Below are positions 1-64,000 of a DNA stretch of 64,000 nucleotides, one piece after another. A program made the translations under genes and the position numbers. The notes below the pieces were generated by a model. The model was not told the origin of the DNA and searched no databases. It worked only from the letters and a program-made list of their open reading frames with translations. Within the stretch, counting starts at the first letter, position 1; each line of letters begins with the position of its first letter. This DNA comes from Nemertoderma westbladi (taxonomy: Eukaryota > Animalia > Xenacoelomorpha), in contig JAUCBJ010000225.1 in the NCBI GenBank assembly GCA_032718475.1, positions 1 through 64,000 on the forward strand, in the 5' to 3' direction.

Positions 1-224
1 AAAAGAATTATTTCTTGCCGTCGCATTAAATATAATATATACGTAATTAAGTAATAAACGCGAATATATATTGCACTAATCTACTAAATAATCGCTAAAA
101 TAACATTCTACTGAATAAAATTAAAGAAAACGATTATAATAGAATTACATAGTAATACATACATAAATATAAAAATAATAAAATAATATAAAATAATAGA
201 GTCACACACCCACTCCATATGTTG

Positions 225-3200
225 TTACGTTATGGAGTCCCTAGATGTTTGAAGGATTAGGGAGGTGGTCGTGGGAAGAGAATCTTGCCTTCCACAGTTT
301 CCGGAGAGTCCTCCATTCCCTTCCGATAAACACAAACGACCGACTGGGTGATTGAGTCGCTGCATCCTGAATACAATTCCAGGTTTCCTCTTCGTCCTGG
401 AATAGTGACGATAGAAACATCGCTCAAAGTATATGACGGCGTCACAAAGCCGATTCCAGGAGCTATAGTGGTCCGTCGCTCTCTGCAGGAGAGGTGAGAG
501 TCCCTGAGAGACGTATGATGTTCCAGAGCTCCAATCGCTCTCTCTGATCTTCATGAAGGATCCACTCGCGGAGGGGAGGCCCAGATCCACGGCGTCGTCC
601 CTGGCAACATGTAATACCGACAGATCTATCCCGGGTTCAAATAACTCCGATCCACCCGTCCGGGTTTCAGGTTTGACTTTCTCCGCTCCCTTGGCTGGTC
701 TAATCTCAGTCGGAGTAAGATGGGGAGGCCATTCATTCTCCTTACTCAGGAAGTCGGGTTCACCTAACCGGTCTATAGTATCTGTCAGTTCTTGAGGAGT
801 TGCTCCTCTGGAAGCGATGTCCGTTGGATTAAACTTCTTGGGGCAATATCTCCATTGATCTACATTGGAGCTAAGATTGTCATTATCTGAGGAGTGTGGT
901 GTTCCCTCAGTTGGGTCGTCTCCCTCACTAGTATCATCTTCCCATTCACTCACCTGGCAGACGCGATCTTGAAGCAGTCTTTCCCTGAGCGTTCTACGGG
1001 AAGGTCCAGTAAGGTACCAACCTACTCTAGTTCTTACCGCATAGGTCTGTAGGGGCTGCGGTTGAGCAGGCCGTTTCTCTAATGTCTCCAGCGCCTCATG
1101 CGCGTTTTGGCCGATGAGTATTTGCACTCCAGGGTAATCAGTCTGGAATCGAGGTATGTTAAGATGTTGGATGCTCTCATCCTCGTCCCAATTATAAAGG
1201 TCTGCTTGAGTAGTAGCGAAGTTCTTTATAGCCACCATTTTCACTGACCTTATGCTATGTTCTCCTAGTTCGTCCTGGGGGGTGGACAACTCACCTATAT
1301 AATAGTCAGCTGTTATTGTAGATTTCCAAACTTGCATAATGCCTGACATGTTGAGCTTAGTTTGGAACTTGGGTTGTCCAGCAAATATATCTTCGGCTAG
1401 CTCTTTATCGATGAATGTTCCTGTGCTGCCGGAGTCCAGGAGGGCGTTCACTACATAACTCCGTTTAGGTCCGTGCACCCTTACCTGCACCACAGGAAAC
1501 TCTCGGATTCCTATATTGGAAGTTGGCGCTTTCCAAGATGGTTGTTGATCGGAAGTAGTTAAGGTAAGGTCGCTGTCTGTGTCTTTCTCATGTACGAGTG
1601 CTCGATACACTGCGGTGGTGTTTATTAGGTAACAGGATTCGTTTTGGTCGGAGAACTCGTCCGTATAGAATCCTTCCATCTCAGATTGATCAGTGTCGTT
1701 CACATCACTGAATTGGACATGTAGTTCGGACTCACTTACCTGACTCGGGCTGTTTCGTTCGAATTCCGTGTGCAACAAGATATGATGTTTTGCGCCGCAC
1801 TTTGCACACCTTGCGTCGGAGTTACAGGTTCGCCGTTGGTGTCCTCGTCTGAGGCAATTATAACACAACCGCTTATCCCACATGACTTCACGTCTATCGT
1901 TTAGTGATCTCCTCAGGAATTTATCACACGCATTTAAACGGTGGGGCCCGTCGCACAGCACACATTTGGGCTTGATGTTACTTACTTTAACATGTGCTGT
2001 GTGGTGCACACTTGTTCTTTCCTCGGGCTTTCTCACCTGAATTCTTTTAGGAGACGTGGGAGGAGTTTTTCTTACCTGTTCCCTCCTGTCATTTGTTCGA
2101 GACTTAAATTTAGTTACCTGATCTTTAGGCATTTTGTTCACGTAATAAGATCTATCCGTGTCTTTCCCGCTATCTTCTCCTTGAGAAGTCTGGCTTTCGC
2201 CGTCATCGGTATAACATACTGGTGTTACCTTTCTCCTAGAGACGGGTTTTTCACTTACCTTGTTTTCCGGTGTCTTCTCTCGGGACTGCTTGAGGAGTTG
2301 CAATTTCACTTCTCCATCCAAGAATGACATGAGATCAGCCATGGTAGGGTCTCGTCGTTGTTGTTCCATCATATAAAGTACTTTCTTATCCCAGCGTGTG
2401 CCTACCCCACCTTTCGGTAAAGTAGAAGCCACAGCTCCAATGACCATAGAACTTTGGTATTCATGAGACTTACCTAACCAATCTAATTGTCTACAGATCT
2501 CTTGAATCTCATCGGAAAACTCTATTATCCCACTGCTGATGAACTTTCTGGGCGCTACTAATTTTGCATATAAATACTTAGCGATATTATTCCTATTACC
2601 ATACCTGATGTTTAGTATATCCCAAACTTGTCTTAATCCGTCTGGATGGCCAATAAACTTTAACGCCATTAACTTGGGAGATCCTTCCAAGCACTCGATG
2701 AGGTATCTAAGTTTTTCTCCATTAGATAGTACAGAGTTCTGTATGTTATCTTTGTAATATTCATTAAAAGGTAACCATTTCATCTCATCTCCATTGAACT
2801 TGACGATCTCTCCAACCTTTACCGCTTGCCGGGCTTCGGTTCTAGCCATTTGACGCGTAAAACTTTCTTGGGCCATTGTGCTATTTAATATCGAGTTATC
2901 GGTATATAAATTTCTCTGATTATGATCAGTTCTATAGGGAATATCATTATCAACAGGTCTATAATTACCCTTAATAGGGTTCACTATAGGAGTTTCTACT
3001 TCGCTAGCAGTATAGATGCGTGTAGGCTCCACACCTTGCGCATGAGATACTTCAGACCTAACGGGTTGACACATTGTTACAGAGGGTGGTGGTATACCCT
3101 TTTGGGTGTTTACTAATTTATCGCGTTCAAGCGCGATACTTTGCTGCACTTCTTGCAACTCTAGCCTACTTTCCCTCACTGTTCCCTTTAAATGTTGGAC

Positions 3201-5288
3201 AGTCCCTTCCAACTCTCGGACCTGTTGGGAGGAGCGTATCTGATTCTCCTTCATCTCTCCAAGGAGAATATCCATCCCCCGCCGTCTCTCGTCTACCCAA
3301 TCAACCGCCGAAACGGGATCCGCCAACGTCGTAGCGGGCAGACAAGGGACAACGGGCGACAAATTCGGAATATTTCGCTCGGGGTCCAGGACCTGAACTG
3401 TCTCTCGGGCAGTTCTACGGGGCACAGGTAGCTTAGTGCTATGTAGAGGGAACTTATAGGTAGTCTCAGGGAGCACAGGTATGTCTATCACCGAAGGGGT
3501 GATTTCAAGAACAGGCCTAATTATTTCAGGCTCATCTACTATAGTAGGGAGTCTTTCTATTTTAATTATTGGGTCTGTGGGCTCTGTACTACCCAAGTTG
3601 GTGCTATTTAGTTGCCTTCTAACAGCTGGAGGCAAATCAGGCAATTTCTGCCGGTGGAATGTTCTTTTACGTCTACTTGGACGAGATCTATTTCCTTTGC
3701 CTTCAGTATCGGTGGTATCACCTTCCTCAGATGATGTATATCCCTGTCGTTTGGGAGTAGATCGATTCATCATCTGCATATTACTAGCTGTTAACTGTTT
3801 ATTTATGCAGTCTTGATTCTCCTGAATGTTTTCCAATTCTAATTGGGTGGTTTCTTCGGAAGCTCTCCGTTCTGCTTCTGCTACTGCCTCGACCGCTGCG
3901 ACAGCCGCCTTTCTTTCTGCTTCGGCCGCTGCTGCTGCCACTTTTCTTTCGGCTTCTGCCTCTGCCTCTGCCGCTGCCACTTTTCTTTTGGCTTCTGCCT
4001 CTGCCTCTGCCGCTGCCACTTTTCTTTTGGCTTCTGCCTCTGCCTCTGCCGCTGCCACTGCCGCTTTTCTTTCTGCTTCTGCCGCTGCCACTGCTGCTGC
4101 CACTGCCGCTGTCTTTCTGTCTTCTATACGTTTTTTCTTGATTTGTTCTTCTTGGTCTCTAGCGATGCGGAGTTGTTCATCGAATTTAGCTTGGTTCGCC
4201 GCTAACCTATCCACATCAATTGCATCCAACACACGCTGGGCTCCTTCACTATTAGGGCTAAGTCCCTCTAGCCTTCTCCTCAACTCTTTATCTCCCACAA
4301 AACGCTGATAGTCTGACAGATAGATATCAATGGCATCCTTCTTATGCGGTTTCTCTGCCGTCGCTTCACTTTCCACTTGGGAAAAAGTAGCGTCTGTTGA
4401 TTCTCCATGGGTTGAGCGCTCTTCCAACTGAGCTTTCCACTGAGCTGCTCCTTGAACCTGGCGACTCACCCTTTGAAACCAAGTCTTTACGGCAACTTGC
4501 AACGACGTGTCTTGCTTTCGTTTAGAAGCCTCTTCAAAGGCGGATAAGATTAGCCTAATCCGCAGAACTCTTTCTCTAACTTGATAAAGCAGCGATCCCT
4601 GCTCTTGAGGTCCTTGAGGTTGTTGAAAAAGTTGCTTTTCTATTCGCTCCATAGAGCTGAAGAATCCCTGTGCGTATCCGGCTGCGGACCTCTTCCACAC
4701 AGCTGGATCGATGGTTTCCTTGGCTACTCCCATCCGGTGTATGTCTTCCCAGGCAGCTTCTGATAAATCAAACGGGAGTCCGGGTCCGGGGAAGTTCCAT
4801 TGCGACTCGACAATAGACTTCAGTTCTTCACTAGTGTAGCCCGCGTAGCTATCTCTAGTTGTCCGTTGACTCCTCGCCCAATCGATCTGGTGTTCTTCCA
4901 CCGCGATCAATAACCCGGCGAGCACGGCTGCAGGAAGGATGAGAAGGGGATCCGTATAAACCGCATCCGTCATCTCTGCTCCGCTCTCGGGTGTCAGCTC
5001 TACAGTATCATCACTACTGGAGCTGCTGGGCCGCTGAGGAATAAGTTCTTGACTAGCGGGTTGTTGCTGTTCTGCTGCCTTTTGGTCCCGCTTGACCTGA
5101 GCTCGAGTGCCTATGATAGACCTACGATGTTGGACCAGCCTAGGTTCTGTTATTACTACTGGAGGGATGACCTTCCTCACAGTGGGAGGTGAACTGGATT
5201 TACGACCAAACGTTTGTACGTCTCTATCTGAGTCGCAGATAGTTACATCTAATAAACTGTCTGACAGGTTCTGCTTAGTATCAGACAT
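225..5288 (-). CDS. Gag-protease polyprotein, 1687 aa; RT/RNase H and integrase deleted in frame
   Basis: Three BEL-type Cys/His knuckles (CVLCDGPH..C, CYNCLRRGH..C, CAKCGAKHH) and aspartic protease LLDSGS; the protein then jumps to the RNase H tail (DQWRYC..NPTDIASRG) and the pol C-terminus; no YMDD or DDE core. Confidence 0.92.
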   Translation of the reverse strand: MSDTKQNLSDSLLDVTICDSDRDVQTFGRKSSSPPTVRKVIPPVVITEPRLVQHRRSIIGTRAQVKRDQKAAEQQQPASQELIPQRPSSSSSDDTVELTPESGAEMTDAVYTDPLLILPAAVLAGLLIAVEEHQIDWARSQRTTRDSYAGYTSEELKSIVESQWNFPGPGLPFDLSEAAWEDIHRMGVAKETIDPAVWKRSAAGYAQGFFSSMERIEKQLFQQPQGPQEQGSLLYQVRERVLRIRLILSAFEEASKRKQDTSLQVAVKTWFQRVSRQVQGAAQWKAQLEERSTHGESTDATFSQVESEATAEKPHKKDAIDIYLSDYQRFVGDKELRRRLEGLSPNSEGAQRVLDAIDVDRLAANQAKFDEQLRIARDQEEQIKKKRIEDRKTAAVAAAVAAAEAERKAAVAAAEAEAEAKRKVAAAEAEAEAKRKVAAAEAEAEAERKVAAAAAEAERKAAVAAVEAVAEAERRASEETTQLELENIQENQDCINKQLTASNMQMMNRSTPKRQGYTSSEEGDTTDTEGKGNRSRPSRRKRTFHRQKLPDLPPAVRRQLNSTNLGSTEPTDPIIKIERLPTIVDEPEIIRPVLEITPSVIDIPVLPETTYKFPLHSTKLPVPRRTARETVQVLDPERNIPNLSPVVPCLPATTLADPVSAVDWVDERRRGMDILLGEMKENQIRSSQQVRELEGTVQHLKGTVRESRLELQEVQQSIALERDKLVNTQKGIPPPSVTMCQPVRSEVSHAQGVEPTRIYTASEVETPIVNPIKGNYRPVDNDIPYRTDHNQRNLYTDNSILNSTMAQESFTRQMARTEARQAVKVGEIVKFNGDEMKWLPFNEYYKDNIQNSVLSNGEKLRYLIECLEGSPKLMALKFIGHPDGLRQVWDILNIRYGNRNNIAKYLYAKLVAPRKFISSGIIEFSDEIQEICRQLDWLGKSHEYQSSMVIGAVASTLPKGGVGTRWDKKVLYMMEQQRRDPTMADLMSFLDGEVKLQLLKQSREKTPENKVSEKPVSRRKVTPVCYTDDGESQTSQGEDSGKDTDRSYYVNKMPKDQVTKFKSRTNDRREQVRKTPPTSPKRIQVRKPEERTSVHHTAHVKVSNIKPKCVLCDGPHRLNACDKFLRRSLNDRREVMWDKRLCYNCLRRGHQRRTCNSDARCAKCGAKHHILLHTEFERNSPSQVSESELHVQFSDVNDTDQSEMEGFYTDEFSDQNESCYLINTTAVYRALVHEKDTDSDLTLTTSDQQPSWKAPTSNIGIREFPVVQVRVHGPKRSYVVNALLDSGSTGTFIDKELAEDIFAGQPKFQTKLNMSGIMQVWKSTITADYYIGELSTPQDELGEHSIRSVKMVAIKNFATTQADLYNWDEDESIQHLNIPRFQTDYPGVQILIGQNAHEALETLEKRPAQPQPLQTYAVRTRVGWYLTGPSRRTLRERLLQDRVCQVSEWEDDTSEGDDPTEGTPHSSDNDNLSSNVDQWRYCPKKFNPTDIASRGATPQELTDTIDRLGEPDFLSKENEWPPHLTPTEIRPAKGAEKVKPETRTGGSELFEPGIDLSVLHVARDDAVDLGLPSASGSFMKIRESDWSSGTSYVSQGLSPLLQRATDHYSSWNRLCDAVIYFERCFYRHYSRTKRKPGIVFRMQRLNHPVGRLCLSEGNGGLSGNCGRQDSLPTTTSLILQTSRDSIT

Positions 5289-7433
5289 GACTATGTATAC
5301 CGTTGAATGTCTACTGCTGTATTACAGTCTGAGTAAGTCTAATAACTCAGTATTAACTGCTAGCCTAGTAATTAATTACCGGTACTGCTACTCAGTGTAG
5401 CGTGATATATAATATATAAGAATACCGGTATGCTTATAGTATATATAACTATTATTACAGACTAGGTTTATCACAGAATACCGGTATAATTTTAGCACAA
5501 ATATATATAAATATATAATAGGCCTATCGGAATACCGGTATACAGCTTACAGTTTGTAGGATATATAATTCTGAAATAGAATTAATTACAAGTACCGGTA
5601 TAATTTCAGCCTAGATTTATAGAAATAAAGATAATAGGCCTATCGTAAATACCGGTATATCAATTATTTCAAATAATTGAATTTCTGTTACTTTAGGGTT
5701 ACTTTGTTACTTTACTTACTTTATTACCGTTATTTGAGCAGTAATCCAACTGATATTGAGACCTAATGGTTGTAAGGTAGGCCTACGATTTATAAATCGT
5801 TAGATTTGATTTATAATATATATATACCCGTTTTAATGGGTTTTGTCAATGTTTGAAATAAATGTTATTATTTCTGGGGAGTAATCACTACACAAAGCGG
5901 TGCGCTTTCAGTGAAGTGTTACGTACAGGACACTAAAACAAATAATACTAATTTACCTAAGTTACTTAATACTACAAATTACGTACAATTCGGGTGAGAT
6001 TACAATCTCTAAATAAACACAAAATTTTACAAAAACACAAATACGAATTTTTTAGGGTAATTTTACAAGAAGTCTACAAACCAGCCTAACAAAGGGTTAG
6101 AAAACTGGTTATTACACGGACAAGGTACTACGGTATTTGAAATAATAAGTAGTAGTAAATACACTGCGTTGTCTAGATAGGAAAATACCACCGCCTGACG
6201 ACCTATAGCCGTATCGCTATAGGTTCTACGTTATGTATCACGGAGTGTTCCTACCTAGAAGTTAATAGAGCTAATCGAATGTGCCTATCAACCACTTTAC
6301 AACACAGATATAATGTCTACACTAATTACTTCCGGAAAGCACTGTACACTAAACCCTAAATTAGGTACGAGTACTTGTACGACAGATAATCAGTAATTAA
6401 ATATACTTGAACAGCTAAAAGAACCACGGCATCTGCTGGAGTGACCGATGCACAAAATCACCAGTCTTTACCTACGCCGAGCAGCCCGTGTAGTACCGGG
6501 GTTAATTTAACTATAGCGGTATGTATAACAAACACAATTACTGTAGGAACAAACTTGGGGACTTGAATGTTGCGAATAATCGCATAAACTCTGAATAATA
6601 AATATTACGCTACGCGTACAAACTACTCAAACAAAATACAGACCGAACACTGACAGACTACTATCAAGCCTAAACAAACCACGGTATATGCAGACTCCGA
6701 AATGATTAGGGAGTATGCGCTCTAACCCAGTAGTGCGACTTATTCTTTAGTCGGGGGTTTACCTTACAGCTTTGCTGCCCCTACTGCCTAATCGTACTTA
6801 ATCGGACAGATGATCTACACACGCGGCAATCCGTTCAGACTTAATAACAGCCAGACAACTATCCAGCCTACAAATTATCTAAATAAAATTATACGCTACC
6901 CGTACAGACTTACACAAACAAAGTACAGACTAAACGATGGCAGACTACTCTCAAGCCTAAATAAACTACAGGACATGCAGACTCCGAAATGATTAGGGAG
7001 TATGCGCTCTAACCCAGTAGTGCGACTTATTCTTTAGTTGGGGGTTTACCTTACAGCGTGGCTGCCCCTACTTCCTAACCGTACTTAATCGGACAAGTGC
7101 TCTACACACACTGCAATTCGTTCGGACTTAACAGCAATCAGACAACAGCTCAGCCTACAAATTGTCTGTACAATCTGATCAGGTTTACACGCCTTCTGTT
7201 CAATACTGGCCTACAAACAAATAAAACTGACAGAAATAGGCCTAAGTAAAATCCCAATAAAAACCAGGCGTCCCCGATTAATTATTAAGACCTACCGGCA
7301 TATATAATCAAATCGAATAATACTGCTGTACTTATACGGAAGTAGGTACCGGTCCGGATGATCAGGCAGTCAGGCCTACTGGTTACCGGTCGACCGATAC
7401 TTTCGACTTTATTGCTTACTGCAATAAAGAAGC

Positions 7434-7445
7434 TATATCCTTTAA
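7434..7445 (-). promoter_or_regulatory. Non-tRNA primer-binding site of A (TTAAAGGATATA), complementary to its own LTR at 8227-8238
   Basis: Abuts the LTR end; plus-strand TATATCCTTTAA (7434-7445) is the perfect inverted copy of TTAAAGGATATA (8227-8238). Confidence 0.75.
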
Positions 7446-8705
7446 TGTTCGCGCTTTCAGACCTTTGGCAGTTTAACCCACCAAATTAAGATGTCTTCTA
7501 AATATTAAATCTGCTTTTAGTCTATGACAAGTATTTGATTCACTACACTAGTCGAAACCAATCCGTGCGCGACCATTCACCCGCTGGATATTCCCGGGAG
7601 ATTGGGTTCGACGGTTTAATTTTTATTGCTATGTAAGCCTAATGTATTATTCGACTGACAGTACTATATAATCTCTGACAATATTATTCACCTTCGGTAA
7701 TATTAACAGTTCCTTTAGGACGTGGCGCTTTATCTATATAAACAGAGTTATGACTTAAACTACTCACAACGATATGGCTTAATTATAATTCACATATATG
7801 GCGCATTCTTTAGGAATTGCTTCTTTAACAGACTCACTCATACACAATGCTGCACAATACTGCACACTAATCTGCCAATCTTCACTGAATTTAGTCACAT
7901 ATAAAAGGAACACAGACTGAATCATGTAGGGTCTATCAAATAACATTAGATTCACTTCAAACCACTTTAACATAAGTCACAATCGTTTATTTGTAACCCT
8001 TCTCTCTTACCTTAGGTATATCAAGAATATTGGGTTTAGGGGTTGTTTATCGTTATTCCAAATATAATTATTCATCAACCATATTATGAAGAACTGACGG
8101 TAAATAGCAGTATAAAACAACAATGAAAACTCTGATTGTTATGAGTTTGCAATGTTTCAGCAGTCAGCATGTATGATCAGTCAGCAGTCATCAGGTATGT
8201 TAAATTGCAGTAGTCAGTTTGTTTTGTTAAAGGATATATGCCCTTTATAATTAAACCTACTAGTGTACGACTAAAAAGCAGTACAGCACAAAAAACTTCT
8301 AAGCCGTTCTTTCTTGGGCTCAAGACTGAATGTAAACACTGCACATAGGCATTGCGTCATTTCTCGGAAATTTTCTGTACAAGGAGCCACAAAAACGCTC
8401 TCATTGGCTGACTGAACTGAGAGACGCCGTAGAACAAAGGAAATCAACACGTATGAATGTCAGCTGTTAACCGTAGTCATAGTAACTACTGTTCAAGAGT
8501 AGCTATCACCCCTTTGCGTCACGAATTGCCATAGAATCACAAAATATGCCTTTCACAGTACACATACGGAGGAAATAGGTCTTAGATCCTCTAAAAACAC
8601 CGATACAGCAATAATACGGTCTCTTACACTTATTAAATCAACTACAGAGTATTTTAATGTAAAAGATAATAAAAATAACGGGGCAATTCAGCAAAGGCTT
8701 TTACA
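7446..8705 (-). repeat. 5' LTR of element A (divergent subfamily, ~1260 bp)
   Basis: Minus strand begins TGTAAAAGCC and ends AAAGCGCGAACA, matching the B termini TGTAAAAGCT...AAAGCGCGTACA; patchy internal homology. Confidence 0.85.
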
Positions 8706-10292
8706 AAGATCAAACGGCCCAGTAGAACCAAAGTTATTGAGGTTTTAAAATAGTCACTCGAAAATTTCAAATTCACTTGGTCACATAGTCTAGTGGTTAT
8801 CAATCACGTTAATGAAACCTAAGTTCGCGGGTACGAAATCCAATATTGACCTGACCATTCTTAATTTTTTGTAAAAAAATTTTTTTTTTATATTTTCACT
8901 AAAATCGCTCTAACTTCGGTTCTGGTGGTCCAAATTCAATAAAATTGGTATATTCTTTGCCGTAATTTTTTTTTCTATCTTTTGAGAGGGGGTCATTTTT
9001 GGCCCCAAAAAAAATGAAAAAAAAGGGCCAAAATTACGTGATATTTTTCGACCTTTAAAATTCGTAATTTTAATTATAAATGTTAAGAAAAAAGATAGCG
9101 GATGTAATTTGCTAAATCTTAAATGTACTGTTGGCGCAATACGCTAAATTATCATAGAGTAGCGATTTACTAAAAAAAAAAATTTTTTCGTCCCTTTTTT
9201 TAAATATTTTATTTCACACGATCGTCTGCCGCACCAGTTGTATAACAGCTAATGCGCTGTAACTAACGCTGTTAGATAGATAATTTAACGCACTATAAGT
9301 CTGTGTAAACAAATCTCCCGTAAGTTAATTAGTTTTCGAGCTAGATGATTTCCCGCGAAGCGAGTTTGAAGGGCGAAATTTAATTTTTGGCCCTCATTTT
9401 TTTAATAGCATCCGCGGAGGAAAACCGATAGCATATTTGAATTCCCCGTATCGATATTGACCGTATAAAATGTACCTTAACCAACTAAAGTGAAAAATAA
9501 AAAATTATTCGATAAAAACTATTTTTCATATTCTGGCCCTCTTTGGCCCCTATTGACGACATATTTGTTGTACCCCCACTCGATAGGAACGTAGCCCCAA
9601 TGGTCTTCTACGAGTTTCAAAAAAGAATTAGTGGAATCCTACCCGCGTTGTCAAATTAAACATTTCGGAAATAAAATTTTGAAAAAAGACGGACAAAAAC
9701 GTAGAAATTTACGGCCCCTTTTTCCACCCGAAATTTTAATAAATATCTTACCTCCATTCGATACGAAGGTAGTACCACTCTTCCCCTTTCCAACCGCGTT
9801 ACTTTCGTCCCCGGACGATTAATATTAGCCGAGTTATAGCGGATCCCGCAAAGTCATTTTGTCCGTTTTTTCAACTTTGACGGACAATAGACGGAAAACA
9901 AGCCCGGAGGCGGGGTATTCCAAGATGTGGAAACGTCTAATTTAGACCCCCTCTTTCGATTCTCGGTGTCTCTGGATGCGTCAAATAGAGGTTTTTTAAG
10001 AGTGCTAGTGAAAAAAAGACAAAAAAACCAGACAATTGTCCGTCATGTCCGTCAAAACGATAGATTCGCTAAAAGCTCTGAAGAATCTTATTTTTTTGGC
10101 ATTACGCGTCCCCCCTCGAAAAATCAAGAAAATCGTACCTCTGGAAATAGGTCGAATGGGGGGGGGGGGGGGGGGGACACGGTTTTCGCAGTAACTACGC
10201 GTCCAGTATGTAGACTGCGTCCTTATAGGGGCGGCGAATTCACCTCACTCAACGCCGCCCTTACTGCATGTTTTTAAAAATATTTCTTCCCA
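8706..10292. repeat. Non-coding interspersed repeat G, copy 1 (probable non-autonomous DNA-type element); target of element A
   Basis: Near-identical to 42578-44118; hairpin GGGCGGCG...CGCCGCCC near 10229-10260; no credible ORF. Confidence 0.75.
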
Positions 10293-10739
10293 CCAAGGTG
10301 GACCCAAAATGAAGTTATACTTAAAGAAAGACCACGAGGTAAAGGTAAAAGCATGGAGGGGGGTGGGGGGGGGGGGGGGGTATGCGTCCAATGACACGAG
10401 GGGAGATGAACTGGACTCGTTAATTTTATATTACTCGAAATTTTATGTAATATATTTTCGCTCCCAGTCTATATACCGATAACCCATTAATATTAATATA
10501 TACTACTCAGTCGTTTGTACATAATACGAAGTCTGTAAGTTATAGTCACCGAAACATTTCAGCTCTGAAATTATAATATATGAATCAAGGATGTCTCTCT
10601 TATGATCTACATAGAATAGATATGGTTATTGATACTGTTACATTTGTGATAATGGATTCTAGGTTTCTTTCACTGGTAAATCCCTATAAATGTTGAAGTA
10701 ATAAAATTTAATTACAGAACCATAGTTCGAAGATCAGCT

Positions 10740-12005
10740 TGTAAAAGCTTCTGTGGGATATAACTGGCCCTTTTGCTTCGCAATCCAGTTTCCCCCCTAG
10801 GCGCTGGAATACTCTAAAAGGCTCTATAACTATATATATTCCCCTCGCCCGCAAGGTACCGTTATAGGTGTTTTAACGGACATAAAAGTCATTCTGCTAT
10901 ATACGTGTTTTGGCGGACATGGTAAGGCAAAAAACCTGCAATGCACCAAATACCTGTCACAGCTTAGCCGTGATGATTCAGATTGCGACATCTAGCAGCT
11001 GGTTGCTGGCATGGAAACAGCCATTGGACGCATGGTTCTTTGTTTGGCTTGAGCCAATCAGAGCGATTTTTTCTGTCGACGTGTAGATATTCAGCCGATG
11101 ATACTAGGAGTGTTCAGTCTTACTGTTTTTTGTGATACCGTTTTGTTGTTGCTATCTAGGCCAGGAACACCGGCTCTAGAGTCAATTCGTTTTCATACTT
11201 TAGAAGAAACATTAGTAGGCTTAAGATTATAGAGCGTATAACTGTTATCAGTTCTTAACATATCATATCACATATCGGTCTTGTCACATCTTGTCATATC
11301 ATATCTTAACCTACCGTCTTAATGCTGTTTACTGTTGTGTTTTGGTTGAATATTATTTGGAGAACATATATAAAGAACCCAAATTTCCCAATTTTCTTGA
11401 TACACTACAGGTTAGAGAGACGGGTTATATATAGCGATTGCGACTTATATTATTGTGGTATGTAGTGAATTTAATGCTATTTGATAAGCCCTACATGAGT
11501 CCATTGCTGTTCGCTTTATATATGATAAAATTCATTGACGGTCGGCAAATTAGTGAGCAGTATTGTGTGTTACCGGTAGTGTGCATGATTGTGACTGATA
11601 ACTAAGCATTTCCTAAAGAATGCGCCTCATACGTGAATCATAAGCCTTACCGACTTACCGTTGTGATTAGTATAAGTCATATCTCTGTTTACCTAGATAG
11701 AGCGCCACGTCCTGAAGGAACTGTTAATATTTCCCGAAAGTGAATAATATTAGTCAGAAATTAATTATTAACTATCAATCGAATAATACAATACAGTAAG
11801 CTTACACTGCAATAATAATCTAAGCCCTCAGAATCCAGTCTCCTGGGTATATCCAGCGGGTGAATGGACGCGCACTAGGCTGGCTTCTGCTAATGTTGTG
11901 TTTATTGGTATTAAATATTTGTCATCTTCTAAAGTCTATTTATAAACCAAAAGACATATAAATTTTGGCAGGTTAAACTGCTAAAGGTCTTCAAAAGCGC
12001 GTATA
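10740..12005 (+). repeat. 5' LTR of element B
   Basis: Direct repeat of 40387-41652; terminal CA mutated to TA. Confidence 0.96.
11054..11121 (+). promoter_or_regulatory. Putative LTR promoter: CCAAT box and initiator TCAGT
   Basis: CCAAT at 11054 and TTCAGTCTT at 11113-11121; both are kept in the divergent A LTR (minus strand, 8403-8407 and 8322-8330). Confidence 0.5.
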
Positions 12006-12016
12006 ATAACAGTTAT
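12006..12016 (+). promoter_or_regulatory. Non-tRNA primer-binding site of B (ATAACAGTTAT), complementary to LTR 11238-11248
   Basis: Abuts the LTR end; lacks TGG; reverse complement ATAACTGTTAT lies at 11238-11248. Confidence 0.75.
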
Positions 12017-14241
12017 TGACTTTATTGCAGTAAGCAATAAAGTTGAAAGTACCGGTCGGCCGGTAAACCTGAACCGGTACTTCTGTAGGTCAGTAGGCCC
12101 AACTGCCAGAACCGGTACTGCTCTAGGTCCGTAGGTCCAACTGCCAGAACCGGCACTTCTGTAAGTCCGTAGGCCCAACTGTCCTAACCGGTACTTCCAG
12201 TATAAGTACATTAGTATTATTCGATTTTGATTATTGTATACCGGTAGGTCTCGATATTAAATCGGGGACGCCTGGTTTTTATTGGGATTTTACTTAGGTC
12301 TATTTCTGTCAGTTTTATTTCCTAGTAAGTTAATATTGAGCTGAAGACGTGTAAGTCTGCTCAGATTGTTCAGATAACTGTAGGCCGGACTGTTGTCGGA
12401 TTGTTGTTGGGTTTGGAGAGATTACGGCGTGTGTAGAGTTTGTCCGATAGAGTGCCAGTTAGTAAGTTGGGGCAGCCATAGCTGTAAGGTCAATCCCCTA
12501 TTAAAGAATAAGTCGTACTACCGTGTTAGAACGCATACTAACTAACCATTTTGGAATCTGCACATACTGTAGTTTATTTAGGCTTGACAGTATTCTGCCA
12601 GCGTTTTGGCCTGTGTTAGTTTGTGTGGTCTGTTCAGGTACCGTAATAGTTATTACTCAGATATTTTGTAGGCTGGATTGTTGTCTAGCTATTATTAGGT
12701 CTGAAGAGATTGCTGCGTGTGTAGAGTTTGTCCGATAGAGTGCCAGTTAGTAAGTTGGGGCAGCCATAGCTGTAAGGTCAATCCCCTCTTAAAGAATAAG
12801 TCGTCCTACCGTGTTAGAACGCATACTAACTAACCATTTTGGAATCTGCACATACAGTAGTTTATTTAGGCTTGGTGGTAGTCTGCCAGCGTTTTGGTTT
12901 ATATTTGTTTGAGTATTCTGTACGGGTAGCGTAATATTTATTATTCAGAGTTTATGCGATTATTCGCAACATTCATGTCCCCAAGTTTATTCCTACAGTA
13001 ATTGTGCTTGTTATACATACTGTTATAGTTAAATTAACCCCGGTACTACACGGGCTGCTTGGCGTAGGAAAAGACTGGTGACTTTGTGCTTCGGTCACTC
13101 CAGCAGATGCCGTGGTTCTTTTAACTGTTCAAGTATATTTAACTACTGATTATTTGTTGTACCAGTACTTGTACCTAATTTAGGGTTTAGTGTACAGTGC
13201 TTTCCGAAAGTAATTAGTGTGTAGTCAGTATATTTGTGTTGTAAAGTGGTTAATAGGCACGCTGGATCTGGTAGTCCGCGGTAATTAACTTCTAGGTAGG
13301 AACACTCCGTGATACATAACGTAGTACCTATAGCGATACGGTTATAGGTCGTCAGGCGGTGGTATTTTCCTATCTGGACAGTGCAATATATTTACTACTA
13401 CTTATTATTTTCAAATACCGTAGTACCCTGTCCGTTGTAACAAACCGAATTCTAACCCTTTGTTAGACTGGTTTGTAGACTTCCTGTAAAATTACCCTAA
13501 AAATTCGTACGTAATATTTTTGTTGTGTTTAATTAGAGAATTAATCTCACCCGTATCGTAAGTAATTTGTAGTATTAAGTAACTTAGGTAAATTAGAATT
13601 ATCAGTTTTAGTGTCCAATAAATAGCACTTCACTGAGAGCGCACAGCTTCTGTGTAATGACTTCCCCCAGAAATAATAACATTTATTTCAAATATTGAAA
13701 AAACCCATTTTAAACGGGTATATAAATATTATAAATCAACTCAAACGATTTATAAATAGTAGGCCTGCCATACAACAACTAGGTCTCAATATCAGTTGGA
13801 CTACTGCTTAAATAACGGTAATAAAGTAAGTTAAAGTAACCAAGTAACCCTAAAATATTCAGAAATTCAATTATTCTAAAATAATTGACATACCGGTATT
13901 TACCATAGGCTTATTATATTTATTTCTATAAATTTGAGCTAAAATCATACCGGTATTCTGTAATTAATTCTAGTTCATAATTATACTTATATATACTATA
14001 AGTGTACGCTGCATACCGGTATTCACGATAGGCCTATTATATATTTATATATATTTGTGCTAAAATTATATACCGGTACTCTGTGACAAACCTAGTTACA
14101 ATACTTATATATACTATAAGTGTATACCGGTATTCTAATATACTGCAATAAATTACCGGTACTAGGCCAACGGTCATACTGAATTACTAGACTTGCTTTA
14201 ACTGTAACTATAGCAGTAAGCATTCAACTGTATAGCTAAAC

Positions 14242-17200
14242 ATGTCTGACACTCAGCAAAACCTGTCAGACAGTCTAATCGATACAACCATCTGTGACAC
14301 AGATAGGAGTGTGGAGCGATTAAGAAAGGAGTTCAGCTCACCTCCTACTGAAAGAAAGGTCATCCCTCCAGTAGTAGTATCAGACCCTAAGCTAATCCAA
14401 CACCGTAGGTCTATCATCGGCACTCGGGCCCAAGTCAAACGGAACCAGGAAGCAGCTGTCCCACAGCAGCAACAGCCTAGTCAAGAAACTTGTTCCCAGC
14501 GATCTGATAGCTCCAGTAGTTCGGATACTGTCGAACTGACCCCCGAACGCAGATTGCAGATGGCGGCTAAAGCCTACTCGGACCCCCTTCTCACCCTTCC
14601 TGCCGCAGTGCTAATTACTATATTGATTGCGGTGGAGGAACATCAAGCCGATTGGGCGAGAAATAAGCGAGCAACCCAAGATAATTATGCGGGATACGCC
14701 AGGGAAGAATTGATGTCTATTGTCGAGTCACAATGGAACTTTCCCGGACCCGGACTCCCGTTAGATCTGTCCGAGGCTACTTGGGAAGATATACACAGGA
14801 TGGGAGTGGCTAAAGATACTATGGATCCAGCTGTTTGGAAGAGGTCGGCAGCAGGATATGTGCAGGGATTCTTCGGCTCCTTAGAGCGATTAGAAGAACA
14901 ACTGTTTCGACAACCCCAAGGACCTCAAGAGCAGGAAGAACTGCTATATCAAGTACGCGAAAGAACCCTACGCATTCGACTAATCCTATCAGCTTTTGAG
15001 GAAACTTCCAAAAGAAGACAGGACACGTCGCTGCAGGTTGCTGTCAAAACTTGGTTCCAGCGGGTAGGTCTCAAAGTACAAGAAACAGACCAGTGGAAAT
15101 CCCAGTTGTCTGAGAGACTAACCTATGACGAACCAACCGATGTCACCCTTCCTCAAGTGGAAGGCGAAGAGACCGCAGAGAGACCACGAACGAGAGACGC
15201 CATCGACATTTATCTGTCCGACTATCAGCGATTCCTAGGAGACGAAGAGTTGAGGAGACGGCTGTCTGGACTTTCCCCTAATAGTGAAGGAACCCAGCGT
15301 GTGTTAGACTCAATCGATGCTGAAATGTTAGCGGCTAACCAAGCTGAGTTTGATGAAAAACTTCGCCTCACTAGAGTCCAAGAAGAACTAGTAAAGAAAA
15401 AACGGATAGAAGACCGAAAGGCAGCTGCAGTAACAGCGGCAATGGCCGAAGTGGAAGCGGAAAGAAAAGCAGCGGCGGCAGAAGCAGAAGTAGAAAGAAA
15501 AGCAGCAGAAGCAGAAAAAAAGGCAGCAAAGGCAGTGGCAGAAGCAGAACGGAGAGCCTCTGAGGAGACTACCCAACTGGAGTTAGAAAATCTGCAAGAG
15601 ATGCAAGACAACATAAATAAACAGTTAACTGCTAGTCGAATGCAGATGATGAGACGATCTACTCCAAAACGCCAGGGATACACGTCATCAGAGGAAAGCG
15701 AAACCACCGATCCTGAAGGCGGCGGAAATAGATCTCGTCTAAGCAGGCGTAGAAAAACATCTCACCGCCACAAATTGCCTGATTTGCCCCCGGCGGTTAG
15801 AAGACAACTAACTAGCACAGACTTAGGTAGTACAGAACCCACAGAACAAATTATTCAGGTCAAAAGACTCCCTACAATAGTTGATGAGCCTGAAATAATT
15901 AGGCTTGTCGTTCCCAAAGCAACTTCTGTGCTAGAGACCCCTGTACTTCCAGAGCTTAACTCTAAATTCCCTTTACATAGTACTACACTGCCTGTACCCG
16001 GTAGAACAGTCCATGAGAATATCCCTGTCCTGGAAGCTGAGAGAGAAATCAAAGATTTGTCTCCCGTCGTCCCACGTCAGCCCGCTACAATGTTGGCGAC
16101 TCCCGCTTCGGCGGTCGAGTGGGTAGAAGAGGGACGGCGGGGGATGAATCTCCTGCTCGGACAGATGCAGGAGACTGTCTACCAACTTAAGGGAACAGTA
16201 AGGGAAGGTAGGGCCGAATTGCAAGAAGTGCAGCAAAGTATCGCGCTAGAACGCGACAAATTAGTCAATATCCAAAAGGGAATACCAATACCCCCTGTAA
16301 AATTGTGTCAACCTGTTAGGTCTGAAGTAGTACATGCGCAAGGTGTGGAGCCTACATGCATCTATACTGCTAGTGAAGTAGAAACTCCTATAGCAAACCC
16401 TATTAAGGGTGATTATAGACCTGTTATTAATGATATCCCTTATAGACCTGACAATGATCCGAGAAATTTATATAACGATAATTCGATATTAAATAACACG
16501 ATGGCACAAGAAAGCTTTACGCGTCAGATGGCTAGAACAGAAGCCCGCCAAGCGGTCAAAGTGGGAGAGATCGTTAAATTCAATGGAGATGAGATGAAAT
16601 GGCTACCTTTCAATGAATATTACAAAGATAGCATACAAAACTCTGTACTATCTAACGGAGAGAAACTTAGGTTCCTCATCAAGTGATTGGAAGGACCTCC
16701 CAGGTTAATGGCGTTAAAGTTTATTGGACATCCAGAAGGATTAAGACAAGTATGGGATACATTAAACATCAGGTATGGTAACAAGGATAACATAGCTAAG
16801 TATTTGTATGCAAAATTAGTAGCCCCCCGACACTTCCTTAGTAGCGGGATTATAGAGTTTTCCGATGAAATTCAGGAGATCTGTAGACAATTGGACTGGT
16901 TAGGTAAGTCTCATGAATATCAGAGTTCCATGGTTATTGGAGCAGTAGTCTCTACTTTACCAAAGGGTGGAGTATGTACACGTTGGGACAAGAAAGTGTT
17001 GTACATGAATGAACAACAACGACGAAACCCTACCATGACTGATCTCATGTCCTTCTTAGATGGTGAAGTAAAACTACAACTCATCAAGCAGTCCAGAGAG
17101 AAAACATCGGAAAATAAGGTAAGTGAGAAACCCGCTTCTAGGAGAAGAGTAACACCGGTGTGTTACACTGACGACGGCGAAAGCCAAGCTTCTCAAGAAG

Positions 17201-20200
17201 AGGACAGCGGGAAAGACATTGAGAGATCTTACTACGTTGGAAAAACCTCAAAAGATGTAAGTAAATACAAGGCTCGAAACAATGATAGGAGAGAACAGGT
17301 TGTCAAGACCCCTCCTCAGTCTCCTAACAGAATGCACCGAAGAAAACCCGAAGAAAAAACGAGAGTGCATCAAGTTACCCAAGGTAAAGTGAGTAACATA
17401 AAACCTAACTGTGCGTTGTGCGACGGGACCCACCGTTTGAGTGCGTGTGCTGAATTTCTAAAGAAATCCCTTGTAGACAGACGTGCAGTCGTATGGGACA
17501 AGCGGTTATGCTATAATTGCCTCAGACCAGGACACCAACGGCGAACCTGTTACTCCGATATAAAGTGTGCAAAGTGTGGCGCGAAACATCACATCTTGTT
17601 ACACAGTGAGTTCGAACGAGACAAACTGAGTCAGGTAAGTGAGCCCGAACTACATGTCCAATTCAGTGATGTAAACGACACTGATCAAGAATCTGAGATG
17701 GAAGGATTCTATACTGACGAATTCTCCGACGCCAACGAATCCTGTTATCTAATCAATACCACAGTGTATCGAGCACTTACTTATGAAAAGGACACCAACG
17801 ATGAGTTTCCCCCAACTACTTTTGCCAAACAACCATCTTGGAAAGCTCCAACTTCCAACGTAGGAATCAGAGAATTTCCTGTAGTGCAGGTAAGAGTTCA
17901 CGGTCTTAACAAAAGTTACATAGTGAACGCCCTCCTTGACTCCGGCAGCACAGGAACATTCATCGATCAAGAACTAGCCGAAGATATCTTTGCTGGACAA
18001 CCCAAGTTCCGGACTAAATTGAATATGTCAGGAATTATGCAGGTTTGGAAATCTACCCTAACGGCAGATTACTATGTAGGTGTGTTGTCCACCCCCCAGG
18101 ATAAGTTAGGAGCACAAGGTATAAGGTCGGTAAAAATGGTGGCTATAAAGAACTTCGCTACTACTCAAGCAGACCTTTATAATTGGGACGAGGATGAGAG
18201 CATCCAACATCTTAAGATACCTCGATTCCAGACAGATTATCCTGGAGTGCAAATACTCATCGGCCAAAACGCGCATGAGGCGCTCGAAACATTGGAGAAA
18301 CGGCCTGCTCAACCACAACCACTGCAAACCTATGCGGTAAGAACTAGAGTAGGTTGGTACTTTACTGGCCCTTCCCGCAGGACTCTCGCAGAGAGAATGC
18401 CACAAGAACAAACATACCAAGTAAACGATTGGGAAGTGGAGAGCAGTGAGGTGGACGAACTAACTGAGGGAATACCATACTCCTCAGATAATGACGACAT
18501 CTACCAACTCTTCGATGAAGAGAACACAATCGACCTACTTACAGAAACCCAAACTTGGAAAAATCAGGTGAACCTATGTCAACTGATTCGCCCATCGGAA
18601 CCCATCGCTTACAATGACGAACTCAACGATGAGATAGAGCGCTACAACGCTAGAACTCGGGACGAACTAGCCGTACGATTCTTTACTCAGGAACTGGTAG
18701 AGCCCAATTCATATGATAAGGCTCTATCGATAGAAGAAGAAAGAGCCAAGCAAATCCAGGAAACAACTACACGTTTTTTAAAGGATCAAGGTAGATATGA
18801 AATCGGCCTACCATTTCGAAAACGAGAACCTAGATTTATAAATAACAGACCCTTGGCAGAGAAAAGAATCGCTCAATTACATCGACGCCTTACAGCTAAT
18901 GCTTCAGCGAAAGAAATGTACCAAATTCAGCTGAAGAAATTTGTAACAAAGGGATACGCGGAGCGAGTACCGGAAGGAACACCAGTGACTGAGAGAACGT
19001 ATTACTTAACACATCATTACGTTCCCAAACCCGGTAAACCACACGAAGTACGAGTCGTATTCGATGGCTCCGCCCTATATATGGGCGGAGACTCAATTCC
19101 GAGTTGTTACCAGGACCCAACTTACTCCAATCTTTGTTGGGAATACTTTTAAGATTAAGACAATATTCCATCGCGTTCGCCTCAGACATAGAGGGAATGT
19201 TCTTACAAGTCAAGGCGCTGGATAGAGATAGAGACAGCCTGAGATTTCTGTGGTGGCCTGAAGGAGACCTCAATCAGAAACCGGTAGAGTACTGGATGAC
19301 CATCCAGGCTTTTGGAATCATATCAAGCCCTTCCAACGCCTGCTCCGTGGTGCGAACCACTGCGAATGACAACCGAGACTCCTTCTCAAAAGAAGTGATA
19401 GACAACATAAAACGCAATATATACATGGACGACAATTTAAGGTCCCTTCCATCAGTAGAAGAAGCCATAGCTGTCGCGAAAGGAATGGTAGATTGTTTGA
19501 AAAGAGGTGGATTTCGACTGACGAAATTCACTAGCAACTCCCGTGAGTTTCTGGAAGCCATACCGGTAGAAGACCGAGGAACGAAAGACCTAGACTTAAT
19601 AAAGGACGATCTTCCTGAAACCAAGACGCTTGGCTTGAAGTGGGACACTGAAAGAGACATCCTGTTTTTTCAGTTAAAACAGCGAGATAATCCAGTTCGG
19701 ACCAAACGGATTTGTTTAAGTATCCTGAGCACTTATTTCGACCCATTGGGATTTATTAGCCCAGTTATATTGATTGCTCGGAGTTTAGTACAACAAATGT
19801 GGCTTGAAAACCACTCATGGGACGATCCGCTTAAGGGTGAACTGTTAAAGAAATGGATGAAATGGGAAGATTCTCTACCTGCCATCGAGAACTTTATAAT
19901 TTCCCGTACCTATTTTGGCCATGTTCTTCCTACGTATTCCTATCAACTCCATGTGTTTGGAGACGCCAGCGACATGGGAATAGGTATAGTAGCATATCTG
20001 CGAGTCGAAACTCCGGATGGGATCAAAGTCGCCTTGGTTACCTCTAAGGCATTGATTAACAACAAGTTAAAGGTTCCTCGAGCGGAGTTAAAGGCAGCTT
20101 TATACGCTACAGCCATCGGACGGAACGTAACAGAACAAATCGACTATCCACTGGAGAAAACTGTTTATTGGACCGACGCTTTACTCGTGTTGGAGTATCT

Positions 20201-22306
20201 AACCAATGAAGTCTGTCAGTTCAGCGTTTTTGTTACTAACAGAGTAGCTATTATTCTTAGTCGCACAAAGATAGATCAATGGAGACATTGCCCTGGTACG
20301 ATTAATCCAGCCGATATCGCCTCCAGGGGAGCAACTCCACAGGAACTGATAGATACTCCAGATTGGTTGGGTGGACCCGACTTCCTGAGCAAGGAAGAGG
20401 ATGAATGGCCTCCTCACCTTACTACGGCAGAGATTAGACAAGCCAAGGGAGCGGAGACAGTCAAACCTAAAACCCGGGCGAGTAAATCGAAGTTATTTAA
20501 ACCGACTATCGATCTATCTGTATTACATGCTTCCGGGAATGATGCTTCGGATCCACAATCCCTCAACACAAAAAAGTCTGTTGTGGAAATTAGAGATAGA
20601 GATTGGAAATCTGGAATACCAGACGTCTCGCAAGGAATCTCACCCAGGCTGCAGAGAGCAATGCATCATTACAGTTCCTGGAATCGGCTCTGTAAAGCCG
20701 TCACATATTTAAGACGATGTTTTCATCATCACACTCTAGGACGAAGACCACTAGTGATAACGCTCCATTGACATCTGCACAAGTTCATGTTATTAAAAAT
20801 TTACCCAAATATAAGACATCTGACCGTTTTCTAAAGGAGAAAATTAGTCACCAGGAGCATGAAGAAACCAATAAGCAGATACTGAGACTCCTGCAATGCT
20901 ATGAGGATTCCGAAAAGTATTTCCTGTTGTTGAGAAATCCGCAGATGCGCTTAAGGGATCGATTCTCGAGCACAATGATAGATGGGTTAATACGTGTTGG
21001 AGGAAGACTCACCAATGCGCCCTTATCCTTTGACACCAAATTCCCCATACTTATTAGAAATCTTGAAGTACAAATCAAGATGATTGTAGATGTTCACAGT
21101 AAACTTTATCATGCTGGTAGAGAACGAATTCTTAGCGAAATTCGAACTCGCTATTATTTTGATAAACCCCGTAGAGCTCTGAACCAAGTTCTTAGGAACT
21201 GCATACCCTGTAGGAAAGCATTCAGTAGGCCTTTAACACAGCGAGAGGCAGAATTACCTAGGGAACGAGTAAGCTTCTATGAACCACCTTTTACTAATAC
21301 TGGTGTAGATTTATTTGGCCCTATTGAAGTATATCGTGCTAGGACTATAGTCAAGAGATGGTGTGTCATCTTCGTGTGCATGACTTGTAGAGCCATCCAT
21401 CTCGATATGGTGAACGATCTATCTACCAACAGCTTCGTCTTAAGTTTACGACGACAGATCGCTCGCTTCGGGACGAGTAATACCATGAGATCGGATAAGG
21501 GAACGAACTTCATTGGTGCCAACAACGAAATACAGGCTTACGTGAAGGACTGGAACCAAAGACAGGTGGACGACCAGCTAAGGATAACAGCGTCTAGCTG
21601 GACCTTCAACGCCGCCGACGCCCCTTGGTGGGGAGGAAGTTGGGAGAGATTAATTCGAAGTGTCAAAACCGCATTTCACTTTATAGTGCCATGCCGCGCG
21701 TATCTCACCGACGAACTTTTGCGGACGTTAATGGAGGAAATCGCTGCCTATCTCAACGAGAGACCGCTTATGCCAGTCTCATCGAGTCCCGATTCCCTGG
21801 AAGCGCTAACACCCGCGCACTTCCTACTGAAGAAACCTGTAGCCATGCTCCCACGATCGGAGATTGCCGACGGAGACGAATACTGCCGTCGAACTAGGCA
21901 ACTTATGCAGTTGCTATCCCGTCGTTTCGCTGACCATTTCGAGAAACATTATCTGCCCACGCTACAACTTCGAACTAAGTGGTTTGCGCAGCAAGAAAAC
22001 GTCAGCGCCGGAGATATGGTGCTTATTGTAGATCCAGACCTCCCACGTAAACGGTGGCAGACAGGTCGTATCATCGAGACCCACATCTCAGATGATGGTT
22101 TAGTACGCTCGGTAGAACTCATCGTCATGCGGCGTAACTTCAAGAAGCCAGGCATAATCTTTGAGATGCAACAACTCAATCGCCCAGTTGGTCGTTTATG
22201 TTTACTGGAAAGAGACAGAGAACTCTCCGGAAACTATGGAAGGCAAGACACTCTTCCCACGACCACCTCCCTAATTCCTCAAACATCTAGGGACTCCCCC
22301 ACGTGA
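14242..22306 (+). pseudogene. gag-pol of element B (Gag, protease, RT, RNase H, integrase), disrupted
   Basis: ORFs 14242-16686, 16687-19152, 19104-20771 and 20717-22306 are joined by a TGA at 16684 (TGC in A and C) and frameshifts near 19088 and 20732. Motifs: triple knuckle, LLDSGS, YMDD, FGDAS..AEL..TDA..NPAD, H..H..CxxC, VDLFGP..SDKGTNF..WERL. Confidence 0.95.
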
Positions 22307-23935
22307 TACGTCTGGAGTGGGTGTATGACTATATTATTTTATCTATTTTGTTATATTTTTATATGCGAACTTTATTATGTACTTTATTATAATCGTTTTT
22401 ATTCAATTTTATTTAGTAGAATGTTATTTTAGTGATTATTTAGTAGATTAGTGCCATATATTAGTGTTTATTACGTACGTAATTACTTATAATATATATT
22501 TAGTGCGACGGCGAGAAAATAATTATTTTTCTCTTTCCTTACTGTCCGTATCATATTATAAATACGTGACTACAGTAAGATGAAATGTCCGTACTTCTTA
22601 AAGTACAATTAAAGCCACTACTATATTCAAGTATTATTGGTAGGCAGAGTATTAGGAATGCAAAGTTCAGATCCTCGTGTCTCGGCTAAACCAAGCTCTG
22701 GGTAGACCTTGGAAACGACTTGCCTCTTCACACTGACATTGCTTCGTGCGATATTGCTCTTCTACCTTATATTAAATAATACATATAGTAGCGTGATGTC
22801 CATATAACAGTAGCGTAAAACGCAAATAAATCTGTTAAACCTTTTGACCATCTGTAATTCTAGTCGATTAAGATATCGCGGCACCCACCGATATACTTGA
22901 AAGACCAATTCTAGAATCAGTGGTTAACATCCCCAGACAAGTTCTGGAATAAATCGGTGCCCATCTTAAATATTAATTTAATATTTATTAAAATCTGTAA
23001 AATTCAGATCCGTTAACAATTCTAGTCGATTAAGATATCGTAGCACTTCCCGATACTCTTAGAAGACAAATTTCATAGAATTAAGGATCCTATGTCCCCA
23101 GACCTGCTCTGGGATCAAATTGTGTCAATTATTAACATCAAATAATAAAATTGACGGGAATAAATTCAAATTCATATTTTAAATGAATTTCATAAATTGT
23201 CATTTTGTACAATTTATAACATTCCCAAAATTCCCTTAATTAATAGATCATGGGAGCGGAGATTCATCCTATTGAGTGTATTAGAGTGCGAGAATCTCCG
23301 ACATATAGTCAATAGCCAATAAAATTAATAAAATCATGTATAAAGAGGATATTGACAATTAAAGAATTACTATTAAATAGCATTCCAGATCTGTATGCAT
23401 GAGAATTACCCTAATTCTACCGCTAGCTTTCCATAATGTCACCATAGCAACACCCACGCTAGAATTAGAAGCAAGTTAAAAGAACAATAGAAAGCTTGTC
23501 ACATTGCATAGCATAGAGAATACATAGCACACTGTTAGTATCCAAGGATACACAGTAATAACGTGACATTCTGGAAGGCACTGACTAACGGACAAATGAC
23601 CTGTATGTGTACAATTGGTGACAGTTGTATGGAATTTGTGCGTTTATAGGTGAATGTTACTGCTAAAGTATGTTTACAGTAGCTAGTCGCAATTGTAAAA
23701 ATAGCCCAACTCTCCTATAGAAAGAACCTAAGTGGATCCAAGCCTTTGGGACGGACAGTGGAGTGACTTGTGCCGGTTATCGTTGTCGTGCTGTTGCTAC
23801 ATGTTGGCGTAAACACCGCGACGACGGTACATCGGCGCTGAGAATCCCACTGTCCGGGGGCAAAGAGAAGTAGGCAGCGACGCCCGCTCGCCTAAATACA
23901 AACTTATTTGATATTAATAAACTCAGATAGCAGAT

Positions 23936-26900
23936 ATGACGGAGTTGATAGAAGATGATCTTGGTATTAGGGAGCGATATATCCTACCTTTACAAGCATT
24001 TGTGGATAGCTTAATACGCGGTGAAGCTGATCCAACCATTACGGAGGACGATGGTCGTTATATCGAACCGCCGATGTCCCAAGAGCAACTTGCGCGTGAA
24101 TTGGACTATCGAAAATTCACCACTCGCTATACGAATCGTAATGGTACGTATATGGACTTCTTAACGACCGGCCATCCTATCGATTTACATGATACGGACG
24201 ATGTAGATACAGAGAGGGAAATGGTTCTATTTAAATATCATACCCAGCGGAGTCGTAACGATAAACCGAGAATAGATCACGAAAATTCTATTCGTAATCG
24301 ACTGGAAAGAGAAAACGTTGAAGAACCGGATAAACGCATCGACTTCAACGAATACCTAGAATTTTTGAGAGAAACCTATCTCAACATCGCTAGTCAGCAG
24401 AACTTAGAGACTCGATATCCTCAAGGTATACATCACGACCCTGTGGTAGAACTCAAACGGCTCTATTTCACTATGATGTATCTTACCGCCGATCGTCCAC
24501 TACCTGTTATCCCGGATAGTTTTGAACAAATGGAAGAATACTGCAAAACTGGAGAACGATCACCCGCGTTTCCTCTACAGGACGTACGTCTTTGATATTA
24601 TTGTGACGAATGCCCTAGACCCAACCAACAAACTGAAAGACATAAACATCCGCGGAGACGTTGCGCTAAACATAGTTTTACGCGTTACACTTACGGGAGT
24701 TTCGAGCGAAACCTGTTCGACATACCACCCACGATCGCTCGTCTTAAACGATCACTGAATAAACCCATGATCAGAGTTCCGGAATACTCGGTCAGGCCTC
24801 CTCATTCCCTAGTGAGACCTCAAACTCTTGATCCTAACAGTATCACTGATCCTCCCGAGCTATATTCCCTGTTCAAAGACTTAGTGTTACCCGAACAATT
24901 AATCGGTGGTACTCCGGTAGTGGGTTCGTTAGACATCTGCCCATCCTACTTAGCCAGATTGGGACGCGGGCAGCTAATATCGCCCTTTGATCCTTACAAT
25001 CGTCCAGGATTAAACCCGATGCAACCTGCCACGGAAGTCGAGGAGAGCGTTATAAGAAACGCTTTAGACGCCATTCGACAGAAAATCGGAAAGGGAACAC
25101 AAGATTGTTTAGAGAAACGTAAATTACAACAACAAGTCCAATCGGTGAAGGAGTTAGCATTGCCACAATTCGATAGAGAAATCCATACCCTCGAGGAAGA
25201 CATCGAGCTTGGACGCACGTATTCTCTACAAGAATTTTTAGATGAACGCTTACAGAGACAAGCAGAAGAAATTCTACTCGAGGAGAAACACACGAAACTG
25301 GAAGAGAGAGAAGACGCCGCTTTAGCCCAACCGGAAGCTCAAATCCTCATGACGGATCTCTACTCTAAAACCGTTCGTCATCCCTCGATGATTCCACATT
25401 TCGGGGACAAGCTCTTCGCGACGATACAACCTCAACCGGTTGATATCAGTACAGGATCGCAAAATCTTATCGCTGACGCCCCTATGTTACAGCGTCCACC
25501 GATCGAGGCCGCTCGTGTTGACGGTATACTTGTTGAACCTCCGGACAATCGAGCGGATCTTGTCCGTCGCATGGTACACGATGTCAACATACGCGCTAGA
25601 CCTTTACAGAACTCGTTTTATGGGATTAAAGACCACCCTTATTACGTTAATCTGACTCAATATTATATGGTAAAACCAGAAGACCCGACGCATAATTTAA
25701 AGTTTCTACCACTAATAAATCCTCTAGACATTGTCGAACTCGAACAATTGCAGAAACATCTGGATCAGTTAGTAAAGGTAAACTCATTTAGAAAACCGTA
25801 TAACATTTCTCGAATCGAGAAAGATATAGAACCTCCTTATAATCTCGATGGATTTATTAAAACTCGATTAGTCCATTGGAATCTAGATGTATTATTTGAA
25901 GAAGAGAAAATACAAAGATATGGAAATGTGGAGACGTATACCACTCGGCATATGAAGTATAGTGATCTCCATGACGCTAACCAATGCGCCACCTTGTGGC
26001 ATCCAGTAGGGATGACCCTAGAGAACGCCACCAAGGAGTGGAATGAAACTCTTAATGTTATTGAGATGTATGGAGTTGTCACCTACGATAATGAAGGTAG
26101 CGTTCCGGTCGGAGAGCTAGGAACTACGCGCATGATCCACATACGCGGATTAGCTGGTTCTACCCACGTGTTTACGCGAGCGTGTTCCGACGTGATTGAT
26201 TATTCTTTTGAAACTCTCACCGAAACACAAAAGAATCTCCGACATGGACAATTCGAACTCGCGCAGCGTTACGTCATTGACACCGAACGCAAACCGGCCA
26301 TGGGCATCGATGGATCGATGTTACCCCAGCCCGTACTCGAAATGTTGTTCAACGAAAGAATCCTTAAAATCGGCTCAGCTGTTTATGGAGATCTCCAAAA
26401 CGACTTTCGGAATATGGAGGACATTCCATACCCTTTCGTTGATACTCAGCTGATTGCTCCCTGGGCAGAAGGTCGAGGTTTCTTCCGCACCATGTATGCT
26501 AATACGTCTAGCAACATTACAAAGGTGCAACGAACTTCCATCGGACATCTTGCCTTTCAGGAATACGGATGGAATTTCAAAGTCGGAAATCCCATTAACT
26601 ATCAACAAGTATACGGAGACCATTATTCTCGATTATACTTTGATGGACCATTGACCGCACCTGGCGCCATGTATAGCTTCATGAGTGTTCCACTCCGTCC
26701 CTCCTTAGCTATATACACGATCTTTGAAAACACCGCACTTGCCGGTTGGCTAGCCGATGTGTGCAGTCGTACTATACGCGCCCATCCATTAATACTTGGG
26801 ACCAAACTCGCTAAGCTAGATGAACATAATAAATTCATCCGTTTCGAATGTTTCCGGCGATTTTTAACCCCGTTCCGCAACGTGGATAGCCAATTTAAAG

Positions 26901-26997
26901 ACCGCGCTTTGACCAAGCTCAGCCTAAGAGACTCAGCTGCAGAGAAGTTGGATAGCGCTGGATTCGCCATTTTCCAAGAGATTTGTATATCGAACTT
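23936..26997 (+). pseudogene. Extra ORF2 of B, 5' part: Zn-finger motif plus DEDDy (WRN/RNase D-like) 3'-5' exonuclease domain; interrupted by element C
   Basis: ORFs 23936 and 24767 share a frame with a single TGA (24593-24595) between them; motifs VVTYDNE, LPQPVLEMLFNERILKIGSAVYGD, FVDTQLIA, SIGHLAFQEYG, PLRPSLAIYTIFE. Confidence 0.75.
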
Positions 26998-28247
26998 TGT
27001 AAAAGCTTCTGTGGGATATAACTGGCCCCTTTGCTTCGCAATCCAGTTTCCCCCCAGGCGCTGGAATACTCTAAAAAGGTTCTCTAACTGTATATATATT
27101 CCCCTCGCCCGCAAGGTACCATTACAGGTGTTTTGACGGACATAAAAGTCATTCTGCTATATACGTGTTTTGGCGGACATGGTAAGGCAAAAAACCTGCA
27201 ATGCACCAACTACCTTTCACAGCTTAGCCGTGATGATTCATATTACGACATCTAACAGCTGGTTGCTGACATGGAAACAGCCATTGGACGCATGGTTCTT
27301 TGTTTGGCTTGAGCCAATCAGAGCGATTTTTCCTGTCGACGTGTAGCTTTTCGGCCGATCATAAGGAGAGTGTTCAGTCTTACTGTTTTTACTTGATACT
27401 TTGTTGTTATTGCTGTCTAAGCCAGAAACACCGGCTCTAGAGTTAGTTCTTTTCATACTTTGGAAGAAACATTAGTAGGCTTAAGATTATAGAGCGTATA
27501 ACTGTTATCGGTCCATATCAGTGCATATCACTGTACATATCGGTTCATATCATATCTTAACCTACCGTCTTAATAGTTTGCTGTTGTTTGGTTGAATATT
27601 ATTTGGAGAACATTTATAAAGAACCCAAATTTCCCAATTTTCTTGATACACTACAGGTTAGAGAGGCGGGTTATATATATAGCGATTGCGACTTATATTA
27701 TTGTGGTGTGTATTGAATTTAATGCTATTTGATAAGCCCTACATGAGTCCGTGGCTATTCTCTTTATATATGATAAAATTCATTGACGGTAGGCAAATTA
27801 GTGAGCAGTGTTGTGTGTTACCGGTAGTGTGCATGATTGTGGCTGATAACTAAGCATTTCCTAAAGAATGCACCTCATACGTGAATCATAAGCCTTACCG
27901 ACTTACCGTTGTGATTAGTATAAGTCATATCTCTGTTTACTTAGATAGAGCGCCACGTCCTAAAGGAACTGTTAATATTTCCCGAAAGTGAATAATATTA
28001 GTCAGAAATTATTTATTAACGATCAATCGAATAATACAGTAGGCTTCACTGCAATAATAATCTAAGACCTCAGAATCCAGTCTCCCGGGAATATCCAGCG
28101 GGTGAATGGACGCGCACTAGGCTGGCTTCTGCTAATGTTGTGTTTATTGGTATTAAATATTTGTCATCTTCTAAAGTATATTGATAAACCAAAAGACATA
28201 TAAATTTTGGCAGGTTAAACTGCTAAAGGTCTTCAAAAGCGCGTACA
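26998..28247 (+). repeat. 5' LTR of element C
   Basis: Direct repeat of 37867-39116; followed by ATAACAGTTAT (28248-28258), complementary to 27498-27508. Confidence 0.96.
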
Positions 28248-30512
28248 ATAACAGTTATTGACTTTATTGCAGTAAGCAATAAAGTTGAAAGTACCGATCG
28301 ACCGGTAAACCTGAACCGGTACTTCTGTAGGTCAGTAGGCCCAACTGCCAGAACCGGTACTGCTGTAGGTCCGTAGGTCCAACTGCCAGAACCGGCACTT
28401 CTGTAGGTCAGTAGGCCCAACTGTCCTAACCGGTACTTCCAGTATAAGTACATTAGTATTATTCGATTTTGATTATAGTATACCGGTAGGTCTTAGTATT
28501 TAATCAGGGAACGGCCGCCCTGGTTTTTACTGAGATTTTACTTATTTCTGTCGGTTTTATTTCCTAGTAAGTAAATATTGAGCTGGAGACGTGTAAGTCT
28601 GCTCAGATTGTTCAGATAACTGTAGGCCAGACTGTTGTCGGATTGTTGTTGGGTTTGGAGAGATTACGGCGTGTGTGGAGTTTGTCCGATAGAGTGCCAG
28701 TTAGTAAGTTGGGGCAACTTGAGTGTAAGGTCAACCCCCTCTTAAAGAATAAGTCGTACTACCGTGTTAGAACGCATACTAACTAACAATTTTGGAATCT
28801 GCACATACTGTAGTTTATTTAGGCTTGACAGTATTCTGCCAGCGTTTTGGCTTGTGTTTGTTTGTGTGGTCTGTCCAGGTACCGTAATAGTTATTACTCA
28901 GATATTTTGTAGGCTGGATTGTTGTCTAGCTATTATTAGGTCTGAAGAGATTACTGCGTGTGTAGAGTTTGTCTGATAAAGTGCCAGTTAGTAAGTTGGG
29001 GCAGTCATAACTGTAAGGTCAATCCCCTCTTAAAGAATAAGTCGTACTACCGTGTTAGAACGCATACTAACTAACCGTTTTGGAATCTGCACATACAGTG
29101 GTTTATTTAGGCTTGGTGGTAGTCTGCCAGCGTTTGGTTTGTATTTTGTTTGAGTATTCTGTACGGGTAGCGTAATATTTATTATTCAGAGTTTATGCGA
29201 TTATTCGCAACATTCATGTCCCCAAGTTTATTCCTACAGTAATTGTGTTTGTTATACATACCGTTATAGTTAAATTAACCCCGGTACTACACGGGCTGCT
29301 TGGCGTAGGTAAAGACTGGTGACTTTGTGCTTCGGTCACTCCAGCAGATGCCGTGGTTCTTTTAACTGTTCAAGTATATTTAACTGCTGATTATTTGTTA
29401 TACCAGTACTTGTACCTAATTTAGGGTTTAGTGTACAGTGCTTTCCGAAGTAATTAGTGTGTAGGCAGTATATTTGTGTTGTAAAGTGGTTAATAGGCAC
29501 GCTGGATCTGGTAGTCCGCGGTAATTAACTTCTAGGTAGGAACAATCCGTGATACATAACATAGTACCTATAGCGATACGGTTATAGGTCGTCAGGCGGT
29601 GGTATTTTCCTATCTGGACAACGCAGTGTATTTACTACTACTTATTATTTTCAAATACCGTAGTACCCTGTCCGTTGTAATAACCAGGATTCTAACCCTT
29701 TGTTAGGCTGGTTTGTAGACTTCCTGTAAAATTACCCTAAAAATTTCGTACGTAATATTTTTGTTGTGTTTAATTAGAGATTTAATCTCACCCGTATCGT
29801 AAGTAATTTGTAGTATTAAGTAACTTAGGTAAATTAGAATTATCTGTTTTAGTGTCCAATAAATAGCACTTCACTGAGAGCGCACAGCTTCTGTGTAGTG
29901 ACTCCCCCAGAAATAATAACATTTATTTCAAATATTGACAAAAACCCTTTTTAAACGGGTATATATATATTATAAATCAACTCAAACGATTTATAAATAG
30001 TAGGCCTGTCATACAACAACTAGGTCTCCATATCAGTTGGACTACTGCTTAAATAACGGTAATAAAGTAAGTTAAAGTAACCAAGTAACCCTAAAATATT
30101 CAGAAATTCAATTATTCTAAAATAATTGACATACCGGTATTTACCATAGGCTTATTAGATTTATTTCTATAAATTTGAGCTGAAATCATACCGGTACTCT
30201 GTAATTAATTCTAGTCCAAAATTATACTGATATACTATAAGTGTAAGCTGCATACCGGTATTCACGATAGGCCTATTATATATTTATATATATTTGTGCT
30301 AAAATTATATACCGGTACTCTGTGACAAATCTAGTCTGTAATAATACTTATATATATATTATAAGCATACCGGTATTCTAATATATTATATATATATCAC
30401 GCTACACTGAGTAGCAGTATCGGTAATTAATTATTAGGCTAACAGTGATACTGAATTACTAGACTTGCTTTAACTGTAATATAGCAGTAGACATTCAACT
30501 GTACAATCAAAC

Positions 30513-33500
30513 ATGGCTGACACAAGGCAAACTCTGTCAGATAGTCTCCTAGAAACAACAGCCTGTTTCTCAGATCAAAGTGTAGAGAATCCCAGACCGA
30601 GGTCTGAAACCCCTCATACTGTAAGAAGGGCAACCCCTGCAGTGGTTGTGTCAGAACCTAGGTTGGTAGAAAAGTTTTCGCAATTTGCGAAGTTAGTGAA
30701 GCGCCGTTGGTCTGTCATAGGCACTCGGGCCCAAGTCAAGCGGGATCAAGAAGAAGCTATAAAACAGCAGCAACCTCCTAGCCAAGAACCTGGTTCTCAG
30801 CGGCCCGATAGCTCCAGTAGTTCGGATACTGTTGAGCGGACGCCAGAACGCGGAGCGAAGATGGCGGATACGGTTTATGATGAGCGGCCAACCTATGAAG
30901 AATCAACCGACGCCACTTCTTCTCAAGTGGAAAGTGAGGTGGAAAGCGAAGTGGAAAGTGAGGTGGAAAGCGAAGTGGAAAGTGAGGTGGAAAGCGAAGT
31001 GGAAAGCGAGGTGGAAAGCGAAGTGGAAAGCGAATTAACAGCAGCAGAGAAGCCGCGAACTAGAGACGCCATTGACATCTATCTGTCAGACTATCAGCGA
31101 TTCATAGGAGACGAAGAGTTGAGGAGACGACTGTCTGGACTTCGCCCTAATAGTGAAGGAACCAAGCTTGTGTTGGACGCAATCGATGCGGAAATGTTAG
31201 CTGCAAACCAAGCTGAATTTGATGAAAAACTCCGCCTCGTTAGAGTCCAAGAAGAACAAGTAAAGAAAAAACTGATAGAGGACCGAAAGGCAGCAGCAGT
31301 AGCAGCGGCTACGGCAGAAGCCGAAGCAGAAATACAAAGAAAGGCAGCGGCGGCAGAAGCAAAGGCGGCCATGGCAGAAGCAGAAGCAAGGGCGAAAAAG
31401 GCAGTAGCAGAAGCAGAACGAAGAGCGTCTGAGCAGACTACCCAACTGGAGTTGGAGAAGCTGCAAGAGACGCAAGACAACATAAATAAACAGTTAACTG
31501 CTAGTCACATGCAAATGATGAGAAAATCTACTCCCAAACGCCAGGGCTATACTTCATCGGAGGAAAGCGAAACCACCGATCCTGAAGGCGGAGGAAATAG
31601 ATCTCGTCTAAGCAGGCATAGAAAAACATCTTACCGTCACAAATTGCCTGATTTGCCCCCAGCTGTTAAAAGACAACTAACTAGCACAGACTTAGGTAGT
31701 GCAGAACCCATAGAACAATTTATCCAGGTCAAAAGACTCCCTACTATAGTCGATGAACCTGAAATAATTAGGCCTGTCGTTCCCAAAGTCACTCCTGTGC
31801 TAGAGACCCCTGCACTTCCAGAGCTTAACTCTAAATTCCCTTTACATAGTACTACACTGCCTGTACCCGGTGGAACAGTCCATGCAAATACCCCTGTCCT
31901 GAGCATTGAGAGAGGAATCAAAGATTTGTCTCCCGTCGTCCCGCGTCAACCCGCTACAATGTTGGCGACTCCCGCTTCGGCGGTTGAGTGGGTAGAAGAG
32001 GGACGGCGGGGGATGAATCTCCTGCTAGGACAGATGCAGGAGACTGTCCACCAACTTAAGGGAACAGTGAGGGAAGGTAGAGCAGAGTTGCAAGAAGTGC
32101 AGCAAAGTATCGCACTAGAACGCGACAAATTAGTCAATATCCAAAAGGGCATACCAATACCCCCTGTAACATTGTGTCAACCTGCTAGGTCTGAAGTATT
32201 ACATGCGCAAGGTGTGGAGCCTACACGCATCTATACTGCTAGTGAAGTAGAAACTCCTATAGCAAACCCTATTAAGGGTGATTATAGACCTGTTATTAAT
32301 GATATTCCCTATAGACCTGATAATGATCCGAGAAATTTATATACCGATAATTCGATATTAAATAACACGATGGCCCAAGAAAGCTTTACGCGTCAGATGG
32401 CTAGAACAGAAGCCCGCCAAGCGGTCAAAGTGGGAGAGATCGTCAAATTCAATGGAGATGAGATGAAATGGTTACCTTTCAACGAATATTACAAAGATAG
32501 CATACAGAACTCTGTACTATCTAACGGAGAGAAACTTAGATTCCTCATCAAGTGCTTGGAAGGACCTCCCAAGTTAATGGCGTTAAAGTTTATTGGACAT
32601 CCAGATGGATTAAGACAAGTTTGGGATACATTAAACATCAGGTATGGTAACAAGGATAACATAGCTAAGTATTTGTATGCAAAATTAGTAGCCCCCCGAC
32701 ACTTCCTTAGTAGCGGGATTATAGAGTTTTCCGATGAAATTCAAGAGATCTGTAGACAATTGGACTGGTTAGGTAAGTCTCATGAATATCAGAGTTCCAT
32801 GGTTATTGCAGCAGTAGTATCTACTTTACCTAAGGGTGGAGTATGTACACGCTGGGACAAGAAAGTGTTGTACATGAATGAACAACAACGACGAAGCCCT
32901 ACCATGACTGATCTCATGTCCTTCTTAGATAGCGAAGTAAAATTACAACTTATAAAGCAGTCCAGAGAGAAAACATCGGAAAATAAGGTAAGTGAGAAAC
33001 CCGTTTCTAGGAGAAGGATAATACCAGTGTGTTATACTGACGACGGCGAAAGCCAAGCTTCTCAAGAAGAGGACAGCGGGAAAGACACAGCAAAATCTTA
33101 CTATGACAACAAGACCTATAAAGACGTAAGTAAATACAAGTCTCGAACCAGTGACAGGAGAGAACAGATAACAATAACTCCTCCTACGTCTCCTAAGAGA
33201 ATTCACGGAAGAAAGCCCGAAGAAAGAACGAGGGTGCATAATGTTACCCAAGGTAAGGTGAGTAACATCAAAACAAAATGTGCGCTGTGCGACGGGCCCC
33301 ACCGTTTGAGTGCGTGTGCTGAATTTCTAAAGAAATCCCTTGTAGACAGACGTACAGTCCTGTGGAATAAGCGGTTATGCTATAATTGCCTCAGATCAGG
33401 ACACCAACGGCGAACCTGTTACTCCGACGTAAAGTGTGCAAAGTGTGGCGCGAAACATCACATCTTGTTACACAGTGAGTTCGAACGAAACAACCAGAGT

Positions 33501-34712
33501 CAGGTAAGTGAGCCCGAACTACATGTCCAATTCAGTGATGTAAATGACACTGATCAAGAATCTGAGATGGAAGGATTCTATACTGACGAATTCTCCGACG
33601 TCAACGAATCCTGTTACCTAATCAATACCGCGGTGTATCGAGCACTTACGCATGAAAAGGACACCGACAATGAGTTCCCCCCAACTACCTTTGACAGACA
33701 ACCATCTTGGAAACCTCCAACTTCCAACGTAGGAATCAGAGAATTTCCTGTAGTGCAGGTAAGAGTTCACGGTCCCAACAAAAGTTACATAGTGAACGCC
33801 CTCCTTGACTCCGGCAGCACAGGAACATTCATCGATCAAGAACTAGCCGAAGATATCTTTGCTGGACAACCCAAATTCCAAACTAAGTTGAATATGTCCG
33901 GAATTATACAGGTTTGGAAATCTACCATAACGGCAGATTACTATGTAGGTGCGTTGTCCACCCCCCAGGATAAATTAGGAGCACAAAGTATAAGGTCAGT
34001 AAAAATGGTGGCTATAAAGAACTTCGCTACTACCCAAGCAGACCTTTATAATTGGGACGAGGATGAGAGCATCCAACATCTTAAGATACCTCGATTCCAG
34101 ACAGATTATCCTGGAGTGCAAATACTCATCGGCCAAAACGCGCATGAGGCGCTCGAGACATTGGAGAAACGACCTGCTCAACCGCAGCCACTACAAACCT
34201 ATGCGGTAAGAACTAGAGTAGGTTGGTACTTCACTGGCCCTTCCCGTAGAACTCTCAAAGAGAGACTACCTCAACAACAGGTATACCAAGTAAAGGAATG
34301 GGAAGTGGAGAGCAGTGATGTGGACGATCCAACTGAGGGAACACCATACTCCTCAGCTAATGACGATATTAACTCCAATGTAGATCAATGGAGACATTGC
34401 CTTGGGACGATTAATCCAGCCGACATCGCTTCCAGAGGAGCAACTCCTCAAGAACTAATAGATACTCCAGGCTGGTTAGGTGGATCCGACTTCTTAAGTA
34501 AAGAAGAAGAAGAATGGCCTCCTCATCTTACCACGGCGGAGTTTAGACAGGCCAAGGGAGCGGAGAAAGTAACACAACAACTCAATCGCCCAGCTAGTCG
34601 TTTATGTTTACTGGAAAGAGACCGAAAACTGTCCGGAAACTATGGAAGGCAAGATACTCTTCCTACGACCACTTCCCTAATCCGACAAATATCTAGGGAC
34701 TCCATAACGTAA
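30513..34712 (+). CDS. Gag-protease polyprotein of C, 1399 aa; RT/RNase H and integrase deleted in frame
   Basis: Uninterrupted ORF; knuckles and LLDSGS present; junctions SSANDDIN|SNVDQWRH and GAEKVT|QQLNRP relative to B. Confidence 0.93.
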   Translation: MADTRQTLSDSLLETTACFSDQSVENPRPRSETPHTVRRATPAVVVSEPRLVEKFSQFAKLVKRRWSVIGTRAQVKRDQEEAIKQQQPPSQEPGSQRPDSSSSSDTVERTPERGAKMADTVYDERPTYEESTDATSSQVESEVESEVESEVESEVESEVESEVESEVESEVESELTAAEKPRTRDAIDIYLSDYQRFIGDEELRRRLSGLRPNSEGTKLVLDAIDAEMLAANQAEFDEKLRLVRVQEEQVKKKLIEDRKAAAVAAATAEAEAEIQRKAAAAEAKAAMAEAEARAKKAVAEAERRASEQTTQLELEKLQETQDNINKQLTASHMQMMRKSTPKRQGYTSSEESETTDPEGGGNRSRLSRHRKTSYRHKLPDLPPAVKRQLTSTDLGSAEPIEQFIQVKRLPTIVDEPEIIRPVVPKVTPVLETPALPELNSKFPLHSTTLPVPGGTVHANTPVLSIERGIKDLSPVVPRQPATMLATPASAVEWVEEGRRGMNLLLGQMQETVHQLKGTVREGRAELQEVQQSIALERDKLVNIQKGIPIPPVTLCQPARSEVLHAQGVEPTRIYTASEVETPIANPIKGDYRPVINDIPYRPDNDPRNLYTDNSILNNTMAQESFTRQMARTEARQAVKVGEIVKFNGDEMKWLPFNEYYKDSIQNSVLSNGEKLRFLIKCLEGPPKLMALKFIGHPDGLRQVWDTLNIRYGNKDNIAKYLYAKLVAPRHFLSSGIIEFSDEIQEICRQLDWLGKSHEYQSSMVIAAVVSTLPKGGVCTRWDKKVLYMNEQQRRSPTMTDLMSFLDSEVKLQLIKQSREKTSENKVSEKPVSRRRIIPVCYTDDGESQASQEEDSGKDTAKSYYDNKTYKDVSKYKSRTSDRREQITITPPTSPKRIHGRKPEERTRVHNVTQGKVSNIKTKCALCDGPHRLSACAEFLKKSLVDRRTVLWNKRLCYNCLRSGHQRRTCYSDVKCAKCGAKHHILLHSEFERNNQSQVSEPELHVQFSDVNDTDQESEMEGFYTDEFSDVNESCYLINTAVYRALTHEKDTDNEFPPTTFDRQPSWKPPTSNVGIREFPVVQVRVHGPNKSYIVNALLDSGSTGTFIDQELAEDIFAGQPKFQTKLNMSGIIQVWKSTITADYYVGALSTPQDKLGAQSIRSVKMVAIKNFATTQADLYNWDEDESIQHLKIPRFQTDYPGVQILIGQNAHEALETLEKRPAQPQPLQTYAVRTRVGWYFTGPSRRTLKERLPQQQVYQVKEWEVESSDVDDPTEGTPYSSANDDINSNVDQWRHCLGTINPADIASRGATPQELIDTPGWLGGSDFLSKEEEEWPPHLTTAEFRQAKGAEKVTQQLNRPASRLCLLERDRKLSGNYGRQDTLPTTTSLIRQISRDSIT

Positions 34713-36339
34713 TACATATGGAGTGGGCGTGTGACTATATCATTTTATATTTGTTTTATTTTATATTTATGTATGTATTATTATGTAATTTTATTATAAT
34801 CGTTTTCTTTAATTTTATTTAGTAGAATGTTCTTTTAGTGATTATTTAGTAGATTAGTGCAATATATTAGTGTTTATTACGTACGTAATTACTTATAATA
34901 TATATTTAGTGCGATGGCGAGAAATAATTATTTTTTCTCTTTCCTTACTGTCCGTATCATATTATAAATACGTGACTACAGTAAGATGAAATGTCCGTAC
35001 TTATTAAAGTACAATAAAGCCACTGCTATATTCAAGTATTATTGGTAGGCAGAGTATTAGGAATGCAAAGTTCAGATCCTCGTGTCTCGGCTAAACCAAG
35101 CTCTGGGTAGACCTTGGAAACGACTTGCCTCTTCACACTGACATTGCTTCGTGCGATATTGCTCTCATACCATATATAATAATACATATAGTAGCGTGAT
35201 GTCCCTCTAACAGTAGCGTAAAACGCAAATAAATCTGTTAAACCTTTTGACCATCTGTAATTCTAGTCGATTAAGATATCGCGGCACCCACCGATATACT
35301 TGAAAGACAAATTCTAGAATCAGTGGTTAACGTCCCCAGACAAGTTCTGGAATAAATCGGTGCCCATCTTAAATATTAATTTAATATTTATTAAAATCTG
35401 TAAAATTCAGATCCGTTAACAATTCTAGTCGATTAAGATATCGTAGCACTTACCGATACTCTTAAAAGACAAATTTCATAGAATTAAGGATCCTATGTCC
35501 CCAGACCTGCTCTGGAATCAAATTGTGTCAATTTTAACATCAAATAATAAAATTCATGGGAATAAATTTAAATTCATATTTTAAATGAATTTCATAAATT
35601 GTCGTTTTATGCAATTTATAACATCCCCAAAATTCCATTAATTAATAGATCATGGGAGCGGAGATTCATCCTATTGAGTGCATTAGAGTGCGAGAATCTC
35701 CAACATATAGTCAATAGCCGATAAAATTAATAAAATCATATATAAAGAGGATATTGACAATTAAAGAATTATTATTAAATAGCATCCCAGATCTGTATGC
35801 ATGAGAATTACTCTAATTCTACCGCTAGCTTTCCATAATGTCACCATAGCAACACCCACGCTAGAATTAGAAGCAAGTTAAGAGAACAATAGAAAGCTTG
35901 TCACATTGCATAGCATAGAGAATACATAGCACACTGTTAGTATCCAAGGATACACAGTAATAACGTGACATTCTGGAAGGCACTGACTAACGGACAAATG
36001 GCCTGTATGTGTACAATTGGTGACAGTTGTGTGGAATTTGTGCGTTTATAGGTGAATGTTACTGCTAAGGTGTGTTTACAGTAGCTAGTCGCAATTGTGA
36101 AAGTAGCCCAACTCTCCTATAGAAAGAACCTAAAGTGGATTCAAGCCTTTGGGACGGACAGTGGAGTGACTTGTGTCGGTTATCGTTGTCGTACTGTTGC
36201 TACATGTTGGCGTAAACACCGCGACAACGGTACATCGGCGCTGAGGATCCCACTGTCCGTGGGCAAAGAGAGGTAGGCAGCGACGTCCGCTCGCCTAAAC
36301 ATAAACTCATTTCGATATTAACAAACTCAGATAGCAGAT

Positions 36340-36738
36340 ATGACGGAGTTGATAGAAGATGATCTTGGTATCAGGGAGCGATATACTCTACCTTTACAAG
36401 CATTTGTGAATAGCTTGATACGCGGTGAAACCGATCCAACCATTACGGAGGACGATGGTCGTTATATCGAACCGCCGACGTCCCAAGAGCAACTTACGCG
36501 TGAATTGGACTATCGAAAATTCACCGCTCGCTATACGCATTGTAATAATACGTATATGGACCTCCTAACTACTGGCCATCCTATCGATTTACATGATACG
36601 GACGATGTAGACACCAAAAGGGAAATGGTTCTATTTAAATATCATACCCAGCGGCGTCGTAACGATAAACCGAGAATAGATCACGAAAATTCTATTCGTA
36701 ACAGACTGGGAAGACGAACCAATATGCCTAGAATCTGA
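36340..36738 (+). CDS. Internally deleted ORF2 of C (132 aa; N-terminus fused in frame to the last codons of ORF2)
   Basis: Matches B ORF2 up to SIRNRL, then GRRTNMPRI, the same ending as reconstructed B ORF2 (GRRTNMSRI). Confidence 0.7.
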   Translation: MTELIEDDLGIRERYTLPLQAFVNSLIRGETDPTITEDDGRYIEPPTSQEQLTRELDYRKFTARYTHCNNTYMDLLTTGHPIDLHDTDDVDTKREMVLFKYHTQRRRNDKPRIDHENSIRNRLGRRTNMPRI

Positions 36739-36894
36739 GGAGATTCAGCCTATCGCGCTCGGAACAGCGACAACGATTACATCCTAGAATGGTATCAAGG
36801 TCCACAGTGTCTCACTGCGTACGATTATCGCCATGCCAACTATGTTTCTCGGCAACGTTGTCGGTTATGCGCATCGAGAGACCATGTTACGCCC

Positions 36895-37788
36895 ATGGAC
36901 ACAAACGTCCGCTGTTCCTATTTCCACGAACAACCGGCGATGGAAATTTATTGCGCGTATTGCAGATTTAATAATTTGCACGTTTTTGCGGTTTGCCCTC
37001 AATTTATGACTCAATGTCACCATTGTCAACTAAAGGGACACGCCAGTTTCGATTGCCCTTTTAATCACGATTTGGAAAGCGTAGATGAAATGATCACACT
37101 ACGTTACATCAGAGCTTGGGAAGCGAACGCTGATTTACATTGTGATTCGCGCCATCGTTATTATCCCGGACGCGCTTACGAAGGAGTTTATGCGTTCCAT
37201 CCTTATCTATTCGCTTCGGTTGAACAGAAATCACGCATATCAAGTTACGAGCTACTGAAGCGCGTCGGAGAATGTATTTCAACCAAATTCGTACCCAAAT
37301 TTCTCAGGAGTGTTAATCCTAGCGACCTTCATTCCTATAACTTAATCAATCATATCCGTCAGGATCCGGACTATAGAGAATTGTTTGTTAACTCACACCC
37401 TGAGTTACAGGAAGTATATCGACAGCCTTACGAATACCGAGCCCGCGAACGCGAGTTGGAAGGGACCATTAAACCCCGGAGGTTTCTAACTGCCTATGGT
37501 CCACCCACGGCCCTCGTTCAGACCACTCGTAAAGGACCCGTAAGAGCGGCTGTCTTGAAACGAGCTCTCAAAGCCGTTAGACCCCTCTCCCCCAACGTTG
37601 ATGTCAATCAACCCGGTACTTCGACTGGCGGATACACCGACCATAATCCTACACCCTCTGATGCAATCATATTGCACCCTTCACCCAGGAGTTATAGCCC
37701 TCCTTGTAAAGTGGCTCGCCCCAAAGAGAAAAGGACTCTGGCTAGCTTTAAAAAACTGCGTAAATGCCGTCCGCGCAAGAAAGACTAA
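36895..37788 (+). CDS. ORF3 of C: CCHC zinc-knuckle protein with basic C-terminus
   Basis: CAYCRFNNLHVFAVC and CHHCQLKGHASFDC; frame open back to 36739; conserved in B and D. Confidence 0.8.
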   Translation: MDTNVRCSYFHEQPAMEIYCAYCRFNNLHVFAVCPQFMTQCHHCQLKGHASFDCPFNHDLESVDEMITLRYIRAWEANADLHCDSRHRYYPGRAYEGVYAFHPYLFASVEQKSRISSYELLKRVGECISTKFVPKFLRSVNPSDLHSYNLINHIRQDPDYRELFVNSHPELQEVYRQPYEYRARERELEGTIKPRRFLTAYGPPTALVQTTRKGPVRAAVLKRALKAVRPLSPNVDVNQPGTSTGGYTDHNPTPSDAIILHPSPRSYSPPCKVARPKEKRTLASFKKLRKCRPRKKD

Positions 37789-37866
37789 CTGTTTAGAGTA
37801 TTTACGTATATTAGAAACTGTGATTTTTGTATATTTATAGACTCAAATCCCATTTTCTGGGAGCGG

Positions 37867-39116
37867 TGTAAAAGATTCTGTGGGATATAACTGGCCCCTT
37901 TGCTTCGCAATCCAGTTTCCCCCCAGGCGCTGGAATACTCTAAAAAGGTTCTCTAACTGTATATATATTCCCCTCGCCCGCAAGGTACCGTTACAGGTGT
38001 TTTGACGGACATAAAAGTCATTCTGCTATATACGTGTTTTGGTGGACATGGTAAGGCAAAAAACCTGCAATGCACCAACTACCTTTCACAGCTTAGCCGT
38101 GATGATTCATATTACGACATCTAACAGCTGGTTGCTGACATGGAAACAGCCATTGGACGCATGGTTCTTTGTTTGGCTTGAGCCAATCAGAGCGATTTTT
38201 CCTGTCGACGTGTAGCTTTTCGGCCGATCATAAGGAGAGTGTTCAGTCTTACTGTTTTTACTTGATACTTTGTTGTTATTGCTGTCTAAGCCAGAAACAC
38301 CGGCTCTAGAGTTAGTTCTTTTCATACTTTGGAAGAAACATTAGTAGGCTTAAGATTATAGAGCGTATAACTGTTATCGGTCCATATCAGTGCATATCAC
38401 TGTACATATCGGTTCATATCATATCTTAACCTACCGTCTTAATAGTTTGCTGTTGTTTGGTTGAATATTATTTGGAGAACATTTATAAAGAACCCAAATT
38501 TCCCAATTTTCTTGATACACTACAGGTTAGAGAGGCGGGTTATATATATAGCGATTGCGACTTATATTATTGTGGTGTGTATTGAATTTAATGCTATTTG
38601 ATAAGCCCTACATGAGTCCGTGGCTATTCTCTTTATATATGATAAAATTCATTGACGGTAGGCAAATTAGTGAGCAGTGTTGTGTGTTACCGGTAGTGTG
38701 CATGATTGTGGCTGATAACTAAGCATTTCCTAAAGAATGCACCTCATACGTGAATCATAAGCCTTACCGACTTACCGTTGTGATTAGTATAAGTCATATC
38801 TCTGTTTACTTAGATAGAGCGCCACGTCCTAAAGGAACTGTTAATATTTCCCGAAAGTGAATAATATTAGTCAGAAATTATTTATTAACAATCAATCGAA
38901 TAATACAGTAGGCTTCACTGCAATAATAATCTAAGACCTCAGAATCCAGTCTCCCGGGAATATCCAGCGGGTGAATGGACGCGCACTAGGCTGGCTTCTG
39001 CTAATGTTGTGTTTATTGGTATTAAATATTTGTCATCTTCTAAAGTATATTGATAAACCAAAAGACATATAAATTTTGGCAGGTTAAACTGCTAAAGGTC
39101 TTCAAAAGCGCGTACA
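37867..39116 (+). repeat. 3' LTR of element C
   Basis: Preceded by the short purine tract GGGAGCGG; followed by TSD AACTT. Confidence 0.96.
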
Positions 39117-39121
39117 AACTT

Positions 39122-39257
39122 GCACTCCTCAGTTATACAAAGACCTCGAATCCCCACCGGTTATTCTGTCGTGGAAATTCAGACAATAGGTCCACCTGAA
39201 GAGACAGCCCACCTCAGCTATGCATTTGGAAGACGAACCAATATGTCTAGAATCTGA
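39122..39257 (+). pseudogene. 3' end of B ORF2, downstream of the C insertion
   Basis: Removing C and one TSD restores the frame: ..EICISNL-HSSVIQRPRIPTGYSVVEIQTIGPPEETAHLSYAFGRRTNMSRI*. Confidence 0.8.
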
Positions 39258-40308
39258 GGAGATTCAGCCTATCGCGCCCCGGAACAGTGACAATGATTAC
39301 ATCATAGAATGGTATCAAGGTCCACAGTGTCTCACTGCGTACGATTATCGACACGCCAACTATGTTTCTAGGCAACGTTGTCGGTTATGCGCATCGAGAG
39401 ACCACGATACGCCCATGGACACCAACGCCCGCTGTTCCTATTTCCAAGAACAACCGACTATGGAAATTTATTGCGCATATTGCAGACTCAATAACTTGCA
39501 TATCTTTGCGGTTTGCCCTCAATTTATGACTCAATGTCACCATTGTCAACTAAAGGGACATGCCAGTTTCGATTGCCCTTTTAATCACGATTTGGAAAGC
39601 GTAGATGAAATGATCACACTACGTTACATCAGAGCTTGGGAAGCGAACGCTGATTTACATTGTGATTCGCGCCATCGATATTATCCCGGACGCGCTTACG
39701 AAGGAGTTTATGCGTTCCATCCTTATCTATTCGCTTCGGTTGAACAGAAATCACGCATATCAAGTTACGAGCTACTGAAGCGCGTCGGAGAATGTATTTC
39801 AACCAAATTCGTACGCAAATTTCTCAGGAGTGTTAATCCTAGCGACCTTCATTCCTATAACTTAATCAATTATATCCGTCAGGATCCGGACTATGGAGAC
39901 TTGTTTGTTAACTCACACCCCGAGTTACAGGAAGTATATCGACGGCCTTACAAATACCGAGCCCGCGAACGCGAGTTGGAAAGAACCATTAAACGCCGGA
40001 GGTTTCTAACTGCCTATGGTCCACCCACGGCTCTCGTTCAGACCACTCGTAAAGGACCCGTAAGAGTGGCTGTCTTAAAACGAGCTCACAAAGCCATTAG
40101 ACCCCTCTCCCCCGACGTTGATGTCAATCAACCCGGTACTTCGACTGGCGGATACACCGACCATAATCCTACACCCTCTGATGCAATCATATTGCACCTT
40201 TCACCCAGGAGTTATAGCCCTCCTTGTAAAGTGGCTCGCCCCAAAGAGAAAAAGACTCTGGCTAGCTTTAAAAAACTGCGTAAACGCCGTCCGCGCAAGA
40301 AAGACTAA
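39220..40308 (+). CDS. ORF3 of B: triple Cys/His zinc-finger protein with NLS-like basic tail (362 aa as called)
   Basis: CRLC..H..C, CAYC..H..C, CHHCQLKGHASFDC; C-terminal KKLRKRRPRKKD. True start uncertain. Confidence 0.8.
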   Translation: MHLEDEPICLESEEIQPIAPRNSDNDYIIEWYQGPQCLTAYDYRHANYVSRQRCRLCASRDHDTPMDTNARCSYFQEQPTMEIYCAYCRLNNLHIFAVCPQFMTQCHHCQLKGHASFDCPFNHDLESVDEMITLRYIRAWEANADLHCDSRHRYYPGRAYEGVYAFHPYLFASVEQKSRISSYELLKRVGECISTKFVRKFLRSVNPSDLHSYNLINYIRQDPDYGDLFVNSHPELQEVYRRPYKYRARERELERTIKRRRFLTAYGPPTALVQTTRKGPVRVAVLKRAHKAIRPLSPDVDVNQPGTSTGGYTDHNPTPSDAIILHLSPRSYSPPCKVARPKEKKTLASFKKLRKRRPRKKD

Positions 40309-40386
40309 CTGTTTAGAGTATTTACGTATATTAGAAACTGTGATTTTGTATATTTTATAGACTCAAATCCCATTTTCTGGGAGCGG

Positions 40387-41652
40387 TGTAAAAGCTTCTG
40401 TGGGATATAACTGGCCCTTTTGCTTCGCAATCCAGTTTCCCCCCTAGGCGCTGGAATACTCTAAAAGGCTCTATAACTATATATATTCCCCTCGCCCGCA
40501 AGGTACCGTTATAGGTGTTTTAACGGACATAAAAGTCATTCTGCTATATACGTGTTTTGGCGGACATGGTAAGGCAAAAAACCTGCAATGCACCAAATAC
40601 CTTTCACAGCTTAGCCATGATGATTCAGATTGCGACATCTAGCAGCTGGTTGCTGGCATGGAAACAGCCATTGGACGCATGGTTCTTTGTTTGGCTTGAG
40701 CCAATCAGAGCGATTTTTTCTGTCGACGTGTAGATATTCAGCCGATGATACTAGGAGTGTTCAGTCTTACTGTTTTTTGTGATACCGTTTTGTTGTTGCT
40801 ATCTAGGCCAGGAACACCGGCTCTAGAGTCAATTCGTTTTCATACTTTAGAAGAAACATTAGTAGGCTTAAGATTATAGAGCGTATAACTGTTATCAGTT
40901 CTTAACATATCATATCACATATCGGTCTTGTCACATCTTGTCATATCATATCTTAACCTACCGTCTTAATGCTGTTTACTGTTGTGTTTTGGTTGAATAT
41001 TATTTGGAGAACATATATAAAGAACCCAAATTTCCCAATTTTCTTGATACACTACAGGTTAGAGAGACGGGTTATATATAGCGATTGCGACTTATATTAT
41101 TGTGGTTTGTAGTGAATTTAATGCTATTTGATAAGCCCTACATGAGTCCGTTGCTGTTCGCTTTATATATGATAAAATTCATTGACGGTCGGCAAATTAG
41201 TGAGCAGTATTGTGTGTTACCGGTAGTGTGCATGATTGTGACTGATAACTAAGCATTTCCTAAAGAATGCGCCTCATACGTGAATCATAAGCCTTACCGA
41301 CTTACCGTTGTGATTAGTATAAGTCATATCTCTGTTTACCTAGATAGAGCGCCACGTCCTGAAGGAACTGTTAATATTTCCCGAAAGTGAATAATATTAG
41401 TCAGAAATTAATTATTAACTATCAATCGAATAATACAATACAGTAAGCTTACACTGCAATAATAATCTAAGCCCTCAGAATCCAGTCTCCCGGGTATATC
41501 CAGCGGGTGAATGGACGCGCACTAGGCTGGCTTCTGCTAATGTTGTGTTTATTGGTATTAAATATTTGTCATCTTCTAAAGTCTATTTATAAACCAAAAG
41601 ACATATAAATTTTGGCAGGTTAAACTGCTAAAGGTCTTCAAAAGCGCGTACA
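40387..41652 (+). repeat. 3' LTR of element B
   Basis: Preceded by GGGAGCGG; ends GCGCGTACA followed by TSD CAGCT. Confidence 0.96.
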
Positions 41653-42577
41653 CAGCTTTATTCATACCACTCATTGCTTAGAAATTTTACAGGATAATAT
41701 TGTTATTCTGACTTAAGTTGTTTAGGTTGAACAAAGTCTACATAGTAAACAACAGGTCCTCCAAAGAATGTGCCTTTGGTATTTTATATTAAGAAGGGGG
41801 AAGTTAGAATCACTGCATAAATGCAGTTTATCTAACTTCCCCCAAATATCCACTGTTGAATAAAATTGAAGCGATAAGTCCGAAAAGGTGCGAGTTTTTT
41901 TAATAAATTGTGTGGTCCATTTGTTATCTGATTTCTATTTATTGTTTAAAATTCATTTAAGATCACACTGTTTTTTTAGAATATTACAACCTTATGTTTC
42001 ATTAATTTACCCAATCGAAGCCTTATAAGGACCGGTTATTTGTACATATACTCCTAATGCGCTCAGTAAGGTTCAAACAACATATTAATAAGAAAATAAA
42101 CTATCTGCAACGAAAAGAACCCAATAATACACAATTTGACCTTATTTAAAAAATTGCACATTTGCACACATATTTGCACTAGTGCACTTTAGCGGATCCT
42201 AAAGGTGGTTCTTATTTAAATCACTTATGTCTATCCTCTACCGATCTACGATGGTGCATGATCAAGTGTCAGTTGCTAAAAGTGTAAAAAATCCAATTTA
42301 ATAAATCGCGACATTTGCGATTTTGGACCATATTCATGGACATTTTAAGTCACTTTATAGACATAAAAAGATAAACAAATGTTAAGATTATAGTTAGAAA
42401 TAATTCCAAAGTACATTTTAATCCAAAAAAAATGAAATTAAAATGAAAAAAAATTGAAATATCGAAAAAATGTTCACCATTTAAGTGCATTTTTCACTAA
42501 GTGCACATAAGTCTTTCCCCAAGTTTTATCCTATTTCACACACTACAATCTATCCTCTATCCAATGAAAAAAATTTC

Positions 42578-44118
42578 AGATCAAACGGCCCAGTAGAACC
42601 GAAGTTATTGATGTTTTAAAATAGTCACTCGAAAATTTCAAATTCACTTGGTCACATAGTCTAGTGGTTATCAATCACGTTAATGAAACCTAAGTTCGCG
42701 GGTACGAAATCCGATATTGACCATTCTTAATTTTTTGTAAAAATTTTTTTTTTATATTTTCACTAAAATCGCTCTAACTTCGGTTCTGGTGGTCCAAATT
42801 CAATAAAATTGGTATATTCTTTGCCGTAATGTTTTTTTCTATCTTTTGAGATGGGGTCATTTTTGGCCCAAAAAAAATGAAAAAAAAGGGCCAAAATTAC
42901 GTGATATTTTTCGACCTTTAAAATTCGTAATTTTAATTATAAATGTTAAGAAAAAAGATAGCGGAGGTAATTTGCTAAATTTTAAATGTACTTTTGGCGC
43001 AATACGCTAAATTATCATAGAGTAGCGATTTATTAAAAAAAAAAATTTTTTCGTCCCTTTTTTTAAATATTTTATTTCACACGATCTTCTGCCGCACCAG
43101 TTGTATTAATTTAGTATAATTTAACGCACTATAAGTCTGTGTAAACAAATCTCCCGTAAGTTAAGTAGTTTTCGAGCTGGACGAGTTCCCGCGCAGCGAG
43201 TTTGAAACGCGAAATTTTAATAATGGCCCTCATTTTTTTATATCATTTGCGCAGCAAAACCAATCGAATATTTGAATTCCCCGTATCGATATTGACCGTA
43301 TAAAATGTACCTTAACCAACTAAAGTGAAAAATAAAAAATTATTCGATAAAAACTATTTTTCATATTCTGGCCCTCTTTGGCCCCTATTGTCGACATATT
43401 TGTTGTACCCCCACTCGATAGGAACGTAGCCCCAATGGTCTTCTACGAGTTTCAAAAAAGAATTAGTGGAATCCTACCCGCATTGTCAAATTAAACATTT
43501 CGGAAATAAAATTTCGAAAAAAGACGGACAAAAACGTACAAATATACGGCCCCTTTTTCCATCCGAAATTTTATTAAATCTCTTACCCCCATTCGATACG
43601 ACGGTAGACCCACTCGTCATCGTTGCAACCGCGTTACTTTCGTTCCCGTACGATAAATAGTAGCCGAGTTATTACGGATCCCGCAAAGTCATTATGTCCG
43701 TTTTTTCAACTTTGACGGACAATAGACGGAAAACAAGCCCGGAGGCGGGGTATTCCAAGAAGTGGAAACGTCTAATTTGTACCCCCTCTTTCGATTCTCG
43801 GTGTCTCTGGATGCGTCAAATAGAGGTTTTTTAAGAGTCCTTGTGAAAAAAAGACAAAAAAACCAGACAATTGTCCGTCATGTCCGTCAAAACGATAGAT
43901 TCGCTAAAAGCTCTGAAGAATCTTATTTTTTTGGCATTACGCGTCCCCCCTCGAAAAATCAAGAAAATCGTACCTCTGGAAATAGGTCGAATGGGGGGGA
44001 ACACCGTTTTCGCAGTAACTACGCGTCCAGTATGTAGACTGCGTCCTTTAGAGGGGCGCCGAATTCACCTCACTCAACGCCGCCCTTACTGAATGTTTTT
44101 AAAAAATGTTTCTTCCCA
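42578..44118. repeat. Interspersed repeat G, copy 2 (probably extends further left)
   Basis: Near-identical to 8706-10292; broken at ~44118 by a LINE. Confidence 0.75.
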
Positions 44119-45804
44119 TCGAGTAATCAACAATCAACTACTATCCTACTTAAACAAAAATTCAATACTATCAGACAGCCAGTACGGTTTTAGAACACAC
44201 TCCACTACGACAGACGCCATACTCACGGTAACTGAGAGACTACTACAGATACTAGACTCACAGGAATATGCTTGTCTAGTATCTATCGACCTTAAGAAAG
44301 CATTTGATACACTACAACACCAAATACTATTGGACAAACTAGACTGCTATGGCATACGAGGCATCCCACACAAACTGCTGACTAGCTACTTACACAAGAG
44401 AACACATACCGTTGCTATAGGCAACTCTACTTCAGAATCAATACATGCTTCCTGCGGTACCCCACAGGGAGCAATACTGAGCGCAACACTGTTCCTACTG
44501 TACATAAATGACCTACCAAATTGTACTTCACTACTAACAACACTATTTGCGGACGACACGAATCTACTTTATTATCACTCAAACCCTGACACACTACAAG
44601 ACACTATCACTACTGAACTTAGTAAACTTGACCAGTGGCTCACTGACAACCAACTATCACTAAGCCTTAAAAAAACAGAACACTTAATTATCACAAATAA
44701 AAAACACGCCAACATTGCAAATATAAAAATACGACAAACTCCTATTAAAAAAGTAATTCACACAAAATTTCTTGGAATATGGATAGACAATGAACTAACA
44801 TGGAAAAACCACTGTGCCTACGTGCTTAAAAAAATTTCAAAATCTATAGGTATTTTCTTTAAACTTCGCTACATTCTACCACTACACATACTTAAACTAC
44901 TTTACCACTCCCTTATACAACCATACATTACATACGGGATAGTGATCTGGGGAAATGCTCAACCTGCACACATTAACCCAATTAAAATTAAAGTTAACAA
45001 ACTTATCAGAGCAGTTACTTTCAGTCACTACCAAAAACACGCACCACCACTTTACAAACAACTTAACATACTTCCGATCGAACAACTACACCGACTCGAA
45101 ACCGCAAAATTAATGTGGGAAATCAACCACGGAAAGAAACAACCTTTTATTACCTCACTGTTTAAACAAATATCCACTATACATACATATAACACACGGT
45201 CAGCCTCAAGTAAAAACTGTTTTATTCCACGTGTACGTTTACAACACGCACAAAAATCACTAAAATATCACGGTGCTATTGTCTGGAACTCGTTAGACAA
45301 CAGTCTAAAACAATGCAAATCTAAAATATCACTCGCACACAAATTAAAAATTCAATTAATTTCTGAACTAAACTAAATAAAACATCAATACTGAACATAA
45401 GGGTACTTTAGTAAGTAAACTAAATTAAATAACATAAATAAATAAATAAAATAAAATTTAACAGTAAAACAATAATCACTTGAATAACTAACTTTTTTAT
45501 AAACACAAACAAATACTATACACACATACTTTAATAACGTAGGGAAAGCAAAAACCGTATTATTTCTACCAAGGGTGACAGCCCAGCCCCCCCCCCCCTC
45601 CGAAAAGACCGCTGACGGAAGCCAACTACACTAGCTTAGGCTACAGTTGGCTTCTATCAGTGCATTGCATCATAACTCTAAAAGACGCCCCCTAACCCTA
45701 ACCAAATTCATCAATACCTTTCTAAATATTACCAAAGTGGTGGCGGTTATATTATCGGTACAATAATGTGCGGTCTATTCGAGAAAGGAAATAATAATAA
45801 TAAT
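44119..45804 (+). mobile_element. 5'-truncated CR1-group LINE (L2/Crack/Daphne-like): RT C-terminal ORF to 45376, 3' UTR, (AAT)n tail
   Basis: QYGFR, DLKKAFD, GTPQG, FADD, FLG and YNTR motifs; AAT repeats ~45790-45804; the called ORF start at 44093 lies in repeat G. Confidence 0.85.
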
Positions 45805-45868
45805 CAGTTAATCAGTTAATCTGTATCTTGAACCTGCACAGTCCAACGGTGGACAGCAGTGAACGTTA

Positions 45869-47281
45869 ATGGCTGCCCCTGCCATGGGTCGTAATGACTG
45901 TGATGGGAAACGCTGCATGCATTTGTCTAGCGACGTTTTATCTTATATATGGTGTGCCCACGTGCGTATGGGAATGCCACGTGCATTGATCTACACAACG
46001 ATTGAGGCCTGGCCAAGATTCACAAATGACATGCTGCGATCCGCTAAAGATCGATTGTTCGATACCATTCCCGGACAAGGTAAGAATGCTGAGAACTTCT
46101 CTAAGAAGAGAAAAACAGGAGAATATATGCGAAAGTCTATAGTTGAGGACATCATAGACATGATTGAGTTCAACGGGTTTCTGGAACTACCGGACTGCGA
46201 TAAACCAATATTTATATGTGACAACTTGGCGAATACTCCGCCGTTTTCATTGAGTAGTGCTGAAATAACGGTTCTTTTTATGAAGTTGGGTGAGCTCCAA
46301 GATAGGGTAGCTGTCCTGGAATCCAGACGTGAGTTACCGGTAGCGGTAGGCCTACCTGCCAGTGCCAGGTATGCCTCTGATGTTAATCGCGACGACATTG
46401 GACTAGGGCCTACTGGTACCGGCTGTAGAGGCAATACGAATGATGTTGATAGTGATGTTTCCGAAATACCAATTAATGGAGACTCTGGTACCCGTAGCAG
46501 TAGGTCACATAATACTAGGCCCCCCTCTGGCACTGAGGCTGAGCCCTGGCCACAAAAGCAAAAACCGTTAAATCCACGAGCTGAAGTGTATCGCAATCGC
46601 GATTCTGGACGTAAAGAGTCGTTGTACCGTGAAGCGTTGATTGGTAATACTGGTTTGCATGACGATAACCGGTATCGTCTCCTCTCAGAGTTATCTGACA
46701 TGTCGGAGCGGGAAGAAGGCGATTGGTCTGAGCCAGTCGATCGGTATGGTCGACCGGGTCCGGCTGCAGGACGTCTCCCGCAAGGTCGACCCGATCGCGG
46801 CGAAGAAGTTGGTCGTCGTCCGCCTAGTGGGCCTCGACGCAACAGGCAGTCTGGTAAAAGTAAGTTTGTTAAAGGTTCGTCAACATCGCAGGCGTTTGCT
46901 ACGATTGCACCGACAAAGCGATTATTCCTATCTGGATGTGGCCCGGAAGTTACCGCGGAAGAGATCTCTACTTACATCAAAGTGAATGTTAAGATAGACT
47001 TGAACTGCAGGAAGATTTCACCTGATGACGCATCATACTCCTCGTTTCGACTTGAGTGTAAGGAACCAGACGACGAGAAGTTACTGGTACCTGAGGCGTG
47101 GCCCCAATTCTGTCGTATCAGACCGTTTATTTCCTATGCAAACGGTACGTCCAACCGCAACCGAGCTAGCTTCCCAAAGGCGGCTGCAGATGAACTGACC
47201 CAGGCGAGGAGAGTTGAAGCAGACCAGCTGCAACGTGTATCATTAGCGTCTCAGCCTGACACCGGGGGGGGGGAGGGGTGA
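45869..47281 (+). CDS. LINE ORF1 protein (coiled coil plus C-terminal RRM-like region)
   Basis: 470 aa upstream of ORF2; KRLFLSG..YSSFRL..LL.PEAWP..RIRPF pattern typical of LINE ORF1 C-termini. Confidence 0.78.
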   Translation: MAAPAMGRNDCDGKRCMHLSSDVLSYIWCAHVRMGMPRALIYTTIEAWPRFTNDMLRSAKDRLFDTIPGQGKNAENFSKKRKTGEYMRKSIVEDIIDMIEFNGFLELPDCDKPIFICDNLANTPPFSLSSAEITVLFMKLGELQDRVAVLESRRELPVAVGLPASARYASDVNRDDIGLGPTGTGCRGNTNDVDSDVSEIPINGDSGTRSSRSHNTRPPSGTEAEPWPQKQKPLNPRAEVYRNRDSGRKESLYREALIGNTGLHDDNRYRLLSELSDMSEREEGDWSEPVDRYGRPGPAAGRLPQGRPDRGEEVGRRPPSGPRRNRQSGKSKFVKGSSTSQAFATIAPTKRLFLSGCGPEVTAEEISTYIKVNVKIDLNCRKISPDDASYSSFRLECKEPDDEKLLVPEAWPQFCRIRPFISYANGTSNRNRASFPKAAADELTQARRVEADQLQRVSLASQPDTGGGEG

Positions 47282-47433
47282 GCGCAGGCAATGACCAATA
47301 ACTGAAAGTTATTATAATTTTGATTCTGTCCAATACGCTATATATATTATATATATACCAAGATTTTATTTTTGTAACCTATTTTGAACTTTTAAACTAT
47401 ACCTCTTTTTTCATACAACTTTAAAATATTAAA

Positions 47434-50313
47434 ATGGCTTTTTAAAACATTAGGATATCTTCATATAATGCGAATTCAATTAAGTCACTTGAATCTATGA
47501 CTGTAGTCAGGGAACTTTGCAAAGAATCGGATATAGTTATATTGCAAGAACATTTCCTCCCACAACAAGAATTGGGATTTCTTGCATCAATTAACAAAGA
47601 TTTTACACCGTATGGTACTTCGCCTGTTGATTTATCAGATGGTTTTCAATTAGGGCGCCCTTACGGTGGATTGGCTGTGTTATCCAATCAGAAAATTAGT
47701 AATGCGATTAGTTTTGAACCAACCGAATTGTTGTCTGATAAAGAGTTTCGCATTTTGCCTTTTTATATTAATCTTACAGATGGTAGTAAACTTTTAATGC
47801 TAAATGTTTACCTACCATACGAGTCACCAGATAATCATGATATTTTTGTCGAATATTTAGGAAAATTGCAGTCCATAATAGAGTCATCCCCATCAACAGC
47901 GTGTTGTATATTTGGCGATTTTAATGCGTCCCCTGGGCGACCTTTTTATACTGAACTAAATGATTGGTGCAATAATTTTGGCCTCACTGTCTTAGATGTA
48001 GAAACCCTACCCAGTAATAGTTTCTCCTTTGTAAGTGCAGCTCATGGCACAACATCATGGCTGGACCACGTTGTTGTTTCATCGAGTTTCAAATCTATTG
48101 TTAATGATACTCGTATTGATTATGATAAGACGGTTACTGACCATATGCCAGTTAACATTGTGCTAAACATTGATGTGCATAAAATAGATATTGATAATGA
48201 TAATGCTAATGCTAATGCTACCAATGCAAATACGCAAAGCTCTAATGCGAGAAACGGCCCCGAAATATGTTGGTCGAAAACAAATGCTAACAATTTGAAA
48301 GATTATAGTACGTTACTTAATGATCGACTTGATCACTTGGTAATACCCGATGGTATTAAATGTCAAAACCCACGCTGTAAAGAGCATGCGGATTGCATTT
48401 CTGATTTTTGGGACAGTATTTCAGACACTATTTCTAAAGCGGCTCGCGATTCATTGCCCACTAAACAGGGCAATGATTCGTCACGTAATTATAACATTCC
48501 CGGTTGGAATGACGTAGTCAAATTTAAGTACGAGGAATCCCGCAATTGGTTTAGGTTATGGCGTGAGGCTGGGTCACCTAGAAACGGCGAGATACATAGA
48601 AAATATATGGCTACAAAGGCCAATTTTAAACGTGCTCTACGACAATGTCGTAGAGAAGTAACAACGCGAAAAGCCGATAAAATGGCTGCATCGCAACTCG
48701 GCAATGACTATCGGTCGTTTTGGCGCGATGTCAAAAAAGAAAGTACCACATCTGTGCCACTACCGAAAACAGTTAGCGGAGCCTCAGGTGAAGCTGAAGT
48801 TTGTGATTTATTTAGAAATGAATACCATTCTTTATTTAATATTGTAGATAATGCTACTGGTGCTGTCAATTACACACTTAATAATTTGGATGATGTTGAA
48901 TTTTCTAATGATTTCATTGTGAGTGCAGGTGAAATTAGTTGTGCAATATCAAACTTAAAGAAGGATAAGTGTGCTGGCCCCGATGGTATTGCTGCTGAGC
49001 ATTATATCTATAGCAATAGCCCCCGGCTCAACACACTATTGGCCTTATTAGTTACCGCTATGAATATTCACGGTGTAATACCAACTAGCGCAATCCATTG
49101 TTTATTAATTCCGATTATAAAAGATAAAAATGGACCAATAGAGGATAAGGGTAATTATCGACCTATAGCTATAGCCTCAATATTTAGTAAATTATTTGAG
49201 TATATTATCCTATCTCGTATTGAATCACAGTTAATTGTAAGCGATTATCAGTACTCGTTTAAACGCCGTAGTGGTACAGAATTGTGCATTTTTACCCTCA
49301 AGGAGATAATTGATTATTATTTATATAACGGTTCTTCAGTATATGTGTGCTTTGTGGACTCTAGCAAAGCATTTGATAGAATACTACATGATAAACTTTT
49401 TGAGAAACTTCTCCTCAAGGGTATACCCAAGTATATTGTTAGGGTATTAGCTTATTGGTACAGAAAGCAAACATTGCAGGTCAAATGGGGTGAATCTTTT
49501 TCTAGTCCTTTTACTGTATCAAATGGGGTTAAGCAGGGGGGTATTTTGAGTGGATACTTATTTAACGTATACATGGATCAACTCAGTTACGATTTAGTGG
49601 ATACCAATGTGGGGTGCTTATTAGACGGTTGTAGATTAAATCATATAATGTATGCAGACGATATATGTCTCATCTCTAATTCCGCTATTGGTTTGCAGTC
49701 TCTTATCAATTGTTGCTTTAGTTATGCTGTAAATCACAATATTATTTTCAATCTAAAGAAAACCAAGGTCATGTATTTTTTGTCTAGTAGTTATAGTAAT
49801 AATGGTGTTATTCCTTTCTTTTTATATGGTAAACAGATTTCCAGAGCTCACAAATGGGTATATTTAGGGCACTTATTTCATGAGAGTAGGGATGATGATT
49901 ATGACATCAAGAAAGCTAATAGAGGGTTATACGCAAAGGCAAATACGTTAGTTCGAAAATTTAAATGCTGTTCTATATCAGCTAAAGTTACTTTGTTTCG
50001 TGCATTTTTAACTACGGTATATTGTAATTCATTGTGGTCACGTAGCAATTACTCTTCTGTAGTGTATAATCGTTTAAAGGTGGCGTATAATAGGGCGGCT
50101 AGGTTGTTATTCTCCATACAAAGTGGTTACAGTATGTCCCTCTTTTTTGGAAATAACAATCTACCATGTTTCATACATATCCGTCATAAATCGATTAGGA
50201 GTTTATTTACCAGAGTAGATGCGAGTAATAATAAACTTATCCAAGCGGTCACCAGGGTAACGTCCGCTACGTCGCGGATACGGGCCATGCTGGACTCTAG
50301 CCTACTGTACTAA
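47434..50313 (+). CDS. LINE ORF2: apurinic endonuclease plus reverse transcriptase (in-frame TAA at codon 4; open from 47446)
   Basis: SYN, LQEH, GDFN, LDH, TDH (APE); GPDGI, YRPI, AFD, GVKQG, YADD, YLG (RT). Confidence 0.92.
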
Positions 50314-50519
50314 GGGCATTTTTATTATATTACCTAATATGCAATATATTTTTTTACTCGATGCTTACATAGTAAGCCTACCCTATACCCTACCATACAT
50401 TACATACGTTGATTTAATTATAATAATACAATTTATTGTTTTACTGTGCTATATGGACGTCTGTATTATGTATTTAATTTTACTGATGTCTGGAATAAAT
50501 AAATAAATAAAAAAAAAAA

Positions 50520-51095
50520 CTAATCACAACTAGTGACAATAAGATAACGCAAATGGTGCATTCTTTAGGAATGCTTTATTAACCTTCACACTAACTTCTC
50601 TCAGTATTCTCCAAATATAACATTCATTAATATAAACAGCAATTAACAATAGTATAAAACAGTATATCAGAAAGCAGTGCGGTGAAATGAGTATGTGATC
50701 CGTACGTTATGATAGTTCGATGTGTGATGTAATGCAATGCGTTTAGTATGAAATATGTTAATAGATTTGCGTTCCTATGAGTCTAGGCCACTGATGTTAG
50801 GGCAAAGTCAGAAAGTCAGAATGTCCGAATGAATGAATTCTGAATGAATGAATTCTCAGAATTTGCCGCATTGCGTTATCTCTCGTAGGCCACTGATAAC
50901 AGAGGAAGGGAGATCGCTCTGATTGGCTGAAATATATGTAAACAAAGCACATTCCTCACACAAAGGAACAGCTGGTAGATTTTGTCATTCCAACTATGGG
51001 TTTTTTGACAGACACGTAGTTGTACAATTATAAGCCTTTTAGAGTATTTAGCGCATTGCGTAAAATGACTTATTTTGTCCGCAAAAGCTTTTACA
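50520..51095 (-). repeat. Partial LTR F of a further subfamily of the same BEL family
   Basis: Minus strand starts TGTAAAAGCTTTTGC; has CCAAT and blocks shared with the A, B and E LTRs (GCATTCTTTAGGA, CTCCAAATATAA); truncated at the LINE tail. Confidence 0.75.
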
Positions 51096-51115
51096 GTCCA
51101 TTTAAATGTTGTTTG

Positions 51116-51988
51116 TTACATTTATTGTCTCTAGGTTTAAGCGATCCCTTTACATTTTATTGTCTCTAGGTTTAAGCGATCCCTTTACATTTTATTGTCT
51201 CTAGGTTTAAGCGATCCCTTTACATTTTATTATCTCTAGGTTTAAGCGATCCCTTTACATTTTATTGTCTCTAGGTTTAAGCGATCCCTTTACATTTTAT
51301 TGTCTCTAGGTTTAAGCGATCCCTTTACATTTATTGTCTCTAGGTTTAAGCGATCCCTTTACATTTTATTGTCTCTAGCTTTAAGCGATCCCTTTACATT
51401 TTATTGTCTTAGCTTTAAGCGATCCCTTTACATTTTATTGTCTCTAGCTTTAAGCGATCCCTTTACATTTTATTGTCTCTAGGTTTAAGCGATCCCTTTA
51501 CATTTTATTGTCTCTAGGTTTAAGCGATCCCTTTACATTTTATTGTCTCTAGGTTTAAGCGATCCCTTTACATTTTATTGTCTCTAGGTTTAAGCGATCC
51601 CTTTACATTTTATTGTCTTAGCTTTAAGCGATCCCTTTACATTTTATTGTCTCTAGGTTTAAGCGATCCCTTTACATTTTATTGTCTCTAGGTTTAAGCG
51701 ATCCCTTTACATTTTATTGTCTCTAGGTTTAAGCGATCCCTTTACATTTTATTGTCTCTAGGTTTAAGCGATCCCTTTACATTTTATTGTCTCTAGGTTT
51801 AAGCGATCCCTTTAAATTTTATTGTATCTAGGTTTAAGCGATCCCTTTACATTTTATTGTCTCTAGGTTTAAGCGATCCCTTTACATTTTATTGTCTCTA
51901 GCTTTAAGCGATCCCTTTACATTTTATTGTCTCTAGCTTTAAGCGATCCCTTTACATTTTATTGTCTCTAGGTTTAAGCGATCCCTTT
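51116..51988 (+). repeat. 35-bp minisatellite (~25 copies) spanning a splice acceptor and exon start
   Basis: Unit ACATTTTATTGTCTCTAGGTTTAAGCGATCCCTTT. Confidence 0.97.
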
Positions 51989-52095
51989 GTGGAAGTTCAT
52001 CTTTGCCCTTCGAATTTGTTTCCAAAATGCGAATCGATGAAGACGAAAGTTCAGAAGAACACGTTAAATCCCACCTACAACGAATCCTTCGATTA
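51972..52095 (+). CDS. BAIAP3: Host gene exon: BAIAP3/Munc13-4-like C2B domain
   Basis: AG/GT-bounded; (G)LSDPFVEVHLCPSNLFPKCESMKTKVQKNTLNPTYNESFD(Y). Confidence 0.85.
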
Positions 52096-52559
52096 GTTAG
52101 TTAAACACTACGGGGGGGGGGGGGGGGGGGGGGTGGACGCAAATCACATCTCGTCGAATTAATATCTCGTCTCAATGTTAAGTTACCAATAAAGGGAACG
52201 GAGCAGGTTACAGTTGTATCAAGTTATTCTAAATAAAACTATAAATGAAAGTCAATAGAACAGGATATAATTTTATTTGTTGGAGTAATCATCTGTTATT
52301 TGCGTTGGTTGAGCCTTGGGGAGAGATGAAATTTCCCCATCCCTTATCCTATCCGGATAACTCATATCAGTCTATTGTTATTTGGAACTGCCGTCTGAAT
52401 AAATCGAAAAATTTACTTATTGAAACATTAATATGGTTTAGTTCTACACACAAATTTACTATTGGGGGAATCATATATTTATACCCGTTAATAAATATAT
52501 TATTGCCACTATACAAGTTAAATATGGTGTCCTTATCACTGTATTTGTATTACCTTTAG

Positions 52560-52654
52560 CAACATATCTGCAGACAATTGTCGTGAGGATTTTGCTGTTA
52601 TTGCCTTCTACGTGTTCGACTACGATTTCTTTGCTTGGCGTAACGATTTTGCGG
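52560..52654 (+). CDS. BAIAP3: Host gene exon: BAIAP3/Munc13-4-like C2B domain
   Basis: Phase-compatible; NISADNCREDFAVIAFYVFDYDFFAWRNDFA(G) with the C2 DxD..NDF motif. Confidence 0.85.
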
Positions 52655-53140
52655 GTACGTTGTTATGGTAATAATTTACTAAAGTAAACTTGAAGTAACA
52701 CCATCTATCAATCTCTCTATGTCTACCTACAAACTTACTGTATAATAAAGCTATATATATCTTTGACTCTCTGTATTAAAATATGTATCGATTTAGGCTA
52801 AACAATACATAATATAAAATTATATTATATAATAAAAATATATTTAACTAAAAAAACACACAATCCAACAGAATATTATATAAATATTTTATATGACTAT
52901 CAAACATCTACCGAATCTAATAACCTCTATATTATATCAAAATATAACAATAATAACTCTTCGAATTCTAACAATGATGTTATACTGTATTTGTCAGTTT
53001 TAAATTTAAGTTGTTTAGCATCACAATTACATAACCATTTAACCTATTATGTAACTATATCTATGTTATGTTACTAATCTATGTTACTATATTATGTAAT
53101 TATATCTTGGATTATTTTTCTGGGACATGTTCCATTGCAG

Positions 53141-53257
53141 GCGAGGCCTACCTACCATTGAGGGACGTTTTGGGTCTCAGTGATTCGGCTTCTAACAAAG
53201 GCAGCTACGAAATTATGGCCCCAACTTCTCTCAACTTTATGCGACCGACTGCCGAAG
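53141..53257 (+). CDS. BAIAP3: Host gene exon: end of C2B domain
   Basis: TTGCAG acceptor and GT donor; GEAYLPLRDVLGLSDSASNKGSYEIMAPTSLNFMRPTAE. Confidence 0.83.
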
Positions 53258-53479
53258 GTTAATATGTCAAATAGTTACGGTATGAATGTAAAACCCAGGA
53301 GTTATGAAAAATAAAGAGAATAGTGTGAATTTTATCCAACTCGTACGTAACTAAGTAATAATTACTTGACAAAATTAAACACGAAAAATTACTTATTATG
53401 TTGTCTATCCTATGTAGCCATGGCCGATCGTGTTGCTATAATATACTCTTATTAATATTACGATAATTTTGATTTGCAG

Positions 53480-53577
53480 ATAATGTTGTTTACCAAGCCT
53501 TGACGAGAAGGACTGGCGACAAACTGGCCTTGGAATTGGTTAAAAAACGCCAACCAATATTGTCGGGGTGCAAATGA
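53480..53577 (+). CDS. BAIAP3: Host gene terminal coding exon
   Basis: TTTGCAG acceptor; DNVVYQALTRRTGDKLALELVKKRQPILSGCK*; AATAAA at ~53588. Confidence 0.78.
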
Positions 53578-53661
53578 TGATGTGTCAATAAAACTATATA
53601 TAAATACATTTATCGTTAACAAATAAATCAATTATCATAAGAGTTTAGAGACAAAGAAATG

Positions 53662-54192
53662 GTTGGGTGGGTGGGTAGGGTAGGTCGTAGAAGGTGATCA
53701 ATGATTTGAATGTAGGCCATGAATGGATGGGTAGGTCGTAGAAGGTGATCAATGATTTGAATGTAGGTCATGAATGGGTGGGTAGGTCGTAGAAGGTGAT
53801 CAATGATTTGAATGTAGGCCATGAATGGATGGGTAGGTCGTAGAAGGTGATCAATGATTTGAATGTAGGTCATGAATGGGTGGGTAGGTCGTAGAAGGTG
53901 ATCAATGATTTGAATGTAGGTCATGAATGGGTGGGTAGGTCGTAGAAGGTGATCAATGATTTGAATGTAGGCCATGAATGGATGGGTAGGTCGTAGAAGG
54001 TGATCAATGATTTGAATGTAGGTCATGAATGGGTGGGTAGGTCGTAGAAGGTGATCAATGATTTGAATGTAGGCCATGAATGGATGGGTAGGTCGTAGAA
54101 GGTGATCAATGATTTGAATGTAGGTCATGAATGGGTGGGTAGGTCGTAGAAGGTGATCAATGATTTGAATGTAGGTCATGAATGGGTGGGTA
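53662..54192. repeat. 51-bp minisatellite (~10 copies)
   Basis: Unit GGGTAGGTCGTAGAAGGTGATCAATGATTTGAATGTAGGYCATGAATGGRT. Confidence 0.97.
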
Positions 54193-55420
54193 AGTTACCT
54201 AAGACAAATTTGGTACATTTCGGTTTGGTGCAATTTAGGAAATAGATAGAAAGTTAATTATTGAGTGGATGTCTGAGGAAGGAAAGCTTTTATCCAGCCA
54301 TCCATTATAACTGTTTACATAGAATCTATTGTTAATTTGACATTGTTATCCTACCACTAATAATCAATTCTATTTTCTCTTTAATATTCCTGTGCGAATC
54401 TGTGTAGTACAGTAGAATAATTAATTACATTTGGGATATTGAGCTATGGAGTATTTAATTTATATTACTCATTTCCAATTTGTATAATATTAAAAAACAT
54501 TTCATAAAAAAAAACACTATAAATATGTAGAATTTGGTGTTAAGAGGGGGGTAGTCCAACCATAAAGTGTACACTCCAGTAAAATACTTTTATCTTCGCT
54601 TGTAATTAACATATAATCTCGTCCATTGGTTGTTTGTGTACCTAAGAAGATAGAGAAATTTGTAAAAACCTTTAAAATATTTGTTGTGCCTGTTAGTAAG
54701 ATATTAAAACGAAAAGTAAAAAAATGTTACCCGCTTAGCAATTTCTATTGAATGTTAAACCTTGAAGTTTGGGCTAAATGTTTGTATCATATGAGTGCAC
54801 ATAGTTACCATTTATTAAGAAAATAGATTTTTTTTTTTAATTACTTAATTTGAAAAACTTCCCAATAGAGTATTTATCAATACCGCTTAATATATCAAAA
54901 TTAACTGCTGATTTGGAATCAGCGTTAAATACAACAGTAATTCAGATGGACATATTTCAAAATTTCGAATTTTTGACCCAAATTCAACTACCCCCCCCCC
55001 CCCCCATAAAATAAACAATCACCCAATGTATATACTATATACTATACTATACTATATACTATATTGTGTTTCATTGACTACCTAACTTGTTTATTTAACT
55101 GCCTATAATTTTACATTGTAGTTTTTGCCATTTATTTGGTGTCTACGTTGTATCATTTTCTAATATTAGTACCTATTGATTTCGTCTCCCCTTTTCTACG
55201 GTATTTATGTCCTGTAGGGCGGGTCATTCTATGTGTGTTTAGAAGGATCATAATTCACAATATTATACTTTATAATAGAAAATTTCAAGAAAATTATAAA
55301 TGTTATTATTTAAATAAACGGACGTCATATCCAGGCCGATTGATTCACAACTGGATATTTTAATGATCCTGGTATGACGATGTTATCAAGATAAGTGAGA
55401 AGCAGGTCAATGTTATGTGA

Positions 55421-57559
55421 ATCCAATATTGTGTACCATCTCAATACTTTGTACCATCTCAATACTTTGTACCATCTCAATACTTTGTACCATCTCAATA
55501 CTTTGTACCATCTCAATACTTTGTACCATCAATACTCACTTACTTGCATGGCGCATCCAATATTGTGAACCATCTCAATACTTTGTACCATCTCAATACT
55601 TTGTACCATCTCAATACTTTGTACCATCTCAATAGTTTGTACCATCTCAATACTTTGTACCATCTCAATACTTATTGTGTACCATCTCAATACTTTGTAC
55701 CATCTCAATACTTTGCACCATCTCAATACTTTGTACCATCTCAATACTTTGTACCATCTCAATACTTTGTACAATCACAATACTTACTTGCGTGACACAT
55801 CCAATATTGTGTACCATCTCAATACTTTGTACCATCTCAATACTTTGTACCATCTCAATAGTTTGTACCATCTCAATACTTTGTACCATCTCAATACTTA
55901 CTTGCGTGGCACATCCAATATTGTGTACCATCTCAATACTTTGTACCATCTCAATACTTTGTACCATCTCAATACTTTGTACCATCTCAAAACTTTGTAC
56001 CATCTCAATACTTACTTGCGTGGCACATCCAATATTGTGTACCATCTCAATACTTTGTACCATCTCAATACTTTGTACCATCTCAATACGTTGTACCATC
56101 TCAATACTTTGTACCATCTCAATAGTTTGTACCATCTCAATACTTTGTACCATCTCAATACTTAGTTGTGTGGCACATCCAATATTGTGTACCATCTCAA
56201 TACTTTGTACCATCTCAATACTTTGTACCATCTCAATACTTACTTGCGTGGCACATCCAATATTGTGTACAATCTCAATACTTTGTACCATCTCAATACT
56301 TTGTACAATCTCAATACTTACTTGCGTGGCACTTCCAATATTGTGTACCATCTCAATACTTTGTACCATCTCAATACTTTGTACCATCTCAATACTTTGT
56401 ACCATCTCAATACTTACTTGCGTGGCACATCCAATATTGTGTACCATCTCAATACTTTGTACCATCTCAATAATTTGTACCATCTCAATACTTTGTATCA
56501 TCTCAATACTTTGTACCATCTCAATACTTTGTACCATCTCAATACTTTGTACAATCTCAATACTTTGTACCATCTCAATACATTGTACCATCTCAATACT
56601 TTGTACCATCTCAATACTTTGTACCATCTCAATACTTTGTACCATCTCAATACTTTGTACCATCTCAATACTTTGTACAATCTCAATACTTTGTACCATC
56701 TCAATATTTTGTATCATCTCAATACTTTGTACCATCTCAATACTTTGTATCATCTCAATACTTTGTACCATCTCAATACTTTGTACAATCTCAATACTTT
56801 GTACCATCTCAATACATTGTACCATCTCAATACTTTGTACCATCTCAATACTTTGTACCATCTCAATACTTTGTACCATATCAATACTCATTGTGTACCA
56901 TCTCAATACTTTGTACCATCTCAATACATTGTACCATCTCAATACTTTGTACCATCTCAATACTTTGTACCATCTCAATACTTTGTACCATCTCAATACT
57001 TTGTACAATCTCAATACTTTGTACCATCTCAATACATTGTACCATCTCAATACTTTGTACCATCTCAATACTTTGTACCATCTCAATACTTTGTACCATA
57101 TCAATACTTATTGTGTACCATCTCAATACTTTGTACCATCTCAATACATTGTACCATCTCAATATTTTGTATCATCTCAATACTTTGTACCATCTCAATA
57201 CTTTGTATCATCTCAATACTTTGTACCATCTCAATACTTTGTACCATATCAATACTTATTGTGTACCATATCTCAATACTTTGTACCATCTCAATACTTT
57301 GTACCATCTCAATACTTTGTACCATGTCAATACTTTGTACCATCTCAATACTTACTTGCGTGGCACATCCAATATTGTGTACCATCTCAATACTTTGTAC
57401 CATCTCAATACTTTGTACCATCTCAATACTTACTTGCGTGGCACATCCAATATTGTGTACCATCTCAAAACTTTGTACCATCTCAATACTTTGTACCATC
57501 TCAATACTTTGTACCATCTCAATACTTACTTGCGTGGCATATCCAATATTGTGTACCAT
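55421..57559. repeat. 18-bp satellite with interspersed longer variant units
   Basis: Unit GTACCATCTCAATACTTT, punctuated by ACTTGCGTGGCACATCCAATATTGT. Confidence 0.97.
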
Positions 57560-59617
57560 TCATATTATTCTGCTCAACTGTTAAGATTTACAGATCCCGG
57601 GCAGCTAATTAATGTCAGACCAAGTTATCCCTGACATACACGTTCGTGGGGCTTTCGCGCAGGACAATGCTCAGTTACGAGATACAGATTAATATTGAGC
57701 GATTCTACTGTATCAAAAACTCGGTATCTAAGAAATTTAACCAAACACCAGTAAGTCAAAGAGAGGGAAAAGCCCTCTTTCCCTTTATTTTTAATATAAC
57801 ACAAAATACAACTGGGAGAGATTCACAAATATACAAACAGCACAAATTTCTAGCAAAAATAATTAATGTTAGCATATTATTTAATTTATTTACTTAACCA
57901 ACAGAGAAATCAATGGTAACAAGTTATTGGTAACTTTTCGAAAGATATCTACTTCTCAGGTCATTTAACTAAACAACGCGTAAAAACCTTCTGACCAAGC
58001 TTCGTAGCTTGAAATCTGCTAAACTAATATACTCTGCGTCCACGTTTAATGGCAATGTCATCGCGCGTATCTCAGACCACGGCAAACGCCTCACCATTCG
58101 ATCTTTATCTGACTACGAACGTCTCAAGTCGAAGGTTTCCGGTGCAGAAATCCCTCCTCTTGGCAATGTCGTGAAAATAGACCAACCACGAGCGAGTGAT
58201 ACCACCCAACCCAACGCTACGCAGCCACGGCGCACTGGCACCCGTAAATCCAACCGTACCGACTCCCTAACGGAGGGCATCGAGTGATTCTATTAGCTAA
58301 CATTGTTAGCAACAGCCATGCCCGTTATCCACCTTACCGCCGCTCTAGAGTTTTTTTTTATTCTGTAATAATAGCGAGATCTCCTCACTGGTGTAGAGTT
58401 TATTTTGTTTTTACTGTTACTTTGTTCTTTGTACTTGTAACTTTGTTCTCTAAGAAAAGAGCTTTCGAATGAGCCTAAAACGAACTTCGTACGACCACTA
58501 GAACTGGAGATTATACATTTTGAAGATCTCCGATGACCGATAAGTCTATTCCGTGTAATCCCGCAAATACCGCAGAGTCGCTTATTCGAGTCCCGTCTTC
58601 ATTCCGGAGACTTGAAGTTGTCTTATAAACTGACAAGTAGGTCCAATAATCATAAAAAAATACCTTCGCAATTAAAATTTTGTGCTCTTTCTCGTGTAGA
58701 CATCCAATTGGCACCACTGGGCACAGAAATTTGCAGAAATTGAATGCAAACCCCAAACTTCATCTCCTTTACCAATATCGCGATATATCGGAGCCAGTAT
58801 CTTCTATCCCAGATATCTCGAAAAGTAAGCAAGATATGGGAAAACGGTTTCCATATTTGGATTCAGCATGAAATTCTGCATCAGATAGGATATGTTTCAA
58901 AAATTCGTGTTTTTGGTCAGAAAATGCGCTACTCCCCCCCCCTTAACCTCGACCGTTCATAACCACGCAACCCGGAGACAGTAACAGTCAAGTAAAAGCT
59001 TTTTGTTCTGTCTGATAATCAATTAGTGTGAGGGTAGTCCCGGTGGTGTACGAAAAAATTTCTAGACAACTTCAAACTATAAATATTATGTTGTAATCAT
59101 CTAATGAATTATAAAAGCAGTTGTGATGATAGAAGATAGAGAGCAGTTAGCGAAATGATTATTTTGTTCTATCGGAATGAGTAGTCGGAGTCTCAGGGAG
59201 GAGTCGAGGTGTCTATTGATTAATAATAATAAGAGCAGTTGTCATGAATTCAATACAATCGCGCACAAGAAGTGATAAGATAAATTCGTTCTTATTTTTG
59301 TAATAAATAAAACAAGTTGAGATGTTTCAAAGTAAACCGCGATTAACAATTTACACTGTCCAATGTAAACCACGATATTAATTAAATACAACAATTATAT
59401 TATTATTATAACAGATTTTTATATTTCAAGCTATAATGTTAGCCTTATGGAGAATCATTATGAGGCTGAGTAAACATTCAGCCTTATAAGCATACAGCCT
59501 CCACATTATTAATGTTGGTACAAAGATTTCAAAATAAAACAATAATGCGATGAGAGCATATGTAGTACAATACACTGTGTAGCCAACAAATGTGTAACTA
59601 ACAGTCATTTAGCTTGC

Positions 59618-59893
59618 ACTGGCTACTGGCTACTGGCTACTGGCTACTGGCTACTGGCTACTGGCTACTGTCACTGGCTACTGGCTACTGGCTACTGGCT
59701 ACTGGCTACTGGCTACTGGCTACTGGCTACTGGCTACTGGCTACTGGCTACTGACTACTGGCTACTGGCTACTGGCTACTGGCTACTGGCTACTGGCTAC
59801 TGGCTACTGGCTACTGGCTACTGGCTACTGGCTACTGGCTACTGGCTACTGGCTACTGGCTACTGGCTACTGGCTACTGGCTACTGGCTACTG
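59618..59893. repeat. (ACTGGCT)n heptamer repeat
   Basis: About 39 tandem copies. Confidence 0.97.
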
Positions 59894-60630
59894 ACCTAGA
59901 GCGAAAACGGCTCTAACGATTTTGATGAAATTTTGCATGAACCATGAAAATAGATTTCTAAGGGTACTTGTGAAATCGCGGTGTAAATTGAAACATCTCA
60001 ACGTGTTTTATTTCGAAAAATAGACCCAAAACACGAAAATTACCATAGGCGCAATGATAAAACACCAGCTGGCACTCATGAAGAATGTACAGAGATGGCC
60101 TAGTAATGCTATTCAATAGAGGAAAGGCCAACTAATTTCAACTCAACTCGAGTGAGATTAGCTCGCATTGTTTGTACAGGACAAACAAACCTCGTCTGTC
60201 ATAGACAGAGTGTAAGTCATAGAACAATTACACCATCTGGTTTGGTAACTAAATTCCTTTGTCCTACCTACCGCGTAGGTCAGCATTAGTTGAATGGACA
60301 GAACTTTTCACACCATCTGGTTTGTCTCAACTAAAATACATTGCGTGTAATTGTTTTATTTATAAATCTTTTGGCCCACATTAATACTATAGGCCTAGAG
60401 ACTGTATGTTTAAAAGGCTGTATGTTTACTCAGCTTCATGATTCTCCATAGGCTAACATTATAGTTTGAAATGTAAAAATCACTGCTTATTATCTATATC
60501 AGGTTACTCACTGTTGATTGCAAAATATTTTATTGATGGATTACTCTGTCAGACAGAGACTTCAGAACATTGTAGAGGGAATTTACTTTAGTTTACTCTA
60601 TTGAGCGTTGCCAAGTTACAGAGTGGTATC

Positions 60631-61258
60631 TGTTCGCGCTTTTAGACCTTTAGCAGTTTAACCTGCCAATTTTAGTTGTTTAGTTGTTTAGTTTAGTTGT
60701 TTTAGAAGCCAGTCTGTGCGCGATCATTCACCCACAGTTAAGGGAGACTGGATTCGGATGCTTTGATAGTGATTGCAGTGTAGACCTACTGTATTATTCG
60801 ATTGATCGTTAATATATAATCTCTGACAATATATTTACTTTCGGGGAAATATTAACAGTTCCTTTAGGACGTGGCGCTTTAAGTATAAAAACAGAGTTAT
60901 GACTTATACTAATCACAACTAGATGGCTACTGAGTTTCGTAAATAGCGCATTCTTTAGGAGATGCTTTATTAACCTTCACACTACTTCACACGACTTCAC
61001 ACTATTTCGCACTGATCTGCCGACCGTCACTGAATTTGATCATATATAAGGAGGATCGCAACTGACACATGTAGGGATTATGAAATAGCATTTAATTCAC
61101 ACAAAAAACCACTATAATGTAAGTCGCAGTTGCTACCGGTAAACCTGTTCCTCTCACCTTCAGTAATCAAGAAGATTGGGGGTTTTATGATTATTTATCG
61201 GTATTCTCCAAATATAACAGCAATATCCATTAACATAACACCAATTAATAACAGAAGT
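60631..61258 (-). repeat. Partial LTR E (3' half, divergent subfamily), interrupted by element D
   Basis: Plus strand starts TGTTCGCGCTTTTAGACCTTTAGCAG (LTR end on the minus strand); homology stops at the D terminus. Confidence 0.8.
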
Positions 61259-62606
61259 TGTACGCGCTTTTGAAGACCTTTAGCAGTTTAACCTGCCAAA
61301 ATTTATATGTCTTTTGGTTTACAAATATACTTTAGAAGACGACAAATATTTAATACCAATAAACACAACATTAGCAGAAGCCAGCCTAGTGCGCGTCCAT
61401 TCACCCGCTGGATAATCCCGGGAGACTGGATTCTGTCGGCTTAGATTATTATTGCAGTGAAGCTTACGGTATTGTATTATTCGATTGATCATTAATAATT
61501 AATTTCTGACTAATATTATTCACTTTCGGGAAATATTAACAGTTCCTTTTGGACGTGGCGCTCTATCTAAGTAAACAGAGATATGACTTATACTAATCAC
61601 AACGGTAAGTCGGTAAGGCTTATGATTCACGTATGAGGCGCATTCTTTAGGAAATGCTTAGTTATCAGCCACAATCATGCACACTACCGGTAACGCACAA
61701 TACTGCTCACTAATTTGCCGACCGTCAATGAATTTTATCATATATAAAGAGAATAGCAACGGACTCATGTAGGGCTTATCAAATAGCATTAAATTCAATA
61801 CACACCACAATAATATAAGTCGCAATCGCTATATATATAACCCGCCTCTCTAACCTGTAGTGTATCAAGAAAATTGGGAAATTTGGGTTCTTTATAAATG
61901 TTCTCCAAATAATATTCAATCCACTGATATAAGATATGACAACAGTAAAACATTAAGACGGTAGGTTAAGATATGATATGAACAGATATGTACAGCGATA
62001 TGCACTGATATGGACCGATATGTGAGTTGTTATGAACCGATAACAGTCATACGCTCTATAATCTTAAGCCTACTAATGTTTCTTTCTAGAGCCGTTGTTT
62101 CTGGCTTAGACAGCAATAACAACAAAGTATCAGTAAAAAACTGTAAGACTGAACAATCCCAGTATGATCGGCTCAAAGCTCCACATCGACAGAGAGAATC
62201 GCTCTGATTGGCTGAAGCCAAACAAAGAACCATGCGTCCAATGGCTGTTTCCATTTAAGCAACCAGCTGCTAGATGTCGTAATCTGAATCATCACGGCTA
62301 AGCTGTGTAAAAGTATTTGCCGTATTGCGGGTTTTTTGCCTTACCATGTCCGCTAAAACACGTATATAGCAGAATGACTTTTATGCCCGTTAAAACACCT
62401 GTAACGGTACCTTGCGGGCGAGGGGAATATATATACAGTTAGAGAACCTTTTAGAGTATTCCAGCGCCTGGGGGGGAAACTGGATTGCGAAGCAAAGGGG
62501 CCAGTTATATCCCACAGAAGCTTTTATACCGCTCCCAGAAAATGGGATTTGAGTCTATAAAATATACAAAATCACAGTTTCTAATATACGTAAATACTCT
62601 AAACAG

Positions 62607-63500
62607 TTAGTCTTTCTTGCGCGGACGGCGTTTACGCAGTTTTTTAAAGCTAGCCAGAGTCCTTTTCTCTTTGGGGCGAGCCACTTTACAAGGAGGGCTA
62701 TAACTCCTGGGTGAAGGGTGCAATATGATTGCATCAGAGGGTGTAGAATTATGGTCGGTGTATCCGTCAGTCGAAGTACCGGGTTGATTGACATCAACGT
62801 CAGGTGAGAGGGGTCTAACGGCTTTGAGAGCTCGTTTCAAGACAGCCGCTCTTACGGGTCCTTTACGAGTGGTCTGAACGAGGGCCGTGGGTGGACCATA
62901 GGCAGTTAGAAACTTCCGGGGTTTAATGGTCCTTTCCAACTCGCGTTCGCGGGCTCGGTATTCGTAAGGCCGTCGATATACTTCCTGTAACTCGGGGTGT
63001 GAGTTTACAAACAAGTCTCCATAGTCCGGATCCTGACGGATATAATTGATTAAGTTATAGGAATGAAGGTCGCTAGGATTAACACTCCTGAGAAATTTGC
63101 GTACGAATTTGGTTGAAATACATTCTCCGACGCGCTTCAGTAGCTCGTAACTTGATATGCGTGATTTCTGTTCAACCGAAGCGAATAGATAAGGATGGAA
63201 CGCATAAACTCCTTCGTAAGCGCGTCCGGGATAATAGCGATGGCGCGAATCACAATGTAAATCAACGTTCGCTTCCCAAGCTCTGATGTAACGCAGTGTG
63301 ATCATTTCATCTACGCTTTCCAAATCGTGATTAAAAGGGCAGTCGAAACTAGCATGTCCCTTTAGTTGACAATGGTGACATTGAGTCATAAATTGAGGGC
63401 AAACCGCAAAGATATGCAGGTTATTGAGTCTGCAATATGCGCAATAAATTTCCATAGTCGGTTGTTCTTTGAAATAGGAACAGCGGACGTTGGTGTCCAT
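62607..63500 (-). CDS. ORF3 of D: zinc-knuckle protein
   Basis: Nearly identical to ORF3 of B and C; uninterrupted. Confidence 0.8.
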   Translation of the reverse strand: MDTNVRCSYFKEQPTMEIYCAYCRLNNLHIFAVCPQFMTQCHHCQLKGHASFDCPFNHDLESVDEMITLRYIRAWEANVDLHCDSRHRYYPGRAYEGVYAFHPYLFASVEQKSRISSYELLKRVGECISTKFVRKFLRSVNPSDLHSYNLINYIRQDPDYGDLFVNSHPELQEVYRRPYEYRARERELERTIKPRKFLTAYGPPTALVQTTRKGPVRAAVLKRALKAVRPLSPDVDVNQPGTSTDGYTDHNSTPSDAIILHPSPRSYSPPCKVARPKEKRTLASFKKLRKRRPRKKD

Positions 63501-63656
63501 GGGCGTATCGTGGTCTCTCGATGCGCATAACCGACAACGTTGCCTAGAAACATAGTTGGCATGTCGATAATCGTACGCAGTGAGACACTGTGGACCTTGA
63601 TACCATTCTAGGATGTAATCGTTGTCGCTGTTCTGGGCGCGATAGGCTGAATCTCC

Positions 63657-64000
63657 TCAGATTCTAGGCATATTGGTTCGTCTTCCCAGTCTGTTACGAA
63701 TAGAATTTTCGTGATCTATTCTCGGTTTATCGTTCCGACTCCGCTGGGTATGATATTTAAATAGAACCATTTCCCTTTCGGTGTCTACATCGTCCGTATC
63801 ATGTAAATCGATAGGATGGCCGGTAGTTAGGAAGTCCATATACGTACTATTACGATGCGTATAGCGCGCGGTGGATTTTCGATAGTCCAATTCACGCGCA
63901 AGTTGCTCTTGGGACATCGGCGGTTCGATATAACGACCATCGTCCTCCGTAATGGTTGGATCGGCTTCACCGCGTATTAAGCTATCCACAAATGCTTGCA
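63657..64000 (-). CDS. Internally deleted ORF2 of D (start outside window)
   Basis: Same RNRL|GRRTNMPRI junction as C. Confidence 0.7.
   Translation of the reverse strand, partial: QAFVDSLIRGEADPTITEDDGRYIEPPMSQEQLARELDYRKSTARYTHRNSTYMDFLTTGHPIDLHDTDDVDTEREMVLFKYHTQRSRNDKPRIDHENSIRNRLGRRTNMPRI

Follow-up and report, generated by a model that had tools for sequence, protein, structure and literature searches.

Self-priming of reverse transcription has been reported or predicted for the Tf1/sushi group, for Tcn1 and for the TAR lineage of copia elements (excerpts of PMC6317226 and PMC4600332), and Tf1 is the precedent (excerpts of PMC7175516, PMC4600332 and PMC5341516). For the TAR lineage of plant Ty1/copia elements, including Houba and Osr-1, it is predicted from a match of at least 10 nt that starts 0-5 nt after the LTR (PMC6317226, in the excerpts available). 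Belpaoviridae are described by the ICTV as primed by a host tRNA, with an 18-nt primer-binding site (PBS) for tRNA-Arg or tRNA-Gly, and comprise the named clades Sinbad, Suzu, Sparrow, Surcouf, Dan, Flow and Tas (PMC8742986). The original prediction for the DNA studied here, that its BEL/Pao elements prime from their own RNA, came with the remark that no such report was known. We likewise found neither self-priming nor a spliced primer for BEL/Pao in the literature searched; subscription journals, Repbase, GyDB and supplements lay outside its scope and may hold a prior mention. The available portions of PMC3601003, PMC5445492 and PMC13524379 contained no BEL/Pao self-priming or spliced primer, and those of the Sinbad paper (PMC554778), de la Chaux and Wagner (PMC3118150) and a mollusc survey (PMC6238403) contained nothing on PBS or priming.

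The window, a 64,000-nt stretch of Nemertoderma westbladi DNA (contig JAUCBJ010000225.1, positions 1 to 64,000 of the forward strand), was a nest of related LTR elements, A, B, C, D and E. Element B (10740-41652, plus strand) was bounded by LTRs of 1266 nt each (5' LTR 10740-12005, 3' LTR 40387-41652) with 6 differences between them, and by the target duplication CAGCT at 10735-10739 and 41653-41657. Nested in B was element C (26998-39116, plus strand), whose 1250-nt LTRs (5' LTR 26998-28247, 3' LTR 37867-39116) had 4 differences and were flanked by the duplication AACTT. Element A lay on the minus strand, with its 5' LTR at 7446-8705 and its 3' LTR beyond the window start; over the last 600-700 nt, its LTR was 76% identical to that of B. 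The 3' LTR of D (61259-62528, minus strand) was present, and its PBS fell outside the window. The LTRs ended in TG...CA, and together with the 5-bp duplications of B and C and the short purine-rich tract before the 3' LTRs this is the structure expected of BEL/Pao. Family members had inserted into one another, C in the extra ORF of B (within 10740-41652) and D in the LTR of E (60620-64000). The leader (12006-14236 in B) exceeded 2 kb, held few ATGs (4-6 in A, B and C over ~2.3 kb) and contained 38-nt repeats and a 288-nt duplication. Elsewhere in the window, two LINE-type ORFs (RVT_1; endonuclease plus RVT_1) occupied 44093-50313 and were followed by tandem arrays of 35, 51, 18 and 14 nt at ~51000-60000.

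The gag-pol of B (14236-22306, plus strand) was split into four frames with DUF1759, RT, Peptidase_A17/RNase H, an integrase zinc finger and DUF5641. Pfam assigned DUF1759, Peptidase_A17, Integrase_H2C2 and DUF5641, in the PR-RT-RH-IN order of BEL/Pao, and the listed relatives carried PF05380. The best matches of the RT-RNase H frame were 35-46% identical, and the named ones came from cnidarians, echinoderms, molluscs, chordates and fish. From these domains and relatives, we assigned the elements to BEL/Pao of an animal; the window domains were not those of Ty3/gypsy (chromovirus-type) proteins. When a quick tree was built without named reference elements, the window RT formed a long branch (1.61) among marine invertebrate and fish relatives.

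Among the LTR elements of the window, only B carried RT, in its split frames, and integrase was absent from A and C. The gag-protease ORFs of C (30480-34712, plus strand) and A (225-5321, minus strand) shared one deletion junction (34340-34410 in C, 840-910 in A) that removed RT and most of RNase H, and their gag sequences were about 82% identical. Since A and C have no reverse transcriptase, they must be served in trans. The two appear to belong to an old non-autonomous lineage in which both PBS types are represented; its continued mobility is suggested by the 4 LTR differences of C. After pol, B had an extra ORF (24596-26997, plus strand) interrupted by the C insertion, with a zinc-knuckle-like part further on (39190-40308) and counterparts in C (36739-37788) and D (62607-63656). 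It had a Cys-rich, zinc-knuckle-like end and a weak likeness to DEDDy 3'-5' exonucleases, which comes from one relative and from an atlas value of 0.90 with 147 shared features. The relative P0125 (E 2.6e-6) had the same extra-ORF layout; the ORF itself gave no Pfam match and no homologue by word search. Extra ORFs of such kind are known in bdelloid LTR elements (excerpts of PMC5408684).

The PBS of B (12006-12016, plus strand) followed the LTR directly, lacked TGG and was the exact reverse complement of 11238-11248 (plus strand, LTR position 499), the candidate self-primer, which was repeated in the 3' LTR at 40885-40895. The same pair was present in C, where the PBS at 28248-28258 (plus strand) was the reverse complement of 27498-27508 (plus strand, LTR position 501; again at 38367-38377 in the 3' LTR). 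In A, the PBS (7434-7445, minus strand) was the 12-nt exact complement of 8227-8238 (minus strand, LTR position 469). The match thus started at offset 0 after the 5' LTR in all three elements, with a length of 11 nt (B and C) or 12 nt (A), and each element had a complement of its own LTR of at least 10 nt at 0-5 nt after the 5' LTR. No TGG was observed within 179 nt of the 5' LTR, the first one being at +268 in B, +274 in C and +180 in A, and an 18-nt PBS for tRNA-Arg or tRNA-Gly as in the ICTV profile was absent, no TGG occurring before +180. The coordinates and exact complementarity originally given for A, B and C were thereby confirmed, as was the claim that no element has a TGG-starting tRNA PBS.

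The 3' ends of the A and B sites were both 35 nt from the start of a shared TAGTAGG.TTAA anchor (11213 to 11248 in B; 8262 to 8227 in A), showing that the two sites are homologous although MAFFT placed a gap there, and bearing out the claim that the homologous LTR position in A has become the exact complement of the A PBS. The two PBSs were identical at 7 of 11 positions. Positions 1, 5, 6 and 8 were changed on both sides and none on one side only, and position 12 paired only in A. The co-variation of PBS and LTR that had been claimed was therefore upheld, with four paired changes and seven pairs unchanged between A and B. The description of the A PBS as a different sequence was right for the four positions that differ, but the sequence is related to the B PBS. 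Cross-pairing of A with B was much weaker (-9.5 and -14.8 kcal/mol) than pairing within elements (-23.6 to -24.8 kcal/mol). By composition, the chance of an exact match anywhere in the LTR was 1.2e-3 for B and 3.9e-4 for A, and the observed length was reached by 0, 2 and 1 of 300 shuffled PBS regions for B, C and A, respectively. Since the LTRs of B and C were ~92% identical, they count as one observation, and the comparison within the window is one of two independent sequences; as B and C are near-copies with a near-palindromic PBS, A is the informative element. A single A-to-G change set the site in D (62050-62040, minus strand) apart from that of B; opposite a B-type PBS, the changed base would form a G-U pair.

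Contigs from four public runs (X1, X3 and X5 among them), which are silent on RNA ends, were compared with B and A; the window may itself derive from X1. Family contigs followed B as far as the 3' edge of the site and diverged beyond it, with joints at 11247-11250 (X1 and X3), and in all four runs they parted from A at 8226, directly 3' of the A site. Neither the site nor the PBS of B held a variant among the 40 variants listed, beside which there were 54 further ones. A variant at 7441 in the A PBS, carried by 40 contigs in X1 (26% of depth) and 26 contigs in X3 (28%), turned the fifth base of this PBS into the B letter; the partner change expected at 8231 was not among the 40 variants listed for A, beside 32 further ones.

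Complementarity in other subfamilies had been set beforehand as a test of self-priming. An alignment of 40 proteins was used to fetch 95 loci of distant relatives (the first fetch being the best 80 of 517), 39 of which had a repeat on both sides of RT and 17 both LTR 3' ends inside the contig. After L050 was dropped as not LTR-like, 16 loci in 14 families were retained; for L039, the start of the LTR was chosen by visual inspection. The RT of these relatives was 38-45% identical to that of the window. An own-LTR match of 10-15 nt was found in 13 of the 16 loci, that is in 12 of the 14 families with both LTR ends, and the PBS sequences differed among them. With the same freedom of search, the maxima were 7-10 nt for swapped PBSs and 4-6 nt for 3' flanks, and at most 1 of 300 shuffles reached the observed length. 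The spacer between LTR end and duplex was 0-4 nt in all 16 matching loci (3 in the window, 13 relatives). The original statement that the duplex ends at the LTR boundary, as a minus-strand primer must, was accordingly true of A, B and C, but these spacers leave no room for the "must". TGG occurred near the LTR in one of the 16 relatives, the insect-associated L092, outside the main clade. This locus sits in a 1.44-Mb Wolbachia record, and the contigs that carry L081-L095 belong to bacterial genome bins, where these BEL/Pao elements most likely represent contaminating host DNA.

Two forms of match were observed. It was contiguous in L043 (10 nt), L055 (11 nt), L076 (11 nt) and L078 (12 nt). In nine loci of eight families (L007, L008, L009, L035, L039, L047, L051, L081 and L084), a match of 6-9 nt stood right after a pyrimidine tract plus AG and grew to 11-15 nt once continued into the bases ahead of an upstream GT donor. 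The match in these eight families existed only across a predicted LTR intron with canonical GT-AG ends (e.g., in the 3' LTR of L035, 6341-6759), and between L081 and L084 two paired changes spanned the predicted splice joint. For many relatives, splicing of an LTR intron is predicted to build the primer, and in the window's family it is in one piece; a spliced primer was also sought in the window's own elements and rejected, the best match being 4-6 nt. Three loci (L015, L091 and L092) had no match by the rule. Post hoc, L015 and L091 could be made to fit, through a corrected boundary or through the 5' copy of the LTR; they were still counted as misses.

The splice rule was set after inspection of the relatives' matches and then applied to held-out loci whose LTR end was not independently fixed. 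A loose blind scan of 35 held-out loci did not beat its null. In a stricter scan of 28 other held-out families, spliced matches of 11-12 nt were found in 3 of 28 (L052, L068 and L088) as compared with 0 of 756 swapped pairs, and contiguous 10-nt matches in 3 of 28 as compared with 25 of 756. No spliced match was seen in the other 25 families; since the contigs of many held-out loci include just a portion of an LTR, these misses carry little weight, yet they count as misses. In the quick tree, with L091 left out, spliced and contiguous forms were interspersed, with 5 changes between them, at least 3 of which were forced by starred branches.

The predicted helix between site and PBS depended on where the RNA starts. 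When the RNA started at the site, the mean probability was 0.66 in B, 0.87 in C and 0.96 in A; it was 0.11-0.96 at -15, 0-0.08 at -30 and 0 from -45 on, including starts at -120 and -90. The helix was therefore predicted only for RNA starts within about 15-20 nt of the site, in foldings of 900-nt RNAs, which are unreliable. A motif scan detected a CCAAT box (11054) and an initiator-like TTCAGTC (11113) at 11054-11119 (plus strand), both present in A as well (8407 and 8330), and these candidate words point to a start ~120 nt (B) or ~90 nt (A) upstream of the site. In Tf1, the RNA 5' end serves as the primer; for the window elements, folding favours a start near the site, whereas the promoter words do not. 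The conserved block before the site (11213-11237, plus strand) includes a TATA-like word. As this word precedes the site by only ~11 nt, it would place the RNA start 3' of the site; of 13 relatives, only 1 had a TATA at -31 from the match.

A 9-bp hairpin directly 3' of the PBS (12020-12042, plus strand; 28262-28284 in C) had the same sequence in A, B and C and may be an RNA switch or a packaging signal. A pattern scan for it found nothing in viral or metagenome contigs, and protein scans of viral contigs found no relative. In Tf1-type self-priming, an additional, U5-IR-like stem stands beside the primer duplex. By duplex prediction, the TATA-like word can pair with the 5' arm of the hairpin in A and B, extending the primer duplex. 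The extension was not above control, as other 51-nt LTR tiles reached similar energies, and among these tiles the site did not stand out as the one best partner for a duplex with the PBS region. At ~11411-11971 lay a candidate intron whose donor-like word was shared by all seven LTR copies; six of them, all but A, also had an acceptor-like word. If real, this 560-nt intron would shorten the primer loop to about 200 nt; no such joint was seen in the contigs of X5, a run only guessed to be RNA.

These results make self-priming the best reading, as originally proposed: because each PBS exactly complements a site in its own LTR, the likely primer of reverse transcription is the element's own RNA, supplied by the 5' LTR copy. 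Priming by the element's own RNA in any geometry is very likely. The boundaries, complementarity, paired changes, missing TGG and RT deletion were read directly in the DNA, and the steps of priming, cleavage and splicing are inferred. Transcription would begin in the 5' LTR, either at the site or upstream of it, and the site would pair with the PBS about 757 nt downstream. Cleavage of the RNA would follow at the 3' edge of the duplex, with the element's RNase H the probable enzyme, as in Tf1; from the 3' end so created, reverse transcriptase would copy U5 and R until it reaches the cut. For A and C, the enzymes would be supplied in trans. In the standard retroviral scheme, the primer is copied in plus-strand synthesis, and the PBS thereby takes on the sequence that served as primer; under self-priming, the PBS should follow the LTR site rather than a tRNA. 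Plus-strand synthesis here would copy the primer and reset the PBS to the LTR site, so that site and PBS would co-vary by themselves.

The alternative that survives best, though it is improbable, keeps self-priming and changes its geometry: the 3' LTR copy at the RNA 3' end, the other RNA packaged with it or a separate short LTR transcript would supply the primer, and the extra ORF with its exonuclease likeness may trim it. An RNA start downstream of the site, as the TATA-like word would give, favours this geometry, but the word is also readable as an RNA pairing partner. Extra ORFs like that of B have been suggested to process retroelement RNA 3' ends (PMC5408684, in excerpt), although the exonuclease assignment here is weak. 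Moreover, a cut at the site in the 3' LTR would be expected to separate R from the template that is required once the first jump has taken place.

It is less probable again that the pairing is real but structural, serving packaging, dimer formation or translation control, with something else as the true primer. The near-palindromic PBS of B and the conserved hairpin after it fit a structural role, and fungal GalEa elements have a conserved hairpin in place of a PBS and no known primer (excerpts of PMC5445492). However, the A PBS is not palindromic, no other primer site was seen, and the duplex of every matching locus lies close to the LTR end, where a primer must sit. Priming by a host tRNA half or fragment, with the LTR match arising as a by-product, is in our view unlikely. 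The B site, as we take it, resembles an anticodon loop with a GUU anticodon, which would speak for such a primer, but the A site presumably does not fit the pattern, which would speak against it. Priming by half-tRNAs exists in copia lineages (excerpts of PMC6317226). Four paired changes, and twelve families whose differing PBSs each match their own LTR, would not be expected from a fixed host RNA. No tRNA gene was found within the 64-kb window and 3 were found in 30 relatives' loci; Rfam gave no match in 7000-14300. Chance complementarity in AT-rich sequence, for which the AT-rich 11-mer, the B/C near-palindrome and the shuffles that reach 11 nt for C could be cited, is largely excluded already by the four paired changes at the homologous position in A and by the matches in the related families, and is most improbable.

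With moderate confidence, we propose that a large marine-invertebrate and fish branch of BEL/Pao swapped tRNA priming for self-priming, and that in much of this branch host splicing of an LTR intron builds the primer and so gates reverse transcription; the window family would be an intron-free form of it, with RT-less members that are primed in trans. If this is true, self-priming extends to a third LTR superfamily, and the ICTV view of Belpaoviridae as tRNA-primed would need correction. The lack of a recognisable PBS in these elements would be explained, and annotators would gain a simple rule. The elements would be expected to escape control by tRNA supply or tRNA fragments, and the split form in the relatives would tie replication to splicing, for which no precedent was found in the literature searched.

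Compared with known systems, the window elements share with Belpaoviridae the LTRs, purine tract, 5-bp duplication, PR-RT-RH-IN order, DUF1759, Peptidase_A17 and DUF5641, and differ in the absence of a tRNA PBS. Fungal GalEa copia elements likewise have no tRNA PBS and a conserved hairpin by the LTR; however, no LTR complement was found in them by their authors, whereas the window elements possess one (excerpts of PMC5445492). The TAR rule holds for the window elements, but TAR belongs to a different superfamily and kingdom, and its self-priming is likewise a prediction only. Tf1 and Tf2 of Schizosaccharomyces pombe, Tj1 of S. japonicus and the Tf1/sushi and Tcn1 elements of Ty3/gypsy also have no tRNA PBS, and ~11 nt after their 5' LTR complement their own LTR (PMC7175516, PMC4600332 and PMC6317226, in excerpt). 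The elements are thus a BEL/Pao variant that departs from the family description, probably Tf1-like in working and outside the Tf1 group.
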